Shown one piece after another: positions 1-64,000 of a stretch of DNA of 64,000 nt. This stretch comes from a virus, in IMG/VR virus record IMGVR_UViG_3300031784_000013, positions 47,143 to 111,142 of that record; one strand, given 5' to 3'. How positions within the stretch are numbered: position 1 is the first letter of the stretch; the number at the start of each line of letters is the position of its first letter. The position numbers and the translations under genes are program-made. Below the pieces are notes generated by a model that saw only the letters and a list, made by a program, of their open reading frames with translations, was not told where the DNA came from and ran no database searches.

Positions 1-322
1 CGAGCGTTGCATCGATTGCTGTAACATTGGTTTTTAAAGCGCAAATTGATTGCAACAATGCTGAGATAACATCATTAAGTGTAATGTCACCAGACACTGG
101 GAGAAACCCACTCACCAATGGGCACAGATCAGCTGGATCAATGACAGGAATAATGCCATTACCAGTAGACAGATCTAAGATGAAATTTGCAATTTGTAAT
201 TCAACAAAAGCAAGTGTGTCCCCATTGGAAATACCAAGGGCAGGAATGCCGTATCCTGTATATCTTACGCACTGATCAGATATGATTTCAGTGCATCCGT
301 TAAAGCAATTAGAACAGCTCAT
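1..322 (-). CDS. Structural/tail-associated protein, N-terminal part (runs off window start); MSCSNCFNGCTEIISDQCVRYTG...
   Basis: Hand-translated from ATG at 322-320, open to position 2; abuts the stop of the upstream gene; Cys-rich N-terminus; structural operon context. Confidence 0.65.
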   Translation of the reverse strand, partial: MSCSNCFNGCTEIISDQCVRYTGYGIPALGISNGDTLAFVELQIANFILDLSTGNGIIPVIDPADLCPLVSGFLPVSGDITLNDVISALLQSICALKTNVTAIDATL

Positions 323-589
323 TTATTTATATTTTAGAAGTTTTACTTTACTAGCTATTTGACATACGCTATATGGTTTAGCGTAATCTGGGTTACAATA
401 CTTATATGTCAAGATTCTTCTGTAATTAAGAAGATCTATCATAGTTGTATATGGGACAGGCATATTCAATGCAAACACAGTGTTGTTGTAAAGATTCTTT
501 GCAACTTCTGTAATCTTACATTCGATATCCTGTAACAATGTTGGGATATCAACACACTCAGGGCAAGAAGTTAATCTAGGTTGTAACAT
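323..589 (-). CDS. Hypothetical structural-operon protein (probable start MLQPRLTSCPEC at 589)
   Basis: ORF 323..661; start moved to 589 because a separate small ORF occupies 592..723. Confidence 0.65.
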   Translation of the reverse strand: MLQPRLTSCPECVDIPTLLQDIECKITEVAKNLYNNTVFALNMPVPYTTMIDLLNYRRILTYKYCNPDYAKPYSVCQIASKVKLLKYK

Positions 590-591
590 GT

Positions 592-723
592 CTATTGATT
601 TTGAGTGGTGGGTGGTTGTACTGTGAGTTCTTCTTTCTTCTTGTTTGCACAGAATGCGCACATCCCATTTTTGAGATTACATCCACATCCTACACTTGCC
701 CCACAGCTTGAACACTTTGCCAT
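592..723 (-). CDS. Small Cys-rich protein, 43 aa (MAKCSSCGASVGCGCNLKNGMCAFCANK...), possible Zn-binder
   Basis: Hand-translated; exactly fills the gap between neighbours; CxxC-CGC-CxxC. Confidence 0.6.
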   Translation of the reverse strand: MAKCSSCGASVGCGCNLKNGMCAFCANKKKEELTVQPPTTQNQ

Positions 724-724
724 A

Positions 725-1294
725 TTAATAATAAGTTGTTACGGTTGCGTAATTATTTCCTGAACATCCACAGTTGTTTCGTAAGAAGTTGTTCAGCATT
801 TTGTCAGCTTGAAGATACAATCTATTTGCTTCAACCGCAGCACAATTATTTGCTGCTGCTATAGCACCATTAATAAAGAATGATATAGTTGTTAGCTCCA
901 CCTTAGATTGCGTCTTAATTGCTCTATCACACTCCATCATGTCAAGTTTCATGAATGCCTCATCGAACTTCTCTTGAAGTCTTTCAGTACGCATTATAGT
1001 TCTCTCAACATAGTTTACGTTTGCTGGTGCTACTGAATACTTCAGATAGTAAATACCATCAGGGAGAGGGTCATTTATTCCAACTGGCGTAATTCCTAAA
1101 TTAGAAGATGAAAACACATTCACCTGATTAACAGTAAATGGAACGTTTACTATCCCAAAGTTTGGAACATTAACCTCCAAGTTTGGTGCAGAGACAGCTG
1201 GTGGAGTAGTTGGGTATGTAGATGCGTCAGCAACAGCCATTGTTAGCGTGTTGTATGTTGGAACTACAATAATGTCTAGTTGCAGAGTTGGCAT
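725..1294 (-). CDS. Putative virion structural protein (tail hub/ring-like)
   Basis: 189 aa ORF in structural operon; LPDGIYYLKYSV motif and C-terminal CGC resemble crAss-like tail proteins. Confidence 0.55.
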   Translation of the reverse strand: MPTLQLDIIVVPTYNTLTMAVADASTYPTTPPAVSAPNLEVNVPNFGIVNVPFTVNQVNVFSSSNLGITPVGINDPLPDGIYYLKYSVAPANVNYVERTIMRTERLQEKFDEAFMKLDMMECDRAIKTQSKVELTTISFFINGAIAAANNCAAVEANRLYLQADKMLNNFLRNNCGCSGNNYATVTTYY

Positions 1295-1310
1295 GGGAGT
1301 TATAAAGAAA

Positions 1311-1353
1311 ATGCCAGAGGATTTTGAGAACTAATCCTCTCACCCTCTGGCAT
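1311..1353 (-). terminator. Rho-independent terminator-like hairpin
   Basis: ATGCCAGAGG/CCTCTGGCAT stem followed by a T-run on the minus strand. Confidence 0.65.
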
Positions 1354-1382
1354 AGGTTGTAGAAATTTTAACTTACCTACTA

Positions 1383-2561
1383 TTAAGGAATCAAAGTGCT
1401 AGTAGTGGTAGTAGTTGTTGGAGGTGTAGAAGTTGTAGTGGTAGTAGTAGTGATACAAACATTGTTGTCAACTACAGTACCAAGAGCAGCTTCAAGAACA
1501 GCTTCAACAGCAGTAGAAATACCAGCGTTACCTGGAGTGGCAGCGTTAGGAACAGCAACAATCACCATGCTATCCTCATAGATATAATCACCCCACTGAT
1601 AAGCAGAACGGTCGTACTGATTGAACTTGATGTAATAGGTATCATAGATGGTACCAGTGGTTACATAAGTTTCAAAGTTCTCGTTGTAACCATTCATTCT
1701 GTACAAGTGCTTCAAGTAACCTGCCTGATAGCTGTAGAAGTTTTTCTCAAGTTGAGCAATTTCTTCAGCAGTACCAGTTGGGTAAGAAGCTCTCTGTACA
1801 ACAACAGGATCAGCAACAATATCACAATTGTCAGCAACAATGAAGTCAGCAGTGGTAGCAGGACCTTGGTATACGAAAGTACGGAAGTACATTCTGTCAT
1901 ATTCCCAAGGGAATGCAGCAATATCGCAAGGCTGACCATACTTGGTAAGAGGCTTACCAGAGATTCGAAGGATAGTTCCACCTACGTTCTCGAAAGTATA
2001 GAAATCAGACAATGTGATGTTGTCAGGGTTGTTACCAGGAGCAGCAAGGTTCAACTGATAGATGAACTGGTTGATCAACGCATTAGTGTTGACATCAGCG
2101 CAAGGATCAGCACCGCAATCGCAGCAAGGAGCTTGTACAGTTACAGAACGGGTGAAACCGTTGAAGTACAAGGTGTCAAGATAACTAGAATGACCTCTTA
2201 GAGTAAGGGTCACAATTTCTCCACACTGTACGTTCCAATCAGTTACATCAGTGATTTGGACAGCAGGAGTACCGCAACCTGATACTTTGTACCATTCAGT
2301 TACGTTAGATGAGCAACCAGAGCCAGAAGGGCAACCCTTGATTTTATCAGAACGCTTAGAGCCTTGTAGGTAGGTGTTTTGTCTACCTTGAGCTACATAG
2401 AAGTATGGAGCAGCAGCAATGTTAGCAGCTGTAGCCACACTGTAATCGTTTCTGAAGAAACCAACTTGACCAGCGGTTAGATCCTGTGTAGAACCAGTGC
2501 TAGGGAGCGAAGTTTGCCCTACTGGAACTACAAAAAGGGTGGTTAACGAGAAATCAGCCAT
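1383..2561 (-). CDS. Major structural protein (auxiliary capsid/decoration-like) with C-terminal poly-Thr tail
   Basis: 392 aa; downstream of MCP; followed by a terminator; ends CITTTTTTTSTPPTTTTTTSTLIP. Confidence 0.7.
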   Translation of the reverse strand: MADFSLTTLFVVPVGQTSLPSTGSTQDLTAGQVGFFRNDYSVATAANIAAAPYFYVAQGRQNTYLQGSKRSDKIKGCPSGSGCSSNVTEWYKVSGCGTPAVQITDVTDWNVQCGEIVTLTLRGHSSYLDTLYFNGFTRSVTVQAPCCDCGADPCADVNTNALINQFIYQLNLAAPGNNPDNITLSDFYTFENVGGTILRISGKPLTKYGQPCDIAAFPWEYDRMYFRTFVYQGPATTADFIVADNCDIVADPVVVQRASYPTGTAEEIAQLEKNFYSYQAGYLKHLYRMNGYNENFETYVTTGTIYDTYYIKFNQYDRSAYQWGDYIYEDSMVIVAVPNAATPGNAGISTAVEAVLEAALGTVVDNNVCITTTTTTTSTPPTTTTTTSTLIP

Positions 2562-2586
2562 TTTTTTGTTTGTTTGTTAAGTTTAT

Positions 2587-3318
2587 TTATTCATTTGTCT
2601 GTATTCTGAACTGGGCACTTTGTACCGCAGAAGCATTCTCTGTATACATTGCAAGGTTCTGGACGGTTAAATCAACTAACTCATCTTCCAGATAAGCTTC
2701 AAGTTCACAGTTAACATCCGTAGATGGTTGGCCGTCAAACCTGATATAGCCTGTCTTATCAATGTAGATTGGATATCTCATATAAGAGATGTATATATCA
2801 TTAGGAGTGAACGTTCCGTCTGTGAATATACTAATTTCATCTGAGGAGAGGAAATTAAATGTCTCTTGATATTCGAAAGATGGCTTATAGTGAACGTTGT
2901 TCAATAAGAACTGCAAATCACCATGTTTTGCCAAGTCTTTGTTTATCCAAATTTGTCGATCCTTGCACACTCCCTTGTCAGCTAGAATATAACTGTCAAT
3001 GTAGAACATGTACTTTGGATCAAGCGTATCAATATCAGCTGTCCACTGATTTAATGTTTGGTTCTTTAGATGTAATGGTAACTTACCACGATTGTAATTA
3101 ATTACAAGTCTTTGCAAGTCTTCATAACGCTTTTTGAAAGCGTCCATTCCCATTCCATTGACAACACTAAATCCATCAACCTTCTGTTTGATAAGCTTTA
3201 TCTGAGCCTCATTCAAGGCTAAGATTTTATCTTCGAGTTGAATCTGCTGATGCTCATTAGTCGATAGTTTATTTAGTTTTTGATCAATTTTATATAATAA
3301 ACTATCTACAGGTATCAT
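2587..3318 (-). CDS. Head-tail adaptor / tail ring protein (crAss-like)
   Basis: 243 aa; position after MCP; ALNEAQ, YMRYP and CEL motifs reminiscent of crAss-like ring proteins. Confidence 0.6.
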   Translation of the reverse strand: MIPVDSLLYKIDQKLNKLSTNEHQQIQLEDKILALNEAQIKLIKQKVDGFSVVNGMGMDAFKKRYEDLQRLVINYNRGKLPLHLKNQTLNQWTADIDTLDPKYMFYIDSYILADKGVCKDRQIWINKDLAKHGDLQFLLNNVHYKPSFEYQETFNFLSSDEISIFTDGTFTPNDIYISYMRYPIYIDKTGYIRFDGQPSTDVNCELEAYLEDELVDLTVQNLAMYTENASAVQSAQFRIQTNE

Positions 3319-4283
3319 ACAGAAGCGAGTTTCTTAGATTTCAACTTTTGTTCTAGAGTGATTAGTTCGTCCTGATTATCATCATTAGCTAAGAACTTCA
3401 CCAACTCTTCTTCATCTTTTGCCACTTCATATTCACCTTCAAAGACACGTCCACTGGACTTAACTCTGTAAACTGAATGTGCAATAGCTTGCTTAACCAA
3501 ATCTTTGATATGGAGTAAATTTTCCTTCATGTCTGCAAATCTGTTAAACACTTCGATTGTTGACAATCCTTGGTATTTACCAGACTTGAATTCAGTCTGC
3601 TTGAGAATGTTATCCACTTGATTGTATACAAAATCTTCTTTAGAATCTTCTGTAACTGGAAGTCCTAAAAGTCTTGCAACTTTTCTTTTCTTCTCAGGAG
3701 ACATTGTATCAAACTTGGAGATTGCCTTGTTGATCAATTGCTTCTTCTTGAAGATTACAGCATTTTCGATATCATCATCTACAACGTAGAATTGTGTATC
3801 TGCTGGATAGTCACCTCTTTCCCATGCTTGGTAAGAACTAGCAACAGTTGGATGAACTCTCAACCAAGAGAACGCAAGTTCTTGAAAAGGTACTGTCAAA
3901 TCGAAGTAGTTATCACCATCAAGAAGTTTTACAGTTTGGACGTGAGTAGTGTCATCCGCAGATTTTGATAAGCCGTAGTTCCAGAAAATAGCTCTTGGTC
4001 CAAGATCTATTCCTCCTAAAGCATTTTCAAGTTTCTCTCTTAGTTCTTTTACACGTTCAACTTCTAGCTCACGCTCAGTAGGATCTGCAATTCTTTTGAT
4101 GTAAGCAGCGTCAGGATCTAAACCTGTTCTGTATCGTCCATCAAGTTCCTTGTAAGGATATTTAAAAACTCCAGTTCCTGGAATTCTTGATAGTCCTCTT
4201 TGTGATAATCCTCCTTGCATGGTTTGCATGCCAGCACTGTTGTACTCCTTCTTAATCGTGGAGATTTTCCCTAATTTACCCAT
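3315..4283 (-). CDS. Conserved crAss-like capsid-module protein of unknown function
   Basis: 322 aa ORF directly downstream of MCP. Confidence 0.65.
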   Translation of the reverse strand: MGKLGKISTIKKEYNSAGMQTMQGGLSQRGLSRIPGTGVFKYPYKELDGRYRTGLDPDAAYIKRIADPTERELEVERVKELREKLENALGGIDLGPRAIFWNYGLSKSADDTTHVQTVKLLDGDNYFDLTVPFQELAFSWLRVHPTVASSYQAWERGDYPADTQFYVVDDDIENAVIFKKKQLINKAISKFDTMSPEKKRKVARLLGLPVTEDSKEDFVYNQVDNILKQTEFKSGKYQGLSTIEVFNRFADMKENLLHIKDLVKQAIAHSVYRVKSSGRVFEGEYEVAKDEEELVKFLANDDNQDELITLEQKLKSKKLASV

Positions 4284-4379
4284 TACGTAGTTATTTGATT
4301 ATTATTGGTTTGTTTGCAGAGTGCGCCAATCAAATGGCTAGGCTCACTGACCCGCACTCTGTTTTAAAGAGCAATAAAA

Positions 4380-4406
4380 CTCCCCTCATGGTTGACACGA
4401 GGGGAG
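4380..4406 (-). terminator. Terminator hairpin after major capsid gene
   Basis: CTCCCCTC/GAGGGGAG stem then GTTTTATT on the minus strand. Confidence 0.65.
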
Positions 4407-4414
4407 ATTTTATA

Positions 4415-5968
4415 TTAGAACTGTGGAATTTCTTCGATTAGAACAGTTCGTGACAAGTCTTCGATGAATACATCGCAACGATCTTGCATCCAGATTTCAT
4501 AGCCTGGGAATTTGTTGGCAGAAGACATACCCTGAGACTTAGCAAAGCCAAGGTGGTGTCTACGTCCATCGATATAACCCCAAGTCATAGAAGGAGCACC
4601 TTTCATTCTCACTTCACGAATGTTGTTCACCATAGAGCCATCAGACATTGGAGACACATCAAATACCATGAACACTGGAGTTGACTTCTTGTTCTGTCCA
4701 AATTCCAAGTTGGATTGAGGAAGATCAAGTTCTTTCAAGTGGATAAGTTCCACACGACCAGTTTCACGAGTAACCATTGCATCGAATGCAAAGTTATAAG
4801 TGATGTGTTGTCCTTCTCCTTGCATGTATCTGTTTCCAGAATCTGCCATGAAGGTAAGGCCAGAGTTCAATGCATCAGTTTTCAAAGCCTGCTGGAACAC
4901 GTCAAAGCCAGCTTCGTTAGTGTACATTTTCACTCGTCTGTCCTTAACATCCACACGTCTGTAGAACAAGTCTCCAAACACGGAACGGATAAGGTTTGCA
5001 GAGAATTCTCCACGGTTGTATTGTACCAAGTTACCATTGTTACGCATTCTGTGATAAACACCAGCAGATACACGCTTCAATTCTTGCTTAGATCCATTAG
5101 TTTTTACAGTGCCTGGCTTAGACCAGATCATTCGCTTCACCTTAAGTTCAAGCATTGCTTTTCTCAACATGAATTCTACGAATGGCTCCCACTTAACATC
5201 GTTACGAGTTAGAGGAAGTTGGTTTCTACGCTGAGGAGCATACACCAAGATATCAAGAGGCTTACCAGAAGCATCACGCATAGTCTTGTCATCAGCCCAT
5301 GCAGTAACTTGGTGCTCAAAACCATATCCAGAACCAAGAGATTCGAACATAGTGATTTTCTCACCAAGTCTTGGTAAACCAAGAAGGTCCTGATCAAATT
5401 CACCAATTGCAGCATCAACTAGTTCTAGTTCAATACCAATTTGCAAGAAGGTAGGGCTTACAAAGTCTAGGATTGGGTTGTCAGACACCAATGTAAAGGT
5501 GTAAAGGAAACCTGCATTCCAAGGAACTGGATCTTTTACAGCATACCATCTTGGACCATACTGACGAGAACCTACAGAAACGATAGCGTTCTTAGAGAAT
5601 TCGTTAGTGTCCAATACCACCTGAAACTCCTGACCATCGATACCTGGCTTGCTCAACTCAGCAGTGGAGCTAGGGATGTCAATGATTTTAGGGAATTTGT
5701 AAGGAACTTGAACGTCCCACTTCCAAGAATCGCTGTTGTTGTCGATGTAGTAAGGAGTGGACTTGTTGATCATATCAAGGAAGTCGTTGCTGTACAATGA
5801 GCTCTGAGTGTACAAGGAGATGATCTTCTTGTCATAGTCAGCTGGCTCAGTGGAGTGAAACGACTCCAAGTGATTTGAATCAGTTAGCTTTCCTACGGCA
5901 CGTTTGTCCATTGACGCAACGCGAGCATAGGTAAAGCCTGTTAAACCTGGGATTGTTTGAATTGCCAT
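4415..5968 (-). CDS. Major capsid protein (crAss-like)
   Basis: 517 aa; terminase-portal-scaffold-MCP gene order; followed by a terminator. Confidence 0.8.
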   Translation of the reverse strand: MAIQTIPGLTGFTYARVASMDKRAVGKLTDSNHLESFHSTEPADYDKKIISLYTQSSLYSNDFLDMINKSTPYYIDNNSDSWKWDVQVPYKFPKIIDIPSSTAELSKPGIDGQEFQVVLDTNEFSKNAIVSVGSRQYGPRWYAVKDPVPWNAGFLYTFTLVSDNPILDFVSPTFLQIGIELELVDAAIGEFDQDLLGLPRLGEKITMFESLGSGYGFEHQVTAWADDKTMRDASGKPLDILVYAPQRRNQLPLTRNDVKWEPFVEFMLRKAMLELKVKRMIWSKPGTVKTNGSKQELKRVSAGVYHRMRNNGNLVQYNRGEFSANLIRSVFGDLFYRRVDVKDRRVKMYTNEAGFDVFQQALKTDALNSGLTFMADSGNRYMQGEGQHITYNFAFDAMVTRETGRVELIHLKELDLPQSNLEFGQNKKSTPVFMVFDVSPMSDGSMVNNIREVRMKGAPSMTWGYIDGRRHHLGFAKSQGMSSANKFPGYEIWMQDRCDVFIEDLSRTVLIEEIPQF

Positions 5969-5992
5969 TGTTTTAAGCTTTGTTTATTTAAT

Positions 5993-7228
5993 TTATAAGA
6001 ACCATGAGTTCGCTTTTCCAGAATTGCCACCAGAACCAGGTTTTTTACTAGTCTGTCTCGCAACTTCCTCAAACAACTGAGTTGACTTCTTAGTCACCCC
6101 TGTTCTTTGAATGGTAGATAGTGTAGGATCTTTTTCCAAGATTTTCAGAAGAAGTCCCACCTTAACTTTTAAAGCGTGATTCTCAGGTCTCTTGAGCTCC
6201 AGGATAGTCTTGTCAAAATCTGTCAGGGTTTCTCCTGACGTAGTTTTGTACTTATCTACCAAAAGGAAGTCTTGTAGTTCTGATGCCAATTTGGTGTTTA
6301 ATGGAATTCCATCAAACTCCTTTGTTTTCAATTTGTCTTGAAGGACAGACTGAACGTTTTGTATATACTGATTTCGAATCATTGCTTTCTGATGAAGATG
6401 TTGTTCAGCTTGTTGCTCCATTTGTTGCAACTTTACTGCCTCTTTCTTAACAAGCACTTTGTGATGCTTGCTAGCAACTGTTTCTAAATCACCGTAGCTT
6501 CTAAGCCTTTCAACTTCTGTTGTGATGTCCTCACTATCAAATCCCTGGTCTGCCAGAGCTTGTTTGATCACCTTCACTTGGTTGTCTTCATTGGACAAGT
6601 CCAATTCAGCAAAACTCACTACACTGTTATATACGCCAAAATAATCTTTAGGGTCTACACCCTTTACAAATATGGCATCAAACGCTTTCTGGTAATCCTC
6701 TCCAAACTGACCAATGAAATTATCAACAATCTCGATTGCACCTTTTTTCTTCTCTGCATTGAACTTCTCCAGGAATTGTTCTGGTGTCTCAATAACTGTA
6801 TCCTCTTCATCATCATCTTGTGTAAAAACACCAAGTTTGAAAAGGTCCTTCGATAGAGAAACAAATGGGGATTCTGATGCATCATCTTCTTCTTCATCAG
6901 CTTTCACTTCTGGTTTAGCTGGTGCTGCAACATTATCGTCTTCTTCCTCATCATCATCGTCTCCAAGAAAGTTTTTCAAAACATCTTGTGGAGTGGTTTC
7001 CTCACCATCTAGCTTTTGGACAACTTCCTTACCTTTAGAAACTTCTGGTTTTTTAGGAGCTTGGGGTTCATCAGCTGTCTTTACGATTGCTTCTAGTTTA
7101 TCAGGATCTTCTGTAGAAGTTTCTGGAGAAAACAAGTCGCTTAACAATTCTGTGTTACCCACTCCCATTCCCAACGTTTCTTCAATACCAAAGTTACCAA
7201 ATGACGGAGTGTCTAGGTTGTCTGCCAT
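5993..7228 (-). CDS. Acidic scaffolding/prohead core-like protein
   Basis: 411 aa; very acidic N-half, coiled-coil C-half; between portal and MCP. Confidence 0.65.
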   Translation of the reverse strand: MADNLDTPSFGNFGIEETLGMGVGNTELLSDLFSPETSTEDPDKLEAIVKTADEPQAPKKPEVSKGKEVVQKLDGEETTPQDVLKNFLGDDDDEEEDDNVAAPAKPEVKADEEEDDASESPFVSLSKDLFKLGVFTQDDDEEDTVIETPEQFLEKFNAEKKKGAIEIVDNFIGQFGEDYQKAFDAIFVKGVDPKDYFGVYNSVVSFAELDLSNEDNQVKVIKQALADQGFDSEDITTEVERLRSYGDLETVASKHHKVLVKKEAVKLQQMEQQAEQHLHQKAMIRNQYIQNVQSVLQDKLKTKEFDGIPLNTKLASELQDFLLVDKYKTTSGETLTDFDKTILELKRPENHALKVKVGLLLKILEKDPTLSTIQRTGVTKKSTQLFEEVARQTSKKPGSGGNSGKANSWFL

Positions 7229-7262
7229 ATATGTAGTTAATTATTTGATTGGTTTATTGATA

Positions 7263-7293
7263 TAAATGTACTTTCGTTTATAAAATAATCAAA
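7263..7293 (-). promoter_or_regulatory. Bacteroidota-type promoter TTTG-N19-TACATTTA driving scaffold/MCP
   Basis: Matches the -33/-7 consensus TTTG-N19-21-TAnnTTTG with one change, ~35 nt upstream of the ATG at 7228. Confidence 0.5.
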
Positions 7294-7360
7294 TAAGGAA
7301 TAATCAAAATTGTTGTTTTTTTGACACGTATAGCATTAACTATACTTTTTCCTATATTTT

Positions 7361-9955
7361 TTATTTTTTATTGTTTTTTGACGCTCTATTGCTAGCATTT
7401 ATTTTAGCCACTTCAACATCATTCTTCATGTTCTCTCTAGCAACATTTAGCTTTTCTTTTTCAAGTTGCATCTTCTGCATAGCCTGATTGTTTTTAGATT
7501 GAATATCTTGCATCTTTATTTGATATTCTTGAGCTGCTTTAGACTGCTGCATAGATAGATTTGATATCTCTAATATGTCAGGAGTGCCTGATTGATCAGC
7601 ATCTTGTGTTGCTGCCTCACCTCTAGCAGAAGCATTAATAAGAGCAATCTCTTTCTTATTAATTCTATCAAGTTCTTGCTGATAGTTTTGATTAGCAAGT
7701 TCTTCTTGTTTCTGCTGTTGTTGTGCTTGTAGTTGAGCAGCTGCAATTTGTTGCTGTTGTTCAAGCTGTTGCTGTTGCATTTGCATCTGCTGATCCTGCA
7801 TTTGCTGCTGACGATCTTTGAGAGTTTTGAATGTTTTCTTCATCTCTCTCATAGACTTAGTGGAATACAATTCTATTACATCATATAGTGTGCCACCATT
7901 CTGAATGACAGCCTGAGACAACTGACGCAATTCGTTGAACATTTGTGTATCTTCTGGTCTGTTTGTTACAAACACTTTCAAATCACGTAGTTTCAAATCA
8001 TTACCATTCACTTGTATAAATGCAGATTCTCCTTCTGATGTAATGTATGATAGTGTAGACATAGGCTTAGCACTCTCTACATATTGTGCAGCATCTACAA
8101 TAGCCTGATATAACTGACCTAATACATACTCGTGTGCGATGAATAGAGGCTCTGTCTGGGCATATGACTGACTGACAGCTGTGTTGACACCTGTCGCAGA
8201 TTCGCTCGCTTGTACGCTTCCTAAACGCTGTCTAGACATGCCTATAAGTTCCCAGCATTCATTCTTAAGTTGTAATGCAAGGTTATATCTAGATTGGATT
8301 TCACTAGTTCTTGTAAGGTCTATGTTTCTTGCAATGGTGGTGTTAGACACAGCAGCTTTTGTGTTCTCTGGGCTGTCATCATCAAATATAATACCACGCT
8401 CTCTTGCTTCCATTTCCCATACATCTAGAGCATCCTGGTCATCACCATCTTTTAATCTAGGAACACGTCTAATGTTTACAGAAGCAACGTTACCAATTTC
8501 CTTTTCCAACAATTTGTACAATTGATTCATACAAATGTTATATAAAACTTGGAATGGCTTCATCAAATCCACTAATGACTTAGCTTCTGTGTTCTTCACC
8601 TCAAATGTTGTACCTATGATAGGACAATAGTTAAGGATTTTTAGAGGTTTGATGTGGTAGATGTCTGGACCAATTTTAGTTCCTTGATACCACTGGTTAA
8701 TCCATCCCCATTCTAGAGAGATTTGTGTAGGTATGGTGCCTGATTTATAGTTTTCGTCTACAAGAACAGTTTGATCATTACCCATTTCGTCTACGTAGGA
8801 TAATTTACCAATCTTTCTCTTAGAAATCCAATATGCTCTAACAACAACGTATTTGTATCCAAATGAAGACACGTTAGATGTCAAGCCCAAGAAGTCTTTC
8901 AAGCCATCATTGTTCTCTTTCATTTCACTTTCAATCATCATTCTTGTCTGTAGGACAAGAGGATCGAATGTGTCGTATTGAATGGAATCAATGCCTGGTG
9001 TAGCATCAGGATTACCAAGATTGGATTCACGAACGTTAATAAGTCCGTAGTCTTGCAATGAGCTTCGTAGGTGATCAATCTCTTCTTTAGTAAGATCAGG
9101 AATGCTCTCAATAATCTCTGACAATTCCATAACTTGCACAGTACCAGCAGCATACGCTCCTTGGTTTCTTCCTGTAGGATCAGAAATCCACTTTCTATCT
9201 GGTGTTGTTAAGAACCATGTGTTCTTTGGGTTGGCCACTTCTATGTTAAATCCAAGCTTGGAGTTGTCTTCATAGATGTGATAGAACTCTCTAGCAGAAA
9301 TAAGCATGTCTCTGAATGCATCTTCACTCTTTTCTTTAAGATTGAATTCTGCTTTCTGACATGTCAAAATGTGGTTGGCCCATTTCTCTGCTACAGATGT
9401 GTAAGAATCGAGTTGATCCTTCACCTGCTCCATTGTAATTTGTTCTAGCTGCTCTTCATCAACTTCTTGACCCTGCATAGCTAGTTTCTCTAATATGCCC
9501 TGTCTTGCTTGAGAAATAATAAACTCTTGCAGAACATTTGTTTTGAATTGTAATTCTTCAGACTGGCTATCATCATCAAATGCCTTTACACGAAATGTAT
9601 CTGGACGCTTAGATATTTCGCCTACAAGCTCATTGATTGGTGTCGTTACAATAGAATAATGTTTTACATAAGCAGGAAGTCCTAGATCGCCTTGTAGTAT
9701 TTCTGTAAATGATTTTACATCTGGCTCCTGATAAAAGTCCTCCATTCTCAGGATGCCTTTTACAAGGTCATAATTTTTAACAAACGTGTCACGATTCTTC
9801 ATGTATTCCGCATATGATTTGTTTGCGAAATAATCCATCGTGTTTTTTACCCAACTCTCATCCTGCTTTTCTTTCTCCGTCTTAAATTGATCAGGAAAAA
9901 TGTTAAGATAGGCATATCGTATGGTTGCGTCCTTTGTATATCTAATGATTGCCAT
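7361..9955 (-). CDS. Portal protein
   Basis: 864 aa directly after TerL; SESATGV motif; long Gln-rich C-terminal barrel helix as in P22/crAss-like portals. Confidence 0.85.
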   Translation of the reverse strand: MAIIRYTKDATIRYAYLNIFPDQFKTEKEKQDESWVKNTMDYFANKSYAEYMKNRDTFVKNYDLVKGILRMEDFYQEPDVKSFTEILQGDLGLPAYVKHYSIVTTPINELVGEISKRPDTFRVKAFDDDSQSEELQFKTNVLQEFIISQARQGILEKLAMQGQEVDEEQLEQITMEQVKDQLDSYTSVAEKWANHILTCQKAEFNLKEKSEDAFRDMLISAREFYHIYEDNSKLGFNIEVANPKNTWFLTTPDRKWISDPTGRNQGAYAAGTVQVMELSEIIESIPDLTKEEIDHLRSSLQDYGLINVRESNLGNPDATPGIDSIQYDTFDPLVLQTRMMIESEMKENNDGLKDFLGLTSNVSSFGYKYVVVRAYWISKRKIGKLSYVDEMGNDQTVLVDENYKSGTIPTQISLEWGWINQWYQGTKIGPDIYHIKPLKILNYCPIIGTTFEVKNTEAKSLVDLMKPFQVLYNICMNQLYKLLEKEIGNVASVNIRRVPRLKDGDDQDALDVWEMEARERGIIFDDDSPENTKAAVSNTTIARNIDLTRTSEIQSRYNLALQLKNECWELIGMSRQRLGSVQASESATGVNTAVSQSYAQTEPLFIAHEYVLGQLYQAIVDAAQYVESAKPMSTLSYITSEGESAFIQVNGNDLKLRDLKVFVTNRPEDTQMFNELRQLSQAVIQNGGTLYDVIELYSTKSMREMKKTFKTLKDRQQQMQDQQMQMQQQQLEQQQQIAAAQLQAQQQQKQEELANQNYQQELDRINKKEIALINASARGEAATQDADQSGTPDILEISNLSMQQSKAAQEYQIKMQDIQSKNNQAMQKMQLEKEKLNVARENMKNDVEVAKINASNRASKNNKK

Positions 9956-11979
9956 TATGAAAATAATTTATTTTTTCTCGTATTGAACATATTTCTAGAG
10001 CTGCTGAATAGCGTATTGCTCTTTAATTTCTTACTGTACAGCGACTTCACTCTATCATCATTTGTTCCACCAATCTTTCCAAATATGGGGTCCATCTTAA
10101 GTGCCTGAGCTATAGCTAGTTCTGCTGCAATAATCCTATCGAAGTTGCCTTCATCATTATACTGAATGATTTCTTCAAGCAACATGGGATCAAACATCTT
10201 GCTCACACCTGTAACTTCTTTAGTTACATTTCCTTGATCATCCTTCTCAGAATAAATAACATCCTCCATGTATCTCTTTAGACATGTATGTAGGTAGTCA
10301 ATTATTTTCTGGGCTGATCTGTGAATACCATACTCTCGTTTTACGGTAGTATTTGGAACCACTTCTAACAACCATTGTGGTTGCTTCTCTAGATAATGAG
10401 CATCACCCTTACTCTTCATGTATTCGATGAAAGAAATATCATCATTTTCACAGAGAGCCCTAGCGTTGTAATATTTAATTAGTAATCTAGCCTGTTCTTC
10501 CCACGTTTCCTTCTTATCAGGTCTTGCACAATACGAAGCTACGAACATATCCTGATATTTCTCACCAGTGAGATCATGCATTCTCTTGTAAATATACACA
10601 GAACCTAGTGAAGTTGAATACTTTGCCTGTCCTTGTCTGTAGGGGTCAACTCCTGCAACATACAATCCATACGGAGGATTCTCTATAGGAAATTCATATA
10701 TCACTACAGGAGCGTCTTTTGCATCTGTACTCTTGAGAGGAAAGTTTGAAATTGGCATCTTGTCTGTGAACTCGTGCCCAATCTTTCCCTCGTCACTAAA
10801 TAATATAACAGGTGTGCCAGTTCTTTCGTTCTGTAGCAGCCTGATTTTCTGCCTTTTAGCAGCTTCAATATCAAAGATGTTAGTGTCTTCGTTAAGAAAT
10901 ATGTCATCCACCTTCTGTGGATAATACATTTTTTCTTTCAAATAAGCAACTCTATCGCCAGCTTTCTTTAGTCTTTCTAGGTTTTCATTGGTGATTTTGT
11001 CAGCTTTCTCCTCATCAGACACTAGCATTTGCACATTGTGTAGATCACTAGTTTTTGGTGCATTGAGATAGCTTCCTAATGTACCAGGTTCTTTGGCTTC
11101 CATTCTGTATTTATTAGAAATGAATAAGCCATGCACACGCCTAGTGTCCTCCTCATTGTTGTATGTCAAGAAGTTGTAATTGTCAACATCAAACATCAAT
11201 GACTTAGCATCCATGAATCTCTTCATGTCACCTCCTGTACCTGTAAGAATAGGAGAACATCCCCATCCAAACGGTGTTGTAAAGCCAGGAACAGCAGCCT
11301 GTAAGCCTCGTAAGAAAGAGCCCTTACCAATCTCGTCAATGATGAGCTTTCGTGGCTTTGTACCAGCAATAGCTTCTTCGTTATTGCCCTCATCAAGGTT
11401 ACGTATTAAGATTTGTGAGAAGGGAATACGCTCTCCTCCCTTTGTCTTAATACCTAACGTCACTTGATTCTTCCAGTTATCCTCTACACGTTGCCATCTA
11501 AAATACTCAGGAAGGAAGTTCAAGCCTTTGTCAAGCTTGTCTGTAATAAGCTTAATATCTGGAGCATTCAAGCCAGCAATAACATTCTGAGAGTTCTCAT
11601 CAAACGTAGCTCCCCACGCAATGTAACTAGCCTCAAGCACAGACTTAGCAAAACGTCTAATCCCCAAAATGACCAACCCACGCTTCTCAGCATGGGCTCT
11701 GTCTATTTCGTTTGTTACTAACCACTCATTGTCTCTTAGAGACGGATTGGCATATTGCTGGTAGATGCGTCCTCTATCATCCATAACATCCACTTCTGTA
11801 TGCCATAGATTAAGGTGCCAATACAGGAACGGATTGATAAACACACCATCCATCATAAACCCATCAAGACACAGCTTCTTATGAAACTCATAAAAAGGCT
11901 TGTATTCCTGTGAACTCTTGTCAGGAAGACGTGTCTGATTAATCAACCATTCACTATATGCAACATTTTCTAAATTCAT
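9955..11979 (-). CDS. terL: Terminase large subunit
   Basis: RRFAKS Walker A, IIDEIG Walker B, GTGG coupling motif, YVAGVDPY RNase H-like nuclease, GNFDRI C-terminal motif. Confidence 0.92.
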   Translation of the reverse strand: MNLENVAYSEWLINQTRLPDKSSQEYKPFYEFHKKLCLDGFMMDGVFINPFLYWHLNLWHTEVDVMDDRGRIYQQYANPSLRDNEWLVTNEIDRAHAEKRGLVILGIRRFAKSVLEASYIAWGATFDENSQNVIAGLNAPDIKLITDKLDKGLNFLPEYFRWQRVEDNWKNQVTLGIKTKGGERIPFSQILIRNLDEGNNEEAIAGTKPRKLIIDEIGKGSFLRGLQAAVPGFTTPFGWGCSPILTGTGGDMKRFMDAKSLMFDVDNYNFLTYNNEEDTRRVHGLFISNKYRMEAKEPGTLGSYLNAPKTSDLHNVQMLVSDEEKADKITNENLERLKKAGDRVAYLKEKMYYPQKVDDIFLNEDTNIFDIEAAKRQKIRLLQNERTGTPVILFSDEGKIGHEFTDKMPISNFPLKSTDAKDAPVVIYEFPIENPPYGLYVAGVDPYRQGQAKYSTSLGSVYIYKRMHDLTGEKYQDMFVASYCARPDKKETWEEQARLLIKYYNARALCENDDISFIEYMKSKGDAHYLEKQPQWLLEVVPNTTVKREYGIHRSAQKIIDYLHTCLKRYMEDVIYSEKDDQGNVTKEVTGVSKMFDPMLLEEIIQYNDEGNFDRIIAAELAIAQALKMDPIFGKIGGTNDDRVKSLYSKKLKSNTLFSSSRNMFNTRKNKLFS

Positions 11980-12308
11980 TTTCTACCCTTAAGAAAATCC
12001 TCAGCCATAGAGCCTAGATCTCCGTTACCACGTATTTCAATCTTTGATTCTTCCTTCTCTCTCAGCTTATCCACCACCTCAAGAAGAGCTAAATAGTTCT
12101 TCATGGTCTCTTGAATAAACTTACCCTGGCTCTCAATACTAGCAATCACCATAGGCAGCATTCCACCCTTAGCTGTAGGCTTCCATTCAATCCTATCCTT
12201 CAGCTCATGCATAGGATTAGCATCGACATATTGCTTCCAGCTAGAAAGCTGTTGCTCTGCCCAATCGAGCTCTGTATTAATGTATGTAGTTTTCTTTGGG
12301 GCTGCCAT
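11976..12308 (-). CDS. Hypothetical protein, candidate terminase small subunit
   Basis: 110 aa helical ORF overlapping the TerL start (ATGA). Confidence 0.5.
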   Translation of the reverse strand: MAAPKKTTYINTELDWAEQQLSSWKQYVDANPMHELKDRIEWKPTAKGGMLPMVIASIESQGKFIQETMKNYLALLEVVDKLREKEESKIEIRGNGDLGSMAEDFLKGRK

Positions 12309-12502
12309 TAGGATAGAGTTACAATTCCCTGCGCAGCTGTTTTCAGCTCTAGCACACTCACTTGTATAGGGCCACTAAGTAGCTCCTGTATCTGCTTGTT
12401 AGCAATCTCCTTGGTCTTGTCATCAATACCAGGAGTGGCGCACAAGGCTGCCAATCTTTCAATCACGGACATTGATTCCTGTCCAATCATAGCTCTATTC
12501 AT
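12308..12502 (-). CDS. Hypothetical protein
   Basis: Tightly packed ORF in the minus-strand operon. Confidence 0.55.
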   Translation of the reverse strand: MNRAMIGQESMSVIERLAALCATPGIDDKTKEIANKQIQELLSGPIQVSVLELKTAAQGIVTLS

Positions 12503-12761
12503 CTATCAAATTGTTTATATCTTCATCAGAAAGTGGTGTTTGAGGCTCATCAGGAATGTCTTCTTCTTCTTCCTCAATGGGTTCCTCTGTCATGTATTCC
12601 TCTTGCACAATAATATTAATTGTGTCCTGGACATCATCTTGCATTCCCACTATATCTACATAATCAGCACCAGCATCATATATATGTGTCAAGGTCTCGA
12701 TGAGCAGTTGTAAGTTAATCTTACGAAACCTAATCTCTTTATTGTTCTGTCGCTTCGTCAT
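12495..12761 (-). CDS. Hypothetical acidic protein
   Basis: Tightly packed ORF. Confidence 0.6.
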   Translation of the reverse strand: MTKRQNNKEIRFRKINLQLLIETLTHIYDAGADYVDIVGMQDDVQDTINIIVQEEYMTEEPIEEEEEDIPDEPQTPLSDEDINNLIDE

Positions 12762-13026
12762 ATTCGTCTTCTTGTTCTCTTGTCATTACAGATGACCACT
12801 TGTTAATAGGACACGCACACGATAAGCATTTAGTTTTAGCAGAAAGCGTACATCCACAATTTGTACAATGTGCATCAGGACGTATTGTTTTATGACGCTT
12901 AGAATGAAACTGACAATCGTCACAAATTGCTATTCTCTGTGCTGCCACCTGTTCTATCTGTGCCTTTAGTTTTTCTTCTGGAAACAGATTGTTTTTCCAA
13001 CCTTCGTAAATCTGCGTTAAGCTCAT
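12739..13026 (-). CDS. Cys-rich Zn-binding phage protein
   Basis: RIAICDDC...CTNCGC...KT...CPINKW pattern common in phage proteins. Confidence 0.7.
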   Translation of the reverse strand: MSLTQIYEGWKNNLFPEEKLKAQIEQVAAQRIAICDDCQFHSKRHKTIRPDAHCTNCGCTLSAKTKCLSCACPINKWSSVMTREQEDEYDEATEQ

Positions 13027-13366
13027 TTATTCTATTGATTAATATTTTACGTTTCAAAAGCATCTCATCTATCACGTCATTCCATTTCTGAACCTTTGTC
13101 TCACTATCAGAGGACGCAATCTTATTTCTAATAGCACGTATCTGAGCATCCATTGTGTCAAGCTTTTTCTGAGCTGCCTCATCACTCCACCTCAACGTGC
13201 CCCATCCAGAAATCTCCACTATCTTATGCTTCTGTGTAGCATTAATGACACTATCAAACTGATGCTTAATCACCTCATCAACTATGGAGATGTCTATGTT
13301 GAGCTGCTTTGCCAATCGCTTGACAAACCAATCTCTATGAGACATCGAACTAAGCTTTTCCTCCAT
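12920..13366 (-). CDS. HU/IHF-like DNA-binding protein
   Basis: LAKQLNI...VDEVI...VEISGWGTL resembles the HU/IHF fold; IHF-like genes sit near terL in crAss-like phages. Confidence 0.6.
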   Translation of the reverse strand: MEEKLSSMSHRDWFVKRLAKQLNIDISIVDEVIKHQFDSVINATQKHKIVEISGWGTLRWSDEAAQKKLDTMDAQIRAIRNKIASSDSETKVQKWNDVIDEMLLKRKILINRINELNADLRRLEKQSVSRRKTKGTDRTGGSTENSNL

Positions 13367-13697
13367 GTAAAATCTTTATCTCTAACGAAATGTCATTTGA
13401 GAAATCCAACGATATCAACGGATTGACAACAATCTTCCCATCTTTCTTAAGCAAGAGGTTACGCTTCTTTAGTTTGCTTACCATGTTGTTCACTGTAGCT
13501 CCTGTTGTTTGGTAGGTGCTGCAAAACTTCTCTCTATTACTAGGAACAGAAATACTTCCAGAAACAGCAATGAACGACATCAACTGCACCTCTCTATCTG
13601 TAAGCTCCAAATCATTCAATGCAGAAAGAACAGAATAATATCTGTATGACACAGAGGTGTCATTGTCAAGCTCCTTCTTTAGTCGTTGTACAATCAT
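13350..13697 (-). CDS. Winged-HTH-like protein, first gene of the structural operon
   Basis: LTDREVQL...VNNMVSKLKKRNLL helix-turn-helix pattern. Confidence 0.55.
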   Translation of the reverse strand: MIVQRLKKELDNDTSVSYRYYSVLSALNDLELTDREVQLMSFIAVSGSISVPSNREKFCSTYQTTGATVNNMVSKLKKRNLLLKKDGKIVVNPLISLDFSNDISLEIKILHGGKA

Positions 13698-13714
13698 TTC
13701 CTTATTGGTTTAAA

Positions 13715-13747
13715 CAAATATAAAACATCCTCCGTGAAAATAACAAA
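13715..13747 (-). promoter_or_regulatory. Canonical Bacteroidota sigma70 promoter TTTG-N21-TATATTTG for the packaging/structural operon
   Basis: Plus strand CAAATATA 13715-13722 and CAAA 13744-13747, 17 nt upstream of the ATG at 13697. Confidence 0.7.
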
Positions 13748-13942
13748 TTTTATTATTTCTGTTTTTCAATGAGCACCCCGCACTATGTGGTGATTGGGAA
13801 GAAGCCCCCCACCAAAATTTTCAAAATTTGGAAAACTATTGTGTCAATGGGGGAGGAGGTTACTTCCAATAGCAACCCCACGCAAAAATTGAGGGAGTCG
13901 AGTGGCTCCCCGTCATGCCAATACACCTAAATCAAAACACAC

Positions 13943-14353
13943 GTGGCACTACAATTTAAAGTTTATGAACCATCCACTAAGTTGGAATCTCAAGGAACGG
14001 TTAATGAAATTATCCCTGGCGGGAAATTGAAATTTGTTCCTGGAACGATTGACCGTTATAACAACGGTGAGATCAAATCAATGAACATGATCCTCATTGA
14101 CGAGGACGGTGCTAGCGCAACCTGTCCTCTTTCAAAGAGAGTTAGTAAAACCATCAAGAAGGCTCTTGACTCTGGTTCTACTAAAGAGGAAGTTGCCTCT
14201 GTTATCTTTAACTTAGAAATTGTTGAAGATGAAGATGGCAGATTGTTCATTGTAGCACCTCGTGGATCTTCTGGCGAAGAGCAAGAATTCTCTTTCTCTC
14301 AACTAAAGAAGAGCAACGTTAAGAAAACGTACGAAGATCTAGTGGCTTTTTAA
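13943..14353 (+). CDS. Hypothetical protein, first gene of the plus-strand arm
   Basis: 136 aa, GTG start, followed by a hairpin. Confidence 0.7.
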   Translation: MALQFKVYEPSTKLESQGTVNEIIPGGKLKFVPGTIDRYNNGEIKSMNMILIDEDGASATCPLSKRVSKTIKKALDSGSTKEEVASVIFNLEIVEDEDGRLFIVAPRGSSGEEQEFSFSQLKKSNVKKTYEDLVAF

Positions 14354-14368
14354 GCCACTATTTCTTCT
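14340..14368 (+). terminator. Terminator hairpin
   Basis: TAGTGGCTT/AAGCCACTA followed by TTTCTTCT. Confidence 0.6.
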
Positions 14369-14396
14369 TATGTACAGGGTGGGAGTGTAAACCTTT

Positions 14397-14532
14397 GGGT
14401 GGGCTAGTTACACAGAGATGTATCTGTGCAAATCAGACATATATAGACAAATACAATGATGGGTACTACGAGGCCAAGCATGTGGTAATGCGTTGTATTA
14501 TATATGGTGTGATCTGTGTAACTAATCCATTC
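14397..14532 (+). ncRNA. Long irregular hairpin, candidate structured RNA
   Basis: Perfect 12-bp stem TAGTTACACAGA/TCTGTGTAACTA extended by G-U pairs; inner stems CATATATA/TATATATG and AATACAATG/CGTTGTATT. Confidence 0.45.
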
Positions 14533-14822
14533 TTAGTAAAATACAATGGTTTTGCAGTAATGTACAAATAAATAAAGTTTTCCTCGAGGAAATAGAAACT
14601 TTGTGTTGCACTTTGTCAAGAAATAGTTGTGAGTATTAGAGTAGGAGTGTCAGTGTACACGTGTATAAGGGTGTAATTCATGGTGATGGATTTCATTCTT
14701 TAGACATGTCGTATAGCATTAATTAACAAAAAGCACACAAAAAAGCCACACTACTGGTTCAAATGTGAGAGTAGTATAGATTGAGTTCTTTGTAACGTAT
14801 GTCTGGCTCACATTTATCTTAA

Positions 14823-14929
14823 ATGTAATTAGATTGTAAGCGAGGGAAATATGCAGTCTCAGTGATGAGAGTTAGTCCATGCCATGTGGAGTGCAAAAAT
14901 ATCAGGTTGGAACTTACAAATAATTACAT
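14823..14929 (+). ncRNA. Multi-stem structured RNA candidate B
   Basis: Closing stems ATGTAATTA/TAATTACAT and TTGTAAG/CTTACAA; internal TCTCA-GTGA-TGAGA GNRA hairpin and TCCAT/GTGGA hairpin. Confidence 0.5.
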
Positions 14930-14934
14930 AGGGT

Positions 14935-15033
14935 AATTGTAACAAGAACAAGCAGGGAATATTACAGAACGTATGCTGTAATCGAAACCATTGGAGAACA
15001 CCTACCTGCAAATGGGTGCCACTTGTTACAATT
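14935..15033 (+). ncRNA. Multi-stem structured RNA candidate C
   Basis: Perfect 12-bp closing stem AATTGTAACAAG/CTTGTTACAATT; inner GCAGG/CCTGC and ATTACAG/CTGTAAT; possible CCATT/AATGG pseudoknot. Confidence 0.5.
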
Positions 15034-15066
15034 TATTTTATTCATTCATTTTAAACGCACACGAAC

Positions 15067-15189
15067 ATGATTACATTATGTGTAATGCCCAATTTCAAGG
15101 GCACAAGAAAAGAGACATTGCAAGCATTGGTTGTATGTGTCCTAATTGACAGTATGTATTGTTTTCCATTCATTTACCATTATCTCTAA
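15067..15189 (+). CDS. Small hydrophobic protein, 40 aa
   Basis: Hand-translated MITLCVMPNFKGTRKETLQALVVCVLIDSMY...; A-rich leader. Confidence 0.45.
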   Translation: MITLCVMPNFKGTRKETLQALVVCVLIDSMYCFPFIYHYL

Positions 15190-15193
15190 GGCT

Positions 15194-15673
15194 ATGTTGA
15201 AATCAATTTTAACTTTCTTATTTCCTAAGACTATTGCTTCCATTAAGCAGGATACTATGAATGAGTATTGGGCTGATGAAGATAGACGTTACTTCGAATC
15301 AAATGAAGAACGATGGAAAGAAATAGATGACTACGAAGAAATGATGCGTATTGAATCTGAACAAGAATTAGAATCATATGTGAAAACATTTGATGACTTG
15401 TCCTTTGAGACGATGAATGAAGACATTAAATGGATTCGTGCATATATGAAGTTTTACAATGGATATGGTGTATCTGTTGTTCAAGGACCGCATAGTTATG
15501 GTGGACAGAGAGGTTTATATGAACTTGCTGTCTTAGATAGTGATGGTGAGATAACTTATGGTACACATATAACAGATGATGTATTAGGCTTTCTCACACC
15601 TGACGATGTAACACGTCACATGATTGAAATTCAAGAATTACCAATTATAAAAACAAACACACAAACAAAATGA
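15194..15673 (+). CDS. Hypothetical phage protein (NGYGVSV...SYGG...GLYELAVL domain)
   Basis: ORF track 15146..15673; probable ATG at 15194; widespread phage motif. Confidence 0.65.
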   Translation: MLKSILTFLFPKTIASIKQDTMNEYWADEDRRYFESNEERWKEIDDYEEMMRIESEQELESYVKTFDDLSFETMNEDIKWIRAYMKFYNGYGVSVVQGPHSYGGQRGLYELAVLDSDGEITYGTHITDDVLGFLTPDDVTRHMIEIQELPIIKTNTQTK

Positions 15674-15975
15674 ATACACTAAAATTAGCTAGAGTGATCG
15701 CAGGTGGAACCGCTATCCTCGCAGGATTAGGAGTGATAGGTATGTTGATATTTGCTGGTGAAGCAATGGAGATGGGTCTTAATGATTACAATCTCCTTGG
15801 TTCTCTGTTTATATTCTTCATGGCAACATTGTATACACTCGCTGTTGATGCAGAGATCAGTAAAAGAAGCACTGATTCAGAAGCAATGCAGAAAGTTCAT
15901 CAAACAACTCTCAATCAGTGTATCTGGATGATGGTTGCATTGTTGTTATTGTCAATTCCTTGTCTGTTTCTATGA
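15670..15975 (+). CDS. Membrane protein (3 TM)
   Basis: Three hydrophobic segments. Confidence 0.65.
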   Translation: MNTLKLARVIAGGTAILAGLGVIGMLIFAGEAMEMGLNDYNLLGSLFIFFMATLYTLAVDAEISKRSTDSEAMQKVHQTTLNQCIWMMVALLLLSIPCLFL

Positions 15976-16181
15976 AATGGGCAAGGACTTGTTCCGTAAC
16001 AGGTGAAGGAATGAATGAGGGGTGGGTTGGTAATGACGGATGTGTGTATTTCAAATATGGACATGACGCTTTACAATGGTGCATAGATCGTGGATATAGA
16101 GATATTGACGATGCGTATGCTGATGATGTTATTTATTGGACAGATTGGACAGAATGGGAGGATGACGAAGATGATAGTTGA
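15972..16181 (+). CDS. Hypothetical protein
   Basis: ORF track; probable start MKWARTC overlapping the upstream stop. Confidence 0.55.
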   Translation: MKWARTCSVTGEGMNEGWVGNDGCVYFKYGHDALQWCIDRGYRDIDDAYADDVIYWTDWTEWEDDEDDS

Positions 16182-16392
16182 AAGAAAGAGTATTGTCAGT
16201 GGTAAGGTGAACAAGATGGACATCAACATCACGCCAGAACAACTATTCAACTTCATAAGTGGTAGATCAGGACTTGCTCAAGAAGCATTTCCTGATTTAT
16301 CTCTTGATGAGCGTGAGTTCATTATATCTGGTATTCATCCAACAGAATGGGAACAATTATTTGGTAACGAAGATGAAAAAGAAAATAAGTAA
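16171..16392 (+). CDS. Hypothetical phage protein (QEAFPDLS.DEREFIISG family)
   Basis: ORF track; probable start MIVERKS; common phage motif. Confidence 0.6.
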   Translation: MIVERKSIVSGKVNKMDINITPEQLFNFISGRSGLAQEAFPDLSLDEREFIISGIHPTEWEQLFGNEDEKENK

Positions 16393-16507
16393 AAAAGAAT
16401 TTAGCGAGAGAATAGTATTCTTTAGCCTATTAGCAATAATAGTCATCACACTTGTTGTGTGGTGGATGGAATTCGTTAAGTACAATCCACAAATTATATT
16501 TTAAAAA

Positions 16508-16888
16508 ATGCAAACGCACAGATTTTACAAAGAAAACGGTATATGGTATATAGATCTTCCAGAGTTTCTCACGTTAGGGCTTGGAACAAAGGCTAACTTG
16601 ATGATGGTTGGAGGATCTGACACATACCTTGATAGATTATCAAACAATACAAATGAGGTGACAGTGTCATTCTCACACGAGCATTTTGAAGGTGCTACAG
16701 ATACATTGCATAGAACAAAACTAGGTCATGATGACACATATCTAGACTCAGTTGGTCACGCAAGAGTTGATGGTGGTGCATACTACGAATCAATTGTTGA
16801 TGGTCATCAATTATGGCTTTGTCCTGTTACAAAGTATGTATTTCAAGCAGACTATCCTCAACTTATTTACATAAAGAAGGTAAAATGA
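16508..16888 (+). CDS. DUF6717-like protein
   Basis: WYIDLPE...MVGGSDT.LD...LWLCPVT.YVF motif. Confidence 0.65.
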   Translation: MQTHRFYKENGIWYIDLPEFLTLGLGTKANLMMVGGSDTYLDRLSNNTNEVTVSFSHEHFEGATDTLHRTKLGHDDTYLDSVGHARVDGGAYYESIVDGHQLWLCPVTKYVFQADYPQLIYIKKVK

Positions 16889-17163
16889 GTTTGGTAGAAG
16901 GTATTGAAAACCATTTCAATAAGTTGATTCAAAATAAAATGGTGTCTGAGAAAGACACCTTTTTTATTTTATCTACACCAGATGAGTTTCATTATTGTCA
17001 ACCAGGAGTTAATGATTTCACATGTAAGTTTGGTGAAGCAGTTGTTAAAAGAGATGCTTTACCAGAAGGATTTACATTATCAAAGTGGAAGATTGACGCA
17101 GTGAATAATGAAGAAGAAATGTTGAGTGCTTATGATCAATTCATGAGCACTAGGGAACAATAA
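16885..17163 (+). CDS. Hypothetical protein
   Basis: ORF track; probable start MSLVEG. Confidence 0.55.
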   Translation: MSLVEGIENHFNKLIQNKMVSEKDTFFILSTPDEFHYCQPGVNDFTCKFGEAVVKRDALPEGFTLSKWKIDAVNNEEEMLSAYDQFMSTREQ

Positions 17164-17255
17164 CATTGATTATTGTGCGACTGATGAGCAACCAGAATAA
17201 AAGGCTCACCTATTATAGCATTAACATTAAAGCAAACAACTAAATCAAAGCACAC

Positions 17256-17531
17256 ATGCAAAAGCACAAAACAATTGTAGACGTGTTGATGGACATCAAT
17301 ACGCCTGAAGCAGCAAAGAAGTTTATCGTGATAACAGATCATGAGAACAGTTTCTATTTCTCCTATCCAGGAGAAGATGATTTTGAGTCTCTCAAAGGAG
17401 AGGCTTTTCTTACACGTACATTTATTCCTTTCTCAATCAGCGTACATGATGAAGTGGGTTCTCATTTCATTTACAAATGGGATACAATGAATGATGTGGT
17501 TAATCATTTTGACTTACTCTTTAACTCTTAA
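17256..17531 (+). CDS. Hypothetical protein
   Basis: ORF with A-rich leader. Confidence 0.6.
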   Translation: MQKHKTIVDVLMDINTPEAAKKFIVITDHENSFYFSYPGEDDFESLKGEAFLTRTFIPFSISVHDEVGSHFIYKWDTMNDVVNHFDLLFNS

Positions 17532-17536
17532 TAGCC

Positions 17537-17800
17537 ATGAAAGTGAAGAACAAAGAACAACTTGACAAACTAATCATTACGATGGTTAAGGTTTATCCTA
17601 CCAATCTCACTTACGCATTCAATCGTGTGAGTGACATTACAGGATATAGTGCACGTGTAATATCTGCAAGATGGTACAGTAATATTAGACATAGAAGTGA
17701 GGTGATTTATAAAGTGGTAACTGATGAAGTAGAAATCAGGAACACTAAAACCACTAGATCTGACATGATTGAAAAACTTATGAAAGTATTTAGAATATGA
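17537..17800 (+). CDS. Hypothetical protein, possible HTH
   Basis: ORF; AFNRVSDITGYSARVISARWY. Confidence 0.55.
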   Translation: MKVKNKEQLDKLIITMVKVYPTNLTYAFNRVSDITGYSARVISARWYSNIRHRSEVIYKVVTDEVEIRNTKTTRSDMIEKLMKVFRI

Positions 17801-18036
17801 AGGCACCACTGAAAGAACACATGAAAAATATGACAAGTTTTATTGCATTAATGCTAGCGTTTTACATATTTGTGTATTACATGATCACAATGATGTTCAT
17901 TATTACGCAAAGAACGCTGGAGTTACATCCTTCTCTTGGATTTCTTGCTCACATAATATCGTCATTAGTGATCCTACTAACGATTTATATGTATGAGCCA
18001 CGTAAAAACAAAGACGATAAAACTAACAGAAGATGA
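17797..18036 (+). CDS. Small membrane protein (2 TM)
   Basis: Two hydrophobic segments. Confidence 0.55.
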   Translation: MKAPLKEHMKNMTSFIALMLAFYIFVYYMITMMFIITQRTLELHPSLGFLAHIISSLVILLTIYMYEPRKNKDDKTNRR

Positions 18037-18163
18037 ACTTGATAACTTCAGGGCTGTAGCAGAGAGATTCAACGTAAAGTTTGAAATCAAGCAAGTGGGA
18101 AACTACTATCGTGTTACAGCCCCTGAAGACAAGATTATTGAATGGGGATATGATGATGAATAA
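17993..18163 (+). CDS. Hypothetical protein, 56 aa (MSHVKTKTIKLTEDELDNF...)
   Basis: Hand-translated; fills a gap in the ORF track. Confidence 0.5.
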   Translation: MSHVKTKTIKLTEDELDNFRAVAERFNVKFEIKQVGNYYRVTAPEDKIIEWGYDDE

Positions 18164-18166
18164 ACT

Positions 18167-18310
18167 ATGAGTGCATTTACAGAACAAGAAATAGAAACAC
18201 TAATTGAACTTTGGCGTGATAGACTCACAATCAAAGAAATGGCTTGGACAATGAAGAAGAAGCCAACACAGGTTTACTATCAACTGAAAAAGCGTTCATT
18301 AGTAGGATAA
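18167..18310 (+). CDS. Small HTH protein, 47 aa (MSAFTEQEIETLIELWRDRLTIKEMAWTMKKKPTQVYYQL...)
   Basis: Hand-translated; homeodomain-like HTH pattern. Confidence 0.6.
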   Translation: MSAFTEQEIETLIELWRDRLTIKEMAWTMKKKPTQVYYQLKKRSLVG

Positions 18311-18360
18311 TAACAGGGTTTGATGTTAAACTAAGTCGCCAGTGCTTTCCAGTGGCAAAT

Positions 18361-18465
18361 AGTTAGGTGGTGGAATGGAGACACACATTGGAACTGCTTG
18401 TTAAAAGTAATGGCACGTTGAGATAACCTTAGACGTGTATACAGGTTCGAATCCTACTCTGACTA
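18361..18465 (+). ncRNA. tRNA-like RNA (Leu/Ser-type D arm, no canonical anticodon arm, long variable arm)
   Basis: Acceptor AGTTAGG/TCTGACT, D arm GTG-GAATGGAGA-CAC, GGTTCGAATCC T loop; 105 nt. Confidence 0.6.
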
Positions 18466-18475
18466 CAAAAAACAG

Positions 18476-18503
18476 AAGCTCTTCATTGTGGAGAGCTTTT
18501 TTT
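18476..18503 (+). terminator. Terminator after the tRNA-like RNA
   Basis: AAGCTCTT/GAGAGCTT stem plus T-run. Confidence 0.75.
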
Positions 18504-18535
18504 ATTTAATTTAAACGCACAAAACAAATAAAACT

Positions 18536-18727
18536 ATGGCAGACATAACTATGTGCCCAGGGACAAATTGTCCCCAGAAAGAAAATTGCTACAGATTTAC
18601 AGCAAAGGCTAATGAATACATGCAAGCGTATTTTACAGAAGCACCAATAAAAGATGGAAAGTGTGACATGTATTGGGGAGAGAATGCAGAATCAATTTGG
18701 AATCAACTAAAAGAGATAGTCAAATGA
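18536..18727 (+). CDS. Small Cys-rich phage protein (MADITMC...CP....CYRF)
   Basis: Widespread phage motif. Confidence 0.7.
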   Translation: MADITMCPGTNCPQKENCYRFTAKANEYMQAYFTEAPIKDGKCDMYWGENAESIWNQLKEIVK

Positions 18728-18918
18728 AACCATTCGTAGAAACAAGATTAAATACATCAGTAGACCAAGTTATAGTTATTCAGCAAGATGAGTTTAAAAA
18801 TAAAGGTATACACCTAATTATATCAGAAGCAGATAAGTCTTATGAATACAGAGTGTATTTAACAGAAGAAGAAATTGCTGTACTAATTAAGCTAATTAAA
18901 CAAATGCAAGAACTATGA
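18724..18918 (+). CDS. Hypothetical protein
   Basis: ORF track; probable start MKPFVE. Confidence 0.55.
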   Translation: MKPFVETRLNTSVDQVIVIQQDEFKNKGIHLIISEADKSYEYRVYLTEEEIAVLIKLIKQMQEL

Positions 18919-19118
18919 AACAGACAGCAGTAGATTGGTTATTCAACAGATTGTGGGAGACACCAAAGGATAAGTTTACTTGGCACACCATCTTAGAAGA
19001 AGCCAAGCAAAGAGAGAAGATGCAAATAGAATCGGCACATAGACACGGTGCATCTGATCTTATTCTGCATCGATACAAAATGGAACAGTATTACAAAGAT
19101 ACCTACGAAAACGAATGA
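18915..19118 (+). CDS. Hypothetical phage protein (MKQTAVDWL...AK..EK.QI family)
   Basis: Motif common in Bacteroidota phages. Confidence 0.65.
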   Translation: MKQTAVDWLFNRLWETPKDKFTWHTILEEAKQREKMQIESAHRHGASDLILHRYKMEQYYKDTYENE

Positions 19119-19318
19119 ACATCTATCTAGGACAACAAGCAAAAAGCCTATTTTATATGAGGGAAATACCTGTTGATTCAATAGGTGTATTTCAATCTCA
19201 TGTAGGTGAGTGGTTGTATTGGTATAACGATGGTTTTACCTATGACACAGGATTCGCTGATAGCGAAGCAGAAGCATTACAAATAGCAAAGAAGAACTTT
19301 AAACCTTACAAGAAATGA
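19115..19318 (+). CDS. Hypothetical protein
   Basis: Overlapping start/stop packing. Confidence 0.55.
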   Translation: MNIYLGQQAKSLFYMREIPVDSIGVFQSHVGEWLYWYNDGFTYDTGFADSEAEALQIAKKNFKPYKK

Positions 19319-19442
19319 AAAAAGAAATTAAAAGACCAGAAGATTTAGCACCAAAGGGTGTAAAAAGTACAATTAAAGGAAACTATAGTTTTAATGAAGT
19401 ATTTCAACACATTTACAACGAAGCAAGAAAACCAGACGAAGC

Positions 19443-19679
19443 ATGGAAAAGCAATTAAACACATATCAGCATTGGGTTGATATTCATTTAAGCAAAGAGG
19501 ATGCAGAAAAGTTTTTTGCCAATATGGCAAATGAACAAGATCCACTTAATCCTTCAACTCAAACAGTAGAAGATGAGTTTCTATACTCTGCATTTATTTG
19601 GGACAGATCAAATGAAGGACTTGAGTATTGGATGCGAGTCCAAAAAAATATAGAAGAGAAAAATGGCTGGGAGGGTTGA
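19443..19679 (+). CDS. Hypothetical protein
   Basis: ORF track; AFIWDRSNEGLEYW motif. Confidence 0.6.
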   Translation: MEKQLNTYQHWVDIHLSKEDAEKFFANMANEQDPLNPSTQTVEDEFLYSAFIWDRSNEGLEYWMRVQKNIEEKNGWEG

Positions 19680-20157
19680 TGACAAAGATGCAATATGGAT
19701 AGAGGCTAACTTCAAAGTTAGCTTCTACCAGCCTGAAGATTTGTTAGCAGGCATGTGGTTCATGAATAGTCTTTATCCAGGAACTGATAGAGAGTTTGTT
19801 GAATTATGGCTCCTCGAAGAGGATATTATTGAGGAAGAGTATGACAATTTTGTGGCAAAGCATGGTTTTCCTGTTGAGCCAATGGTCACACTAGAGATGA
19901 GCAATCCTGATGAACCTGATTTAATTGTGGCGTATTCGCCAGAAATAGGATGGTTGCATGAAGATGATGAGCTAAGACCATTTGACATTGATGATGCAAA
20001 CTGGATTATTCAGAACAATGATGGAAAGGTGCATATATTGATTGATGGTGAAGCATTTGATCAGGATGAAACAATCTACACTCTTACAGAGGATCAAGAA
20101 GTGATATTAAAATATTTCTTTCTTGAGGATTATGAAGAAGAAGATTTGACAGAGTAA
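19663..20157 (+). CDS. Highly acidic hypothetical protein
   Basis: 164 aa, D/E-rich. Confidence 0.65.
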   Translation: MAGRVDDKDAIWIEANFKVSFYQPEDLLAGMWFMNSLYPGTDREFVELWLLEEDIIEEEYDNFVAKHGFPVEPMVTLEMSNPDEPDLIVAYSPEIGWLHEDDELRPFDIDDANWIIQNNDGKVHILIDGEAFDQDETIYTLTEDQEVILKYFFLEDYEEEDLTE

Positions 20158-20163
20158 CTAAAA

Positions 20164-20733
20164 TTGTGTATTTTACTAATGGAAAAAGTTATTAAGTTAT
20201 TTTCAACTTTGTTAATGTTCATAGGTCCAATTTCATCATCAAATGAAAACAGTCACACTTTCATTTTAAAATACGATTACAAAAGTGATCACACAACAAG
20301 ATCATTGATTGAAAAATTTGAAGGTGTCAAACTGACTGCTTACAGATGTCCATCAGGAATTCCAACAATTGGAATAGGCTCAACCTATTACGAGAATGGA
20401 AGATCAGTAAAGATGGGTGATGTGATTAGTTTGGGTAGAGCGAATCAACTTTACGACTTTAACATCAATCAAATTGAAAAGCAATTGAAAAACTTAGTCA
20501 AAGTTGAATTAACAAAGAATCAAAAATCTGCACTCACTAGCTTCTTGTACAATGTAGGATATGGAAATTTCGAAAAATCAAAATTATTGGAGATGATAAA
20601 CAAAAATCCACATGATTTTAGAATTCAACATGAGTTCATGAAATGGACAACATCAAGAGGAAGACCAATGAGAGGCTTAAGAAAAAGAAGAATTGAAGAA
20701 TTAGAATTGTATTTCACAAAAAACAAACGTTAA
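20164..20733 (+). CDS. GH24 phage lysozyme with N-terminal hydrophobic (signal/SAR-like) segment
   Basis: FEGVKLTAYRCPSGIPTIGIG (E-x8-C-x5-T triad), ALTSFLYNVG, GLRKRR..E. Confidence 0.88.
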   Translation: MCILLMEKVIKLFSTLLMFIGPISSSNENSHTFILKYDYKSDHTTRSLIEKFEGVKLTAYRCPSGIPTIGIGSTYYENGRSVKMGDVISLGRANQLYDFNINQIEKQLKNLVKVELTKNQKSALTSFLYNVGYGNFEKSKLLEMINKNPHDFRIQHEFMKWTTSRGRPMRGLRKRRIEELELYFTKNKR

Positions 20734-20737
20734 AACC

Positions 20738-21346
20738 ATGGCAGTAGAAATTTATTTAGAACCAGAGCTAGAAGAAATGATTGGCTCAAAAGAAGTGACA
20801 GAAGAGTGGAAGCAGATTGCTGAAGAACTTGGTATGGAAGGTCAGTTAAAACTAATCGCACCAAAATCAAGTGGAGAAACTGATAAGAATCCTTCTCCAT
20901 ACATCCACATGAATAAGAAAGCAGAGAATGTCTTTGCTATTCTTTGTCCAGAAGTTGTTGATTACAAGAAGTATGACAAGTCTACCATTCCAAGAGAAGT
21001 AATGAGAGAAATTGCTATGGCTGAAAGGCTGCAATTCTTTGATAAAATCTGTATTTGGTATGATGATGCTTCTCCAGATCCTCTTGTAGTTGGTTATATC
21101 AAGGTGGGAAATTATGAGTTTATCAAGCACATGATTGCTCGATTTGGTGATGAGATTCTTCCATTCGAAGTGCTAGAAAGAAAAGCAATTGATCGTCTGA
21201 AGAAAAGAATCACTGACAAACTAAAGGCTACACTCGCTGGTATAGACACTAAAGTGGATGGTTTCTTCAATCCTGTTCGTTACAATGATGACAATCTGAA
21301 CATCGATTTCAAGACTGTAACCTTTGAACACAGAAATGGTGCATAA
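20738..21346 (+). CDS. Hypothetical protein
   Basis: 202 aa ORF. Confidence 0.7.
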   Translation: MAVEIYLEPELEEMIGSKEVTEEWKQIAEELGMEGQLKLIAPKSSGETDKNPSPYIHMNKKAENVFAILCPEVVDYKKYDKSTIPREVMREIAMAERLQFFDKICIWYDDASPDPLVVGYIKVGNYEFIKHMIARFGDEILPFEVLERKAIDRLKKRITDKLKATLAGIDTKVDGFFNPVRYNDDNLNIDFKTVTFEHRNGA

Positions 21347-21354
21347 TCAAACAT

Positions 21355-23322
21355 ATGGATGTTTTAATTTACGACATTGAAACACTCAAAGAAATGTTTC
21401 TCGTGGGGATTTATATTCCTCACGAGGACATTTATCGTGAGTTTGAGGTGAGCAAGAGCAAGTATGAACTAGATCAGTTTGTAGAGTTCACAGAGAAGTA
21501 CAAAGACTTCTATTGGGTGGGCTACAACAATCTAAGATTTGACAGCCAAGTGGTTGAATGGATCTTAAGAAAGTATCAAGATTGGGGTGAAAAGTCTAAT
21601 CTTGAAGTGGCAGCCATGATTGCTCAGAAGGCTCAGGATGTAATAGATGATGCAAACTATGATGTATTTGCTGAGTATCGTGAAGAAGAGCTTAGTTTGA
21701 AGCAGATTGATCTATTCAAGATACATCACTTTGACAACAAGAACAGACGTGTTAGTCTAAAGAGACTAGAGTTTGAAATGGATCTCGAGAACATTGAAGA
21801 GATGCCTATTCATCATACAAAGATTGGTATGACTCTAGAAGATAGAAAGCTCACACGTCAGTATTGTCAGAATGATGTTATGGCTACCTATGAGTTTTAC
21901 AAGGTGACCATTGGTGATACAGAGCATCCGTTGTACAAGGGTAATGACCAGATACAGTTGAGACTTGACATAGAGAAAGAGTTTGATATTCCATGTATAA
22001 ACTATTCAGATAGTAAGATTGGTGATGAGATCATCAAGAAATACTATTGTGAGGAGAAGAAGATGGATGTTAAAACTCTTCCTAGAAAGGGTCACTTCAG
22101 AAAGTACATCTTTCTTAGTCAATGCATTGCTCCATACGTACAGTTTAAGACTGTTCAGCTAGATCAGTTTCTTAAGAAGATTAAGAAGATGCGTCTAGAA
22201 CTCACTGATGATTTCAAGGAGCACATACATTTCTATGACAATATGTATTCTTTCATGAAGGGTGGTTTGCACACAGAAAACAAACCAGAAGTATTTGAGG
22301 AGGATGAAGATCATCTCATCATTGACTGGGACGTTTCTAGCTACTATCCTGCCATTATCATCAACAACAAGCAGTATCCATATCATTTAGGAAAAGAGTT
22401 TCTCACAGGCTATAAAAAGATGTATGAGAAGCGTTTAGAACTAAAGCCTTTTGCAAAGAGCGATAAGAAGATTAAGGGTATTGTTGGTGCGTTGAAGCTT
22501 GCTGTAAACTCTGTGTATGGTAAAAGTAGTGACATGAATAGTTGGATATATGATAGACAACTCACTATGTTTACAACAATCACAGGGGAATTGTCCTTGA
22601 TGATGCTCATTGAAGCGTATGAAACCAAAGAAATACGTGTCATATCAGCTAACACTGACGGTGTAACAATTCAAATCCATAAAAGCAAACTTGCTGAGAT
22701 GGAGAAGATTAATGACTGGTGGTGTAAGATAACTGGATATGAGCTTGAAAGGGCTGATTACAAAAAGATTATATTCTCAACAGTTAATGACTACTTAGCA
22801 ATTAAAACAGATGGAGAAATTAAAAAGAAAGGGGATTTTCTCACGGATTTTGAACTTCATAAAAACAAATCCGCCAGAATTGTCCCTCTTGCTCTTGAGC
22901 ATTACTACGTTAGCGGTGTTCCTATTGCTGAAACTATTCATCTTCATAAGAATCCTTTTGATTTTTGTATAAGACAGAAATCAACTAGTGACTTTCATTA
23001 TGAGGGATATAGAAAAGGAATGGAACCGTCTGTATACAACAAACTCATTCGCTACTATATCACTAAAGGTGAAGATGGGGAGAAACTCTTGAAGATTAAG
23101 AATCAAGATTCTACCTCCACAGCACCTAATAGTTCACAAGTGGAGGCTGGAGATTGGTTGTGTAAGGTGGTGAACCATCTTCCTGCAAGCACAACTGTTG
23201 CATCAATGAACGTCAACTATGACTATTACATTGATAAAGCAGAGAGTCTTGTATTGAAGATTGTCACTAAGGGTAAGAAAAGAAAAGTAGATAGAATTCC
23301 TAACCAAATTTCTTTATTTTAA
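21355..23322 (+). CDS. polB: Family B DNA polymerase (crAss-like PolB)
   Basis: ExoI YDIET, ExoII YNNLRFD, ExoIII YCQND; pol motifs DVSSYYP, KLAVNSVYGK, NTDG. Confidence 0.92.
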   Translation: MDVLIYDIETLKEMFLVGIYIPHEDIYREFEVSKSKYELDQFVEFTEKYKDFYWVGYNNLRFDSQVVEWILRKYQDWGEKSNLEVAAMIAQKAQDVIDDANYDVFAEYREEELSLKQIDLFKIHHFDNKNRRVSLKRLEFEMDLENIEEMPIHHTKIGMTLEDRKLTRQYCQNDVMATYEFYKVTIGDTEHPLYKGNDQIQLRLDIEKEFDIPCINYSDSKIGDEIIKKYYCEEKKMDVKTLPRKGHFRKYIFLSQCIAPYVQFKTVQLDQFLKKIKKMRLELTDDFKEHIHFYDNMYSFMKGGLHTENKPEVFEEDEDHLIIDWDVSSYYPAIIINNKQYPYHLGKEFLTGYKKMYEKRLELKPFAKSDKKIKGIVGALKLAVNSVYGKSSDMNSWIYDRQLTMFTTITGELSLMMLIEAYETKEIRVISANTDGVTIQIHKSKLAEMEKINDWWCKITGYELERADYKKIIFSTVNDYLAIKTDGEIKKKGDFLTDFELHKNKSARIVPLALEHYYVSGVPIAETIHLHKNPFDFCIRQKSTSDFHYEGYRKGMEPSVYNKLIRYYITKGEDGEKLLKIKNQDSTSTAPNSSQVEAGDWLCKVVNHLPASTTVASMNVNYDYYIDKAESLVLKIVTKGKKRKVDRIPNQISLF

Positions 23323-23324
23323 TT

Positions 23325-23834
23325 ATGGAAGAAGAAAAGTCATATACGCAAATAGAGACATTACCTCCTAGCAGCTTTACTCCTGTATATTTAAGATCAA
23401 TGAAAATTCCAATTAACAGAGGCAGTAGATACTTTGATTTAAATGGTGTGGTGCATGTAGTGATATACTCCAAGCCAGATGTAATCAAGCTAATGCCAAT
23501 CAAAAGCAATGCTATGATTGATGTTTGGGAAGTGGATGAGTTTAAGAACCAAGTTAAGTTTTTAAAATTCACACACTTACCACACCCTCCTATAAATAGA
23601 GCTAATGTTTCAGAACATCTTCTGGAATACCAGTTCAACATGTTAGGAAAAACAATGGCAAACACTCTTGCAGAAACAGACTGGAAGACAACCTGGAAAC
23701 TGACTAAGAAGCAAAAAGAAATGTTTAAGTCTTATGCAGTTGGAATACTAAAAAAAGTTTTTAGATTCAACGGTGCAAAGGCTCGTGAAACATATGAGTT
23801 CTTTGATAAAAACTTTGGACTTTTAACGCTTTGA
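23325..23834 (+). CDS. Hypothetical protein
   Basis: 169 aa ORF. Confidence 0.65.
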   Translation: MEEEKSYTQIETLPPSSFTPVYLRSMKIPINRGSRYFDLNGVVHVVIYSKPDVIKLMPIKSNAMIDVWEVDEFKNQVKFLKFTHLPHPPINRANVSEHLLEYQFNMLGKTMANTLAETDWKTTWKLTKKQKEMFKSYAVGILKKVFRFNGAKARETYEFFDKNFGLLTL

Positions 23835-24074
23835 GTCATGGCCAGTTTTCTTCTAATCTATTGTTTATTTAGCACTGCATTACTAATTGCATTAGTAGAA
23901 TTTATAATTAAACACGATAGAAAACGATGAACGTACACGAAGACCATGAACACGTTCCCATTAGGGAAGCAGCAATTATCCAATTGCAAAAGAGAGATGA
24001 AGTGGAACAAGCAAACCACGAATACGAGTCAACTAGACAACCTGCAAAAATTATTGTAACTACAGAGAAGAACG

Positions 24075-24698
24075 ATGAAGTTCAACATAACGCCCTCCCA
24101 TTTTGAACAACTTCTCAAACAATCCTATAGTCTAGATCACATTTTCTTATTAAAGCTTGTAGAGGCCAATATTGACATACAACCATTAACAGATGGAAGT
24201 ATGAAGATAGCTGGCCTCTATCAGTCTTTAGTCAGGAAAGGTCTTGTCTCTGATGTAACCTTACAAATTACACAGATAGGAAGAGAGTTGTTGACATTTG
24301 CTGACTCTGAAGTAAAGCAAACCATCAAAAAAGTAAAACAGAAGCCTGAAGACTTTGATGGTTGGTGGAATGCTTTTCCTTCTACGGACAATTTTGAACA
24401 CAAAGGAAAAAAGTTTCCTGGATCAAGAGCACTAAAGAGAGCAAGAGAGGATTGCAGAATCAAATTCAACAAGATTCTTGCTGAAGGAGAATATGTCGCA
24501 AAGGATATTATAGATGCTACCAACCTAGATGTATATCTAAAGAAGGAAGCATCTCTAAGAACAAGTGATAATAAGCTGAGCTTTTTGCAGAATAGTCTCA
24601 CTTATCTAACACAGAGAAGCTTTGAACCCTTTATTGAAATGATTAAAACAGGAGTGGAAATACCTAACGCACAAACAAAAAGATCTATTGATATATGA
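24075..24698 (+). CDS. Hypothetical replication-associated protein (possible initiator/helicase loader)
   Basis: Immediately upstream of DnaB; FDGWWNAFP and NSLTYL motifs. Confidence 0.55.
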   Translation: MKFNITPSHFEQLLKQSYSLDHIFLLKLVEANIDIQPLTDGSMKIAGLYQSLVRKGLVSDVTLQITQIGRELLTFADSEVKQTIKKVKQKPEDFDGWWNAFPSTDNFEHKGKKFPGSRALKRAREDCRIKFNKILAEGEYVAKDIIDATNLDVYLKKEASLRTSDNKLSFLQNSLTYLTQRSFEPFIEMIKTGVEIPNAQTKRSIDI

Positions 24699-25777
24699 GT
24701 TTTGAAACACTAAAGAAAGAAGTAGACAATGGTTTGAGTGGTAGGAATAATGGTATTCCTATGGGCTTCCATCGATTGAACAGGTATATAGGTATTCGTA
24801 AGCGAATGTATTTTGTAACAGGAGGTTTGACAGGCTCAGGCAAGACAAGCTTTGTAGATGATGCATTTGTTTTGAATCCTTATGACTGGTATATCAGTCA
24901 GAAAGACCCAAAATTCAAGTTACGTATCATATATCGTTCAATGGAGCGCAGTAGAACATACAAACTTGCTAAGTGGGTATGTAGAAAGATCTTTCTAGAT
25001 CATGGCTATATCATTCCTGTAAGTAAGTTGTTAGGGTGGACTGATAAGATGACAAAGGATGAACATGACATATTTCTATTGTATAAGGATTACATGGAAC
25101 AAATGGATGATGTCATTACAATCATTGATGGTCCAGAGAATCCTGTTGGTATTGCTAAAGACTTAAAGAGTCATGCAATGAAGCACGGTGTGATTGAACA
25201 ACTAGATGAGTACAACAAGATCTACATTCCAAATGATGAGAATGAAGTGACTATTGTTGTTGTAGATCACCTAGGATTGCTCAAGACTACCAAAGAACTC
25301 ACTACCAAGAAACAAACCATTGACAAGATGAGTGATGAGTTGAGATATGCCAGAGACTTTTATGGCTACACTATTGTAGCTGTACAACAATTCAATCGTG
25401 ACATATCAAATCCCATCAGAATCAAGAATGGTGATGTAGAACCACAACTAGAAGACTTCAAGGAGTCATCAGTACCTCAAGAGGATGCTGATGTTGTTCT
25501 TGCACTCTTCGATCCTATGAGATACAAGGTAGCTGATCCCAGTGGTTACAATCTTGACAAACTGATTGATGAATATGGTGGTAAGTATTTTAGATCACTA
25601 CGACTCATCAAGAACAGCTATGGTGAAGATGATGTAAGAATTGGTCTTGGCTTTCTTGGTCAGGTGGGTATGTTTAAGGAACTTCCCAAGAGGAAGGATA
25701 TGACAGATGTAGATTATGAAAATGTTGTAAACAAAAGCTTTTTCTTAAATGATCAGCATAGCTCAACATTGCGATAA
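24695..25777 (+). CDS. dnaB: DnaB-like replicative helicase
   Basis: GGLTGSGKT Walker A, SME, VVVDHLGLL, QQFNR, DADVV, KNSYG. Confidence 0.88.
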   Translation: MSFETLKKEVDNGLSGRNNGIPMGFHRLNRYIGIRKRMYFVTGGLTGSGKTSFVDDAFVLNPYDWYISQKDPKFKLRIIYRSMERSRTYKLAKWVCRKIFLDHGYIIPVSKLLGWTDKMTKDEHDIFLLYKDYMEQMDDVITIIDGPENPVGIAKDLKSHAMKHGVIEQLDEYNKIYIPNDENEVTIVVVDHLGLLKTTKELTTKKQTIDKMSDELRYARDFYGYTIVAVQQFNRDISNPIRIKNGDVEPQLEDFKESSVPQEDADVVLALFDPMRYKVADPSGYNLDKLIDEYGGKYFRSLRLIKNSYGEDDVRIGLGFLGQVGMFKELPKRKDMTDVDYENVVNKSFFLNDQHSSTLR

Positions 25778-25861
25778 ATGTAAAAACCTAACAAGTCACA
25801 CACTCAAAGATGGTGTGATAGTATGCTTAAAATGTAAAAAACAAACCAAAACAATAAAACT

Positions 25862-26185
25862 ATGAATGTTTACGAGAGTACACTAGAAAAATTACCAGAC
25901 GTATTTACATCTCATCATTACTTAGGTGTGTTGAGAAAGTCAGACCTACCAATCAATGTGATTGAACAAGGTCATCATCTTGACTTTCTAGCAGAAAGAT
26001 GTAAAAGATTAACTCCAAAAACATGGAGAAAAAGAATTTCAACACATAATGCAAAGTCTGCTGAAATTATTGTAACTGAGATTGAAAATAAAATAACTCC
26101 ACAACCTTCTAAGGTTGAAGAAGCTATTTCTCTTCTAAAGTCAAACGGATACAAGATTTATAAAACAGAACTTGTTGAAGTGTAA
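25862..26185 (+). CDS. Hypothetical protein
   Basis: ORF; AISLLKSNGYKIYK C-terminus. Confidence 0.65.
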   Translation: MNVYESTLEKLPDVFTSHHYLGVLRKSDLPINVIEQGHHLDFLAERCKRLTPKTWRKRISTHNAKSAEIIVTEIENKITPQPSKVEEAISLLKSNGYKIYKTELVEV

Positions 26186-26187
26186 GA

Positions 26188-27282
26188 ATGACACTAAGAG
26201 ATCAAAGACAATCTGAATTTGCCAAACAGTGGATTGATAGTGGAGAGTATGGTATTCTCTATTTATGTCCAAGGTTTGGTAAAATCAGAACGTCAATCAA
26301 TGTGCTGAAGCATTATGATAAAGATTGTTCTGTTCTAGTTGCCTATCCAGACAATAAGATTAAACAGTCCTGGTTGGATGATTTCGAAGCTCTTGGATAC
26401 GATAATGAGAACATCACATTCACCACACACCTATCACTTAAGAAGTATACAGACAAGCTGTTTGACATTATTATCATTGATGAGATACATCTATTGTCTG
26501 AAGCTCAGATAGAAGTGTGTGAAGAGTTGTTTACAGACAACAAGAAAGTGCTTGGTCTCACTGGTACACTAGCAACATCCACTAGAATAGTTTTAGAAGA
26601 TCGTCTTGCTCTGTATGTAAATGCTGAATATCCTTTAGCAAAGGCAATTGATGAAGGCATCATTGTAGACTATGAAATCACTGTTGTAACAACACCTCTA
26701 GATATCATCACTAAACAGAACTATGGTGGTAAAGAAAGAACAGAGAAACAACAGTTTGATAATTATACATGGGTGATTAACAAGATGCAGTCAGAATACA
26801 GAGATACAATGTTCTTACGACTAGCAAGAATGAGACTGATACAATCTTCTCTGGCAAAGGTAAATCTTACCAAGAAGCTGATTAGTAAGCATGCTGATGA
26901 AAGAATGTTGATATTCTGTGGAGTGACAAAGGTGGCTGATGGTTTAGGAATTCCTTCCTATCACAGCAAATCTAGCGAGAAGCAAATGTTTGCTGATTTC
27001 GCTGAGGGAAAGGGTAATCATATGGCTGTTGTGAAGATTGGCAACACAGGTGTGACATACAAACCCTTGAACCGTGTAGTTATAAACTACTTTGATAGCA
27101 ATAGTGAGAACCTGGCTCAGAAGATACAGAGATGCACAGCAATGGAATACAATAACCCTGATAAAAAGGCTCAGATATACATCATATCTAGCAATGAGCA
27201 GGTGGAATTGAAGTGGTTGCAGAAGGCTTTAGAGTTCTTTGACAGGAGTAAAATTAAGTTTGTCGAGGCTAGGAATTTATAA
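26188..27282 (+). CDS. Superfamily 2 (DEAD/H-like) helicase
   Basis: PRFGK, IIIDEIH, GLTGT, QKIQR motifs. Confidence 0.8.
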   Translation: MTLRDQRQSEFAKQWIDSGEYGILYLCPRFGKIRTSINVLKHYDKDCSVLVAYPDNKIKQSWLDDFEALGYDNENITFTTHLSLKKYTDKLFDIIIIDEIHLLSEAQIEVCEELFTDNKKVLGLTGTLATSTRIVLEDRLALYVNAEYPLAKAIDEGIIVDYEITVVTTPLDIITKQNYGGKERTEKQQFDNYTWVINKMQSEYRDTMFLRLARMRLIQSSLAKVNLTKKLISKHADERMLIFCGVTKVADGLGIPSYHSKSSEKQMFADFAEGKGNHMAVVKIGNTGVTYKPLNRVVINYFDSNSENLAQKIQRCTAMEYNNPDKKAQIYIISSNEQVELKWLQKALEFFDRSKIKFVEARNL

Positions 27283-27335
27283 CCAAAAAAGTGTATATTT
27301 ATAATGAAAAAAGTTAAAACCTAAAATTAAAGCAA

Positions 27336-28007
27336 ATGGCAAGTAAACTAATTGGTATCGTAGGAGAGACCAGTACAGGAAAATCAACATCAATCAAACA
27401 CTTAAATCCAGATGAGACGTACATCATCAACGTGGCTAAGAAAGAACTTCCTTTCAAGGGCTCTGAGAAGATGTACAATGCAGACAAGAAGAACTACAAG
27501 GAAGTGGATGACGCTAATGAAATCTCTAGGCTTCTAAAAACCATTTCTGAGAAAGCACCACACATCAAGAACATTGTTATCGAAGACTCTAACTACATCA
27601 TGGGTTTTACAATGGTGTCAAAAGCCACAGAAGTTGGCTATCAGAAGTTTTCAATTATGGCAAAAGACATGGTTGATTTGTTTAGAACAGCAAGAATGCT
27701 CAGAGATGATATTGTTGTGTTCTATTTCACTCACCCAGAAGTGATTGAGGACAGTGGTGAAATCATTGGTTACAAAATTAAGACAGCTGGTAAGTTAATT
27801 GACAACCAGGTGTTGCTAGAAGGTTTGATGACTGTCTGTTTGTACACTCTTGTAGAAGAGCAGAAGGATGGTACAGCGTCTTACAACTTCATCACCAATA
27901 GATTTAGAAAGATGCCAGCAAAATCACCAGCAGGTATGTTTGCTGACTTAAAGATTCCAAACAACCTACAGGTTGTAGTGGATAGTGTAAATGAGTATTA
28001 TAAATAA
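27336..28007 (+). CDS. AAA-domain ATPase (AAA_24/Sak4-like)
   Basis: GETSTGKST Walker A; KTAGKL; AKSP.GMF C-terminal motif. Confidence 0.8.
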   Translation: MASKLIGIVGETSTGKSTSIKHLNPDETYIINVAKKELPFKGSEKMYNADKKNYKEVDDANEISRLLKTISEKAPHIKNIVIEDSNYIMGFTMVSKATEVGYQKFSIMAKDMVDLFRTARMLRDDIVVFYFTHPEVIEDSGEIIGYKIKTAGKLIDNQVLLEGLMTVCLYTLVEEQKDGTASYNFITNRFRKMPAKSPAGMFADLKIPNNLQVVVDSVNEYYK

Positions 28008-28029
28008 AAACAACTAAACAATTAAAGCT

Positions 28030-28923
28030 ATGTCAGGAATTGGCGGATCAAAAAGAGAAAGAAAAGAAGGTGGAAACGATTTTCCAAAGAAAGTAGGTTT
28101 GTTTGAGGCTAGTGTGATTGCAATCAATCCCACAATTGAACAATACAAAGACATTCTTGGAATCGAACTAAAAGAAGATAGCAAAGCAACTGAATATCTT
28201 GGTGAGAGCAGAGATGGTAATACCACTATAAGAATTAGTGTGTGGTTGAAAGATGTTAAATCTGGACAGAATTTTAACATCAATTACTTTCTAGAAGATA
28301 AGGAGCGTGAGAACAAAGATGGAACCAAGAAGCAATATATTAATCAAATAGGACTTTGCGCTTGGGCTGCTGATGAAGATGGTCTTGCACAATGGTTCAA
28401 AGGCACTCCTGGAAATGAGAAAGATTTCAGAGTGGCTTATGTTGGTGAAGAAGAGTTTTATGAATTCTTGCGTAACTGGTTGTGTGAACTAGACTATAGT
28501 AGAAATGACACCACTCTATCACTAGATTGGAAGAAGCTCATCAGAGGTAATGTGAAAGAAATCTCTTCACAGATCAACGGTGAGTGGTGTGGAAACTTTG
28601 TAGCAATGGCTACAATAACTACAAGAGAGAAAGATGGTGAAGTGAAAGAATATCAGAGCGTCTACAACAAAGCGTTTCTTCCAGCATATTCTTTGAAGCA
28701 ATTCAGACTAAAGGAGAATGATTACAACGATCAGTCTCGTGTAAACTCATTGCTATCTAAGAAGTCAAAAGATCTTCGTCCACACGAAAGATTTGTTGTG
28801 AAGATTACTGGTGAGTATGGTTGCAAAGACTACTATACATTCAAAGATTTGCATGACTATGATCCAGAGCAAAACTTGGTTGCATCAGACAAAGTAATTG
28901 CTGATGATGATGCTGATTATTGA
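28030..28923 (+). CDS. Putative single-stranded DNA-binding protein
   Basis: Follows the Sak4-like ATPase; acidic C-terminus (DDDADY); crAss-like synteny. Confidence 0.55.
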   Translation: MSGIGGSKRERKEGGNDFPKKVGLFEASVIAINPTIEQYKDILGIELKEDSKATEYLGESRDGNTTIRISVWLKDVKSGQNFNINYFLEDKERENKDGTKKQYINQIGLCAWAADEDGLAQWFKGTPGNEKDFRVAYVGEEEFYEFLRNWLCELDYSRNDTTLSLDWKKLIRGNVKEISSQINGEWCGNFVAMATITTREKDGEVKEYQSVYNKAFLPAYSLKQFRLKENDYNDQSRVNSLLSKKSKDLRPHERFVVKITGEYGCKDYYTFKDLHDYDPEQNLVASDKVIADDDADY

Positions 28924-28942
28924 TAAATAATCTTTTATATTC

Positions 28943-28970
28943 AAGGCTCTCAGAAATGGGAGCCTTTTTT
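28943..28970 (+). terminator. Terminator
   Basis: AAGGCTCTCA-GAAA-TGGGAGCCTT plus T-run. Confidence 0.8.
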
Positions 28971-28981
28971 ATTTACACACT

Positions 28982-29374
28982 ATGGCAAAAGTAATTTGGA
29001 TACCTGGAAGCATTGGGGAGCTACTTGATAAAGTGAGCATCCTCAACATTAAACGTGTCATGATCACAGACACAGAGAAGCTAGCAATGGTAAAGGATGA
29101 GCTACAAGAACTAATGGATGTAGCCAATCCTTTTTTAGAAAACAAAGATGTGGAAGAGCTCTATGATCTTCTCCTAATGGTTAACAAGAATCTCTGGGAT
29201 GTAGAAGATGTCCTGAGAAAGATGGAAGCTGATAAACAATTTGACGAAGAATTTATTGCGAAAGCCAGAAGTGTCTATTTCCTTAACGACAGACGATTTG
29301 AACTGAAAAGTAAGATCAACACTGTTATGGGATCTAGAATAAACGAGGTGAAACAATACGTTCAATATCAATGA
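28982..29374 (+). CDS. DUF6165-like protein
   Basis: SIGELLDKVSIL.IK...VNKNLWDVED..R...ARSVY..ND.R...K..IN...S...EVK.Y. Confidence 0.75.
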   Translation: MAKVIWIPGSIGELLDKVSILNIKRVMITDTEKLAMVKDELQELMDVANPFLENKDVEELYDLLLMVNKNLWDVEDVLRKMEADKQFDEEFIAKARSVYFLNDRRFELKSKINTVMGSRINEVKQYVQYQ

Positions 29375-30387
29375 TTACTGGAGAAAAAAAGAGAAAGACA
29401 GAACCTTTGAACATTTCAACGATACTATCTAAAATATCTGAGTATGATATATTTAGGTGGTATATGCCAAACAAGAAATGGGAAATAAACAGAGCCACAT
29501 ATTCTCCATTCAGAAACGAATCTCGTCCCTCATTTGCTATTTATTCCAAAGACAATAAACTCTTTTACATAGATCACTCAGATCCTCACTACAGAGGTAA
29601 TTGCTTCAACTTTGTTATGCAATTATTCAATGTTAGCCTTACAGAGTGTTTTGAGATGATTGATAGAGACTTTAACCTAGGAATAAAGAATAACAAGAGG
29701 GAAGATTTACCTGACCACACAGAGATAGTATCTAAATACGAACAGCCTGAGAAATTGGAAAAGAAGTATTCACACATACAAGTGATAACTAGAAAGTTAA
29801 CAAACGAAGAGCTTGCGTATTGGAATGAATACTATCAAGATGTGGAAGATCTGAAGGAAAACAATATCTACTCGATCAAGAAGCTGTATCTGAATAGAAA
29901 AATAATCCACCTCAAAGAAACTGAGTTGAGGTTTGGTTATTTCTATGATGGTCATTGGAAGATCTACAGACCTTTCAATAAAGACTTCAAATGGTTTCCT
30001 AACAACACACCAATCACTACAATGGATGGGAAAGATAATCTTGAACCAGACCAACCTGCTTTCATTAACAAGAGCAAGAAGGACTATATGGTGATGAGAA
30101 AAATCTATCCACACACATGCGCTGTTCAGAATGAAGGTGTTGCTTGCTTCTCTCAAGAGAATGTAGATTATCTAAAACACTACTCAAGCAAACAGATTCT
30201 TTCTTTTGACAGCGATGTGGCTGGTGTGAAGAACTCTAAGATGGTAACAGAGATGTTCAACTTTGACTATTGTAATGTACCAAGGTATTATCTACAAGAA
30301 GGTATCAAAGACTGGGCAGACTTGGCAAAGAAGTATGGACTACAAATTATCGAACACTATTTAAAACAACAATTTATAATACCATGA
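29371..30387 (+). CDS. dnaG: DNA primase (TOPRIM; degenerate Zn finger)
   Basis: SPFRNESRPSF N-terminus, FDSDVAG DxD, KDWAD. Confidence 0.85.
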   Translation: MITGEKKRKTEPLNISTILSKISEYDIFRWYMPNKKWEINRATYSPFRNESRPSFAIYSKDNKLFYIDHSDPHYRGNCFNFVMQLFNVSLTECFEMIDRDFNLGIKNNKREDLPDHTEIVSKYEQPEKLEKKYSHIQVITRKLTNEELAYWNEYYQDVEDLKENNIYSIKKLYLNRKIIHLKETELRFGYFYDGHWKIYRPFNKDFKWFPNNTPITTMDGKDNLEPDQPAFINKSKKDYMVMRKIYPHTCAVQNEGVACFSQENVDYLKHYSSKQILSFDSDVAGVKNSKMVTEMFNFDYCNVPRYYLQEGIKDWADLAKKYGLQIIEHYLKQQFIIP

Positions 30388-30581
30388 ACACAGAAGAAAG
30401 ACTATTAGAATTAAGAAGATGGTGCAGAGAAAAAGCATCACACTGTCCAAAGTTAAAACACGACATCATGGATCTTTATGATCTTGCTGTGATGGAGATT
30501 GAAGATGGGTCATCAGCAACTCATGAAATAAGCCTATGCATGTCAGACGTAGAAGAATTAATCAAAGAAAACTGTAATTAA
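30384..30581 (+). CDS. Hypothetical protein
   Basis: ORF track. Confidence 0.6.
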   Translation: MNTEERLLELRRWCREKASHCPKLKHDIMDLYDLAVMEIEDGSSATHEISLCMSDVEELIKENCN

Positions 30582-30582
30582 A

Positions 30583-31392
30583 ATGTCAAACAAAACTTAT
30601 TCAACAACAAAGTATTTTCTCACAGGTACGGAACTTCCAAAAGAAACAAGAACATACAAGCCTGTTTCGCACGGTCAACTAATTGACCTCACCCTGGAGA
30701 GCATTCATCAAGCAGGATTTAAGCTTGATACAGAAACCTACTCAGCTGCAAGGGAAGGTAATATTGCCAATGGCAAGTTTACTATCAGCAACGTAGCTGA
30801 TAAAGAAATGCAGCTACAGATTGGCTGGCAGAACAGCTATGACAAGAGCTTGAGCTTGAAGTTTGCTATTGGTACACAAATCTTTATTTGCCAGAATGGT
30901 ATGGTGAGTGGTGACTATGGTGCATTTAAGAAGAAGCATCAAGGAGATGTGCAAGAGTTTACACCAGCTGCTATTGTAGAATACATTAAGTCTGCTGGTG
31001 ATGGATTCAGAAAGATGCAGGATGATCGTGAGCTCATGAAGCATGTACAGATTGATGCTCGTGTAACAGCTGAACTTGTAGGAAGAATGATTCTTGAGAA
31101 AGAATTCATTGAGTCTACACAGCTAAACATCATCAAGCGTGAGTTGAGTAAACCAACACATGATTATGGTGCTCCTCAGAGTTTGTGGGAGTTGTATCAG
31201 TACACTACGTATGCTATGAAGGATGTACATCCAACACTATGGATGGGTAATCACATTGATGCTCATGATTTCTTCGTGACAGCCACTGGTGAACTAAAGA
31301 GTAAATCAATTAATATAGGATTTGAAGCGTCTCCAACTAGGAGACAGTTGACAATCTTTGACCAATTACAAGAAGCAGATGTTGTGGGATAA
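30583..31392 (+). CDS. DUF932/DUF945-like protein
   Basis: YKPVSH, NSYDKS, ICQNGM, SLWELY motifs. Confidence 0.7.
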   Translation: MSNKTYSTTKYFLTGTELPKETRTYKPVSHGQLIDLTLESIHQAGFKLDTETYSAAREGNIANGKFTISNVADKEMQLQIGWQNSYDKSLSLKFAIGTQIFICQNGMVSGDYGAFKKKHQGDVQEFTPAAIVEYIKSAGDGFRKMQDDRELMKHVQIDARVTAELVGRMILEKEFIESTQLNIIKRELSKPTHDYGAPQSLWELYQYTTYAMKDVHPTLWMGNHIDAHDFFVTATGELKSKSINIGFEASPTRRQLTIFDQLQEADVVG

Positions 31393-32098
31393 ATTCAAAG
31401 ACTACTTTCATGAGAGCTGGCATGAATCAATTCGTCCATTCATAGAAAGTAAGCAGTGTGATGAAATCTACGCATATCTAAAAGCAGAATCTAGGAGGGG
31501 TAAGAAAATTGCCCCTCTTTCTTCTGATACCTATCGATGTTTTAAAGAAACACCGTTAGATAAGATGAAGGTAGTTCTACTAGGTATGTGTCCCTATCAC
31601 ACACAGTTCAACGGTGTACCAGTAGCAGATGGTTTGTTGATGGGGTGTTCTACTACAGGTAAGTTGCAACCATCTCTAGAACAGTTTTACAATGCTGTAG
31701 AGAAAGATTGTTACAAAGGACTAAATCTGAAATACAAGAAGAATCCTAATGTAATGTATTTAGCAGATCAAGGAGTGCTTATGTTTAACGCAGCTCTCAC
31801 TACAGAGATTAATAAAGCTGGTTCTCATTTGAAAATCTGGGAACCGTTTATCAAACATGTATTTGAGGGACCAATTGCTAATAGCAGAGTGCCAGTGGTA
31901 TTCCTTGGTAAAGAGGCAAGTAAGTTCAAAAGATTTATGGGCCCTTTGACATGGAGTTTTGAGCTGAGTCACCCAGCCAGTGCTTCTTACAAGAACTCTG
32001 AATGGGATTCAGAAGGTGTATTCACTAAGGTGAATAGAATATTACAAGATGAAAAGAAAACACCAATCTATTGGTTGGATGAAGATTTACCATTTTAA
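31358..32098 (+). CDS. ung: Uracil-DNA glycosylase (family 1-like)
   Basis: KVVLLGMCPYH, QGVLMFNAALT, SHPAS. Confidence 0.88.
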   Translation: MTNYKKQMLWDKFKDYFHESWHESIRPFIESKQCDEIYAYLKAESRRGKKIAPLSSDTYRCFKETPLDKMKVVLLGMCPYHTQFNGVPVADGLLMGCSTTGKLQPSLEQFYNAVEKDCYKGLNLKYKKNPNVMYLADQGVLMFNAALTTEINKAGSHLKIWEPFIKHVFEGPIANSRVPVVFLGKEASKFKRFMGPLTWSFELSHPASASYKNSEWDSEGVFTKVNRILQDEKKTPIYWLDEDLPF

Positions 32099-32108
32099 AT
32101 AAACACAC

Positions 32109-32411
32109 ATGTTAACAGAACTAATTAATCCAGAAGACCTAGAGCCAGGAGATGTAATCATCTATCCTTCTCTAACTGAAATGAGAACAGCAAAGATTGT
32201 AAAGAGGCCTACTAAAACTACTAGAACTTATGGTGGTATTCAATATCATTATTATAAGACAACTAGATGTCTAGTAAACGTGGAATATAAACCAATTCCT
32301 GGGCATAATCCACAGAATCGTACATACGGACAGCAACAGTTTAGTATTGACGAGTTCAATGTAACCAAGTATATACGAATTTGTAATCCTGTACTTAAAG
32401 TGATTGGGTAA
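32109..32411 (+). CDS. Hypothetical protein
   Basis: ORF track. Confidence 0.6.
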   Translation: MLTELINPEDLEPGDVIIYPSLTEMRTAKIVKRPTKTTRTYGGIQYHYYKTTRCLVNVEYKPIPGHNPQNRTYGQQQFSIDEFNVTKYIRICNPVLKVIG

Positions 32412-32431
32412 TAATTTTAAATTTTAAAGTA

Positions 32432-34756
32432 ATGATATTAGAAAAGCAAAAAGAAGCAATGATTGTCACTGATGGTGACGAAATGAACGACTCAATTGGA
32501 ATGTCACTAGACTTGGATTCTGCTCAGATTTTGATGCAGATGTTAAGTAAGAATCTTTATTCAGATTCAATAGGCTCAACTATCAGAGAGTGCGCTAGTA
32601 ATGCACTAGATAGCCACAGACGAGCTGGAGTGAAAGATCCAATTGTTGTCAGTCTCAGAATGAACAACAGCCAAAACTATGAATTCTCTGTAGAGGATTT
32701 TGGTGTTGGTCTGAATGATGATGATGTAAAGAACATCATTAGTAAGTATGGTAAGAGTACAAAGCGTAACTCTAATACAGAATTGGGCATGATGGGTCTT
32801 GGCTTCAAGGCCCCTCTTGCTTATTCATCTAGTTTCTATTTCATCTGTCGAAAAGATGGGATAGAGCGTAAGTATATGATGTACGAAGGTGAAGACACAA
32901 ATACTATCGATCGTCTGTATGAAAGACCTACAGCTGAAAGAGATGGTGTTAAGGTGATTGTTCCAGTGAAATGGAGTGATAGAGAACAGTTCTTCAGAAA
33001 GATGAAAGAGCAACTTGCATACTTCGAAGATGTATATTTTGATGCTAATGTAGGTAGTCATGTGATTGATAATAATTTTACAATCTATCGTGGTGAACAA
33101 TTTCAGTATTCTCAGCTAGCAAGTGATGAATATCTTCACATCTGCTTGGACAATGTCTACTATCCAATAGACTTTAGTAAGCTAGAAATTCCTAAGCTAG
33201 AGTTTCCTGTAGCGTTGAGGTTCAGTTTGACAGATGGGATATTCCCTACACCAAACAGAGAAGCAATCAGATATACGCAAGAAGCTAAGCAGATGATTAT
33301 GGATAGGCTTGCAGAGATGTCAGACTTCTTTGTGAACAAGTATAATGATCAGATGACTGCTTGTAAAACTTTTCAGCAAGTAAAGGAGTATTATGACTCT
33401 TCTAAAAGAACTGTTGAGGTTATTCCAGGTGTGAAGTTGAATGTTGGTTATCTTTCTGTATTTAGTAATATCGTAATCAACAAGCCTCAAATGGAAGGTG
33501 TTAAACATCTAGATCTTGAGAAGCTTGTAAAGAATGACGACTATATACTAAAAGAGTATAAGGTGACACAAACTTTCAACAGGGGTAAGTTTAGAGAATC
33601 AAAAGGTAGCTGGGATTCTGATGTACATCTAATGAGCATTAATTTGGACGATAATAAAAATGCTTATTTGTATTCATCAAAGTTATCAGAAACTAAGAAA
33701 GCTTATTTGAGAACAGCTCTACCAACTAACTGGGGTCGCACGTATTATTTCATCAGAAAAAGCACGTCTTTCAAGTTGTTTCCAAAGGCTGGTAACATGG
33801 GTGCCTATGACAACTACTACAAGATTCTTAATCTCAGAGCTATTGATAGAAAGTATTGGAGAGAGGCTATTGTAGAGTTTCAGAAAATCATCGATAGTAT
33901 CACTTCTGGATTTCTTGATTTGGATGCTATAGTTGTTCCAGATAGTTTTCTTCAGACTAGAAGACAGAGCTCTAGTAGAGTGGCTGCAACTAGACGTGAG
34001 AAGATGGATGGTGACATCATCGTTAAAAAGGCTGCTCCTCTAGAAAGATATGTTGAGGGTAAAGAATGCAAGTTTGTTACAGATACATGGAGATTGAAAG
34101 ACATTCCCAAAATGGGAACTCTAGTAGTTTATGGTAGCCATGATGATGCTCCAAAGCTTGATCACGTATATGCTGTTTCACATGGAAAGCAAAAGCTTCA
34201 AGTGATTACACTATCAGCAAGAGAAATGAAAGTGCTAGAAGAGCTAGAGTTTAAAAATGTAATGTCTTATTCAAAATTTATGGAAGGTGATAACAAACCA
34301 TTTAGACGTATTGTCACAGCATATTTGATCAACGAACTATGCCTACAGAATTCCTACTTGTTTGGTAGGACAAACATTCTTAGACAGGTGTCTAAAGAAT
34401 TAGCTGATAGACTAGACGCATTGGATACTTATAAACACAAAAACTACGTTTCTAGTAGCAAATATGTATATGATGCCATGCTTGAAGTAGCTAAGCAGAA
34501 CAACTTGTTTGATCATTCCATTTATTCAGAATATCTAAGTATTAAGACTATTCTTGATAACTTGTATTTCCTGAACACTATATTCTCTATGATTAGAGGA
34601 TCTAGTTACTATGGTGATGGTACAACAGATCAAGTTAGAATTATAGTGGACCTAATGAAATATCACAAAATGAGAGTTAATCTGGAACACTATTCTAAAC
34701 CAAAACTTGAAGAAAAAGTAGAGGAAGAATTATTAGAATCACTTGAAAATCAGTAA
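32432..34756 (+). CDS. rIIA: rIIA-like protein (N-terminal GHKL/HATPase domain)
   Basis: LSKNLYSD...IRECASNALDSH, DFGVGL, YGKSTK, GLGFK, TPNREAI. Confidence 0.85.
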   Translation: MILEKQKEAMIVTDGDEMNDSIGMSLDLDSAQILMQMLSKNLYSDSIGSTIRECASNALDSHRRAGVKDPIVVSLRMNNSQNYEFSVEDFGVGLNDDDVKNIISKYGKSTKRNSNTELGMMGLGFKAPLAYSSSFYFICRKDGIERKYMMYEGEDTNTIDRLYERPTAERDGVKVIVPVKWSDREQFFRKMKEQLAYFEDVYFDANVGSHVIDNNFTIYRGEQFQYSQLASDEYLHICLDNVYYPIDFSKLEIPKLEFPVALRFSLTDGIFPTPNREAIRYTQEAKQMIMDRLAEMSDFFVNKYNDQMTACKTFQQVKEYYDSSKRTVEVIPGVKLNVGYLSVFSNIVINKPQMEGVKHLDLEKLVKNDDYILKEYKVTQTFNRGKFRESKGSWDSDVHLMSINLDDNKNAYLYSSKLSETKKAYLRTALPTNWGRTYYFIRKSTSFKLFPKAGNMGAYDNYYKILNLRAIDRKYWREAIVEFQKIIDSITSGFLDLDAIVVPDSFLQTRRQSSSRVAATRREKMDGDIIVKKAAPLERYVEGKECKFVTDTWRLKDIPKMGTLVVYGSHDDAPKLDHVYAVSHGKQKLQVITLSAREMKVLEELEFKNVMSYSKFMEGDNKPFRRIVTAYLINELCLQNSYLFGRTNILRQVSKELADRLDALDTYKHKNYVSSSKYVYDAMLEVAKQNNLFDHSIYSEYLSIKTILDNLYFLNTIFSMIRGSSYYGDGTTDQVRIIVDLMKYHKMRVNLEHYSKPKLEEKVEEELLESLENQ

Positions 34757-34759
34757 ATT

Positions 34760-34785
34760 AAGGGAGGATTTGATCCTCCCTTTTT
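34760..34785 (+). terminator. Terminator
   Basis: AAGGGAGGAT/ATCCTCCCTT plus T-run. Confidence 0.75.
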
Positions 34786-34817
34786 CATTTAAAACCAAAT
34801 AATTAAAAGCAAAAACT

Positions 34818-36296
34818 ATGTCAATTTTCACACTCGATTGGTTCAAGTCCAACGCAAAAAGAATGCTTGATAATCTAAAGATTGAAGAACAAGCACTAAA
34901 GAATAGCTTACTGAGAAGAGAGCTAGAAACTTCTGAAAAACCGTATGAGAAACTTAAACTTGTGAACGATGTGCTCACAGTTGTTTTGAAAGATGGAGAA
35001 GTGCTATCCAAACCGTCATCAACTATTGATGACTTTGATAACGTAAAGAATGCTAGAAGTGAAGCAGAGATCATTGTTTTGTTCAAGGCCAAGCTCGCTA
35101 GTGAAAGTATGTTGAATGAAGTGAGACAACAGAAAGTTTATGAGAACATCTCTAACAACCTAAGTGTGTTAGGATCGATGCAAGACTTTGATGTTGAAAA
35201 CGGAACTGTAAGACTGAAAGGTATTAACAGAACTATTCCTGAGCTTCTTGTAGAAAAGTTCATTGATGTAATCTCTCTTTACAGAACAGGGGATGAAGTG
35301 CATGATGATGTTTACCAGGATGAAGAGTATTTGTCACTGAAGAGATTCTTCATGTGGTGCTGCTTGAATCCTCGTGCTGAAGTGGCTGATGAGTTGTATA
35401 GATTCCTAGTGGAGAACAGTTTTAGAATAACTAAGCAGGGATTCTTCGTGGCTCTACGCAATGTTGTCACCCTACATGGATCAAACGAACTTGTTAGATT
35501 TGTTAGCGAAACCTACACAAACATCAAGGCTGTATGGAAGAAAAGTCCTAATGACTATCATGTGATTCTTCGTCCTGATGGAAGTTATACATTCATGCAT
35601 TATGATAAGATGTTCACTAATCAGGAAGAGAGATGTCATTCTTGTGGTGGTACAGGAGATGTATGGGATGATGAGGATGAATCATGGGGCTGCTGCTGGG
35701 ATTGCGATGAGACTGGTATGATTAGTCAAAATCGTAAAAACTATGAAGGTACAGACCTAGGTGTTTTAACAGACCTTTATCTAGATCTTCCAAACAGAGC
35801 AGAGAACAGATTCACAGATGATTGGACCAAAACATTTGATATTCGTATTGGTCAAGTGGTTAGTATGCCTATGGATCAGTGTAACTGGTCTACACAGGAT
35901 TGTGCTGCTGCTGGTCTTCACTTCACTGCTGATCAAATTCACTATGTAGGATGTGGTGATCAGTCTGTATTAATGCTCATCAACCCAATGAAGGTTGTTG
36001 GTATTGGTCAGCACAAAGGTAGATGTTATGAGTATTTACCAATCTCCACTGTTCCTAGAGAGGATGCAACAAGAATTCTTCACGACTTAGATTTCTCAAC
36101 TATTGACCTGGATGAGTTCTATGTAGAGAATGAACTAGAATCTCTATCTGAAAGAGCTGAGAAAGCATTTGCTCAAGAGGTTAAGAAGTATGAATTCAAT
36201 CTTCCTTCTATTTCATCTAATGAAATTGGAAGCATTGTTAGCTCTCTAAAGAAGATGAAAGATCAGCTTGGGAGTAGAGTTAAACAAGTTGTGTAA
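34818..36296 (+). CDS. rIIB: rIIB-like protein with Zn-finger insertion
   Basis: Follows rIIA; LNP...LYRFL...ITKQGFFVA; C..GLH; INPMKVV; RCYEY. Confidence 0.8.
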   Translation: MSIFTLDWFKSNAKRMLDNLKIEEQALKNSLLRRELETSEKPYEKLKLVNDVLTVVLKDGEVLSKPSSTIDDFDNVKNARSEAEIIVLFKAKLASESMLNEVRQQKVYENISNNLSVLGSMQDFDVENGTVRLKGINRTIPELLVEKFIDVISLYRTGDEVHDDVYQDEEYLSLKRFFMWCCLNPRAEVADELYRFLVENSFRITKQGFFVALRNVVTLHGSNELVRFVSETYTNIKAVWKKSPNDYHVILRPDGSYTFMHYDKMFTNQEERCHSCGGTGDVWDDEDESWGCCWDCDETGMISQNRKNYEGTDLGVLTDLYLDLPNRAENRFTDDWTKTFDIRIGQVVSMPMDQCNWSTQDCAAAGLHFTADQIHYVGCGDQSVLMLINPMKVVGIGQHKGRCYEYLPISTVPREDATRILHDLDFSTIDLDEFYVENELESLSERAEKAFAQEVKKYEFNLPSISSNEIGSIVSSLKKMKDQLGSRVKQVV

Positions 36297-36379
36297 TTTC
36301 TTCTTAATGTAATAGTTGAGAAAATACTATTATATTAGCCAACAAACTCACATGAGTTTGGTGGAAAAGGATTAAAAAG

Positions 36380-36781
36380 ATGAAGAAAAAACCAGTCAAA
36401 AAGAGAACTAGTGTAAAAGTTAAACCTAGAAATGCTGGAACAATGACAGAGAGTGGCTTCTGGTCATTCATACGAAGTGCTTTGAGACAAAAGTCTAGAT
36501 GGTGGAAGCCTATTACACTCTGCAAAGAGAATGCTAAACGTAGCTATCATGGACCAAACAAAAGACAGAAGTATGAATACCAATGCAACTCCTGTAAAGG
36601 ATGGTTTCCTGCAACATCTATAAATGTTGACCACATTATTCCAGCTGGAAGTCTTCAGAGAGCGAAGGATCTTCCAGAATTTGTTGAAAAATTGTTTTGT
36701 GAAGTGGATAATTTGCAAGTGCTATGCAAAGATTGTCACGATATTAAGACAATTAGTGACATAAAAGAATTGAGTAAATGA
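36380..36781 (+). CDS. HNH endonuclease
   Basis: YQCNSC...VDHIIP...NLQVLCKDCHDIKT. Confidence 0.85.
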   Translation: MKKKPVKKRTSVKVKPRNAGTMTESGFWSFIRSALRQKSRWWKPITLCKENAKRSYHGPNKRQKYEYQCNSCKGWFPATSINVDHIIPAGSLQRAKDLPEFVEKLFCEVDNLQVLCKDCHDIKTISDIKELSK

Positions 36782-36809
36782 TTTATAGATTTGGGTTAAA
36801 CTTGATAAA

Positions 36810-36838
36810 GCCTTCCCTCAATGAGGGGAGGTTTTTTT
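36810..36838 (+). terminator. Terminator
   Basis: GCCTTCCCTC/GAGGGGAGGT plus T-run. Confidence 0.7.
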
Positions 36839-36869
36839 ATTTGCAATTACTAACTAAAATTGTTATTTT

Positions 36870-37109
36870 ATGATATCAATCAACAAGCAACCATCGTTCA
36901 CAGAGATATGGCACGAGGGATATATAGAGCATGATGAAGAAATACATAGGTTCTGGCTTATATATCCACAGGGAGTGGACCTGAATGGAAATGAGTATGA
37001 GCTAGAAGTGAGGTGGTTCTTCCAGAGAGTGCCCAGAGAAGTGAGGGCTATGCATCCATTAATTATTAACGCATTCAAACAAACACTAAATGATACAGGG
37101 ACAAAGTAA
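36870..37109 (+). CDS. Hypothetical protein
   Basis: ORF track. Confidence 0.6.
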   Translation: MISINKQPSFTEIWHEGYIEHDEEIHRFWLIYPQGVDLNGNEYELEVRWFFQRVPREVRAMHPLIINAFKQTLNDTGTK

Positions 37110-38142
37110 AACAGAAGCTAATTACAGAGCTATTCAGACAGATAGCTCATCTTCATTGAAAGAGTTTTCAATGGACAGAAAGAAGTATCACAAGAAGTAT
37201 GTGCTAGGAGAGAATGTTGAAGACAAAGAAAACCAGGCTGCAACTATTGGCAGGCTTGTTGAGACGTTGCTTCTAGAACCTGAGCAGTTTGATAACAGGT
37301 TCTACATGTCTGCTTGTGCAAGCACACCAACAGGACTGATGTTAGACTTTGTGGAAGCTCTTTACAGAGTGACAAAGCAAGCAACAGATGCATTTGGTGT
37401 TGTGACTAGACCATTTGATGAACTAACCAAGGATGCTTATCTAGAAAGTGGGTTCAAGATTAAGATTGAACAGGTAATTAGTAAGTTTGTAGGCACTGAC
37501 GCTGAGGTGTATTACAACGAGATCAGAAAGGTGAGGTCACAGAATCTAACAGTGATTAATAGTAATGATGTCACAAATGCTGAGAAAATTGTGACAGAAT
37601 TGAGAAACAACATTGTCACCAGAGATCTTGTAAACTTGGTCAGTAACACTAGATACACCATCTTGAATCAGTACCAGATAGACTCTTATGTTGTAGATGG
37701 CCACACATTCAAGAGTATGTTTGATAAGCTGATTATTGATCACGATGCTCAGACAGTACAAGTGTATGACTTGAAATGTACATGGAGTGTAGAAAACTTC
37801 TATGATGAATATTATTTGTACAGACGTGCGTATATTCAAGCATATCTTTACTATCGAGCAACTGTTCATCTAGTCACTGATCCAAAGTCAAAGTGGTTTG
37901 GGTATTCTGCAAAGCATCCAGCATTCATTGTCTGCGATAGCACTAACTACTACAACCCACTCATCTACACGCTTACAGAAGAAGACATCAACGATTGTTA
38001 TGTTGGATTCGAACACAAAAGTAGGAGATATCCAGGCGTGAAAGAATTGATTGAGGATCTTGATTGGGCACTTTACAATGGTGTCTGGAACATATCGAGA
38101 ACAAACTTTGAAAATGGGGGACTTGTAAACATTAAAGGATAA
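37090..38142 (+). CDS. PD-(D/E)XK exonuclease (RecE/ExoVIII-like)
   Basis: SSSSLK N-terminus; KSMFDKL...YDLK; Y.IQA.LY. Confidence 0.8.
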   Translation: MIQGQSKTEANYRAIQTDSSSSLKEFSMDRKKYHKKYVLGENVEDKENQAATIGRLVETLLLEPEQFDNRFYMSACASTPTGLMLDFVEALYRVTKQATDAFGVVTRPFDELTKDAYLESGFKIKIEQVISKFVGTDAEVYYNEIRKVRSQNLTVINSNDVTNAEKIVTELRNNIVTRDLVNLVSNTRYTILNQYQIDSYVVDGHTFKSMFDKLIIDHDAQTVQVYDLKCTWSVENFYDEYYLYRRAYIQAYLYYRATVHLVTDPKSKWFGYSAKHPAFIVCDSTNYYNPLIYTLTEEDINDCYVGFEHKSRRYPGVKELIEDLDWALYNGVWNISRTNFENGGLVNIKG

Positions 38143-38705
38143 TGAAGTTAACGAGAAGCATCACTACGCTATTTATGGTAAAACCACTTGGTATAGGCAT
38201 TGAAAGACTAGAAAAGGTGGGATTCATTAATGCTTTCATTAAAGATGTAAGCCATGATTGTATTTATGACAATTGCGTGTATTTGCTTTTCAAGCCCCAG
38301 GATATGGATTTGTTTAGGGATTTCATAGACAGCGAATATGAAAGAACTAATAACATTGTAGAAGATTATGATTACGAAGGTGGTTATGTGGTGGTGGTGT
38401 ACAAACTAGATGAGAATTTTAACAAGGACTATCAACTTGTTAGACAAGGATTGTATTCCAAAACCAGTAAAGACTTTCAAAATTTATTCCCAAAGGTTGT
38501 GAAGATCATGAAGAATGGAAAGCATAGGGATGAGATCTCTTTGCAATACAGAATCTTTAATAGAACTCAGGATCTAATCAACTTTTGGGAAGATAAATTG
38601 GGTATCAAATTCTCTAGTGACCAGGAGGTTTGGGAAGGATTCCACGAAGAAAGAGAAACGTTAAATATCAAAAATATAAAACAACATGTCGAAGTTAGCA
38701 ATTGA
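38142..38705 (+). CDS. Conserved crAss-like hypothetical protein
   Basis: 187 aa; follows the exonuclease; GLYSKTS motif. Confidence 0.65.
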   Translation: MKLTRSITTLFMVKPLGIGIERLEKVGFINAFIKDVSHDCIYDNCVYLLFKPQDMDLFRDFIDSEYERTNNIVEDYDYEGGYVVVVYKLDENFNKDYQLVRQGLYSKTSKDFQNLFPKVVKIMKNGKHRDEISLQYRIFNRTQDLINFWEDKLGIKFSSDQEVWEGFHEERETLNIKNIKQHVEVSN

Positions 38706-39051
38706 AATACTAAATGATTATCCACTAGCTACAGAAACTGCTAGAGATTGGTTTGTAAGAAAAATGATTGAAAGCTTTGAGCAAGACAACGCTCCAGAGG
38801 ATTTCAAGAATCAAATGTTGTCTAGAGGAGTGTCTGACATCACTCTAGCAATCATGCTTGACCAAAGTCCTAGAAACTTCTTCGATCTCTTTGATGATAA
38901 CAAGATTGTCATTGAGATATTAAGAGACACAGACATCAATCCTGATTTATTTTATTACAAGATAAATGGGAAGACACCAGGAACATTCTTTGAAGAAAGA
39001 ATACCTTGTGAGAAGGCTGCTGTAGAAAGGGCTTTTGAGTTACTAAATTGA
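38686..39051 (+). CDS. Hypothetical protein
   Basis: ORF track. Confidence 0.6.
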   Translation: MSKLAIEILNDYPLATETARDWFVRKMIESFEQDNAPEDFKNQMLSRGVSDITLAIMLDQSPRNFFDLFDDNKIVIEILRDTDINPDLFYYKINGKTPGTFFEERIPCEKAAVERAFELLN

Positions 39052-39260
39052 TACATGAGTTTGCAAATCCCATCCCTGTTGTTGTAGAAAATAACAAGGA
39101 TGGGTATGCTCTCTATGTAAGAGATGGTGGAGCATTTGAAAATGATATATGGTGTGTTGTTCTCTGTGATGGAGGGCATGTCAGACATTACATGTCAGAT
39201 CAAATCAGAATTTATGTAAACGCTACATTACAAATAACAAAAGAGAATGGAAACAATTAA
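39048..39260 (+). CDS. Hypothetical phage protein
   Basis: ORF track; ENDIWCVVL motif. Confidence 0.6.
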   Translation: MIHEFANPIPVVVENNKDGYALYVRDGGAFENDIWCVVLCDGGHVRHYMSDQIRIYVNATLQITKENGNN

Positions 39261-39492
39261 AATTCATTGTAAAAAAGATTTCAGAGGAAACATTGATATT
39301 AGAGACTACCTTGTCAAGACTGCGATAGATGAGGGCAAAAGCATAACAGTTACATGTGGATCGTTCCCTGGCAAGAGTGTGTACACACCAGTGGAACTAT
39401 TAGAACCACTAAAGATTAGTGAGCCATATAGGGCTCAGTATGGGAATGTTGGTTCGTACAGACTACACTCCTATGCTTGGAAGTTTGATTAG
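39247..39492 (+). CDS. Hypothetical protein
   Basis: ORF track. Confidence 0.6.
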   Translation: METIKIHCKKDFRGNIDIRDYLVKTAIDEGKSITVTCGSFPGKSVYTPVELLEPLKISEPYRAQYGNVGSYRLHSYAWKFD

Positions 39493-39517
39493 TTAATGTT
39501 AGTGTGTTTTGATTGAG

Positions 39518-39548
39518 AAAGCCCCACGACTTTGTTGTGGGGTTTTTT
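39518..39548 (+). terminator. Terminator
   Basis: AAAGCCCCACGAC/GTTGTGGGGTTTT plus T-run. Confidence 0.75.
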
Positions 39549-39604
39549 AATTGAAAAAGTTAAAAAAATTAATTAAATTCGTTACATCTAAATTCAATTC
39601 AATA

Positions 39605-40630
39605 ATGGCAAAGAAAAAAGAAAACCAAGAGGAACAAAGCAAGTTCCAAGCAGCTCTGGACAAGCTGAACAAAGCGTATGGTGTAGGTAGCGTTCTTACA
39701 CTGAATTCTAAGAATCAAAACTCCTATGACCTCATTAGCACAGGTTCTGTTGGGTTTGATCACATCACTCTAGGTGTAGGAGGTTTCGTTAAAGGGAAAC
39801 TTTATGAGCTCATGGGATGGGAGGGTACAGGTAAATCAACCATCTGTGGCCACACTGTAGCAGAATGTCAAGTAAAGGGTGGTAGAGTGTTGTACATCGA
39901 TGGCGAGCATGCTGTTGACAAAATCTATTTCGAAGCTCTAGGTGTAAACACTGATGACATGTTGATTGCTCAACCAAGCTGCGGTGAGGAGGGTTTTCAA
40001 ATTGCAATGGACTTAATCAACACTGGAGAACTAGATCTTGTAATCATCGACAGCGATAGTTCACTGATTCCTAAGAAGGTGCTAGATGGTGATGTAGGTG
40101 ATAGCTCAATTGGTAAGAAGGCTGTGTTGAACAGTAATGCATACCCAAAGCTAAAGACTGCTCTATCTACACACAATGTCTGTGTGATTGTTATCTCTCA
40201 GTATCGTGAGAAGATTGGTGTTATGTTTGGTAACCCAACAACAACTCAGGGTGGTCATGCATTGAAGTTTTATTCAGATTGTAGAATCGAGGTGAGTAGA
40301 TCATTAGCAAAAGAGGGAGACGTGACTTATGGTAACATCACTAAAGTGAAGGCTGTAAAGAACAAGATGTCTCCTCCATATCGAATGACAAGCTTTGATA
40401 TTGTCTATGGTCAGGGTATCGACAAGTTCGCAGAGTTGATGGAACTTGGTAGTGAGTATGGAGTTCTTAGAAAGTATGGCTCTACAGTTACATACAAAGA
40501 AGAAAAGTATCAATATGATGGATTCCAAAAGCTATTAGAAGACAATCCAGAGCTAGAAGAAGACATCAAGCAAACAATTATTAATCGTATTAAAAATATA
40601 GAACTAGTTCCTGAAGATGATGGATTATAA
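39605..40630 (+). CDS. recA: RecA recombinase
   Basis: ISTGS, GWEGTGKST, YIDGEHA, IIDS, GVMFGNPTTTQGGHALKFY, VKNK; probable start MAKKKE at 39605. Confidence 0.95.
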   Translation: MAKKKENQEEQSKFQAALDKLNKAYGVGSVLTLNSKNQNSYDLISTGSVGFDHITLGVGGFVKGKLYELMGWEGTGKSTICGHTVAECQVKGGRVLYIDGEHAVDKIYFEALGVNTDDMLIAQPSCGEEGFQIAMDLINTGELDLVIIDSDSSLIPKKVLDGDVGDSSIGKKAVLNSNAYPKLKTALSTHNVCVIVISQYREKIGVMFGNPTTTQGGHALKFYSDCRIEVSRSLAKEGDVTYGNITKVKAVKNKMSPPYRMTSFDIVYGQGIDKFAELMELGSEYGVLRKYGSTVTYKEEKYQYDGFQKLLEDNPELEEDIKQTIINRIKNIELVPEDDGL

Positions 40631-40937
40631 TCAATTAGAAGCCCTAGTGATTGAATGGGCAGACAACAAAGGCATTCTTAAGAATGGGACACCTCTTGCA
40701 CAATCTAAGAAGACAATGGAAGAGTGTCAAGAGCTGATAGATGCCATAGAAGGAGACTATCTTGGTGGAGAAACTAGAGATGAAATAGCAGATGCTCTTG
40801 GTGACATCCTCGTCACTATTATCATCCAGGCTAAGATGCAGAACATGTCTCTACTAGAATGTCTAGAGGGTGCTTACAATGTAATCACTAAGCGTACAGG
40901 AAAGATGGTGAATGGTCAATTTGTAAAAGATGCCTAA
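40617..40937 (+). CDS. mazG: MazG-like nucleotide pyrophosphohydrolase
   Basis: KTMEE..EL...DALGDILVT...AYNVI..RTGKM..G.FVK. Confidence 0.85.
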   Translation: MMDYNQLEALVIEWADNKGILKNGTPLAQSKKTMEECQELIDAIEGDYLGGETRDEIADALGDILVTIIIQAKMQNMSLLECLEGAYNVITKRTGKMVNGQFVKDA

Positions 40938-41328
40938 GCAAAAGTGTAAGACATGCGATAAACCCTGTGAAGGAGAGTATTGCTTTAGACACAAGCCAAG
41001 AAAACCAATGCTAGCAAGAATAACAACTAACTATTCAAACAAGCTCATCATAGAGGAGAAATCCTCTATGCGTGAGATGTTTCTTAGGATTTGGAAGCAA
41101 AGACTACACAAGTCTGAGATTAGTGGTGAGAGACTAGGTACAGAACCTCTGTCAATATTCTTTCACCATATCCTTCCAAAGGAGAAGTATAAGGACGCAA
41201 TGTTAGATGAAGAGAATATCATTCTCCTAACACTGGACGAGCACACCAACGTTGAGAACGACATCTATCGTTATGAAGAAGTGAACAAGAGACGTGAATA
41301 TCTAAAAACAAAATACAATATACCATGA
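40930..41328 (+). CDS. HNH-like nuclease with N-terminal Zn knuckle
   Basis: CKTC..C...YCF.H; SEISG...FHHILPK...NIILLT..EH. Confidence 0.6.
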   Translation: MPKQKCKTCDKPCEGEYCFRHKPRKPMLARITTNYSNKLIIEEKSSMREMFLRIWKQRLHKSEISGERLGTEPLSIFFHHILPKEKYKDAMLDEENIILLTLDEHTNVENDIYRYEEVNKRREYLKTKYNIP

Positions 41329-41537
41329 AACAATTATATCAATATGCAGCCATATATCACAAATATGACTTCAACGAAGAAGGAATTAAAGTTTACACAG
41401 ACTCTGAATTACTAATTGAGCCAAAATATGTGCTTGCCAATGATGAGAAAGAAGTTATCTTTAAGGCAACAAAGCACGTAGGTGAATACTACGCACAGTC
41501 TCCAGACAGTGTAGAGATTATAATTAAAAAATTCTAA
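41325..41537 (+). CDS. Hypothetical protein
   Basis: ORF track. Confidence 0.55.
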   Translation: MKQLYQYAAIYHKYDFNEEGIKVYTDSELLIEPKYVLANDEKEVIFKATKHVGEYYAQSPDSVEIIIKKF

Positions 41538-41553
41538 AACCAATTTTACAAAC

Positions 41554-41856
41554 ATGAACCAATTCTTTTACACACGGAAAGAACCAATTCAAGGAACTGA
41601 TCCCCTTGAATTCAAAGAGTACCTAGACAGTTTCAACATTGAGAAAGTCATTAGAACTATTATTGTGGAGAATGAAAATCGTTTAGTGTTGCTAGATGAC
41701 ATCCACGAACGTTCTATAGAAGTGCCTGATGTAAATCCAAAGAATGGACAAACCAGAGGATTTAAACGTGAGCGCAACACCTACCAAACTGAAATCTATT
41801 TGACACCAGCAGATTCAGAGAGGTTTGTTAAACTACTCAACATTGTTGACCTATGA
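41554..41856 (+). CDS. Hypothetical protein
   Basis: ORF track. Confidence 0.65.
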   Translation: MNQFFYTRKEPIQGTDPLEFKEYLDSFNIEKVIRTIIVENENRLVLLDDIHERSIEVPDVNPKNGQTRGFKRERNTYQTEIYLTPADSERFVKLLNIVDL

Positions 41857-42611
41857 ATTACCCAATGATCTCTTGTAAGATGATCACTTATGGAAGAGTG
41901 GAGTTTCTCGAAGAGTCTCTCCACTCTTTTCTCATTCAGGACTATCCTGAAAAGGAACTAGTGATTGTCAATGACTATCCTCTACAGAAGCTTGTATTTG
42001 ATCATTCTCAAGTGAGGATTTACAATCTTGATGAGACATTCAAAACTATAGGGGATAAAGAAAACTTTGCTACAGGATTGTGCAAAGGAGAAATCATTTG
42101 TCAATGGGACGATGATGATGTTGCTTTACCGTGGCACTTAAAGAATGTTGCAGAACAATTTACAGATGATGTAAATATTCTTCACTGGGCCACAGGTGTA
42201 TATTACAACAACTCAGCTATTACAAATGTTGGATGGATAGGTAACTCTGGTATTGTGTTCAGGAAGTCTGCATGGCAGGCTATTGGTGGTCATCCTGTAG
42301 AAAACGCTGGATACGATATGACATTCATAAATGCTCTTGCTCATTATGGTGGTAGAAAGTTTGCTGAGATGCCCAAAAAAGATGCTAGCTGGTTCTATAT
42401 GTGGGGAGGAAGAGGTTATCACATGAGTGGTATGGGTACAGACACTAGTGATAGAGCCAATGTAATTGAGAGACATTCAAATCATGTAGAAATTCTCAGA
42501 ACAAGAGGACTGATTCCTACAGGGGATGTAACTTTGAATCCTCATTGGAAACTTGATTACCAAAAACAACTTGAGGATCATGTTACAGAAAATAAAAGCA
42601 GTAATAGTTAA
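41853..42611 (+). CDS. Glycosyltransferase family 2 (GT-A)
   Basis: ISC.MITYGR..FLEESL.SFL.QDYP.KELVIVND; WDDDD. Confidence 0.85.
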   Translation: MNYPMISCKMITYGRVEFLEESLHSFLIQDYPEKELVIVNDYPLQKLVFDHSQVRIYNLDETFKTIGDKENFATGLCKGEIICQWDDDDVALPWHLKNVAEQFTDDVNILHWATGVYYNNSAITNVGWIGNSGIVFRKSAWQAIGGHPVENAGYDMTFINALAHYGGRKFAEMPKKDASWFYMWGGRGYHMSGMGTDTSDRANVIERHSNHVEILRTRGLIPTGDVTLNPHWKLDYQKQLEDHVTENKSSNS

Positions 42612-43215
42612 TCGTAATCTTGTAACAACTTTAAAGAACACCGTAGACTTTCTATCAAAAGATCCTAGGGTGGAGGTTATCATTTTTGATCAACAATCAA
42701 CCTATCCTCCTCTTCTAGAATATTACAAAACACAGAACGTAATTTACAATAATTCAAATGGTGGTCCTTATAGTGCTTGGGGACTTGCTGAATTGAACAG
42801 ATACCACTACATTGTTACAGATGCAGATTGCACGTATGATGATGTGCCTGATGACTGGCTAGACAAGATGTTATATTGTTTAGACAACAGTGGGCATAAC
42901 AAGGTGGGATTCTCATTAAAAATTGATGACCTTCCTGATAATGTTATTGCTAACCAGGCAAAGCAACATGAGTCTAAGTTTTGGACGAACAGTTGTCAGT
43001 TTGGCTGGGTGGCTGAGGTAGACACCACGTTTGCATTATATCGTGCAAGAACAGCATTTCAGTATCAAGCAGTGAGATTATTTGAACCATACACAATTAA
43101 ACATGTCCCTTGGTATATTGAGAACAATATAACTGATGAATGGAAATACTATCTAAAACATTCTAGTGGAATCTCAGTGTGGGGATCAAGATTAAAAACT
43201 CTTTACAATTTATAA
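42580..43215 (+). CDS. GT2-like glycosyltransferase
   Basis: IIFDQQSTYPPLL; YIVTDAD DxD; VDTTFALY; H.PWY; probable start MLQKIK. Confidence 0.75.
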   Translation: MLQKIKAVIVNRNLVTTLKNTVDFLSKDPRVEVIIFDQQSTYPPLLEYYKTQNVIYNNSNGGPYSAWGLAELNRYHYIVTDADCTYDDVPDDWLDKMLYCLDNSGHNKVGFSLKIDDLPDNVIANQAKQHESKFWTNSCQFGWVAEVDTTFALYRARTAFQYQAVRLFEPYTIKHVPWYIENNITDEWKYYLKHSSGISVWGSRLKTLYNL

Positions 43216-43216
43216 A

Positions 43217-43762
43217 ATGTCAGAAAGCCTTAATCAGATATATGAGAGATTGTATAACACTCCTTCAGATATCAATGAACACCTACCCACTTTAGCAAGC
43301 TACGCTAGTGAATGTGAGCATATCACTGAGATGGGAGTTAGATACATTGTGTCAACGTACGCTCTTCTTATGGGTAAACCAAAGAAGATGATCTCCTATG
43401 ACATACACATGTGTCACTGGGAGCCTGTAAAAGATTTAGTTAAGGAAGACACAGACTTCCACTTTGCCATTGGGAACACTCTAGAGATTGAGATTGACCC
43501 TACAGATCTATTGTTCATAGACACTCTTCACAACTATACACAACTCAAGAAAGAACTTGAGCTACATGCTAAGAAGGTGAATAAGTACATCATCTTCCAT
43601 GACACAACAAGTTTTGAAACTGTTGGGGAATCTTATTCAGGAAATCCAGAGAAAGGAATATGGCCAGCTATTGAAGAGTTCTTACAACTCAATCCTCAAT
43701 GGACGTTGAAAGAAAGATTCACAAACAATAATGGATTGACAATAATTGAAAAAGCCTCCTAG
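43217..43762 (+). CDS. Class I SAM-dependent methyltransferase (Methyltransf_24-like)
   Basis: DINEHL, EMGV, DLLFIDTLH.Y.QL..EL, IIFHDT, NNNGLT. Confidence 0.85.
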   Translation: MSESLNQIYERLYNTPSDINEHLPTLASYASECEHITEMGVRYIVSTYALLMGKPKKMISYDIHMCHWEPVKDLVKEDTDFHFAIGNTLEIEIDPTDLLFIDTLHNYTQLKKELELHAKKVNKYIIFHDTTSFETVGESYSGNPEKGIWPAIEEFLQLNPQWTLKERFTNNNGLTIIEKAS

Positions 43763-43773
43763 TTGGAGGCTTT
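43751..43773. terminator. Bidirectional terminator at convergent gene junction
   Basis: AAAGCCTCC-TAGTT-GGAGGCTTT flanked by A- and T-runs. Confidence 0.8.
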
Positions 43774-43775
43774 CT

Positions 43776-43928
43776 TCATTTTGATAGCTTTTTCTTTGAC
43801 ATGGGCCATTGAGCATTTCCCTGTTGTTTCTTACTCCTAACATCATTGTTACTATACTCTTTCATATAGTTAGCATTTGGTCTAGGATTGGGAACCTTTG
43901 GTGCCCTCTTTGGTTTTCCAGATTTCAT
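43776..43928 (-). CDS. Small basic protein, 50 aa (MKSGKPKRAPKVPNPRP...)
   Basis: Hand-translated; ATGA overlap with the upstream gene. Confidence 0.55.
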   Translation of the reverse strand: MKSGKPKRAPKVPNPRPNANYMKEYSNNDVRSKKQQGNAQWPMSKKKLSK

Positions 43929-44722
43929 TTTCTGAATGATTTTCTTACAGCCTTAACTTTAGCTTTTGCTGACTTTACTTCGTATCGTTTCTCAGCTCTC
44001 TCAGCTTTATTTCTAATCTTCTGTGTAGCAAGACGTTCTTTTGTACGTACAGCTTGGATTTTTCGCTGAGCACCTTCTTTCATTGTGCCATCTTTCTTCT
44101 TACCCTTCTGCATGATCTCCATGATCTTAATCTCACCCTTAGAAAACTTTCTTTTCTCTGGACCAGTTCTAAGAGTTTTGTCAAGAGGAGCAGCCACTTT
44201 TAATTCTGGCATCTTTCTTTCAGGAACTTTAATTCCCTCATCCTTCTTTCTCTTAACAGATTTCTTAGGAGTTGAAGATTTCTTAGTAGCATCTGAAACT
44301 TTGAAAGATTCTCCTCTAGTAGTCTTCATGTAATCATCATACCCATCAGACTTTTTCTTAGGTTGAGTTGGTTTAGAACTACTGGATTCTTTTAAAGGGC
44401 CTTTTAGTGGAGCAGCTGGCCTTGTATTCATATACTTTCTAATATCACTTCCTTTAGCTGGAAGTTTAGTATACTGAGTTTTAGTGCCCTCATATTTAAC
44501 GGGCTCTTTAATAGCCTTATCTACAGAAGCTCTATCACCACTTCCTGTATTTGTTTCTGTTTTGCCTGAAGAATATGTCTTAGTAAACTTGGCAGGAAAC
44601 ATTGTTTTACCAGAAGAATATCCAGTTGTGTCATACTCAACCTTTTCTTCAACTGGATAACTACTACTTCTCTTAGAGGCAAATCTCTTTGTTTGAGTAA
44701 CCCCTCTCTGTGCCTTTTTCAT
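43925..44722 (-). CDS. Lys-rich basic protein (probable start MKKAQRG)
   Basis: ORF track 43925..44749; very high K/R. Confidence 0.7.
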   Translation of the reverse strand: MKKAQRGVTQTKRFASKRSSSYPVEEKVEYDTTGYSSGKTMFPAKFTKTYSSGKTETNTGSGDRASVDKAIKEPVKYEGTKTQYTKLPAKGSDIRKYMNTRPAAPLKGPLKESSSSKPTQPKKKSDGYDDYMKTTRGESFKVSDATKKSSTPKKSVKRKKDEGIKVPERKMPELKVAAPLDKTLRTGPEKRKFSKGEIKIMEIMQKGKKKDGTMKEGAQRKIQAVRTKERLATQKIRNKAERAEKRYEVKSAKAKVKAVRKSFRK

Positions 44723-44723
44723 A

Positions 44724-45272
44724 TTAGCAACCCATTTTACATTTACCAACAGCCTTCTTTACAGATGCACCTTTCTTAGCAACTGTTTTCTTAGCAGTCA
44801 TTTTTCCACCACTTTTGAAAGTTGGCCTCTTCATTTTACCACTTTCTAAGTCTTTTGCCATTCTACTTACAATATCTACTCTAGATTCACCTGGGCCACT
44901 TTGCAATTTACCTTGTCTAATATTTTTTCCACTCTTATCTGAGACACTGTAGTTAAATGTTTCATTACGCATTGTAGCTGGTGATTTGTAACCAACTGTA
45001 TCAATGGACATCTTTCTATCGTCACCAAGTGCAATTTCCATTGGTCTTAGGCTTTTAGCTTGTTTAGTGACTTGAGGAAGAGTCATTGCTTTCAATCCAT
45101 TCTGAGCTTTTTTAATTGGTTTTTTAGCTGCAACCTTAGCACCATTCTTAGCTTTATTCTTAGCAGCTGAAATAATATCAGCTCTTGTGATTGCTGGGTT
45201 GTTGTCATATCCAGCTTTCACTGATTTCATGCCTAGGCTTGTACCAGCTTTAGCTTTTGCAATTTTTTTCAT
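44724..45272 (-). CDS. Lys/Ala-rich basic protein with repeated KAxxG / xKxGG motifs (probable start MKKIAKAKAG)
   Basis: ORF track 44724..45422; histone-H1-like composition. Confidence 0.7.
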   Translation of the reverse strand: MKKIAKAKAGTSLGMKSVKAGYDNNPAITRADIISAAKNKAKNGAKVAAKKPIKKAQNGLKAMTLPQVTKQAKSLRPMEIALGDDRKMSIDTVGYKSPATMRNETFNYSVSDKSGKNIRQGKLQSGPGESRVDIVSRMAKDLESGKMKRPTFKSGGKMTAKKTVAKKGASVKKAVGKCKMGC

Positions 45273-45373
45273 AATGTATAAATGTTTTGGTTGACGACTA
45301 ATGTTTAGTAAATTTAAAAACAAATTTGAAAATACTTTGTATATTCTTTGGAAATTTAAAACACAATAAATAT

Positions 45374-45640
45374 ATGGAACCCACTGTTGTCCTAAACCCT
45401 TTTGGAGTGCACAATGTAACAAAGGTAATTGATGAGAATAAGAAGCCTGCTGAATGGTGGAAAGAGTATGTCGAAATCAATGAAGCTCTGATTGAGAATG
45501 AATTCTACGTGCTATTTGAAGATGGTCTATTAGTTAAGAAGGGGAGGACCAAGTTCAGAACTAGTGACTATTTTAATGATCGAAAATTCCAAAGCTTCAA
45601 GTCGCACTATGAAGAAGTTCAAATTTCAGGGGAATCCTAG
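45374..45640 (+). CDS. Hypothetical protein
   Basis: ORF track; probable start MEPTVV. Confidence 0.55.
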   Translation: MEPTVVLNPFGVHNVTKVIDENKKPAEWWKEYVEINEALIENEFYVLFEDGLLVKKGRTKFRTSDYFNDRKFQSFKSHYEEVQISGES

Positions 45641-45793
45641 CCTATATGATTGGAAAATAAAACCTGTCGTAGGATCTGTATACACTGTTGAAAACATCAA
45701 CTCCATGAGGTATCACTCTGGGAGATGGGGCAATGTTGCAGAAAAGGATGTCTTGAAATGGAAAGACTTTATAGAAATTGAAAACCAATAAAT

Positions 45794-46183
45794 ATGTTTG
45801 ATAACAAATTTCATGAACAAGTTCATGATATTCTTCAAGGAATTGAAGATCTTTTAGTTGCTAAAAACGCAAAGTATGGCAACTCAGCACTAGAACCGCT
45901 AGGTGTGTTTAGTCAGTTGTCCGCAAAAGAAGGACTACTGGTTCGCATTGATGACAAGCTCAAAAGAATCAAGAATGGTTCTCTAGACAAGGATGATGAA
46001 GATGTTGTAAATGACCTCATTGGCTATCTAGTTTTGTTAAAAATTCATGCAAGCCGTGAGCAAAGTTTTGATGAACTAGATGGTTCTCATAATTGGGAAA
46101 AGATTAAACAAAGAGAGGAGTTGATTTCAATAATGCGTGCTGATGAAAAAGATGGCTTGTATTGGAGTGATAATGTAGATTAA
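45794..46183 (+). CDS. Nucleotide-modification-associated domain 1 (Nmad1/DUF1599-like) protein
   Basis: KNAKYGNSA...VRIDDKLKRI...D...DLIGYL. Confidence 0.8.
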   Translation: MFDNKFHEQVHDILQGIEDLLVAKNAKYGNSALEPLGVFSQLSAKEGLLVRIDDKLKRIKNGSLDKDDEDVVNDLIGYLVLLKIHASREQSFDELDGSHNWEKIKQREELISIMRADEKDGLYWSDNVD

Positions 46184-46188
46184 CTAAA

Positions 46189-46260
46189 GCCTCCTAAGCA
46201 TAAATGGTGATGCGTCTGATTTGTACTCAGAATAACAGGGTTCGATTCCTTGAGGAGGCT
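46189..46260 (+). tRNA. trnT: tRNA-Thr(UGU)
   Basis: GCCTCCT/AGGAGGC acceptor; GCAT/ATGC D stem; TCTGA-TTTGTAC-TCAGA anticodon arm; CAGGG-TTCGATT-CCTTG T arm; CCA not encoded. Confidence 0.92.
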
Positions 46261-46266
46261 CAATAA

Positions 46267-46413
46267 TTTGTCGCACATTTAGTGAGTTTTTGCGACAAAA
46301 ATGTCCAGTTTGTTGTGCAAAAAACTGTTAATTCGTTGTGCAAAAAACTGGACTATATTTTGGCACTATTTGCTATAAGTTGCCAAATGTAAAGTAGAAT
46401 TTACAATTTGGCA
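46267..46413. repeat. Array of back-to-back imperfect palindromes including a 16-bp direct repeat (GTTGTGCAAAAAACTG x2)
   Basis: TTTGTCGCA/TGCGACAAA; GTCCAGTTT/AAACTGGAC; TTTGGCA/TGCCAAA; TGCCAAATGTAAA/TTTACAATTTGGCA. Confidence 0.75.
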
Positions 46414-46453
46414 GTTTATGTAAAATATCTTTAACCTTATCAATTAAAAAATC

Positions 46454-47104
46454 ATGAACATACTACAAGTTGATTTCCCTTCTAGCCAATACATAGCAGA
46501 GGAAACTCCAAAGAAACAAATCTATCTTCACCACACAGCAGGAAGTCCTAATGGTGTAGGAACATTTGGATGGTGGGCATCTAACACTGAGAGAGTAGCC
46601 ACATGTGTATCCATCTCAGGTATTGGTAAAGGCTGTATTGATGGACAGATTGTTCAGGGATTTAGCTCTAAGTTTTGGGCATATCACCTAGGACTACAGA
46701 AGAGTACATTCAGTAGTCGTAAGATTCCTTATCAGCAACTAGATAAGATCAGCATAGGTATTGAGATCTGCAACTGGGGCAATCTTCGTGAGAACAATGG
46801 TAAGTTTTACAACTATGTTGGTAAGGAGATGGACAAGGGAATCATCAAACTTGACAAACCATACAAGGGTTTTCAATACTTTCATGATTACACGGATGCT
46901 CAAATAGAATCTGTAAAACAGTTGTTGTTGCTTTGGAAGAAAAAATACAACATCCCATTAGATTACTGTGAAGACATCTGGGATATCACACCTAGAGCAT
47001 TGAGGGGAGAAGCAGGCGTGTTTACACACAACTCTGTACGTAAAGACAAGATTGACATCTATCCTCATCCTAAGATGATTGAGATGTTGAAGAGTCTATC
47101 TTGA
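46454..47104 (+). CDS. N-acetylmuramoyl-L-alanine amidase (Amidase_2) endolysin
   Basis: IYLHHTAG, WAYHLG, SIGIEI, YTDAQI, THNSVRKDK.D. Confidence 0.88.
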   Translation: MNILQVDFPSSQYIAEETPKKQIYLHHTAGSPNGVGTFGWWASNTERVATCVSISGIGKGCIDGQIVQGFSSKFWAYHLGLQKSTFSSRKIPYQQLDKISIGIEICNWGNLRENNGKFYNYVGKEMDKGIIKLDKPYKGFQYFHDYTDAQIESVKQLLLLWKKKYNIPLDYCEDIWDITPRALRGEAGVFTHNSVRKDKIDIYPHPKMIEMLKSLS

Positions 47105-47231
47105 CAATTCCTGTAAAAAAATCGTGACAATTACGGAAGTTATTCGAATTACGAGGGTAAATTTTACAACTTTTTACCCTCGTAACTTTTAGATTAATAA
47201 ATTTCAAAGTCTTGTTAACTTATAAGTTAAC
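47105..47231. repeat. Second palindrome array (13-bp perfect inverted repeat; 18-bp perfect palindrome)
   Basis: TTACGAGGGTAAA/TTTACCCTCGTAA (47149-47185); GTTAACTTATAAGTTAAC (47214-47231). Confidence 0.75.
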
Positions 47232-47782
47232 TAGAATAACTTTTTACTTACACCCAAACTGTGAATTTTTGTCATGGGTTGGTATTGGTATTGGAAGATG
47301 TATTTATCATCTACATAGGATGCAGTTGCGCCTGGTTGTAACAGAGAACTGATGCTTGCGCCTAGATATAATCCTTTGCTCTTCTTTATAATAGTTTTGG
47401 TCTCTGTGTTGGTGATGGTGTTTGTCACTGTAGGGATTTTGAAATCGTTCGTAACATTCATTTTAAGCACCTCTCCAAGCACTTCTCCATTAACGTAGGT
47501 GTTGCCATATTCAAAAGGAGTTGTTGTACTGAAGCTCTTGATTTTGGGCTTGTGGTCAATTAGGATTGTATCCCTAACAACTTTGGTTTTTATTTCTTTT
47601 TTAGGGATGTAGACAGTATCAATATCTTGAATGAGAACCGTGTCTGATTCTGTTACAGTTCTGAACTTGTACACCTCTTCTATCTCAGGCTTTGGGTAGA
47701 TGATAAATGTCAACACGACACCTATGAGGAATGCCACTATAGCAATTCTTATTCTCTCATCATCAAACATCTCTTTCATCAT
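47231..47782 (-). CDS. Membrane-anchored protein, spanin-like
   Basis: N-terminal TM, DTV-rich linker, C-terminal beta-strands ending in F as in Bacteroidota phage spanin candidates. Confidence 0.5.
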   Translation of the reverse strand: MMKEMFDDERIRIAIVAFLIGVVLTFIIYPKPEIEEVYKFRTVTESDTVLIQDIDTVYIPKKEIKTKVVRDTILIDHKPKIKSFSTTTPFEYGNTYVNGEVLGEVLKMNVTNDFKIPTVTNTITNTETKTIIKKSKGLYLGASISSLLQPGATASYVDDKYIFQYQYQPMTKIHSLGVSKKLF

Positions 47783-48000
47783 TATTCAATTTGAATATTA
47801 TCTTGTTCAAGTATTTTTCTTAATTCTTTTCTACAAGTTTCATACGCTTTGTACGTCTCATCAGATAATTCTTTATATTTCATCTCTGAACGTAGCCACT
47901 GATCATATTCCCATACAGCACTTTGGTAGTTTCTTCCATTTACAGAAGCCTGAAAGTCTCTAGTATCTTCAGGTAGGTCAAACTCTAGTATTGCTTTCAT
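47782..48000 (-). CDS. Hypothetical phage protein (MKAILEFDLPED family)
   Basis: Common phage motif. Confidence 0.7.
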   Translation of the reverse strand: MKAILEFDLPEDTRDFQASVNGRNYQSAVWEYDQWLRSEMKYKELSDETYKAYETCRKELRKILEQDNIQIE

Positions 48001-48875
48001 AGAGGAAACTTAATTGAATCTATGTAAACATCGTAATTCTTTGCTGTTCCTTCGTAAGTTCTTTTTGGTGTGAAGATTAATATTCTACCACCTGTAACTT
48101 TTGGAGGAGCACCACGCTCAATATGCCATCCATGTGAGCCGTCACCATATTCTTCTTTATATGTGCCAGCAATACAGTGATGTATTTCCCTCTGCTCTAG
48201 TTCATAAACACGCTTACCACGGTTGAACTTCAAGACATCTCTGACATCATTTCTACACCAGTTCTCGTGAATGTGACCTAGCACGAATATATCCATGTTT
48301 TCATACATTTCAAGGGCTCTTGTAAGATTTATCGCACCTTTCGTTACGATTCCTCCTCCACCACTTCCGTGAAAGTATTTCAAGTGCTTAATGTTGTATG
48401 ATGTGAAGCAATTAACTTTTATAGACAACCATCCTCCATACCCACCTGTCTGTACATTTGTTTTGTTCTTGTAGTTTAACAAGTCAACAAATCTCTGTAG
48501 GACATCTGTTTCTTGAAACTTAATTATCGTGGTTTCGTGGTTACCATATCCAATCACTGTTAGCAAATGTGCGTATGGACTAAACCATTCTACAGCTGTC
48601 TCAATTACAGAGTCTAGATACTTAGCATTGTTGTGCTCTGGTCTAATGTCTGATTTATTACCTCTACGGTCCCCCCTGCCCTGCATGAGGCAGAATAGGT
48701 CTCCGTTGATCAGAATAGGGATATTGTTTGCTTTACAGTAGTCTAAATGAATCTTAAGTTTTTCTCTATCACACCTTGGGTTATCCCAATGTAAGTCTGA
48801 TAGAATTGCTAACTTCTCTCCTGTTAACTCTAGGGAATGAACATTCCTTAGAATTTTTTCTAGTTTAAATATCAT
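47997..48875 (-). CDS. Calcineurin-like metallophosphoesterase
   Basis: SDLH, NGD, GNHE, FHG, GHIH motifs. Confidence 0.88.
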   Translation of the reverse strand: MIFKLEKILRNVHSLELTGEKLAILSDLHWDNPRCDREKLKIHLDYCKANNIPILINGDLFCLMQGRGDRRGNKSDIRPEHNNAKYLDSVIETAVEWFSPYAHLLTVIGYGNHETTIIKFQETDVLQRFVDLLNYKNKTNVQTGGYGGWLSIKVNCFTSYNIKHLKYFHGSGGGGIVTKGAINLTRALEMYENMDIFVLGHIHENWCRNDVRDVLKFNRGKRVYELEQREIHHCIAGTYKEEYGDGSHGWHIERGAPPKVTGGRILIFTPKRTYEGTAKNYDVYIDSIKFPL

Positions 48876-49010
48876 GCTGAGTTTTAGTTGAGTGTGTTGT
48901 TGACCATGTAAAAAGTTTTGGTCTCTTGTAGTTGGACTTTTTAAAAAAATTGATGTTGTAACGCACGTGCTTAGAGCACATAATTAAAAAAATGATATAT
49001 AATATGATGG

Positions 49011-49283
49011 CTAGCAGTTCCACTTTCTCAATGAGAGGGCTTTTCTTGTAGGCTTACCATTGGGCTTTTTCATAGGCCCTTTAACACCAGACATTCTAGC
49101 ACAGAAAGACTTGCGTCTCTTTGCAGGTTTGCTGTCTGGATCGAGTTTAGATGGCTTTGTTGTAACAGCCATCTTCAATTTACTTCCAGGATTAGCTCTT
49201 CTATACGAAGCAACACCTTTACGATTAAGACCACCTTTGGGATCTTTCCCTTCAGAGCGTGTCCAAGCTGCTGTCTTTGCCAT
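49011..49283 (-). CDS. DUF6321-like small basic protein
   Basis: GGLNRKG...RRKSFCARM.G...SLRKWNC. Confidence 0.75.
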   Translation of the reverse strand: MAKTAAWTRSEGKDPKGGLNRKGVASYRRANPGSKLKMAVTTKPSKLDPDSKPAKRRKSFCARMSGVKGPMKKPNGKPTRKALSLRKWNC

Positions 49284-49285
49284 GT

Positions 49286-49603
49286 CTATTTCTTTTTTCC
49301 TTTGTATTTATAATCAGGATTATCCTTGTGCCACTTCTTTGTAGAAGCCACACCCTGCTTAACTGTCTTTGCTCTACCTATCTTGGTGAGATTAATAGTG
49401 TCCCATTTTCCTTTATCCATTGTAGGATGGTTCACCATCACATCACCTTTCTTAGCTTCACCTGCATTCTTTGTAGCTTTATAAACTACATGGTTTTCTC
49501 CACCAGCTTTCACCTTCACCTTACCACCATTCTTTAGTGTAGAGCCCTTAAATAGTCCTTTCTTTTTAATGAGAGGACCATTTGGGACAGGAGTTGTTTT
49601 CAT
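49286..49603 (-). CDS. Lys-rich basic protein
   Basis: ORF track; LKNGGK motif. Confidence 0.65.
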   Translation of the reverse strand: MKTTPVPNGPLIKKKGLFKGSTLKNGGKVKVKAGGENHVVYKATKNAGEAKKGDVMVNHPTMDKGKWDTINLTKIGRAKTVKQGVASTKKWHKDNPDYKYKGKKK

Positions 49604-50034
49604 TTTTTCTTTATTAAATTCAAAGACTTCAATTTTCTAATAATCTCATTGGCTTCATCTTCAGCCATTGTTATTATTTCTTCTGATTTTTTTTCTGCAT
49701 CCCATTTGTATAAAAGAAGAGCCATGTGCATAGTTTCATGCATTATTGCAGTCTTCTGTTCATCAGCACTATATCTTTTAAATGTGCCCATGTTTAAAAA
49801 CAGGAAGGGTTTATAAGGATCTTTAGCTATTAACCTTTTATCTTCTGGATCATAATTTGTCAACCCATAGATATACACACCATTACCCTTAGTCTTATCA
49901 ATCTCTTCTGCTATAGCGTCTTTGAGATTGAGTCCATGCATTTTGTCAACATTGTAAAACTTAAATATGTCAGTGGCATCCTTGCCTATAACAAGGATGT
50001 ACTTACCCATATCAAAGTTTTTAATTTGATTCAT
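49600..50034 (-). CDS. Putative Zn metallopeptidase (HExxH)
   Basis: AIMHETMH followed by a downstream Glu (SEE). Confidence 0.55.
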   Translation of the reverse strand: MNQIKNFDMGKYILVIGKDATDIFKFYNVDKMHGLNLKDAIAEEIDKTKGNGVYIYGLTNYDPEDKRLIAKDPYKPFLFLNMGTFKRYSADEQKTAIMHETMHMALLLYKWDAEKKSEEIITMAEDEANEIIRKLKSLNLIKKK

Positions 50035-50411
50035 TACTTTTTATTCATCTTCTTTAGGGTCTGAGCAAGACGAGCTCTCTGACCTAGTTTACCACCCTTC
50101 TTAGCAGCAGCTGCAAGTTTACCAGCAGGGATTGGTTCACCCTTCTTAGCACCAAGTTGTGCACGTAGAGCTCCTGGCTTTTTGATAGCCTTCTGAATCC
50201 ACTTACCACCTTTAGCTTTTTCTACCTCACCACCTTTTTTCATCATCTTGGTAGCACCAAGTTCTTTATCTGGAGCGAGGCTCACTTTAGTTTTTGCATT
50301 AACTGGAGGCAAGTTTCTTTCTTGCACTTTAGTCCAAGCACCATCAGGATCAACAGGTCCTACACGTTTAGCTGATTTAACAACTCCACCAGCTTGCATT
50401 TTCTTTTTCAT
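50034..50411 (-). CDS. Lys-rich basic protein with xxxGG motifs
   Basis: MQAGG, MKKGG, AKGG; C-terminal WIQKAIKKPGALR...RARLAQTL domain. Confidence 0.7.
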   Translation of the reverse strand: MKKKMQAGGVVKSAKRVGPVDPDGAWTKVQERNLPPVNAKTKVSLAPDKELGATKMMKKGGEVEKAKGGKWIQKAIKKPGALRAQLGAKKGEPIPAGKLAAAAKKGGKLGQRARLAQTLKKMNKK

Positions 50412-50560
50412 TTCTTTTTAGATTTGGATTTAATCTTCTTCTCTTGTTTGAGCATAGCAGCAGTGGGTTTTTTCCCACTGCCTTTATTTGCTCTAATGTT
50501 ATCCCACAACCCACGTTGTGAAACTGAGCCATCAGCTCGTTTAATCATTTCCTTCTTCAT
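50408..50560 (-). CDS. Small basic protein, 50 aa (MKKEMIKRADGSVSQRGLWDNIRANKGSGKKP...)
   Basis: Hand-translated; fills the gap with an ATGA overlap. Confidence 0.65.
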   Translation of the reverse strand: MKKEMIKRADGSVSQRGLWDNIRANKGSGKKPTAAMLKQEKKIKSKSKKK

Positions 50561-50792
50561 CGTTGTTAACACTAAGCTGTGTTGGAGCTGGTTTAATTTT
50601 ACCCTCTTCTACACTCTTTGCCATGACATTATCAAGAGCTGAATTAGCTTTGTCAGCAAGAATGATTGCAGGAGCTTCTGGAAGGTTGAGAATGCTTCTT
50701 ACAGCATTAACTACGATTGCAAATTCCTGACCAGTTAGTTCAATTTTCTCATCTGGAGACCAGACGTACTTTTGTGTTGGATCGTAAGACAT
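50541..50792 (-). CDS. Hypothetical protein
   Basis: ORF track. Confidence 0.65.
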   Translation of the reverse strand: MSYDPTQKYVWSPDEKIELTGQEFAIVVNAVRSILNLPEAPAIILADKANSALDNVMAKSVEEGKIKPAPTQLSVNNDEEGND

Positions 50793-50806
50793 AATTGTTT
50801 TTTGGT

Positions 50807-51091
50807 TTATAAAATGATTTCAAATGATATTGAGCCCGTTGTCTTGATACTTTTTGAAAGATTCAATCTAATGTTATAGATGTTGTGAAACTTCAATATC
50901 TCCTCAAGTAACATTTCTATATACTTAGGATGACTAGGGGCAAGTCTGAATTGATAGGAATGTGGGTTCTTTGTTATTTGCAAGGCAGAAAGCTCATCGA
51001 TAGAGTCAATCATACCCTCTAGTCTTGCAAAGTAGATCATGTCGTTATCCTGCATGATCTCTGGAAAGAACTTTTTTACTATCTCCATCAA
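50807..51091 (-). CDS. Hypothetical protein
   Basis: ORF track. Confidence 0.6.
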   Translation of the reverse strand: MMEIVKKFFPEIMQDNDMIYFARLEGMIDSIDELSALQITKNPHSYQFRLAPSHPKYIEMLLEEILKFHNIYNIRLNLSKSIKTTGSISFEIIL

Positions 51092-51501
51092 GATAAAGTT
51101 AGCAAATATTTTGTTTTTGCAGCTTCTCCAGACAAAGCATCTGCAAGATTTGCTATGTCATGATAGCTATTAATCTCTGCGTATGACTTTAGAGAAGAAG
51201 CGTATGCCATCAATTCGCTCACCACAGCTTCAGCAGATGTAGTCATGATTGGATCAATCTTCATGGACGTAGGTCTTCTGCCTGTATAGCCCATTAGTTT
51301 CTCAATCAATCCATCTTTGAAGTCATGTACATAATCATACAAGCCACCAAGAGCTTGATGCTCTGCGTAACTTGTAGTTTGCCAATGCAACAAATGTAGT
51401 TGCTCGTGGAAGTGAGTTAGCTTAGAAGCAATGGATTCGAGAGTCATCCCTCCTCCATTGCCTTTGCTAATCATTTCCTCTGGAAATAAGGATTTTGCCA
51501 T
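51088..51501 (-). CDS. Ferritin/Dps-like four-helix protein (DUF5856-like); probable start MAKSLF
   Basis: LHLLHWQT.SYAEH.ALG..Y...D.LIE..MG...KTKYLLTL. Confidence 0.78.
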   Translation of the reverse strand: MAKSLFPEEMISKGNGGGMTLESIASKLTHFHEQLHLLHWQTTSYAEHQALGGLYDYVHDFKDGLIEKLMGYTGRRPTSMKIDPIMTTSAEAVVSELMAYASSLKSYAEINSYHDIANLADALSGEAAKTKYLLTLS

Positions 51502-51740
51502 TATCCTGCGGATGTAGTAGTTGTTGTAGTTGTTGGCGCAGCTGTAGTCGTTGTAGTTGTTGTAGGTGCAGCTGTTGTTGTAGTGGTGGTAGTTGGAGCG
51601 CAGCATTCGTATGCTGGAACCTCTACCCAATTACCCACTTTAGGCTTCTGTCTTCTTAAGATCAAGCTACCTGCTACTACACGTCCGCCACCATCGTAAC
51701 GTACGTACGCTTTCAAGTCTTTTCTGTTGTAAGCTCCCAT
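51501..51740 (-). CDS. Small protein with mucin-like (APTTTTTTTA)x3 tail
   Basis: LKAYVRYDG.GRVVAGSLILR..KPKVG.W.E...YECC then three poly-Thr runs. Confidence 0.8.
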   Translation of the reverse strand: MGAYNRKDLKAYVRYDGGGRVVAGSLILRRQKPKVGNWVEVPAYECCAPTTTTTTTAAPTTTTTTTAAPTTTTTTTSAG

Positions 51741-51752
51741 AATTTTTTACGG

Positions 51753-52769
51753 TTAATAGTTAAGGTTATATTTATTTTTCAGTTCTTTAATTTTATTTGC
51801 ATAGAACCACGTGCAATATTTTTGAGATTGCTCATCGTTTAGAATTGCATCTAGATGAGGATCTTGTGTTGGATCACCTCCGTTGTGATATTTCCCTTTG
51901 TAGAAGCAATGGTATGTTCCGTTGTGCGTAGATACAATGCCTGCATTGTGAAATAACGTATTCTCTTCAAGTCTTTCAATAGGATCAGTAGCCCAAGAGA
52001 AGTTCATTTCATTAATCACTTTTGTCTCTTGTCCTCTAAACCATAGATTCCAAAGTACTCCCCACATATCTGCACACCAGCTTTGAAATCCTGTATTCTC
52101 ATTCTCAAAGAAGTCTCTGTTCACTTTCTGTAGGTAGGTTCTGATCAATAAAGAATCATTCATAACCTTGTTCCAGAATGTAGCATCAACATCTTTGAGG
52201 AAGTATTGAGCTCCTCCTGAGTGTTCGTTGTTGTCGTAAGCCACTTGCTTATCAACACCAACCAGGCTCATCACTTCTCCAAGAATATCTCTAGTCTTGT
52301 ATTCTTCCAACTTATTTGGAAGCACATCTTTCTCTTTACTTTCAAAGTAGGTTGCATTAATATAACTATTTGTGTTTGACAAATAGCAAATGTCATCCTG
52401 TGTATAATCATCTACATTGAAATTCTTTGTGAACAACACATCAGAATCGCAATAGAATATCGCTTTGTTACTCAACTCTGGATTAGCCTTGAAGTGCTTC
52501 CACAGTGTCCAAGGTCTTAGAATTGGGATGTATATAGGTAGATATTTATCTAGCTCACCCTCATCTTGATAGAAATGAAACTCTGCTTCTGGATAGAGAG
52601 CAATAATTTGTTCCCATTTTGTGTTCTTTGCTCTATTTGTTGGAATGTAAATAAGAACAATCGCCTTATCAGAGTGTCCTATCTCTTTAAGACTTTCCAA
52701 CCACAGATGCACTTGCCATGTAAAATAAGTGTCATCTGGCTGAACGCAGATAAATCTAAGATCCTTCAT
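51753..52769 (-). CDS. GT-A glycosyltransferase resembling plant peptidyl O-glycosyltransferases (HPAT GT95 / SGT1 GT96)
   Basis: YFTWQ, YIPILRPW, FYCDSD (DxD) and SWCADMW motifs in the same order as in HPAT/SGT1. Confidence 0.6.
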   Translation of the reverse strand: MKDLRFICVQPDDTYFTWQVHLWLESLKEIGHSDKAIVLIYIPTNRAKNTKWEQIIALYPEAEFHFYQDEGELDKYLPIYIPILRPWTLWKHFKANPELSNKAIFYCDSDVLFTKNFNVDDYTQDDICYLSNTNSYINATYFESKEKDVLPNKLEEYKTRDILGEVMSLVGVDKQVAYDNNEHSGGAQYFLKDVDATFWNKVMNDSLLIRTYLQKVNRDFFENENTGFQSWCADMWGVLWNLWFRGQETKVINEMNFSWATDPIERLEENTLFHNAGIVSTHNGTYHCFYKGKYHNGGDPTQDPHLDAILNDEQSQKYCTWFYANKIKELKNKYNLNY

Positions 52770-52799
52770 ATGTAGTTGTATTGGTTTTTGGTTTCTCTA

Positions 52800-52943
52800 T
52801 TAAGGAGCAGCTGTAGTAGTGGTTGTGGTGGTACTAGTGCTTAAACTAGCAGTCACCTTAATCAACTGGTCAAGCTGATTTGAGATTTGCCAAAGAAGAT
52901 TGCTCTCCTGGCTCCATCCTATTTGTTTATTTGGAATGCCCAT
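52800..52943 (-). CDS. 47-aa protein MGIPNKQIGWSQESNLLWQISNQLDQLIKVTASLSTSTTTTTTTAAP
   Basis: Hand-translated; N-terminus nearly identical to that of 52946..54130; poly-Thr tail. Confidence 0.8.
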   Translation of the reverse strand: MGIPNKQIGWSQESNLLWQISNQLDQLIKVTASLSTSTTTTTTTAAP

Positions 52944-52945
52944 TG

Positions 52946-54130
52946 TTAATAAGTTTTATTCAATATGAAAATATCACTGTATATACTGTTTCCTGTACTT
53001 GCTGCACCCCACTGAAGGGTAACATCTAACGTATTACTAATTGTTGTATTAAAGGTAGTGCTATTGACCGTGTTGAATGCAAAACCTTCAACTACACCAT
53101 TCACTGTTTTAGTATAATGGAATCCACCTAGAGTGACAATTGATGCTACACCAGCAGCCCCTAGTTGTCTAATAGTGAAATCTATATTCAAATTAAACAC
53201 ATTATTTGTGATGTTCGTAATAGGTTGAGCTCCACTGTCAAGAAAAATTACAGAACCTGACTTTACTCTAACTCTTATTGTTTGATTATTTGTAGCAGTT
53301 AGAAGTCCACCAAATACAGCTCTAAAGCTATCTCCTACAGAGAATCCATTAGCAGGAACAGTAAGAGTTCCTACACCACCATTGATCAAGCTAGTTTCTG
53401 TAGTGGTGTTAGTGATTATAGTGCTGTTTGCTGTCTGAGCAAATAGTCCATAATTTGCTGATCCTGGAAGTGTTGGTGATGTTCCTGAAGATCCGCTTGT
53501 ACCAGCTGAACCTGAAGTTCCTGATGAACCATCAAGGCCATTTAATAAAATCCAACCACTAAGTGAAGATGGTTCATTTGTATTATTATTTATGGTTGAT
53601 TGGTATGAAAATAAACCATCTATAACCATATCACCATTCATATAAGTTGTTCCCGATACATAAGCACCTTTGAATGGAGATGTTCCTGATGTCCCCCTAG
53701 TACCTGATGTTCCAGAAGTACCAGAAGATCCATCTCCACCAGCTGCTCCATCTAGGTTAACAGTCCATGAAGAATATGTTCCACTTCCTGTAACAGTAAC
53801 AGGACCACCAACCACCATTACACCAGTGTTGATGTCATAGCTTACAACTGTACAAGTTTGGTGGTTACCAACATTGTAAGTTATAATAATATCTTGAGCA
53901 GGAGTGTAAGCTAGGCCAGGTTCTACGACAATTGTTGTAGTTACACCTAATGTAAACTCAGTGGTGGAGGTAGTTCTAAATCTATCACCATCATATCCAG
54001 ATGTGCCAGACGTGCCACTAGTACCAGAAATGGTACATAGTTGACAAGAAGCTTTGTCTAACTGCTTTGATATTTGCCAAAGCAAGTTAGATTCTTGACT
54101 CCAACCAATTTGTTTGTTAGGTACACCCAT
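52946..54130 (-). CDS. Fibre/decoration protein with Gly-Thr-Ser collagen-like repeats and CBM5/12-like module
   Basis: Three (SGT)n blocks; FKGAYVSGTTY..GDMV...W module; beta-rich C-terminus. Confidence 0.7.
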   Translation of the reverse strand: MGVPNKQIGWSQESNLLWQISKQLDKASCQLCTISGTSGTSGTSGYDGDRFRTTSTTEFTLGVTTTIVVEPGLAYTPAQDIIITYNVGNHQTCTVVSYDINTGVMVVGGPVTVTGSGTYSSWTVNLDGAAGGDGSSGTSGTSGTRGTSGTSPFKGAYVSGTTYMNGDMVIDGLFSYQSTINNNTNEPSSLSGWILLNGLDGSSGTSGSAGTSGSSGTSPTLPGSANYGLFAQTANSTIITNTTTETSLINGGVGTLTVPANGFSVGDSFRAVFGGLLTATNNQTIRVRVKSGSVIFLDSGAQPITNITNNVFNLNIDFTIRQLGAAGVASIVTLGGFHYTKTVNGVVEGFAFNTVNSTTFNTTISNTLDVTLQWGAASTGNSIYSDIFILNKTY

Positions 54131-54132
54131 GA

Positions 54133-54261
54133 TTATCTTCCCTGTCCTCTATATTTACTAACTTTTTTACCTTTTGGTGTATTCATGTTCCTGGCTTTTC
54201 CAAGTCTTCTTTTACCAAAAGATATCTTACGTTCTACTGCTGCAACTTTAGCCTTTGCCAT
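54133..54261 (-). CDS. Small basic protein, 42 aa ending KYRGQGR
   Basis: Hand-translated; YRGQG C-terminus is a common phage small-protein motif. Confidence 0.7.
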   Translation of the reverse strand: MAKAKVAAVERKISFGKRRLGKARNMNTPKGKKVSKYRGQGR

Positions 54262-54317
54262 TATTTTCTCGAATCTAAATTAATTTTTTGAATATTCAAA
54301 CTCTAACTTGTTGATTA

Positions 54318-54590
54318 TCATTCCTCAATACTGTGGGATGATTTGTTCATCACTGAACTATATGTTGTTAATGAGAGAAGGGCTGCAATCAATCCAGCTT
54401 CTATACCAAGTAGTAGGGCTGCATCAGCGTATGATTTCCCTGCTTCCCAGTTCATAACTATGTGATGAAAGTTTTTCACAAGATCTAGTGCAAAGAGTAA
54501 TGATAAAAACCTTCGTATTGAAAACTTACTATCATTACCCAGCCACATGGGTTCTACGTATTTGAAAACTTTAACTATTATTCTTATCAT
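54318..54590 (-). CDS. Holin-like membrane protein
   Basis: Two hydrophobic segments, S.RR motif. Confidence 0.5.
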   Translation of the reverse strand: MIRIIVKVFKYVEPMWLGNDSKFSIRRFLSLLFALDLVKNFHHIVMNWEAGKSYADAALLLGIEAGLIAALLSLTTYSSVMNKSSHSIEE

Positions 54591-54907
54591 GTAAAGTTGT
54601 TCAGTATTCTGCCAAGTTGATCAACCAACATTAGTGCACCAACCACTATACCAACCGTCCAAGCAACTCTTTTCTTAAACTCTTCTTGCTTCTCCACCTT
54701 TTCTTCAAGCGTCTCAATCTTTGTTTTGAGTGCGTTAATCTCTTCTACAAAACCACCAGATTTTGTTAAAGGATTACCTAGGATAGCATCCACCACTTGA
54801 GTCAGTTTTCCATCAATGGAAGACATTTTTTCTTCCAAGTCATAAAGACGCTGGTCCATACTTTTTAATTCGTTGTTAATTTGCTGCTGATAGGCTTCTG
54901 TTGCCAT
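54587..54907 (-). CDS. Coiled-coil protein with C-terminal TM (holin/XhlA-like); probable start MATEAYQ
   Basis: Heptad pattern then hydrophobic tail. Confidence 0.55.
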   Translation of the reverse strand: MATEAYQQQINNELKSMDQRLYDLEEKMSSIDGKLTQVVDAILGNPLTKSGGFVEEINALKTKIETLEEKVEKQEEFKKRVAWTVGIVVGALMLVDQLGRILNNFT

Positions 54908-55011
54908 GATTAAATCATTTTGTTGTGGTTTGGAAACAACAAAGCACACCCCTGGGGAGGTGTGCTATGGAGTTTTTGGTTGGACGATTATTCAATTCTG
55001 GCGAATAGTAG

Positions 55012-55043
55012 TAAATTTAAAACATGTATTGATAACTACCAAA
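55012..55043 (-). promoter_or_regulatory. Bacteroidota-type promoter TTTG-N20-TAAATTTA
   Basis: Plus strand TAAATTTA 55012-55019 and CAAA 55040-55043 at the head of the minus-strand operon. Confidence 0.45.
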
Positions 55044-55079
55044 AATTCATATATTTAATTCCTAAAAACCAATACGTAA

Positions 55080-57245
55080 GTGATTAATATAGAGAAAAGT
55101 AGAATTGAATTCTTAGAAGAACCATTCGACCAAACTACTAGTGAGGAGGAAAAATTTAAAATCTTATACCTAGCTCCACATCTATCAACAGGTGGTATGC
55201 CATCAGTGCTACTCAAGAGAATACAAGCTTTTGAGGGACTTGATTCAGATATTATTGTTGTTGAGTATTCTAATCACAGCGATGAATACGTTGTGCAGAA
55301 GAATGAAATCAAGAAGCTTGCTACAAAGATGTACACACTTGGTGAGAACAAGATGGAGCTCATAGACATCATCAAGAGACACAATATAGATATTGTACAT
55401 GTTGAAGAGATGGTTGAGGATGGTGTCAATAACTTCCCCATAGAACTTGTCAATGAGCTCTACGATAACGACAGAACTTGGAAGATTGTGGAGACATGTC
55501 ACAATGTTTATTTCAAGCCTGACATAGAAAAGAAGTATCATCCTGATGCTTATGTGTTCTGTACACCATATCACCTACAGACATTTGAGAACATGCCTTC
55601 TCAGAAGTTTGTTCTAGAATATCCAATAGAGAATAAAATTCCGTCAAAAGCAGAAAAGCTTTATGAAAAGATTATGCTTGGTATGGACCCACAGAAGAAG
55701 CATGTACTAAACGTAGGACTGTGGACACAAGGAAAGAATCAGGGAGAAGGTGTTGAGATAGCAAGACAACTTCCTGATATGGAGTTTCACTTTGTAGGAA
55801 ACCAAGCAATCAACTTCAAACACTATTGGGAACCATTGATGGTTGATCTACCAGCTAATGTACATGTGTGGGGAGAACGTAGTGATGTTGATAAGTTTAT
55901 GACAGCCTGTGACATCTTCATGTTTAACTCTACATGGGAATGCAATCCGTTGGTTGTTCGTCAAGCAGCTAGTCATGGTTTACCAATACTAGCAAGGGAT
56001 CTTCCTCAGTATTGTGGAATGTTTGATGATTGGATTACGCCCTTGAAAGAAGATGATGTATTGAATCAACTTCTATCAATCACCGCACCAACCAAGAAAC
56101 CAATTAGCGAAGCACTATTTAACTTCAAGGTGGCTCAGATGATGATTTATAATGCCGTCTTCACTAATGATATGATGCTTCAGAAGATGAATCTAAATTT
56201 CAACTTTGTCAGACAACCGTTTCTAGAAATCACTGGTAGATCAAATAAAGAATACAGGACAAAGTTCTATGATGAAAACGACATTTGTCTCTACGAGAAT
56301 ACAATAAAAGCAAATCATTGGGTGAAGGCCAATAGACAGTGGTTTACAGAATGGAAGGTCAAAGTGTGGGAGAATGACAAACTCATACATGATTACAAGC
56401 TTGACTATACTGATCAACGTGTCTACATATCACTAGAAAGCTCTTCTCTAGGAGATAGCATAGCGTGGATTCCGTATGTAGAGGAGTTCAGAAAAAAGCA
56501 CAACTGTCATGTTATTGTCAGCACGTTCAAGAACTTCTTGTTTGAGAGTGTGTATCCAGAGCTAGAGTTTGTTGAGCCTGGAACAGTGGTGAATAACATC
56601 TTTGGAATGTATTTGATAGGATGGTTTTACGATAGCTCTAGAGAACCAGTGGAACCAAACACTATTCCTCTACAGAAGGCAGCTACAAACATCTTAGGGC
56701 TTGAGTATAAAGAGATTAAGCCTAGGATTGCACACACTGTTTGTAACAAATTTGATAATAAATTTGTTACAATCGCTACCAACTCAACAGCTGGTTGTAA
56801 GTTCTGGACTAGAGAAGCTTGGCAAAAATTGATTAACTATCTCACTGCAAAAGGATACAGAGTGATCAATGTTTCACTAGAGGACAACCCATTTGAAAAC
56901 TGTGAACCTTTAGAAGACAAATCGATGCAGAACACTATGGATGCTATTGCCTGTAGCCAATTCTTCATAGGACTATCTAGTGGACTGTCATGGTTAGCGT
57001 GGGCACTCAATGTTCCTGTTGTAATGATTGCAAACTTCACAGAAGACAATCATGAGTTTGAGTGCATACGAGTGACAAAAAAGAATGTGTGTCACGGATG
57101 CTGGAACAGCTCTAAGTACAGATTTGATAAAGGAGACTGGAACTGGTGTCCTGTACACAAGGGTACAGATAGAATGTTTGAGTGTCAGACAAGCATAGTT
57201 GCAAGTGATGTGATCAGTTTAATTGAAGATCACTCACTTGTCTAG
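55080..57245 (+). CDS. GT4-like glycosyltransferase fused to Aah/TibC-family (autotransporter) protein O-heptosyltransferase
   Basis: N-half PHLSTGGMP...K.Q...SxWECNP (GT-B); C-half SSLGDSIAW catalytic-Asp motif, FIGLSSGLSWLAWA, and four Fe-binding-type Cys in CHGCW...WNWCP...FEC. Confidence 0.85.
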   Translation: MINIEKSRIEFLEEPFDQTTSEEEKFKILYLAPHLSTGGMPSVLLKRIQAFEGLDSDIIVVEYSNHSDEYVVQKNEIKKLATKMYTLGENKMELIDIIKRHNIDIVHVEEMVEDGVNNFPIELVNELYDNDRTWKIVETCHNVYFKPDIEKKYHPDAYVFCTPYHLQTFENMPSQKFVLEYPIENKIPSKAEKLYEKIMLGMDPQKKHVLNVGLWTQGKNQGEGVEIARQLPDMEFHFVGNQAINFKHYWEPLMVDLPANVHVWGERSDVDKFMTACDIFMFNSTWECNPLVVRQAASHGLPILARDLPQYCGMFDDWITPLKEDDVLNQLLSITAPTKKPISEALFNFKVAQMMIYNAVFTNDMMLQKMNLNFNFVRQPFLEITGRSNKEYRTKFYDENDICLYENTIKANHWVKANRQWFTEWKVKVWENDKLIHDYKLDYTDQRVYISLESSSLGDSIAWIPYVEEFRKKHNCHVIVSTFKNFLFESVYPELEFVEPGTVVNNIFGMYLIGWFYDSSREPVEPNTIPLQKAATNILGLEYKEIKPRIAHTVCNKFDNKFVTIATNSTAGCKFWTREAWQKLINYLTAKGYRVINVSLEDNPFENCEPLEDKSMQNTMDAIACSQFFIGLSSGLSWLAWALNVPVVMIANFTEDNHEFECIRVTKKNVCHGCWNSSKYRFDKGDWNWCPVHKGTDRMFECQTSIVASDVISLIEDHSLV

Positions 57246-57440
57246 TCCATACTTAATCCACTTGTACCAGATTCTCTCATGAATAAAGTATTGCAGGGGT
57301 TTCCATAGTAATTCAACTATGCTAAACCCTGCACTTACAGATATCGATCCTGTAATAAACCACATTGCACAGAAGCCAATGGCTGTACTAATTATTCTGT
57401 AGCTTATAGTTTTGGCAATGTGTCGTTTATAACTTACCAT
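57234..57440 (-). CDS. DUF2061 small membrane protein
   Basis: RH.AKT.SYR...K...YF.HER.W. Confidence 0.8.
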   Translation of the reverse strand: MVSYKRHIAKTISYRIISTAIGFCAMWFITGSISVSAGFSIVELLWKPLQYFIHERIWYKWIKYGLDK

Positions 57441-57813
57441 CTTTTCTCATCTGTTCTCTAATCTCTGTTGCAGATATGGCTTTAACTTCCTCTGGGGGAA
57501 CATGTTCTATTACATCATAACCAACACCTCTACCAATATTGATTGATTCAATGTTAGGTATTTTCATAATGCTAAGCTTACCAGATTCAACTAGATCCTT
57601 TAACTCAACAGACAAGTTAATAAGTATCTCTTGTGCTGTCCAAGGATTTCTTTCATCTACAGGAACATCTCTTATACATAGCAAAACTTTCTTGTCTTCA
57701 TTTAAAGCTTGATCAATTAGCCATCTGTGTCCTGTGTGCCAAGGTTGCCATCTACCAATGAACATTGCCCATTCTCCTGATTTGCCAGAAGCTTTTGCCA
57801 ATAAGTTTTGCAT
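57427..57813 (-). CDS. HxGH nucleotidyltransferase (cytidylyltransferase-like / minimal ATP-sulfurylase candidate); probable start MQNLL
   Basis: FIGRWQPWHTGH; GRGVGY; ISATEIR. Confidence 0.75.
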   Translation of the reverse strand: MQNLLAKASGKSGEWAMFIGRWQPWHTGHRWLIDQALNEDKKVLLCIRDVPVDERNPWTAQEILINLSVELKDLVESGKLSIMKIPNIESINIGRGVGYDVIEHVPPEEVKAISATEIREQMRKDGKL

Positions 57814-58556
57814 ATAGTTAACGCTGTTTTTAATGAATGTTGAGGTGCCCATCCAGGCATCCAATGTCTTGGATCACTACATGTGTAGAATTGATATCCT
57901 TCTGGTATAACTGACGCATCATGATAAGTGTATTCAATCCCTAATGCTTCTGCAATATATTCAAAGCTATGTGCAGCTCCAAGTCCCACATCATATTTAT
58001 TTCCTGAAACAACATCGTAATGTGCTAAGGCATAGAGGTTAGCAGATATTATATCCTCTACATATACGAAGTCACGCTTAGGTTCACCAGGAAAAAGTTT
58101 AGCACTTCCTGCTTTCATCATTTGATAAGCCATAGATGACATTGCACCTTTGTGCTCTTCTCCTGGCCCATAGACATTAAAGTATCTAAGAGCTACACCA
58201 CCATTACTGATTACATATTGCTCAGCTACATACTTACTCCAACCGTATAGATTAGATGGATGACTACCATTAATTCCATAGGATGCAGCAGAAGAAGAAT
58301 ATACGATGGGTTTTCTATTCAGCTTACACCAGTCTGTTAATAGCTTTGTAGATTCAAAGTTGACAGTCATCATGTAGTTGACATCTTTCTCTAAAGTGTT
58401 TGAGCATGCTCCTACATGAAAAACAACATCTGGTTTGTGCTCGTCTAACCATTCAATTGTAGCAAGTGCATCTTCATTAATCTCTAAAGGATTGTCGAAA
58501 TGCATCTTTAGGTTACCCCCTATGAAACCATTAGTTCCTGTGATTAATACTTTCAT
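57717..58556 (-). CDS. hldD: ADP-L-glycero-D-manno-heptose 6-epimerase-like SDR
   Basis: TGTNGFIG, FHVGACSNT, YSSSAASYG, YGWSK, LRYFNVYGPGEEHKG.M.S, YQFYT. Confidence 0.88.
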   Translation of the reverse strand: MKVLITGTNGFIGGNLKMHFDNPLEINEDALATIEWLDEHKPDVVFHVGACSNTLEKDVNYMMTVNFESTKLLTDWCKLNRKPIVYSSSAASYGINGSHPSNLYGWSKYVAEQYVISNGGVALRYFNVYGPGEEHKGAMSSMAYQMMKAGSAKLFPGEPKRDFVYVEDIISANLYALAHYDVVSGNKYDVGLGAAHSFEYIAEALGIEYTYHDASVIPEGYQFYTCSDPRHWMPGWAPQHSLKTALTICKTYWQKLLANQENGQCSLVDGNLGTQDTDG

Positions 58557-59299
58557 GGTGTGCTCACGCCTCGTTTAGATACAACAATAGAACACATCTC
58601 GTTAGCGAAGGTGATGGAGTTTGCAATATCTTCCCCTTGTAAATATCTTACAGCAAACGCTGCAAGGAATGTATCTCCAGCTCCTGATACATCTATTGTT
58701 TCTTTTGCTTGTACAGGATAGAGAGTGTTCATATACTTAGCCCCTTTGTTTCCTAGTGTAGCAATCATCTTTGATAACAGCACTACTTCACTGGTTTGAT
58801 TCTTGTTAAACTCTTCCTCGTTAAGCTTGACAAATGTGTAGGCTAGAATTGTTTCTGGAGACAGTTTCTTTTTTGTATCTAGAAAACTTTTATCAGCAAG
58901 TGTGGCTATTTCATAAAGCATTTCTTCTGTAAGGAAGCCTTTGTTATAGTCAGACACAATTACAGCATCAGCCTGTTTGATTAATTGTTTCCTACTTTCT
59001 GTTAGCGTGAACTGTGACATAGTTTCATACTCTTCCTCATCCACTCTAAGAAACATGTGATTGCTCGACTTATCTACATACCTGGTCTTCACTATCACTT
59101 CTTGCTGATGAATACAATCAATCTCATATTCATTTGTAATAGCCTTTATGTTTCTTTCAACATTACCAGCCATTCCTTTTGACACATGTTTTTCTATAGG
59201 TGTGAATACAGGAACAGGAGCTTCAGGACTTAACCTTTTGCATTCTCCGTAAATAAAAACATCGTGACAGAGTTCACCTATTACTACTATCTTTTTCAT
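58553..59299 (-). CDS. hldA: D-glycero-beta-D-manno-heptose-7-phosphate kinase (RfaE domain I)
   Basis: RLSPEAPVPV, GMAGNV, KTR, SDYNKG, DVSGAGDT. Confidence 0.9.
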   Translation of the reverse strand: MKKIVVIGELCHDVFIYGECKRLSPEAPVPVFTPIEKHVSKGMAGNVERNIKAITNEYEIDCIHQQEVIVKTRYVDKSSNHMFLRVDEEEYETMSQFTLTESRKQLIKQADAVIVSDYNKGFLTEEMLYEIATLADKSFLDTKKKLSPETILAYTFVKLNEEEFNKNQTSEVVLLSKMIATLGNKGAKYMNTLYPVQAKETIDVSGAGDTFLAAFAVRYLQGEDIANSITFANEMCSIVVSKRGVSTP

Positions 59300-59675
59300 A
59301 TTCTAGTATTGATGTAGTGGACATGTTATCCACCCTATCGAAATATATAATCTTTGGTATAAACTCAGCTCCTACAATTCTTTTACCCTTGTAATCAGAG
59401 CCAATGACCATTGCATCTGGTTCATACAATCTAATCTGTTCTACTAGTTCCTCCTCACTGTCAAACCCCACAACATCATTTACAAAACGTAGAGATGTTA
59501 GGAATTCTTTTCTGTGATTAAAACAGTTAAAGGGTCTTGTAGAACCCTTTAGCTTCTTTATCCTATCGTCTGCATCTATCCCCACTCTAACATGTCCAAT
59601 GCTTGATGCATGTTGCAATAGCTTCAAGTGTCCTATGTGTAACACATCAAATGCTCCATTCACCCATATCTTCAT
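59274..59675 (-). CDS. hldC: Heptose-1-phosphate adenylyltransferase (RfaE domain II)
   Basis: NGAFDVLHIGH, KLKGSTRP, GSDY, STT. Confidence 0.88.
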   Translation of the reverse strand: MKIWVNGAFDVLHIGHLKLLQHASSIGHVRVGIDADDRIKKLKGSTRPFNCFNHRKEFLTSLRFVNDVVGFDSEEELVEQIRLYEPDAMVIGSDYKGKRIVGAEFIPKIIYFDRVDNMSTTSILEYEKDSSNR

Positions 59676-59974
59676 ATCTCTTCTATCCGTTTTGTTTTAT
59701 CACAGATGAGTAAGTCATAGGATGGTTTGTGGTTCATGATCACCTCACTATACTTACAGTTCCAGTCGCTAAGCTGTTTCACTGTCAAACTAGTGTGGTC
59801 AATTTTAGATGATTGTCCTCTAGCAGTCCAGTAAACTATCTTATGCCCCTCATCGAATAAAGCATTAATCTTATCAATGTTCTCTAGTATAGGAGTGGAG
59901 TGTTGATAGTTGCTTCCTTGCGTGTGGCAGATGGTACCATCTATGTCTACATAAATAACTAATCTCCCTTCCAT
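59672..59974 (-). CDS. Small HAD-family phosphatase
   Basis: YVDIDGTIC, WTARG, KP.YD..ICDK. Confidence 0.8.
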   Translation of the reverse strand: MEGRLVIYVDIDGTICHTQGSNYQHSTPILENIDKINALFDEGHKIVYWTARGQSSKIDHTSLTVKQLSDWNCKYSEVIMNHKPSYDLLICDKTKRIEEI

Positions 59975-60348
59975 ATCCTGTAGCTATCTGAATCAAAGTG
60001 CTCTGTGCTCACTTCAAATATCTCCCCATCTTCCAATGCCTCTAGTTGATGAGGAGTTCCTGGATGTTGTGTTACAACATCCCCAAAATTCAAGTAAGTA
60101 ATATGAGTCACTCCTTTTTCTGTATCTATCCAACGATAGATGAATGTTCCCTTATTGACATACCAGGTTTCTTGCTTAAGTATGTGATAGTGCATTGAGA
60201 ACTTACATCCAGCTTTGAACACTAATATCTTTCCACAATACTTTTCAGAATTGTGTATGATGAGTTCATGTCCCCAACCTTTGGGTATTTTGCATTCAGA
60301 GCACTCGTGAACGTTTTTGATTGACATACTGATTGACTTGTTTAACAC
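59959..60348 (-). CDS. Cupin sugar-isomerase-like protein (mannose-6-P / D-lyxose isomerase-like)
   Basis: KGWG.E, YCGK, SMHYH..K.ETW, PH, EVST.H.D.DSYR. Confidence 0.8.
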   Translation of the reverse strand: MLNKSISMSIKNVHECSECKIPKGWGHELIIHNSEKYCGKILVFKAGCKFSMHYHILKQETWYVNKGTFIYRWIDTEKGVTHITYLNFGDVVTQHPGTPHQLEALEDGEIFEVSTEHFDSDSYRIWKGD

Positions 60349-60739
60349 ATTCTTCTACTAACAGATCTGATGTATTTAAAGAGAGGGCATTCTCTTCCAA
60401 TAAATTTAATTCAAAATCTTTAACATGAAACTGTTCTCTACCCCTAGTATCATCGTAGTGTAAAAATACCCAGGCTACATCTTCAGTAAGGCTATTAAGA
60501 TAGTCTCTAGCTTCTTTATATGGATAAACAAGAGACAAGGTAACATCATCTTCTTGACTGTTTAAGTAGTGGGCGATATCACTCGCTCTATTTAAATTTT
60601 TAATTCGTCCCTCTCTACTGTAATCTTTATTAGCAAATAACTCTCTAAGCTCATCACCATCTATGTTTTTGTACGTAGAGAATTGCTTTGCTAATGTTGT
60701 CTTTCCACTATGTGGTTGACCAAAAAAAACAAGTATCAT
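60296..60739 (-). CDS. cysC: Adenylylsulfate (APS) kinase-like
   Basis: GQPHSGKTT, IDGDELR, DYS.EGR..N. Confidence 0.75.
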   Translation of the reverse strand: MILVFFGQPHSGKTTLAKQFSTYKNIDGDELRELFANKDYSREGRIKNLNRASDIAHYLNSQEDDVTLSLVYPYKEARDYLNSLTEDVAWVFLHYDDTRGREQFHVKDFELNLLEENALSLNTSDLLVEECVKQVNQYVNQKRSRVL

Positions 60740-61536
60740 GGTATAATGTGATTAAATTCTTCAAATTTTTCTTTAGGGATGCATGCACAGTCAAGACATT
60801 TACCACTCTCTGTTTGATATGGTATACCTTCTTGAAATTGTTTTACTACATATCCTAATGATTCTATCTTAGCTTTTAGTTGTTCTCCTGATGTTCCTTG
60901 TTCTTTGAGTAAGTGGTCTTCAAACTCTATGAACATGTAAGGTCTATGTTTATTAATAGTTTCTTTAGCACCATCAATAACACGCGATTCGTATCCTTGC
61001 ACATCTATTTTTATAAATGCAATGTCATTAAACGTATAACTATCCAAAGTTCTTTGCTGAACTGTGTCTCCTTCATAGTTACCAACTCTTACATCTCCAA
61101 AGTTAACTTCTTGTTTGCTGTGGTAGTCAGGAGTCTGTATAATAACTTCTTCATCAATACCATCTCCAATTGCTAAATTATAGCAATATACATTGTCTAA
61201 TCCATTAAGGAATACATTAGAACACAATTGATAATAGATGATGCGTTGTGGTTCAAAACTAAACACTCTACCATGGTCACCAACTAAATGAGAGAAGTCT
61301 ACAGCAAAGTTACCATTATTAGCTCCTATATCAATAATATCTTTCCCTTCACAATCTATTTGATTTCTATCAAGGAAATCAAACATATACTTCTCATACT
61401 GCCACCCCTGTATAATAGAACTTGTTACAGCATTATCATTAGGAAATAATGCATACGTTAGTCTATTAGTCTGAAAAGCATTTTTAAAGTCCTTTTTATC
61501 AAGTTGATATAAGCCTATTTGAAACTTTGTTTTCAT
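60736..61536 (-). CDS. FkbM-family methyltransferase
   Basis: IDIGANNG, SFEPQ, IKIDVQGYE, RP...IE. Confidence 0.9.
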   Translation of the reverse strand: MKTKFQIGLYQLDKKDFKNAFQTNRLTYALFPNDNAVTSSIIQGWQYEKYMFDFLDRNQIDCEGKDIIDIGANNGNFAVDFSHLVGDHGRVFSFEPQRIIYYQLCSNVFLNGLDNVYCYNLAIGDGIDEEVIIQTPDYHSKQEVNFGDVRVGNYEGDTVQQRTLDSYTFNDIAFIKIDVQGYESRVIDGAKETINKHRPYMFIEFEDHLLKEQGTSGEQLKAKIESLGYVVKQFQEGIPYQTESGKCLDCACIPKEKFEEFNHIIP

Positions 61537-62357
61537 TACTTGCTGTATCTAAATCGATCGTAGAACCATTTATAATTAGTGTAAATCCAATCTGTAACAT
61601 CCTTACCTAATAGTTGTTTAGCTTTAGAAGGAACAGGCTCTAATTTAGTTCTGATAACATGATCACCAAATGTACCATACACCTCATCATCTTCTTTTGT
61701 TACCTGCTCTATATTATCAAAGTCATGTTGGAAATGAGGTATTTCTAAGTATCTATATATCCTCATCATCTCTGTATCAGGGTATAGGCAAAGGTCTTCA
61801 AATTTTACAAACAACATCTTGCTATCTAGGCCCATTCTAAATATCTCAGAAAGTCTTTCAAAAGCTAGTCCTACAGGAGGTTGCTGTGCCCAGATATCTA
61901 TTCTCTTAGGAACTGTTGTTCCTTGTCCTTTAGACCAATCTAATATATCAGATTGTTTCTCTGGGTGCTTTCTAAAGTTATTCTCCATAGAAGCAAATAT
62001 ATCACGTGGATCTCTCACCATACATATAATCTTTGGATCTTCTCCTTGTACAAACTTCAGGAAGTCATAATGTATCCCCCATCCTCTACTCTTATCTACA
62101 ACATATTTCTTATGTGTAATAGCATTGTAAAAAGCGTCCATACCAGCTTTAGCAAAAGCTTGCCAACCTACTTTCATCAGCTCAACATCTTGTGCTTTAA
62201 ACTCAGGAGAATTAGTATAATTTGCACGTGCTCCAAATATAAGTTCAAGGACACCACTTGTAGGTGTAGCATATACATCAGGGTTTTGAGCCAAGATGTT
62301 TTGCAATAATGTGCTTCCAGCTCTAGGTAGAGAACTTTGGTAAAATATTTTATCCAC
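61536..62357 (-). CDS. Sulfotransferase
   Basis: LPRAGSTLL 5'-PSB loop; DKSRGW; VRDPRDIFAS 3'-PB; FEDL. Confidence 0.9.
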   Translation of the reverse strand: MDKIFYQSSLPRAGSTLLQNILAQNPDVYATPTSGVLELIFGARANYTNSPEFKAQDVELMKVGWQAFAKAGMDAFYNAITHKKYVVDKSRGWGIHYDFLKFVQGEDPKIICMVRDPRDIFASMENNFRKHPEKQSDILDWSKGQGTTVPKRIDIWAQQPPVGLAFERLSEIFRMGLDSKMLFVKFEDLCLYPDTEMMRIYRYLEIPHFQHDFDNIEQVTKEDDEVYGTFGDHVIRTKLEPVPSKAKQLLGKDVTDWIYTNYKWFYDRFRYSK

Positions 62358-62363
62358 GTTGGT

Positions 62364-63230
62364 TTATTTTAAAGAGTCAATTACATTTTTTACATTAAAT
62401 ATTTCAGATTCGTTATTGTAAGGGAACTCAATAGGATCTCCTCCAATGTTGTACTTACTTAAATACGCATTACGTAACTCAGGAGACGTAGTTTCTGGGT
62501 TGGCTATAACGTTTGTATGTATATCATAACCAAACACATTAGGACTATTAACAATCCACAACACTGTAGAAGGCTTGTTGAGAGCAGCTGCTGCATGTTG
62601 ACCAAAACTATCCATTAACAATCTCTTCTCACTCAAGGTGATAAGAACTAGTAATGCTCTAAATGTATCAGATACACCAAATGTTCCATCATATTTTATT
62701 TGGTCATCTCTCCTGATATGTACAATGTTATACTGCTCCTTAAATTCATTAATAACATTTTCTATTAGGTAGCCAGGAATGTCTCTAGCCCATGAATACT
62801 TTTGTTCTGACTCAGCACCACCGTTAGTTTGCATCAAAAAAATAGGTTTATCAGAAACAAATTTCTTAGAGAAGAAATCCACTTCTCTTTGTGTAAGAAA
62901 TAGTTCTCCAACAGTTCTGGTAACTGGTAAATCATACAATTTACACCATGTTTCAATAAGATGCTCTTCTTGCTTAATATGCTTTGCTTCTAAATAGGGA
63001 TCATGTCCAAATACTATAACTTCTTGGTTCTCAATGTATTCTTTGTAGAAATATGCCTGTTGACCAAACGCATAAGCTCTATCAACATTTTTGTTTCCAA
63101 GAAACACTTCAGGATATCCTGACACAACAATTAGTTTGTCGTTTGGATACTTCTCTTTGATAGAAACACAAATGGCAGTACCAGCAATCACCTTGCCAAT
63201 ACCGCCATTGATTTGAAATATGATATTCAT
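62364..63230 (-). CDS. GT9-like (ADP-heptose-type) glycosyltransferase
   Basis: GGIGK N-terminal loop; DSFGQHAAAAL.KPS.VLW; FGY..H.N. Confidence 0.75.
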   Translation of the reverse strand: MNIIFQINGGIGKVIAGTAICVSIKEKYPNDKLIVVSGYPEVFLGNKNVDRAYAFGQQAYFYKEYIENQEVIVFGHDPYLEAKHIKQEEHLIETWCKLYDLPVTRTVGELFLTQREVDFFSKKFVSDKPIFLMQTNGGAESEQKYSWARDIPGYLIENVINEFKEQYNIVHIRRDDQIKYDGTFGVSDTFRALLVLITLSEKRLLMDSFGQHAAAALNKPSTVLWIVNSPNVFGYDIHTNVIANPETTSPELRNAYLSKYNIGGDPIEFPYNNESEIFNVKNVIDSLK

Positions 63231-63249
63231 ATAAATTTAGTTTTATTAA

Positions 63250-63281
63250 TAAAGTTAATTAACCCTAGTTAAACAACCAAA
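63250..63281 (-). promoter_or_regulatory. Bacteroidota-type promoter TTTG-N20-TAACTTTA for the glycan-modification operon
   Basis: Plus strand TAAAGTTA 63250-63257 and CAAA 63278-63281, 19 nt upstream of the ATG at 63230. Confidence 0.5.
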
Positions 63282-63282
63282 T

Positions 63283-63501
63283 TTATTTACTAATCTCTGC
63301 TAAATGAACATCTAACTCTGCAATCTTTGCTACTAATTCTGCTGCTTTCTCTTCATCAGATTTAGCTGCCTCTGCTGCTTTCCTAGCTTCTTCTTTAGCT
63401 TGGACATCTGCTAGATAAGCCTGTATTTTAGCTTCTCTAGCTTGTTGAATTTCTTGTTGTTTAGCTTCTAATTGAGCTTGTAATTCTTGTAAGGTTGCCA
63501 T
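63283..63501 (-). CDS. Small coiled-coil protein
   Basis: 72 aa, A/E/Q-rich helix. Confidence 0.65.
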   Translation of the reverse strand: MATLQELQAQLEAKQQEIQQAREAKIQAYLADVQAKEEARKAAEAAKSDEEKAAELVAKIAELDVHLAEISK

Positions 63502-63604
63502 TTTTTTTGTTTTTTAAGTTTTAAAATTATTATTCTACATCATTAACTTCTGTGCCATTCCAAGCATCTAAAGCTAAGGGATTGATTTTTGCGTATAGCA
63601 TAAT

Positions 63605-64000
63605 TTATTTGTTTAAGATTAATTGTTCTAATTTACTAATTCTATCTTCTAAAGATATATTTTTTTCTGCTAATTCTTGAATAGCTTTTGTTAATATAGG
63701 AATTATTTGATTTGGGTTTAAACTTAATGCTGTATTTTCATCATTTGATTCTCCTACAGCTTCAGGTATAATTAATCTAACTTCTTGAGCAATAAATCCT
63801 AGTTGTTTTCTGTATCCTCTTGTTTTACTTGTTTCTTCATTCCAATTAAAACTAACAGGATTTAATTTTTTAACATCTCCTAATCCATATTCTATATTGC
63901 AAATATTTGTTTTTAATCTACCATCAGAAAAAAATGGTATTATTTCACCACCTGCACCAATTTCTAATCCAAATCCAACAAATGGAGCAAGATTATCTGC
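63605..64000 (-). CDS. Tail fibre C-terminus with peptidase S74 intramolecular chaperone (partial)
   Basis: Hand-translated: SDGRLKTNI...LNPVSFNW...GFIAQEV..IIPEAV...KAIQEL coiled coil. Confidence 0.88.
   Translation of the reverse strand, partial: ADNLAPFVGFGLEIGAGGEIIPFFSDGRLKTNICNIEYGLGDVKKLNPVSFNWNEETSKTRGYRKQLGFIAQEVRLIIPEAVGESNDENTALSLNPNQIIPILTKAIQELAEKNISLEDRISKLEQLILNK

Follow-up and report, generated by a model that had tools for sequence, protein, structure and literature searches.

Two putative enzyme-acceptor sets for O-glycosylation of its own particle proteins in an uncultured crAss-like phage

The 111-kb, lytic-type genome of an uncultured crAss-like lake phage encodes enzymes for the synthesis, transfer and decoration of sugars, which raises the question of what they modify: the phage particle, the host envelope or the phage DNA. 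The features found in the 64-kb window, i.e., the whole stretch of DNA analyzed, are listed in Table 1. All enzyme genes named in the initial annotation (51501-63230) were recovered at their positions, and most of their labels are backed by family or fold searches. The system reaches past that range, as a large (Gly-Thr-Ser)n fiber spans the record junction and four further poly-Thr proteins are encoded outside the window, in the tail region. The enzymes of the kit are soluble, without membrane segments, and their genes sit among fiber and structural genes. Across hundreds of phages, such an enzyme gene adjoins a putative acceptor gene. Judged from sequence, the phage most likely possesses, besides genes of its own for heptose and sulfate donors, two sets of enzyme and target, which would attach decorated sugars to its own poly-Thr tails and proline-free collagen-like fibers.

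Table 1. Features of the window with their positions, strands and supporting evidence.
Feature	Position	Strand	Evidence
392-aa structural-module protein, putative acceptor	1383..2561	-	C-terminal tail of two poly-Thr blocks
GT2 glycosyltransferase	41853..42611	+	family search
79-aa mini-protein, putative acceptor	51501..51740	-	conserved 48-aa N-terminal domain (ending in AYECC), then three poly-Thr blocks
GT-A, GT8-like glycosyltransferase, 338 aa, phrog_4417	51753..52769	-	phrog_4417 2.6e-54; structure matches; synteny with poly-Thr proteins
47-aa mini-protein with poly-Thr tail at its end	52800..52943	-	sequence
394-aa protein, putative target of the TibC fusion, with three collagen-like (Gly-Thr-Ser)n tracts	52946..54130	-	Pfam Collagen 6.4e-5, below cut-off
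721-aa fusion, N-terminal GT4 and C-terminal Aah/TibC-type protein O-heptosyltransferase domain	55080..57245	+	TIGR04414; PDB TibC
DUF2061 small membrane protein, part of recurrent sulfation module	57234..57440	-	family search
NMNAT-like nucleotidyltransferase, ~128 aa, start uncertain	57427..57813	-	family search
HldD homologue, ADP-glyceromanno-heptose 6-epimerase	57717..58556	-	TIGR02197, E 2.6e-49, below equivalog cut-off
HldA homologue, heptose-7-phosphate kinase	58553..59299	-	TIGR02198, E 3.1e-40
HldC homologue, heptose-1-phosphate adenylyltransferase	59274..59675	-	TIGR02199, E 3.9e-26
HAD phosphatase, 100 aa, candidate GmhB analogue	59672..59974	-	family search
Cupin	59959..60348	-	family search
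APS-kinase-like P-loop kinase	60296..60739	-	PF01583, above cut-off
FkbM-family methyltransferase	60736..61536	-	family search
Sulfotransferase	61536..62357	-	PF13469, 1e-18; best NCBIfam match NoeE
GT9-fold (heptosyltransferase-like) glycosyltransferase, 288 aa	62364..63230	-	fold and homologue searches
C-terminal S74 chaperone end of large fiber	63605..64000	-	rest lies over record junction

The GT-A enzyme and the poly-Thr proteins

The 338-aa enzyme had been labeled an HPAT/SGT1-like transferase. It is indeed a glycosyltransferase: its predicted structure (pLDDT 97.5) has a GT8-like fold, the structural matches include glycogenin (Z 14.2), Skp1 AgtA (14.1), LgtC (13.8) and GlyE (12.9), and the DxD motif (D108, D110) is invariant. 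The HPAT label is unproven, as Pfam HPAT matches no member of the family. The Pfam and NCBIfam sequence profiles gave no detectable match to the enzyme, and its phrog_4417 family is essentially viral (960 representatives at E<=1e-3). The protein is a putative poly-Thr O-glycosyltransferase.

The three poly-Thr tails described in the window are real. The N-terminal domain of the 79-aa mini-protein is 61-98% identical in the first match of 19 loci, always with the GT-A gene adjacent, and in some relatives the poly-Thr linker is followed by a C-terminal head domain. The 47-aa mini-protein shares its N-terminal peptide with the 394-aa protein encoded by the next gene (23 of the first 26 residues are identical). 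The 392-aa protein has >3,500 homologues, and its poly-Thr tail is kept in 70/70 of the relatives that were read.

Poly-Thr tracts go with the GT-A enzyme rather than with TibC. A poly-Thr ORF is present in 23 of the 24 related loci with the GT-A enzyme versus 5 of the 39 TibC loci without it, and the gap to the GT-A gene is at most 30 bp in 16/23 loci; loci within a lineage are phylogenetically non-independent in these and the following neighborhood counts. The same adjacency is found in a distant clade (16/19 loci) and in all eight GenBank phages examined, from seven host genera (Enterococcus, Lactobacillus, Staphylococcus, Clostridium, Lacticaseibacillus, Arcanobacterium and Chryseobacterium). 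In the GenBank phages, the GT-A gene usually comes directly after that of a major head, major tail or Ig protein ending in or carrying poly-Thr; in Enterococcus phage 9183, it is close to, not directly after, such a gene. The family also accompanies poly-Thr tails in phages of Gram-positive hosts without a TibC match. Culturable phages with the GT-A enzyme include Enterococcus phiFL1A, Clostridium phiCTP1 and Chryseobacterium MA9V-3; Microcystis Mel-JY01 is one with TibC.

The TibC-type fusion enzyme and the collagen-like fibers

Against the curated Aah/TibC equivalog model, the C-terminal domain of the 721-aa protein scores 262.7 bits (cut-off 200), and it matches TibC in the PDB with an E of 1e-48. 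All five near-complete genomes of the lineage encode TibC, and the fusion to GT4 is found in 58 of 80 loci. Catalytic Asp110, Thr226, Lys230 and Trp305 are retained, together with the four Cys of the iron finger (residue roles from PMC4358343). The stereoselectivity site is Ser, like in AAH, which accepts ADP-L,D-heptose (PMC4358343), and this fits the neighboring HldD epimerase. The adenine-contacting Arg286 is replaced by Thr in 59/62 phage domains and by Ala in the other three. Because the R286A mutation cripples TibC (PMC4358343), the nucleotide-sugar that serves the phage clade as donor is only putative. In relatives, the TibC polypeptides also bear SAM-MT, FkbM, pyruvyl-transferase, GT32-like or GT2 domains, which physically links the tailoring of glycans to the glycosylation of proteins.

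The (GTS)n tracts, also real, had been regarded as mucin-like. They are in fact a Gly-X-Y collagen-like repeat, free of proline. The large fiber (~1,500 aa) also bears (GTS)n/(GSS)n tracts, in a 1399-aa N-terminal part encoded at genome positions 1-4197. TibC tracks these collagen-like fibers: 47 of 63 non-redundant TibC loci encode a protein of 200-3,200 aa (most >500 aa) dominated by GTS/GSS/GTT triplets, usually directly downstream of the TibC gene and convergent to it. Under a stricter rule, a (GTS)n fiber is present in 43/63 TibC loci, at a median gap of 1.76 kb, versus 0/19, 0/8 and 4/77 control loci; the unrelated control loci gave 0/27, compared with 43-47/63. Among records chosen solely by a (GTS)6 DNA pattern, a TibC gene is present in 17/47, and in 6 of the 12 that are at least 60% complete. 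Since about half of the near-complete phages bearing (GTS)n lack TibC, glycosylation of these fibers by TibC is not obligatory. The expected co-occurrence of transferases with Thr/Ser-repeat proteins was thus found in relatives, but with a different pairing, GT-A with poly-Thr and TibC with (GTS)n.

Donor synthesis, sulfation and glycan tailoring

The ADP-heptose genes score under the NCBI equivalog cut-offs. A GmhA isomerase was not found in the genome search, and the cupin is a possible sugar-phosphate isomerase in its place. The HAD protein has the same length of 100 aa in a relative (G004). This operon is rare, being known from this phage and one relative, and an HldD gene is absent from all 50 other TibC-bearing phage records searched. 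It is embedded in a recurrent sulfation module. The DUF2061 and NMNAT-like genes (57234-57813) had been overlooked in the initial annotation, and the NMNAT-like nucleotidyltransferase is a candidate minimal ATP sulfurylase.

The closest curated match of the sulfotransferase, NoeE, is a carbohydrate sulfotransferase. In relatives, the FkbM domain forms part of the TibC polypeptide. For the 288-aa enzyme, Pfam GT9 is detected in 3/7 homologues, and the structural matches are 3tov (E 2.8e-11), WaaF, WaaC and TibC. The GT2 glycosyltransferase may also belong to the kit. Some relatives have its gene in one contiguous block with those of the GT-A enzyme and the TibC fusion; in locus L056, GT2 (5326-6078) adjoins the GT-A homologue (6075-7007).

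Virion glycosylation, its alternatives and related systems

Our best reading, which we hold to be probable, is that proteins of the particle are O-glycosylated by the phage itself, in the cytoplasm of the host, through two enzyme-acceptor couples. From the enzyme families, folds, catalytic residues and gene-neighborhood statistics described above, we infer the acceptors, sugars, decorations and purpose. In the first couple, the GT-A enzyme, with its retaining-type fold, would add the first sugar to Thr of poly-Thr tails and linkers. Candidate acceptors are the two neighboring mini-proteins, which are putative virion components, the 392-aa protein and the four tail-region proteins. In the second couple, the TibC-type domain would move heptose, putatively from ADP-heptose, to Ser of the collagen-like tracts in the 394-aa protein and the large fiber. 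Extension of the glycan may then fall to the GT9-like enzyme and the GT4 domain of the fusion, and its decoration to the FkbM methyltransferase and NoeE-like sulfotransferase. ADP-heptose would be self-supplied by HldA, the HAD phosphatase, HldC and HldD, possibly with the cupin replacing GmhA, and PAPS probably by the NMNAT-like transferase and the APS kinase. The glycans would likely stiffen the linkers, shield them from proteases and, on the fibers, stabilize triple helices that lack proline.

The initial annotation had the TibC-type enzyme act on the poly-Thr tails. In such a single pathway, GT-A, GT4 and the GT9-like enzyme would only extend the glycan into a mucin-like coat, which would suit the presence of all enzymes and both kinds of tracts within 12 kb and the contiguity of GT-A, GT2 and TibC genes in some relatives. 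This assignment is unlikely: in 34 of the 39 TibC loci without a GT-A gene, no ORF with poly-Thr lies within 10 kb, the GT-A family keeps its poly-Thr partners in TibC-free Gram-positive phages, the (GTS)n fibers are what TibC follows, and the target residue of TibC is Ser, not Thr (PMC4358343).

The particle itself had already been proposed as the target, rather than host LPS or DNA, and this is supported by comparative genomics, with the enzymes reassigned to other targets; it fits their solubility, their fiber and structural surroundings and the recurrent adjacency to acceptors. Remodeling of the envelope of the infected host, in its LPS core, O-antigen or capsule, e.g., to block superinfection, with the Thr/Ser tracts as plain flexible linkers, would explain why ADP-heptose, GT9 and GT4 enzymes, the classic tools of the LPS core, are encoded, and NoeE-type sulfotransferases do act on free glycans. 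It is nevertheless quite improbable, given that the TibC domain passes a protein-specific model, that enzyme-tract adjacency recurs in unrelated phages, including those of Gram-positive hosts without LPS, that the genes lie among those for fiber and structural proteins in a crAss-like genome of lytic type, and that no lipid-carrier, flippase or membrane-anchored transferase was seen. Glycosylation of the phage DNA as a base hypermodification evading restriction has precedents among phage glycosyltransferases, but is very improbable here. The TibC family is protein-specific, and the genome search found no homologue of the thymidylate-synthase type (dCMP hydroxymethylase). Ten large ORFs scanned in the replication region include no base-modifying enzyme (polymerase, helicases, primase, exonuclease and RIIA/RIIB; two have no match). 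A Tet/JBP search gave no match but says little, as its controls were not detected either.

To our knowledge, phage virion glycosylation has been proven experimentally in mycobacteriophages only. In Che8, Corndog and Myrna, the phages' own transferases glycosylate capsid and tail-tube proteins, according to the accounts of Freeman et al. 2023 (PMID 37329881) in PMC12363180 and PMC11256854. In those phages, soluble phage-encoded glycosyltransferases act on the phage's own proteins and form a glycan layer, and the enzymes found here would do likewise. Unlike there, the hosts here are Gram-negative or unknown, the enzyme families appear to be different, the putative acceptors are poly-Thr tails and collagen-like fibers, and the phage brings additional genes for the synthesis of sugar nucleotides, for a methyltransferase and for sulfation.

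Among bacterial systems, the bacterial autotransporter heptosyltransferases (TibC-TibA, Aah-AIDA-I; PDB 4RAP/4RB4; PMC4358343) share with the 721-aa enzyme the catalytic Asp, the four-Cys iron finger and the residues that contact heptose and the beta-phosphate. The phage enzyme is likewise soluble and cytoplasmic, with a repetitive Ser-rich putative acceptor and an ADP-heptose supply nearby. In contrast, it is phage-encoded and fused to GT4, lacks the adenine-contacting Arg and neighbors a collagen-like fiber instead of an autotransporter. The 338-aa enzyme shares its fold and DxD motif with retaining GT8-type protein glycosyltransferases (glycogenin, Skp1 AgtA and GlyE), several of which use protein-linked acceptors; GlyE belongs to the pneumococcal serine-rich-repeat protein pathway. 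It differs from them in its profile-negative, essentially viral family.

Glycosylated collagen-like proteins include Bacillus BclA, with GPT repeats, and Riftia cuticle collagen, with galactosyl-Thr, where O-glycans on the triple-helical region are able to replace hydroxyproline as a stabilizer. The phage fiber shares the Thr-rich Gly-X-Y repeats, whereas its triplets are GTS, GSS and GTT, with no proline, and its glycan would start with a heptose on Ser.

The arrangement of the glycosylation genes points to two separate enzyme–acceptor couples. In one of them, a 338-aa glycosyltransferase with a GT-A fold would act on proteins carrying poly-Thr tracts. In the other, a 721-aa fusion of a GT4 domain with a C-terminal Aah/TibC-type domain would act on collagen-like fibres built of Gly-Thr-Ser repeats, (GTS)n. 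Based on comparative genomics, both predicted assignments are well supported; the heptose, methyl and sulfate chemistry and its purpose we infer. The initial annotation had proposed a heptosylated, mucin-like virion coat made by a single pathway, with the TibC-type enzyme acting on poly-Thr. Virion self-glycosylation is retained here in the form of the two couples, but the single pathway is not. All of the genes named in that annotation were recovered at their positions. The poly-Thr tails were confirmed in the 79-, 47- and 392-aa proteins, and so were the (GTS)n tracts in the 394-aa protein.

Features of the phage genome discussed in the text, in window coordinates
Feature	Position	Strand	Remark
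392-aa poly-Thr protein	1383-2561		
Terminase, portal, major head protein	4415-11979		
RIIA- and RIIB-like proteins	32432-36296		
Pair of neighbouring ORFs	42553-43215; 43217-43762		
79-aa poly-Thr protein	51501-51740		
338-aa GT-A enzyme	51753-52769	-	phrog_4417
47-aa poly-Thr protein	52800-52943		
394-aa (GTS)n protein	52946-54130		
721-aa GT4/TibC-type fusion	55080-57245	+	
DUF2061 membrane protein and ~128-aa NMNAT-like nucleotidyltransferase	57234-57813		between fusion and HldD; first segment of recurrent module
Cupin	59959-60348		
Second segment of recurrent module	60296-62357		
288-aa GT9-like protein	62364-63230	-	
S74 chaperone domain	63605-64000		end of ~1,500-aa fibre
Terminal repeat	63860-64000		

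The TibC-type fusion and its collagen-like neighbours

The annotated fusion of a GT4 and a TibC-type domain is confirmed as one plus-strand protein. With the curated Aah/TibC equivalog model TIGR04414 (cut-off 200), it scores 262.7 bits, residues 391-716 of the fusion matching profile positions 28-372 of 374. In direct alignment, the C-terminal domain corresponds to TibC residues 62-383 (E 1e-48). Asp110 of TibC is the catalytic base, Thr226 and Lys230 contact the beta-phosphate, and Trp305 contacts the heptose (PMC4358343). The equivalents of these residues are all kept in the window protein, as are the four iron-finger cysteines, which align with its CHGCW, WCP and FEC motifs. The LGD motif is found in all 63 phage TibC domains, the SGLSW motif holding Trp305 in 58 and the iron-finger motifs in 54-61, and Thr226 and Lys230 are retained in at least 53 phage domains.

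Two positions concern the sugar donor. Arg286 of TibC touches adenine N1, which is the basis of the ADP specificity, and its Ala mutant is inactive (PMC4358343). The window protein has a Thr at this position, and so do 59 of 62 phage domains, the other three having Ala. Because Arg286 is replaced throughout, it is not proven which donor the phage clade uses. Position 300 sets the choice between D,D- and L,D-heptose, and AAH, which has a Ser there, accepts ADP-L,D-heptose (PMC4358343). The phage fusion also has a Ser, which would agree with the adjoining HldD epimerase. The BAHT enzymes (TibC/Aah) form a dodecameric ring and transfer heptose from ADP-heptose to Ser. For the phage fusion, the AAH-like Ser at the stereoselectivity site and the adjacent HldA/HldC/HldD operon are the context of a putative heptose transfer.

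TibC-type domains with 53-87% identity are encoded on at least 235 IMG/VR contigs, and in 58 of the best 80 the domain shares a polypeptide with a GT4 domain. Longer relatives add SAM or FkbM methyltransferase, polysaccharide pyruvyl-transferase, GT32-like or GT2 domains. In the related phage loci L020, L029, L040, L009 and L057, single polypeptides of 930-1,475 aa join such tailoring domains to GT4 and TibC. Tailoring of the glycan is thus covalently linked to the protein-glycosylating domain.

No autotransporter acceptor was found near the TibC fusion, whose neighbours are (GTS)n collagen-like fibres. The genome encodes two (GTS)n proteins, the 394-aa protein and a fibre of ~1,500 aa, the gene of which crosses the record junction. 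Their Gly-X-Y tracts comprise 5-14 triplets each and contain no proline; Pfam Collagen reaches 23.1 bits, under its cut-off of 27.2. Of 63 TibC loci (non-redundant, ±10 kb), 47 hold a (GTS)n-type protein of 200-3,200 aa (mostly >500 aa). The Gly-X-Y gene is usually placed directly downstream of TibC and convergent with it, and the Gly-X-Y proteins of these loci contain 4,640 GTS, 1,889 GSS and 666 GTT triplets. When the rule is tightened to at least four repeats of (G[TS][TS]), 43 of the 63 loci are positive and the median gap is 1.76 kb. Among the controls, loci from unrelated phages gave 0/19 and 0/8, and structural loci of the same lineage gave 4/77. In the reverse direction, a TibC gene is present in 17 of 47 viral records picked solely by a (GTS)6 DNA pattern, most of which are fragments, and in 6 of the 12 that are at least 60% complete. 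Since TibC modifies Ser and not Thr (PMC4358343), this co-occurrence leads us to assign the fusion to the (GTS)n fibres as its probable substrates, and not to the poly-Thr tails.

The first 26 residues of the 47-aa and 394-aa proteins are almost identical (MG[IV]PNKQIGWSQESNLLWQIS..). This common N-terminal peptide may be a docking peptide.

The GT-A enzyme and the poly-threonine tracts

Sequence searches of Pfam, NCBIfam and the PDB with the 338-aa protein returned no match, and the identity of its family was resolved by fold search only. A model built from an alignment of 87 diverse homologues (pLDDT 97.5) has a GT-A fold, nearest to retaining transferases of the GT8 type: glycogenin (Z 14.2 over 223 residues), Skp1 AgtA (14.1), LgtC (13.8) and GlyE (12.9). 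The DxD motif (D108, D110) is invariant in the 87 sequences. The protein had been described as an HPAT/SGT1-like transferase. It is a glycosyltransferase with a GT-A fold, but the HPAT/SGT1 label is unproven: its sole link to GT95/GT96 (HPAT, SGT1) is a lead from the Atlas, in which HPAT is found on 10% of one cluster neighbouring the family. A Pfam search of 11 family members gave no family at E<=1, so no HPAT (PF23452). The modelled fold is compatible with the GT95/GT96 families.

Seven poly-Thr proteins are encoded genome-wide, including tail-region proteins of 1,876 and 725 aa outside the window. Of 24 TibC loci with the GT-A gene, 23 also have a poly-Thr ORF, against 5 of the 39 that lack this gene (Fisher 2e-11, relatedness of loci not corrected for); the two genes lie no more than 30 bp apart in 16 of the 23. 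Co-occurrence carries no information within the phage's own lineage, all of which has poly-Thr tails as well as TibC. The pairing is, however, also seen in independent lineages. In a distant GT-A clade, a multi-tract poly-Thr protein is located within 4 kb in 16 of 19 loci, mostly directly upstream, and a second distant clade (P0113) yielded no viral loci.

In all eight GenBank phages examined, the GT-A homologue belongs to the structural module. The gene immediately before it usually encodes a major head, major tail or Ig-domain protein with poly-Thr at its end or elsewhere in the chain. Enterococcus phage phiFL1A has two such proteins, the major head protein gp45 and the major tail protein gp50, each with poly-Thr at its end. 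In Enterococcus phage 9183, poly-Thr is found on the major tail protein, which is encoded nearby, and at the 3' end of the head gene, where it is read in a separate frame. This out-of-frame ORF overlaps the end of the major head gene (locus L169:3770-3889), and in Arcanobacterium phage TPWB06 a similar one overlaps the major tail gene at its 3' end (locus L171:3720-3926). A programmed frameshift might give a poly-Thr tail to only a fraction of the subunits.

Members of the 79-aa family have a conserved 48-aa N-domain followed by poly-Thr. Where a head domain is present at the C-terminus, as in some members, the layout resembles an anchor, a linker and a head. In the 392-aa and 79-aa families, a Cys or Cys-Cys lies within two residues of the poly-Thr start and is conserved in their relatives. 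The poly-Thr tails of Gram-positive phages are without this adjoining Cys.

Donor supply, alternative readings and precedent

The ADP-heptose pathway of the initial annotation is a candidate pathway here. HldD (E 2.6e-49), HldA (3.1e-40) and HldC (3.9e-26) are the best Pfam/NCBIfam matches of its proteins, but all stay under the NCBI equivalog cut-offs, the HAD protein has 100 aa and weak matches, and no GmhA/SIS isomerase was found anywhere in the genome. Both phages with the heptose block retain the cupin within it, and this protein may be a heptose-7-phosphate isomerase that is not orthologous to GmhA but replaces it. In the window phage and in the related genome G004, the block has the same order (HldD-HldA-HldC-HAD-cupin) and sits between the NMNAT-like and APS-kinase genes.

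None of HldA, HldC and HldD occurs within 10 kb in 80 TibC loci, and no HldD is present in 50 further records with TibC, including 12 that are at least 90% complete. Among near-complete genomes of the lineage, HldA is present in one of five and TibC in all five. A heptose pathway typical of TibC phages was rejected on the counts in loci and whole records. As the block is rare, the self-contained donor supply is an unusual feature of the window genome. Other TibC carriers must obtain the donor from the host or use a different one.

An APS-kinase-like protein and an FkbM methyltransferase were also identified (Pfam, NCBIfam), and the top curated match of the sulfotransferase is the carbohydrate sulfotransferase NoeE. 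The DUF2061, NMNAT-like, APS kinase, sulfotransferase and GT9-like genes recur together beside TibC in 8-11 loci; the first two had been overlooked in the initial annotation. The NMNAT-like protein may be a minimal ATP sulfurylase, giving the phage its own PAPS. The annotated GT9-like transferase does have a GT9 fold, its model (pLDDT 78.6) matching 3tov (E 2.8e-11), then WaaF, WaaC and TibC. Pfam GT9 (PF01075) matches three of seven homologues (best 3e-5) and not the window protein.

Remodelling of the host envelope by these enzymes is unlikely, as TIGR04414 is a protein-specific model, membrane segments are lacking in the enzymes, and the GT-A/poly-Thr pair occurs in phages of Gram-positive hosts too. 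Glycosylation of the phage DNA by the transferases finds no support: no gene for a thymidylate-synthase-like hydroxymethylase was found in the genome, and the ten large replication-region ORFs scanned all look ordinary. This reading was rejected on that limited negative evidence; a Tet/JBP search was empty, but its controls were silent too, so it carries no weight. The single pathway of the initial annotation conflicts with the neighbourhood data. Poly-Thr follows the GT-A gene, and TibC follows (GTS)n (43-47 of 63 loci).

For the two-couple reading, a broader model is offered tentatively and is, taken as a whole, somewhat doubtful. The proline-free (GTS)n fibres of many phages would fold or stay stable only after O-heptosylation by the phage, followed by addition of methyl, pyruvyl or sulfate. 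Separately, poly-Thr would serve a viral GT8-like enzyme as a portable glycosylation tag carried by head, tail and decoration proteins, whether the phage host is Gram-positive or Gram-negative. On this model, glycosylation of virions would be widespread and modular, and the window genome a rare, fully self-sufficient case making both ADP-heptose and PAPS.

Phage particles are usually regarded as bare protein. To our knowledge, self-glycosylation by phages has been demonstrated in mycobacteriophages only. Virion glycosylation by phage-encoded enzymes was demonstrated for Che8, Corndog and Myrna (Freeman 2023, as cited in PMC12363180 and PMC11256854). In mycobacteriophages, the transferase-dependent glycans are on capsid or tail proteins, whereas for the window phage the analogy is at the gene level. 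Within a literature coverage lying mostly outside subscription journals, nothing was found on phage TibC homologues, (GTS)n fibres or the phrog_4417/poly-Thr pair.

If both couples work, many environmental and gut-related phages would have a coat of glycans. This would bear on the stability of particles, their adsorption to hosts, grazing, recognition by the immune system and the reading of "hypothetical" structural genes in metagenomes. The proposal also offers a clade of protein O-heptosyltransferases with a new type of acceptor, a short, genetically encodable poly-Thr tag with its cognate enzyme, and possibly the first bacterial virus bearing sulfated glycans. Since several of the carriers can be grown in culture, the proposal is open to direct testing.

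The phage record and its relatives

The record is 111,142 bp long and rated 96% complete in IMG/VR; the window is its final 64 kb. Its first 141 nt (genome 1-141) recur at the record end with 98.6% identity, so that the record closes on itself. It is labelled linear in IMG/VR, yet it is circular or terminally redundant. The terminase is closest to that of Leptolyngbya phage Lbo-JY46 (40%), followed by Cellulophaga phi4:1-like and crAss-like phages, and no near-identical phage was found in GenBank by megablast. For the 392-aa protein, metagenomes gave over 3,500 homologues, all named "hypothetical"; no relative was found among GenBank phages and no match in a PDB sequence search. One homologue is labelled as from a Cytophagia MAG, a weak hint of the phage host. 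The pair of neighbouring ORFs gave no match in Pfam, NCBIfam and PDB searches. RIIA- and RIIB-like proteins (phrog_612, 8.6e-59; phrog_609, 4.2e-15) are encoded in this crAss/phi4:1-like genome.

Follow-up and report, generated by a model that had tools for sequence, protein, structure and literature searches.

A predicted GT-A glycosyltransferase encoded between two poly-threonine mini-proteins of a phage is a candidate threonine O-glycosyltransferase

The window, i.e., the whole 64,000-nt stretch of DNA that was analysed, formed the right-hand end (64 kb) of an IMG/VR virus record of 111,142 bp, the completeness of which was estimated at 96%. Capsid, portal, and terminase genes were located at 4.4–12 kb of the window. 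No match was obtained when 15 kb was compared with isolated phages by Megablast, and the sole isolated relative was distant, namely, a Leptolyngbya phage with a capsid protein that was 26% identical. The features of the locus are given in Table 1. The genes of a fibre protein, mini-protein A, the enzyme under study, and mini-protein B lay on one strand in the same direction, and the gaps between them were 2 to 30 nt. A gap of 30 nt separated the enzyme ORF from the upstream 47-aa ORF (mini-protein A), and a gap of 12 nt separated it from the downstream 79-aa ORF (mini-protein B). Promoter and terminator scans at the locus gave signals that were no better than those of shuffled sequences.

Table 1. 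Features of the locus and related genes in the window (positions of the 64,000-nt stretch)
Feature	Position	Strand	Basis
GT-A fold DxD glycosyltransferase (predicted), family phrog_4417, 338 aa; candidate Thr O-glycosyltransferase	51753..52769	-	profile and predicted fold
Mini-protein A, 47 aa, fibre-anchor module (residues 1-26) and Thr tail ending T7-AAP; candidate acceptor	52800..52943	-	module common to fibre
Mini-protein B, 79 aa, 47-aa beta module ending YECC and three T7 blocks spaced by AAP; candidate acceptor	51501..51740	-	alignment, AF2 model
Collagen-like fibre protein, 394 aa, G-T-S repeats, N-terminal anchor module as in mini-protein A	52946..54130	-	Pfam Collagen 6.4e-5 (below cut-off); phrog_1806 'collagen like minor tail' 1.4e-3
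Head-module protein, 392 aa, C-terminal T7-S-T-PP-T6 tail; further candidate acceptor	1383..2561	-	adjoins major head protein
Major head protein	4415..5968		
GT4 domain fused to Aah/TibC-type protein O-heptosyltransferase, 721 aa	55080..57245	+	TIGR04414 262.7 bits (cut-off 200); Pfam Glycos_transf_1, Glyco_transf_9
Sugar-nucleotide and glycan-tailoring genes	57427..62357	-	HldD-like epimerase, HldE kinase domain, cytidylyltransferase-like proteins, HAD phosphatase, cupin, APS kinase, FkbM methyltransferase, sulfotransferase

According to the preliminary description of this DNA, both neighbours of the enzyme end in TTTTTTTAAP. This was exact for the 47-aa ORF, the C-terminus of which was S-T-S-T7-AAP (T7 denotes seven consecutive Thr residues, and other runs are written likewise). 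The 79-aa ORF contained T7-AAP twice but ended in SAG (AP-T7-AAP-T7-AAP-T7-SAG). The Thr codons of the tracts were mixed (ACC/ACT/ACA/ACG), and hence the tracts were not a DNA microsatellite. The 47-aa ORF was closed by a double stop (TAA TAG), and the stop of the 79-aa ORF overlapped the ATG of the next gene (TAATG). The N-terminal modules were conserved over about 75 related viral loci while the length of the tail varied, indicating that the mini-ORFs were real genes. In the 47-residue module of mini-protein B, 14 positions were invariant (alignment A2, 31 sequences), and in its AF2 model residues 8–42 formed a small beta domain (pLDDT 82–85) followed by a disordered tail. The N-terminal module of mini-protein A agreed with that of the adjacent 394-aa fibre at 88% over 26 residues. 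In the relatives, the upstream-type module comprised approximately 30 residues with KQIGW and NLLWQISKQLE motifs, and the downstream-type module comprised 47 residues ending in YECC. Both types were followed by poly-Thr and then either by a stop or by C-terminal domains that varied and were 60 to 600 residues long. This arrangement points to an architecture of an anchor, a Thr stalk, and an optional distal domain.

Poly-Thr proteins were not restricted to the immediate neighbours of the enzyme. Nine exact seven-Thr runs were found in the 111-kb genome, all of them in minus-strand ORFs, and the distribution of Thr run length had a sharp peak at 7. Such runs cannot be due to chance, the expectation being roughly 1e-8 per position for a residue with a frequency of 6–7%. 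At least five further poly-Thr proteins, all on the minus strand, were encoded beyond the two neighbours, including proteins of 1877 aa (with ten Thr/Ser-rich tracts), 727, 188, and 160 aa and the 392-aa head-module protein. On the best reading of these sequences, the set of candidate substrates would therefore be wider than the two flanking mini-proteins.

The motifs YFTWQ (residues 15–19), YIPILRPW (80–87), DSD (108–110), and WCADMW (231–236), on which the preliminary description had based its assignment of the enzyme, were all present in this order in the 338-aa product of the minus-strand ORF. The profile of phrog_4417, a PHROGs family with no function assigned, matched the enzyme over its full length (E 2.6e-54, residues 5–330 on positions 2–291 of 293). 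No Pfam family matched the enzyme at E<=1, and no match was found in NCBIfam or PADLOC. The solved structures were searched by sequence with the enzyme and with a 75-sequence profile, and nothing was found. The family comprised 1292 proteins in 90% clusters, and at 50% identity there were 780 representatives, 258 of which matched at E<=1e-30. D108, D110, H274, and K291 were invariant in the 75 members of alignment A1. The N-terminus had no hydrophobic segment, and neither a signal peptide nor a membrane segment was found in the chain. The enzyme is best explained as a soluble, cytoplasmic protein of a phage-borne family, phrog_4417, without prior characterisation.

An AlphaFold2 model was built on alignment A1 (pLDDT 97.3, pTM 0.94). 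In this model, strand 1 began at residue 4, and the DSD motif came after the strand formed by residues 103–106. A Rossmann-like alpha/beta/alpha nucleotide-sugar domain covered most of the chain and carried the conserved DxD. The structural comparison that had been proposed in the preliminary description was carried out with Foldseek on this model, and the top matches in the PDB were GT-A only, namely, glycogenin, XXYLT1, the UGGT catalytic domain, and alpha-1,3-galactosyltransferase. All of these enzymes are retaining and have a DxD motif, and several of them act on proteins. As modelled, the ORF product is a GT-A, DxD glycosyltransferase. It is probably metal-dependent via the DxD and, judging from its predicted fold neighbours alone, probably retaining, as in GT8. 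The GT8 C-terminal H-x-x-G-x-x-K motif provides His as the third metal ligand as well as Lys. H274, G277, and K291 were conserved in the present family with a spacing longer than that of the GT8 motif. The Pfam Glyco_transf_8 (GT8) model did not match the enzyme, and no GT8 family appeared among the 25 families, out of a total of 29, that were listed for the 75 relatives. Unlike its fold neighbours in the GT8 type (glycogenin, LgtC, and GlyE), GT77 (AgtA), GT24 (UGGT), and GT6, to which its identity was 8–12%, the enzyme was matched by no Pfam glycosyltransferase model. Moreover, its chain was about 80 residues longer and had helical inserts.

Longer relatives of the enzyme were fused to GT2, GT6, GT32-type, Methyltransf_24, or radical-SAM/SPASM domains, an architecture typical of multi-step glycan builders. 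No poly-Thr tract was found within any of 150 representative enzymes, so there was no fusion of enzyme and substrate.

The preliminary description had also called the enzyme plant HPAT/SGT1-like (GT95/GT96). HPATs are Golgi type II membrane proteins and the founders of GT95, which is related to GT96 (PMC8012813). Membership in this group was not borne out by the profile searches: the Pfam HPAT model (PF23452, cut-off 23.9 bits) gave no match on the enzyme, its genome, or ten homologue-bearing phage records, and the enzyme had no membrane anchor. Ten short, divergent relatives were scanned for a weak HPAT match, and none was found. PF23452 did appear below threshold in three of the 75 relatives (best E 0.012), and it was still the most frequent Pfam family in that scan. 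Furthermore, in 22 of the 30 nearest named clusters of the ESM Atlas, PF23452 was carried by 10–58% of the members with scores of 0.96–0.97. The HPAT family was thus the nearest named Pfam family according to the weak and the language-model signals, which are treated here as a lead only. No GT95/GT96 structure was among the Foldseek matches; hence, the fold comparison speaks neither for nor against that family. True but divergent membership in the plant and algal GT95/GT96 lineage, of which phages and bacteria would hold the prokaryotic root, would account for these signals and for the motif order that the preliminary description had likened to that of the plant enzymes. We regard such kinship as unlikely given the silence of the HPAT model on the enzyme, the genome, and the ten phage homologues. 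In addition, the phage enzyme is soluble in a presumed cytoplasmic setting, whereas HPATs are anchored in the Golgi (PMC8012813), and its proposed acceptor would be Thr instead of Hyp or Ser. HPAT transfers L-arabinofuranose onto hydroxyproline, and SGT1 (GT96) is a peptidyl-Ser alpha-galactosyltransferase; the candidate acceptors here are Thr runs and include no Pro runs. The likeness to HPAT and SGT1 would lie in the proposed function, i.e., the O-glycosylation of repetitive hydroxy-amino-acid tracts in structural proteins.

The gene neighbourhood of the homologues, a further comparison suggested at the outset, was evaluated in close and distant relatives, and the linkage to poly-Thr held in both, including distant phages of other host phyla. 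The close set consisted of 80 related viral loci with an enzyme identity of 63–94%. Nearly all of them had poly-Thr ORFs directly upstream and downstream of the enzyme; since these loci belong to related phages, their shared synteny is not independent evidence. By tblastn, homologues of the enzyme were detected in 77 of the 50,697 records of isolated phages, in every case at less than 60% identity, and the hosts of these phages were Lactobacillus, Enterococcus, Staphylococcus, Lactococcus, Clostridium, Lacticaseibacillus, Levilactobacillus, Arcanobacterium, and Chryseobacterium. The gene context was examined in ten distant phage records (25–33% identity). In eight of the ten, the structural gene directly upstream of the homologue had a homopolymeric Thr/Ser tail or linker. 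The tail-tube tail of phiFL2B contained 23 Thr/Ser residues. The tail tube of 1706 ended in T10-HHD and its capsid/protease protein in T9-HHD, and in R9.1 the capsid protein carried T7-SHV and the tail tube T9-SHV. The phiCTP1 gp18, TPWB06, vB-SscS-F1, and Semele also belonged to these eight. Thr linkers were present in fibre-like proteins of MA9V-3. Phage 521B instead had (TTV[KA]P)n at the end of its upstream Ig-like protein. The capsid protein upstream of the Planchet homologue was tailless, and a Thr-rich end was present on the tail-tube protein 1.7 kb downstream.

The linkage was further explored by comparing tail-tube proteins of phages with and without the enzyme. In the SPP1 gp17.1-type family, phiFL2B, phiFL2A, and R3.3 had both the enzyme and a Thr tail, although the phiFL2A homologue was interrupted by a frame break. 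The proteins of Streptococcus phages GBSVK-C, Javan505, and Javan235, Lactobacillus phages Silenus and phiJL-1, and SPP1 itself had no tail and ended just past the conserved core. No enzyme homologue was found anywhere in these six records, and positive controls were matched in a like search. In the 1706-type family, 1706 had the enzyme and the T10-HHD tail. The protein ended where the tail would start in Giantsbane and FP_oengus, and an Ig-like extension took the place of the Thr tail in Count and Nadmeg; the enzyme was absent from all four. Taken over both families, the four records with the enzyme had the tail and the ten records without the enzyme lacked it, in contrast sets that were small and hand-picked and represented about three independent gains. 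The enzyme gene was thus linked to virion proteins that bear the tag, and in the two tail-tube families the tag was present only together with the enzyme.

The reverse comparison gave a different picture. Viral contigs were scanned for at least nine consecutive ACN codons, which gave 58 loci with T9+ in an ORF of at least 60 aa. The enzyme was found in the flank examined at five of the 58 loci and was 156–233 bp from the tract in all five. The other 53 loci had no enzyme in the flank examined, indicating that the tracts do not require it; at such loci, other enzymes may act on poly-Thr, or it may stay unmodified. Hence, the enzyme travels with poly-Thr, and the converse does not hold. Some giant-virus or spurious frames were included among the matches of this sample.

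These distributions bear on two readings in which the enzyme would leave the poly-Thr tracts untouched. According to the first, the tracts remain without modification and are just flexible linkers or spacers prone to slippage, and the role of the enzyme is unrelated to them. Thr-rich linkers are common in secreted bacterial proteins, and most of the sampled poly-Thr loci were without the enzyme. Nevertheless, this reading is very improbable: the tails of the mini-proteins and the tags of the capsid and tail-tube proteins are terminal, with nothing distal to be linked, and tails were gained only with the enzyme present in two protein families. The sharp peak of the run length at 7 also argues against bare linkers. 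In the second reading, the enzyme acts on a non-protein acceptor, such as a polysaccharide of the host envelope, teichoic acid, a lipid, or phage DNA, and its adjacency to poly-Thr merely reflects a variable fibre region. Many GT-A fold neighbours do act on glycans or lipids (LgtC, WbbM, and LARGE1), and the occurrence of poly-Thr tracts without the enzyme is widespread. This is considered quite unlikely because in several unrelated lineages the homologues lay within head/tail modules and immediately followed capsid or tail-tube genes, and because the presence/absence contrasts tie the enzyme to the tails; moreover, the enzyme has no signal peptide or membrane segment and no PADLOC match.

The genes on the other side of the fibre gene indicate that glycan synthesis in this phage may involve more than one transferase. 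The GT4/heptosyltransferase fusion was located 2.3 kb from the enzyme on the opposite strand, and an ADP-heptose gene set was found within 6 kb. With HldD-like, HldE, and tailoring genes nearby, the phage can probably make heptose donors and tailor glycans. From its domain content, the fusion is possibly a second protein glycosyltransferase or a glycan extender. The Aah/TibC proteins (TIGR04414) are cytoplasmic protein O-glycosyltransferases that act on repetitive Ser/Thr sites, which is similar to the function proposed for the GT-A enzyme. Their fold and family are different (GT9-like), and it is the neighbouring gene, not the enzyme under study, to which this comparison applies. The order of the two activities might accordingly be reversed, with the Aah/TibC-type heptosyltransferase initiating on the Thr tracts and the GT-A enzyme adding only a later sugar. 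The TIGR04414 score above the equivalog cut-off and the nearby ADP-heptose genes agree with such an order, as do the fused GT-A relatives with further GT domains, by which multi-step glycans are made. It is nonetheless improbable in light of the small Gram-positive phages that have a homologue and poly-Thr tails. In the records of phiFL2B (8.8 kb) and of 1706, phiCTP1, and R9.1 (about 31 kb each), no other glycosyltransferase was annotated by the depositors in the parts examined. The homologue was the only annotated glycosyltransferase there, which favours the GT-A family sufficing for initiation. In addition, poly-Thr co-occurrence tracked the GT-A family and not the heptosyltransferases.

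According to the predicted GT-A fold, the poly-Thr linkage, and the two presence/absence contrasts, the locus is best read as encoding a Thr O-glycosyltransferase next to its substrates. The preliminary description had arrived at the same reading for a phage enzyme; what needs to be widened is its view of the substrates, which would extend beyond the two neighbours. We consider it fairly likely from the sequence evidence that the enzyme O-glycosylates poly-Thr tags on virion proteins. In the proposed mechanism, the enzyme would move a sugar from a nucleotide sugar onto the Thr hydroxyls of disordered poly-Thr tracts late in infection. The target tracts would be T7 blocks on virion proteins, spaced by two or three residues that are commonly xAP. 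The two flanking mini-proteins would serve as acceptors in this phage, together with at least five other proteins, among them the 1877-aa and head-module proteins. The GT4/heptosyltransferase fusion, the products of the ADP-heptose genes, the methyltransferase, and the sulfotransferase may subsequently lengthen or decorate this first sugar, and the particle would then bear a mucin-like brush of glycans.

A broader and more tentative proposal is that of a portable poly-threonine glyco-tag system, in which one soluble GT-A family would read disordered T7-type tracts on any protein. Phages of Bacillota, Actinomycetota, Bacteroidota, and uncultured aquatic hosts might thus make the capsid, tail tube, and fibre mucin-like by adding Thr runs. 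Each mini-protein might be a glycan-bearing hair in its own right, built from an anchor and a stalk, and the family may be a prokaryotic sister of the plant GT95/GT96 enzymes that glycosylate extensins.

A literature search on the enzyme family, the poly-Thr tails of phage proteins, and glycosylated capsid or tail proteins in these phages gave nothing relevant. On chlorovirus PBCV-1, a eukaryotic virus, A064R is involved in N-linked glycans of the capsid; unlike the present case, there is no poly-Thr tag. Among phages, the mycobacteriophages Che8 (gp108–110), Corndog, and Myrna encode enzymes that glycosylate the capsid and tail-tube proteins of the phage itself (PMC12363180, citing Freeman 2023). 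The glycosylation of particles by phage enzymes is experimentally known for a few mycobacteriophages only, in which it shields virions from antibodies (PMC12363180). Che8 is similar to the present phage in that phage-encoded glycosyltransferases modify the capsid and tail tube of the phage itself, which is proposed here from sequence. The Che8 enzymes are a GT2+methyltransferase (gp108), a GT2-like protein (gp109), and a GT25 (gp110), and gp108 combines a GT with Methyltransf_24, as do some fused relatives of the enzyme. Homology of the Che8 type was considered and rejected, with hhalign probabilities of 0.06–0.9% for gp108, gp109, and gp110 against the family. Unlike the genes of the present locus, the glycosyltransferase genes of Che8 lie at the far genome end from the structural genes, and its capsid and tail-tube proteins have no poly-Thr tail. 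With unrelated enzymes and tailless proteins in Che8, the present system would work alike with another enzyme family and another acceptor.

If the proposed function is correct, the phrog_4417 family would be a second, unrelated family of virion-glycosylating enzymes, with a simple acceptor tag that can be read from the sequence, and its annotation would change from 'unknown' to 'virion protein glycosyltransferase'. For phage therapy and dairy phages, the properties concerned would be surface chemistry, recognition by the immune system, adsorption, and adherence to mucus. In biotechnology, a short tag that is genetically encoded might serve for O-glycosylation in the cytoplasm. Among cultured phages, the family is found in those of Enterococcus, Lactococcus, lactobacilli, Staphylococcus, and Clostridium.

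The length of the pure-Thr runs was evaluated in the mini-ORFs flanking the glycosyltransferase gene (51501..51740 and 52800..52943) and in the 80 related viral loci. The run length was quantised, and 183 of the 320 runs of at least 4 Thr in the related loci contained exactly 7 Thr. The spacers between the runs in these loci usually comprised 2-3 residues, the last of which was Pro. The run length in the distant phages had its peak at 6-7. The quantised length could reflect the footprint of the enzyme or a structural repeat.

The residues following the Thr runs were also compared within single phages. In each of the phages R9.1, 1706 and R3.3, the capsid and tail-tube proteins carried one common tag after the Thr run, and this common ending suggests that the tag is a shared terminal signal specific to each phage. 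In the Enterococcus phage phiFL2A, the enzyme homologue was split into two frames, with one piece of 249 aa, another of 86 aa and one internal TAA, and the Thr tails of the capsid and tail-tube proteins were intact. The split reflects a sequencing error or else a natural knock-out.

In TPWB06 and vB-SscS-F1, the tail-tube gene ended in T9-P and was followed by a short ORF, which consisted almost throughout of T6-T9 blocks separated by KP or QP. The short ORF of TPWB06 overlapped the tail-tube gene in a different frame. This ORF may represent a frameshift extension comparable to SPP1 gp17.1*.

Features of the enzyme-bearing genome and of phages with enzyme homologues
Feature	Genome	Position	Strand	Remarks
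Dps/ferritin-like DUF5856 protein, phrog_858	window	51088..51501	-	
GT4 domain fused to Aah/TibC-type protein O-heptosyltransferase	window	55080..57245	+	score exceeds equivalog cut-off
ADP-heptose pathway genes, APS kinase, sulfotransferase, FkbM methyltransferase	window	57427..62357	-	
1877-aa ORF	whole genome (C1)	~33.5-39.1 kb		upstream of window; ten Thr/Ser-rich tracts
Post-Thr tag SHV	R9.1 (L084)	capsid and tail-tube C-termini		
Post-Thr tag HHD	1706 (L086)	capsid and tail-tube C-termini		
Post-Thr tag SHA	R3.3 (L098)	capsid and tail-tube C-termini		
Short Thr-block ORF	TPWB06 (L089)	18921..19187		after tail-tube gene
Short Thr-block ORF	vB-SscS-F1 (L090)	19548..19925		after tail-tube gene

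The heptosyltransferase fusion was adjoined by the sugar-pathway and modification genes of the following table row, and together they resemble a phage-borne gene set that would make glycans carrying heptose, methyl or sulfate groups. The tracts of the 1877-aa ORF, one of which had 43 residues, were often bordered by Cys-containing segments; its product may be a giant mucin-like fibre.

The ATG of the DUF5856 gene overlapped the stop codon of the mini-ORF 51501..51740 (TAATG), and a longer 180-aa frame with a TTG start, taken from the automatic ORF listing, is probably not the true coding frame. A gene for a Dps-like protein also occurred in Lactobacillus phage 521B, ~16 kb upstream of the enzyme homologue.

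What the first reader, a model, noticed from the sequence alone, without database searches (positions are those of the whole stretch)
55080..57245. Phage-encoded Aah/TibC-type protein heptosyltransferase fused to a second GT-B domain
The C-half retains the LGD catalytic motif, GLSSGLSWLAWA and the four-Cys signature (CHGC, WCP, FEC) of bacterial autotransporter heptosyltransferases. The N-half is a separate GT4-like transferase. It is the only plus-strand gene in the island and converges on the ADP-heptose operon. No autotransporter gene is present in the window, so the acceptor is probably a different protein. The fusion suggests priming plus extension to a disaccharide.
Basis: partly seen in the sequence, partly recalled or inferred. 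Interest (0 to 1): 0.8.

Follow-up and report, generated by a model that had tools for sequence, protein, structure and literature searches.

The report
Phage TibC-like fibre glycosyltransferase with heptose supply
An uncultured 111-kb phage encodes one protein joining two sugar-adding enzymes, one a true relative of the E. coli adhesin-glycosylating enzyme TibC. It sits beside the phage's own ADP-heptose genes and a serine-rich collagen-like tail fibre, so it probably coats that fibre with heptose, although no sugar has been measured.

Summary
ORF 55080-57245 (+) encodes 721 aa: a GT4-type GT-B domain, then a beta-barrel and a GT9 domain that scores 262.7 bits on TIGR04414 (Aah/TibC; cut-off 200). 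It superposes on TibC at TM 0.85.

The catalytic Asp (D459), phosphate- and heptose-binding T570/K574/W638 and all four iron-finger Cys are invariant in 38 relatives. TibC's adenine-contact Arg and its beta-hairpin thumb are missing.

No autotransporter target repeat exists in the genome. The record's ends overlap by 141 nt. This closes a ~1479-aa fibre gene (Pro-free Gly-Ser/Thr collagen repeats, a 15-residue Gly/Ser/Asn repeat, an S74 chaperone) that heads the same minus-strand gene string.

In 13 of 15 dereplicated phage lineages with enough flank, the GT4-BAHT gene converges on such a collagen-like gene. Conversely, 10 of 44 phage records with these repeats encode a BAHT, against 0 of 50 random records.

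This scan reached the same enzyme-fibre pairing before on other phage DNA. What is new here is an ADP-heptose cassette between enzyme and fibre, plus an Aah-like Ser at the heptose stereoselectivity site. Both speak to which sugar is used.

Nothing has been tested at the bench.

The parts
55080..57245 (+). Gene for the 721-aa bifunctional glycosyltransferase (P0001); GTG start, stop codon at 57243-57245
55146..56174 (+). GT4-type GT-B domain (about residues 23-365). It has K219 and E287; the second Glu of the EX7E motif is Gln295.
   Evidence: Pfam PF00534 36.2 bits and PF13692; Foldseek to BshA, WaaG, PimB', MshA; motif counts
56175..56417 (+). BAHT-type N-terminal beta-barrel (about residues 366-446)
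   Evidence: Seven strands at 370-440 in the AF2 model; the TibC superposition spans 372 alignment columns (TibC chain 4rap_D, 381 residues); TIGR04414 matches from residue 391
56418..57242 (+). BAHT (TibC/Aah-type, GT9) catalytic domain. Holds D459 (56454-56456), T570, K574, S633 (56976-56978) and W638.
57090..57185 (+). Iron-finger segment with C671, C674, C690 and C702
   Evidence: Aligned to TibC C339/C342/C358/C370; invariant in 38 of 38 sequences
57234..57440 (-). DUF2061 small membrane protein. It converges on and overlaps the transferase gene by 12 nt, and travels with the sulfation genes in other lineages.
57427..57864 (-). NMNAT-like HxGH nucleotidyltransferase. It is linked to the APS-kinase-like and sulfotransferase genes in 12 related loci.
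57717..58556 (-). HldD-like ADP-glycero-manno-heptose 6-epimerase, with intact GxxGxxG and YxxxK motifs
   Evidence: TIGR02197 E 2.6e-49, 168 bits, below the cut-off of 274.6; sequence
58553..59299 (-). HldA-like heptose-7-phosphate kinase (PfkB family)
   Evidence: TIGR02198 E 3e-40, below its cut-off
59274..59675 (-). HldC-like heptose-1-phosphate adenylyltransferase
   Evidence: TIGR02199 E 4e-26, below its cut-off
59672..59974 (-). 100-aa HAD phosphatase, a candidate stand-in for GmhB
59959..60348 (-). Cupin protein with weak mannose-6-phosphate-isomerase likeness. No SIS/GmhA gene is present anywhere in the genome.
60296..60739 (-). APS-kinase-like P-loop protein
60736..61536 (-). FkbM-family methyltransferase
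   Evidence: TIGR01444 103 bits against a cut-off of 37.7
61536..62357 (-). Sulfotransferase
   Evidence: PF13469 E 1e-18
62364..63230 (-). 288-aa protein of unknown function that co-travels with the sulfation genes
63605..64000 (-). C-terminal end (Peptidase_S74 intramolecular chaperone) of the ~1479-aa collagen-like fibre. The rest of the gene is at genome positions 4185..1, across the record junction. This is the best candidate acceptor.
   Evidence: PF13884 E 7e-16; 141-nt end overlap, 139/141 identical; Collagen PF01391 45 bits on the main part; sequence
52946..54130 (-). 394-aa protein with three Pro-free blocks of Gly-Ser/Thr triplets.
   Evidence: Collagen 23 bits, below its cut-off

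Best explanation
The gene encodes a two-domain protein O-glycosyltransferase made by a crAss-/Cellulophaga-phage-like virus.

Shown: its C-terminal half is a structurally complete member of the TibC/Aah (BAHT) family, with beta-barrel, GT-B core, catalytic Asp and iron finger. Its N-terminal half is a GT4-type transferase.

Inferred: late in infection the BAHT domain transfers heptose from ADP-heptose onto Ser hydroxyls. The targets are the Pro-free Gly-Ser/Thr-Ser/Thr collagen-like repeats of the phage's own fibre proteins, chiefly the ~1479-aa fibre that heads the same gene string and probably also the 394-aa protein at 52946-54130.

The ADP-heptose would come from the adjacent phage HldA/HldC/HldD-like cassette. 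It could be the L,D or the D,D form, because the stereoselectivity position carries the Aah-type Ser.

The fused GT4 domain then adds a further sugar to the same acceptor. The neighbouring FkbM methyltransferase, and the sulfotransferase with its APS-kinase-like partner, tailor the glycan.

The likely result is a glycan-coated fibre stalk. Glycosylation may stabilise a Pro-free triple helix or shield the fibre. That last step is speculation.
For: Family membership:
- TIGR04414 gives 262.7 bits against a cut-off of 200.
- TibC gives E 4e-48 by sequence and TM 0.85, rmsd 2.4 A by fold on a model of pLDDT 88.
- D459, T570, K574, W638 and the four Cys are invariant in 38 diverse relatives. Their roles in TibC come from PMC4358343.

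Donor:
- HldD-, HldA- and HldC-like genes and a HAD phosphatase lie 0.5-2.7 kb away in the converging string.
- S633 matches Aah Ser-294, which tolerates ADP-L,D-heptose. This fits a phage-encoded 6-epimerase.
- HldD-like genes (E <= 1e-28) occur in 9 of 50 BAHT-encoding phage records, against 2 of 50 random ones. One of those two also carries a BAHT-like fragment.

Acceptor:
- No autotransporter target repeat exists in the genome.
- The fibre gene closes across the record ends and heads the string fibre, two unknowns, SulfoT, FkbM, APSK-like, cupin, HAD, HldC, HldA, HldD, NMNAT-like, DUF2061, which runs into the transferase gene.
- In IMG/VR, 50 of 80 related loci hold a protein with 8 or more consecutive G-X-Y triplets within 10 kb. 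X/Y is 22-49% Ser, 14-36% Thr and ~0% Pro in the long arrays of the neighbouring fibre genes; a few short runs in other ORFs fall outside these ranges.
- 59 of 63 such ORFs lie downstream and convergent, some only 6-50 bp away.
- After dereplication at 70% identity, 13 of 15 lineages with at least 5 kb of downstream flank have one.
- Reverse test: 10 of 44 phage records chosen only for (GGN WSN WSN)x8 encode a BAHT above the cut-off, against 0 of 50 random records, Fisher p = 2.7e-4.

Fusion:
- GT4+BAHT is the standing architecture, even in loci where the GT4 half is too divergent for tblastn.
- It is usually extended by a DxD domain and sometimes by a methyltransferase.
Against: - No sugar has been observed on any of these proteins. 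Every functional step is inference.
- Known BAHT acceptors are beta-helical autotransporter repeats, not collagen-like triplets.
- TibC modifies Ser and not Thr, while the repeats hold both.
- The Arg that contacts adenine N1 in TibC, and that is needed for its activity, is Thr619 here and in most phage relatives.
- The beta-hairpin thumb that builds the active TibC dodecamer is 10 residues shorter and has no hairpin in the model. Oligomeric state and nucleotide preference may therefore differ.
- Only 4 of 13 near-complete BAHT phage records carry an HldD-like gene. Most such phages must use host ADP-heptose or another donor.
- In this genome the fibre gene's 3' end (window 63605) is about 6.4 kb from the transferase gene and its start is beyond the record junction; it is not adjacent.
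- The second Glu of the GT4 EX7E motif is Gln in this clade.
- The loci are phylogenetically related and the control sets are small. I also left out one random-pattern contig (L274) that is itself a BAHT contig. Counting it as positive gives p = 2.3e-3.
Confidence: 0.55

Rival explanations
1. The enzyme is a BAHT-type protein glycosyltransferase acting on phage fibres, but the sugar it transfers is not heptose, or its nucleotide is not ADP. On this reading the Hld-like cassette feeds another transferase in the island, for example the unassigned 288-aa protein or the GT at 51753-52769.
For: The adenine-contact Arg-286 of TibC is replaced by Thr in 27 of 38 relatives. Most complete BAHT phage records lack an HldD-like gene. 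Within this phage's own lineage the Hld cassette is present in only 3 of the close relatives' loci and absent in others that keep the transferase and the sulfation genes.
Against: W638 (heptose O4 contact), T570 and K574 (beta-phosphate) and the Aah-type Ser633 are conserved. The cassette sits directly against this gene. HldD-like genes are mildly enriched in BAHT phages. Many hosts make ADP-heptose themselves.
Confidence: 0.2
2. The acceptor is a phage virion protein but not the collagen-like triplets. It could be the fibre's 15-residue Ser/Gly/Asn repeat region (consensus S-T-I-G-G-G-x-x-N-T-A-S-G-x-x), a probable beta-solenoid resembling autotransporter passengers. It could also be the poly-Thr tails on other structural proteins.
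For: BAHTs are known to recognise beta-helical strand-loop-strand repeats. The fibre's C-terminal 800 aa is a regular Ser-bearing repeat conserved in 8 orthologues. It has a weak beta-roll Pfam hit.
Against: Across lineages the common neighbour is the collagen-like array. Some partners are almost entirely G-X-Y, for example 2556 of 3117 residues. There is no TIGR04415 match. The solenoid model was of low confidence and found no structural match. TibC does not modify Thr.
Confidence: 0.13
3. The enzyme modifies host proteins or the host envelope (adhesins, autotransporters, S-layer or LPS core). The purpose would be to block superinfection or remodel the cell, as seroconverting phage glycosyltransferases do.
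For: All characterised BAHTs act on bacterial surface adhesins. GT9 relatives act on LPS. The gene lies on the opposite strand to the structural string, so it may be regulated separately.
Against: The BAHT-specific barrel and iron finger are kept, which argues against an LPS acceptor. The conserved convergent pairing with phage fibre genes across unrelated phage lineages and genome sizes of 30-326 kb is hard to explain by host targets. The reverse enrichment test gives the same signal.
Confidence: 0.1

Closest known systems
TibC-TibA and Aah-AIDA-I of E. coli (bacterial autotransporter heptosyltransferases, BAHT; TIGR04414; PDB 4RAP/4RB4; PMC4358343)
   Same: Same fold: beta-barrel, atypical GT-B core and four-Cys iron finger. 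It shares the catalytic Asp, the beta-phosphate Thr/Lys and the heptose-contacting Trp. It has the Aah-type Ser at the stereoselectivity site. It is about 32% identical to Aah-type enzymes encoded next to AIDA-I genes. It presumably O-glycosylates Ser in a long repetitive extracellular protein.
   Different: It is phage-encoded and fused to a GT4 domain. [quoted passage not shown] No autotransporter or TIGR04415 repeat is present. The likely acceptor is a Pro-free collagen-like fibre. The donor pathway is carried by the phage.
BimC-BimA of Burkholderia pseudomallei (a BAHT-family protein paired with a trimeric autotransporter; PMC6439308, seen by title and abstract only)
   Same: A BAHT-family protein is paired with a trimeric fibrous surface protein rather than a classical monomeric passenger.
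   Different: The system is bacterial, unfused and tied to actin-based motility. I did not compare sequences here.
Mycobacteriophage virion glycosylation (Freeman et al. 2023, Cell Host Microbe; recalled from my own knowledge, and cited by the papers listed)
   Same: Phage-encoded glycosyltransferases sit next to structural genes and modify the phage's own virion proteins.
   Different: Those enzymes belong to other transferase families and act on capsid and tail-tube C-termini in Actinobacteria phages. No BAHT, no heptose pathway and no collagen-like acceptor is involved.
BclA of the Bacillus anthracis exosporium and giant-virus fibril glycosylation (established knowledge, not tested here)
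   Same: Collagen-like G-X-Thr/Ser repeats lacking hydroxyproline carry O-linked glycans built by dedicated neighbouring genes. The glycan coats a hair-like surface layer.
   Different: The sugars differ (rhamnose/anthrose; viral bacillosamine and others), as do the transferases and the organisms.

Membership tests
BAHT (TibC/Aah, TIGR04414) | Profile score above the curated equivalog cut-off | tested here: met
   262.7 bits against 200, residues 391-716
BAHT (TibC/Aah, TIGR04414) | Catalytic base Asp-110 | tested here: met
   D459 in SLGD aligns to TibC D110; invariant in 38 of 38
BAHT (TibC/Aah, TIGR04414) | Donor contacts Thr-226 and Lys-230 (beta-phosphate) and Trp-305 (heptose O4) | tested here: met
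   T570, K574 and W638 are invariant
BAHT (TibC/Aah, TIGR04414) | Arg-286 contacting adenine N1 (ADP specificity; R286A is inactive in TibC) | tested here: not met
   It aligns to T619. That column holds T27, A5, V5 and R1 of 38. Arg is present only in the autotransporter-linked bacterial sequences
BAHT (TibC/Aah, TIGR04414) | Four-Cys 1Fe-0S iron finger (C339, C342, C358, C370) | tested here: met
   C671, C674, C690 and C702 are invariant. Metal binding itself cannot be tested here.
BAHT (TibC/Aah, TIGR04414) | N-terminal flattened beta-barrel packed on the GT-B core | tested here: met
   Strands at 370-440 in the model; 372 alignment columns against TibC chain 4rap_D (381 residues), TM 0.85
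BAHT (TibC/Aah, TIGR04414) | Beta-hairpin thumb with a hydrophobic tip (F265, V266) that builds the dodecamer | tested here: not met
   The region is 10 residues shorter and lacks the GFVW tip. The model shows no hairpin between residues 598 and 615.
BAHT (TibC/Aah, TIGR04414) | Dodecameric ring assembly | not testable with these tools
   Needs purified protein (gel filtration or cryo-EM)
BAHT (TibC/Aah, TIGR04414) | Partner autotransporter with strand-loop-strand target repeats (TIGR04415) | tested here: not met
   No match at E <= 1 in the whole 111-kb genome, nor in the fibre proteins
BAHT (TibC/Aah, TIGR04414) | Transfer of heptose from ADP-heptose to Ser | not testable with these tools
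   Context only: an adjacent HldA/HldC/HldD-like cassette and the Aah-type Ser633
GT4 (Pfam Glycos_transf_1) | Profile score above the gathering threshold and a GT-B fold like solved GT4 enzymes | tested here: met
   PF00534 36.2 bits against 26.4 and PF13692 36.6 against 27; Foldseek E ~1e-10 to BshA, WaaG, PimB' and MshA
GT4 (Pfam Glycos_transf_1) | EX7E motif | tested here: inconclusive
   E287 is invariant. The second position is Q295 here and in 65 of 121 relatives, and Glu in 49.
Phage virion glycosylation systems | Transferase genes embedded in or abutting the structural module, with Ser/Thr-rich acceptor tracts on virion proteins | tested here: met
   The gene string is continuous with the fibre and large tail genes. 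Collagen-like and poly-Thr tracts occur on structural proteins.
Phage virion glycosylation systems | Glycan demonstrated on virion proteins | not testable with these tools
   The phage is uncultured

The most novel reading that the evidence does not exclude
This phage carries a self-contained pathway that builds a sulfated, methylated, heptose-containing glycan on Pro-free collagen-like fibres, giving a proteoglycan-like virion appendage. It supplies its own ADP-heptose (through a non-canonical route lacking GmhA) and its own activated sulfate. The GT4-BAHT module would be the conserved core of a widespread phage fibre-glycosylation system, evolved from, or ancestral to, the bacterial adhesin heptosyltransferases.
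Probability: 0.3. Interest if true: 0.8.

Novelty: new variant of a known kind. Interest (0 to 1): 0.6.

Why it matters
BAHTs are known only as virulence-associated enzymes that heptosylate autotransporter adhesins in Proteobacteria.

Here the same catalytic machinery appears in phages, always fused to a GT4 domain and paired with collagen-like fibres. The BAHT half has 726 clusters at E <= 1e-30 in a 1.8-billion-protein library, and most of the top 150 are multi-domain. I found no paper describing this.

If the inference is right, it widens the acceptor range of the family from beta-helices to triple-helical Ser repeats. It also adds a second, mechanistically distinct case of phage virion glycosylation. 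That bears on phage stability, receptor binding and immune recognition.

This window is especially useful because the donor question, left open in the scan's earlier notes on other phages, is addressed by an ADP-heptose cassette placed between enzyme and fibre.

A cultured phage, Microcystis phage Mel-JY01, carries a related BAHT domain inside a CDS annotated as a methyltransferase. This offers a bench system.

Tried and rejected
- Megablast of the island against cultured phages found nothing.
- A homodimer prediction of the BAHT half (complex prediction) returned 'no answer'. I draw nothing from it.
- I looked for the ~285-aa DxD domain that precedes the GT4 domain in most relatives. It has no homologue anywhere in this genome. 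It is also not related to the GT at 51753-52769.
- I tested whether the fibre or the 394-aa protein matches the canonical BAHT target repeat (TIGR04415) or AIDA-type families. They do not.
- An AF2 model of the fibre's 800-aa repeat region was of low confidence (pLDDT 57). Foldseek gave no match below E 0.5. The idea of an autotransporter-like beta-solenoid therefore rests on the sequence repeat alone.
- Searching for a phage GmhA (SIS domain) found none.
- A scan of bacterial genomes gave the full fusion in only four MAG contigs, named Sediminibacterium, Chitinophaga, Muiribacterium and Bacteroides. These may be binned phage DNA. At most they hint at a Bacteroidota host, and I do not claim one.
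Full report
**What is there**

The window is the right-hand 64 kb of a 111,142-bp IMG/VR virus record estimated at 96% complete. The record encodes a portal, large terminase, major head protein, DNA polymerase and rIIA/rIIB-like proteins. Its terminase is closest to Leptolyngbya phage Lbo-JY46 (40% identity). Next come Cellulophaga phi4:1-like phages (32%) and crAss-like phages (25%).

ORF 55080-57245 (+) is the only long plus-strand ORF between 47231 and 64000. It starts at a GTG directly after a TAA. No ATG precedes the conserved first beta-strand. A 99%-identical metagenome protein has the same length.

**Domain identity**

- Pfam places Glycos_transf_1 at residues 204-319 and Glyco_transf_9 at 552-650.
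- NCBIfam's equivalog model for Aah/TibC (TIGR04414) scores 262.7 bits against a cut-off of 200 over residues 391-716.
- phmmer against PDB sequences finds TibC at E 4e-48.
- An AlphaFold2 model built on 38 relatives has pLDDT 88 and pTM 0.71.
- The C-half of the model superposes on TibC over 372 alignment columns (target chain 4rap_D, 381 residues), with TM 0.85 and rmsd 2.4 A. The N-half resembles the GT4 enzymes BshA, WaaG, PimB', MshA and HepE.

**Residue check against TibC**

I used the residue roles given by Yao et al. 2014 (PMC4358343).

| TibC residue | Role in TibC | Here |
|---|---|---|
| D110 | catalytic base | D459 |
| T226, K230 | beta-phosphate contacts | T570, K574 |
| W305 | heptose O4 contact | W638 |
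| C339, C342, C358, C370 | iron ligands | C671, C674, C690, C702 |

All of these are invariant in the 38-sequence alignment.

The stereoselectivity position is Pro-300 in TibC, which selects D,D-heptose. It is Ser-294 in Aah, which accepts both forms. Here it is Ser633, and it is Ser in 36 of 38 relatives.

Two features are not kept:
- Arg-286, which contacts adenine N1 and is needed for TibC activity, aligns to Thr619. Arg occurs at this position only in autotransporter-linked bacterial enzymes.
- The beta-hairpin thumb that links TibC dimers into the active dodecamer is 10 residues shorter, lacks the hydrophobic tip and forms no hairpin in the model.

In the GT4 half, K219 and E287 are invariant. 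The second Glu of EX7E is Gln in this clade and Glu in more distant relatives.

**Neighbours**

The transferase gene runs into a minus-strand string. In order from the transferase outwards it holds:
- DUF2061
- an NMNAT-like nucleotidyltransferase
- an HldD-like epimerase with intact GxxGxxG and YxxxK motifs
- an HldA-like kinase
- an HldC-like adenylyltransferase
- a 100-aa HAD phosphatase
- a cupin
- an APS-kinase-like protein
- an FkbM methyltransferase
- a sulfotransferase
- two proteins of unknown function

The Hld-like proteins hit the heptose-pathway models best (E 1e-26 to 1e-49), but all fall below the curated cut-offs. No SIS-type GmhA exists in the genome.

**The fibre across the junction**

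The first 141 nt of the record repeat its last 141 nt, with 139 of 141 identical. The truncated ORF at window 63605-64000 is a Peptidase_S74 chaperone (E 7e-16). It shares 47 residues with the end of the ORF at genome positions 4185..1. Together the two pieces form one gene of about 1479 aa, made of:
- an N-terminal domain
- blocks of Pro-free Gly-Ser/Thr-Ser/Thr triplets (Pfam Collagen, 45 bits)
- a long 15-residue Ser/Gly/Asn repeat
- the self-cleaving chaperone

This gene heads the same minus-strand string. It follows the very large tail genes.

TIGR04415 finds nothing in the whole genome. A repetitive, trimeric, Ser-rich fibre is nonetheless part of the same gene block.

**Comparative evidence**

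- The protein has thousands of metagenomic relatives, with 4818 hits among 8000 scored.
- Nearly all of the best 120 are annotated with both domains (GT4 in all; the weak GT9 Pfam match is missing from seven). About 75 are near 1000 aa, with an extra N-terminal DxD domain. About 21 are near 1140 aa, with a further methyltransferase. About 17 are near 700 aa, like this one.
- In IMG/VR, 168 stretches encode relatives.
- Loci that looked like stand-alone BAHTs also carry a divergent GT4 half.

Of the 80 loci fetched:
- 50 have a protein with at least 8 consecutive G-X-Y triplets within 10 kb. In the long arrays X/Y is 22-49% Ser, 14-36% Thr and ~0% Pro; a few short runs in other ORFs fall outside these ranges.
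- 59 of 63 such ORFs lie downstream and convergent.
- Several are 6-50 bp from the transferase gene.
- Some partners are giant. One is 3117 aa, 42% Ser, with a Collagen score of 1076 bits.
- After clustering the BAHT domains at 70% identity, 17 of 24 lineages have such a neighbour. Among lineages with at least 5 kb of downstream flank, 13 of 15 do.

For the reverse test, I chose phage contigs only for the DNA pattern (GGN WSN WSN)x8.
- Among these, 10 of 44 searchable records encode a BAHT above the cut-off, and 12 of 44 at E <= 1e-3.
- Among contigs picked by a random 14-mer, the figures are 0 of 50 and 1 of 50.
- Fisher p is 2.7e-4 and 4.9e-4 respectively.
- I chose control contigs of at least 10 kb. 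I left out L274, which is the same contig as BAHT locus L057. Counting it as a positive still gives p = 2.3e-3.

**Donor evidence**

Within this phage's own lineage, synteny is conserved from the poly-Thr mini-proteins through the transferase to the sulfation genes. The Hld cassette, however, is present in only three of the related loci (L003, L006, L050) and absent from others. It is therefore an optional insert placed exactly between enzyme and fibre.

Across 50 BAHT-encoding phage records, 9 hold an HldD-like gene at E <= 1e-28. Four of the 13 near-complete records do. Among 50 random records only 2 do, and one of those also has a BAHT-like fragment.

The sulfation set (DUF2061, NMNAT-like, APS-kinase-like, sulfotransferase and the 288-aa protein) accompanies the transferase in 13-14 loci. 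These include unrelated large phages where the set lies on the same strand in a different order.

**Reading**

Shown:
- a structurally complete BAHT-type domain fused to a GT4 domain in a phage
- adjacency to heptose-pathway, methylation and sulfation genes
- a strong, lineage-spanning genomic association with Pro-free Ser/Thr collagen-like fibre genes

Inferred:
- Ser O-heptosylation of the fibre repeats by the BAHT domain
- extension of the glycan by the GT4 domain
- tailoring by the methyltransferase and sulfotransferase

The loss of the thumb and of the adenine-contact Arg means the enzyme should not be assumed to be a dodecamer or to be strictly ADP-specific.

**Relation to earlier notes of this scan**

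After I had reached the enzyme-fibre pairing, a look-up showed that the scan had come to the same conclusion on several other phage genomes. Those notes left the sugar open. This window adds the linked ADP-heptose cassette and the Aah-type Ser.

Notes on this genome pointed me to the 394-aa protein and to the missing GmhA. I checked both.

**Literature**

Full-text searches found no paper that links BAHTs with phages or with collagen-like acceptors. The cultured Microcystis phage Mel-JY01 carries a 43%-identical BAHT domain at the end of a 1226-aa CDS annotated 'methyltransferase FkbM'. It lies beside an 18%-Ser structural protein.

**Verdict**

This is a new variant of a known enzyme family, not a new kind of system. 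It has already surfaced elsewhere in this scan. Its particular value here is the genomic evidence on which donor sugar is used.

Noticed in passing
window 63860-64000 and genome positions 1-141 (L082): The record's first and last 141 nt are 139/141 identical. The 'linear' IMG/VR record is therefore a closed, circularly permuted assembly, and the fibre gene spans the junction.
   Followed up: yes
window 57234-57864 and 60296-63230; loci L026, L029, L051, L078, L042, L004, L010, L054, L059: DUF2061, an NMNAT-like nucleotidyltransferase, an APS-kinase-like protein, a sulfotransferase and a 288-aa unknown travel together next to the GT4-BAHT gene. This holds in several phage lineages and in two different gene orders, which suggests a conserved glycan-sulfation module.
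   Followed up: partly
L061-L081, e.g. L074:8428-8802 (+): A ~124-aa DUF6165 protein (PF19662) follows many BAHT genes, often directly behind the stop codon. It was seen in 27 loci and is absent from this window.
   Followed up: partly
L320 (Microcystis phage Mel-JY01, PP395634.1) 4750-8430: A cultured cyanophage carries a BAHT domain at the C-terminus of a 1226-aa CDS annotated only as 'methyltransferase FkbM'. The upstream 508-aa 'structural protein' is 18% Ser.
   Followed up: partly
window 46189-46261: The only tRNA gene is tRNA-Thr(TGT), in a genome whose structural proteins carry many long poly-Thr tracts (genome ORFs at 35632-41262, 43611-45788, 48525-49703 and others).
   Followed up: no
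genome 1-2400 (L082), fibre residues ~600-1350: A regular 15-residue repeat, S-T-I-G-G-G-x-x-N-T-A-S-G-x-x, often with Cys, is conserved in 8 orthologues. It is probably a beta-solenoid, but the AF2 model was of low confidence and had no structural match.
   Followed up: partly
window 57717-57864: The listed ORFs for the NMNAT-like protein (TTG start at 57864) and the HldD-like gene overlap by 148 nt. Family matches to the NMNAT-like protein begin near residue 31, so its true start is probably further downstream.
   Followed up: no
L007:16593-18875 (-) and cluster mates in L011-L017, L028, L037, L043: In one group of BAHT-encoding large phages, 750-912-aa proteins with Hint/intein domains lie a few kb from the transferase gene.
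   Followed up: no
control record G086 (197 kb; locus L267): The only random-control phage record with a BAHT-like fragment (E 4e-32, below the cut-off) is also the only one with a bona fide HldD (287 bits, above the cut-off).
   Followed up: no
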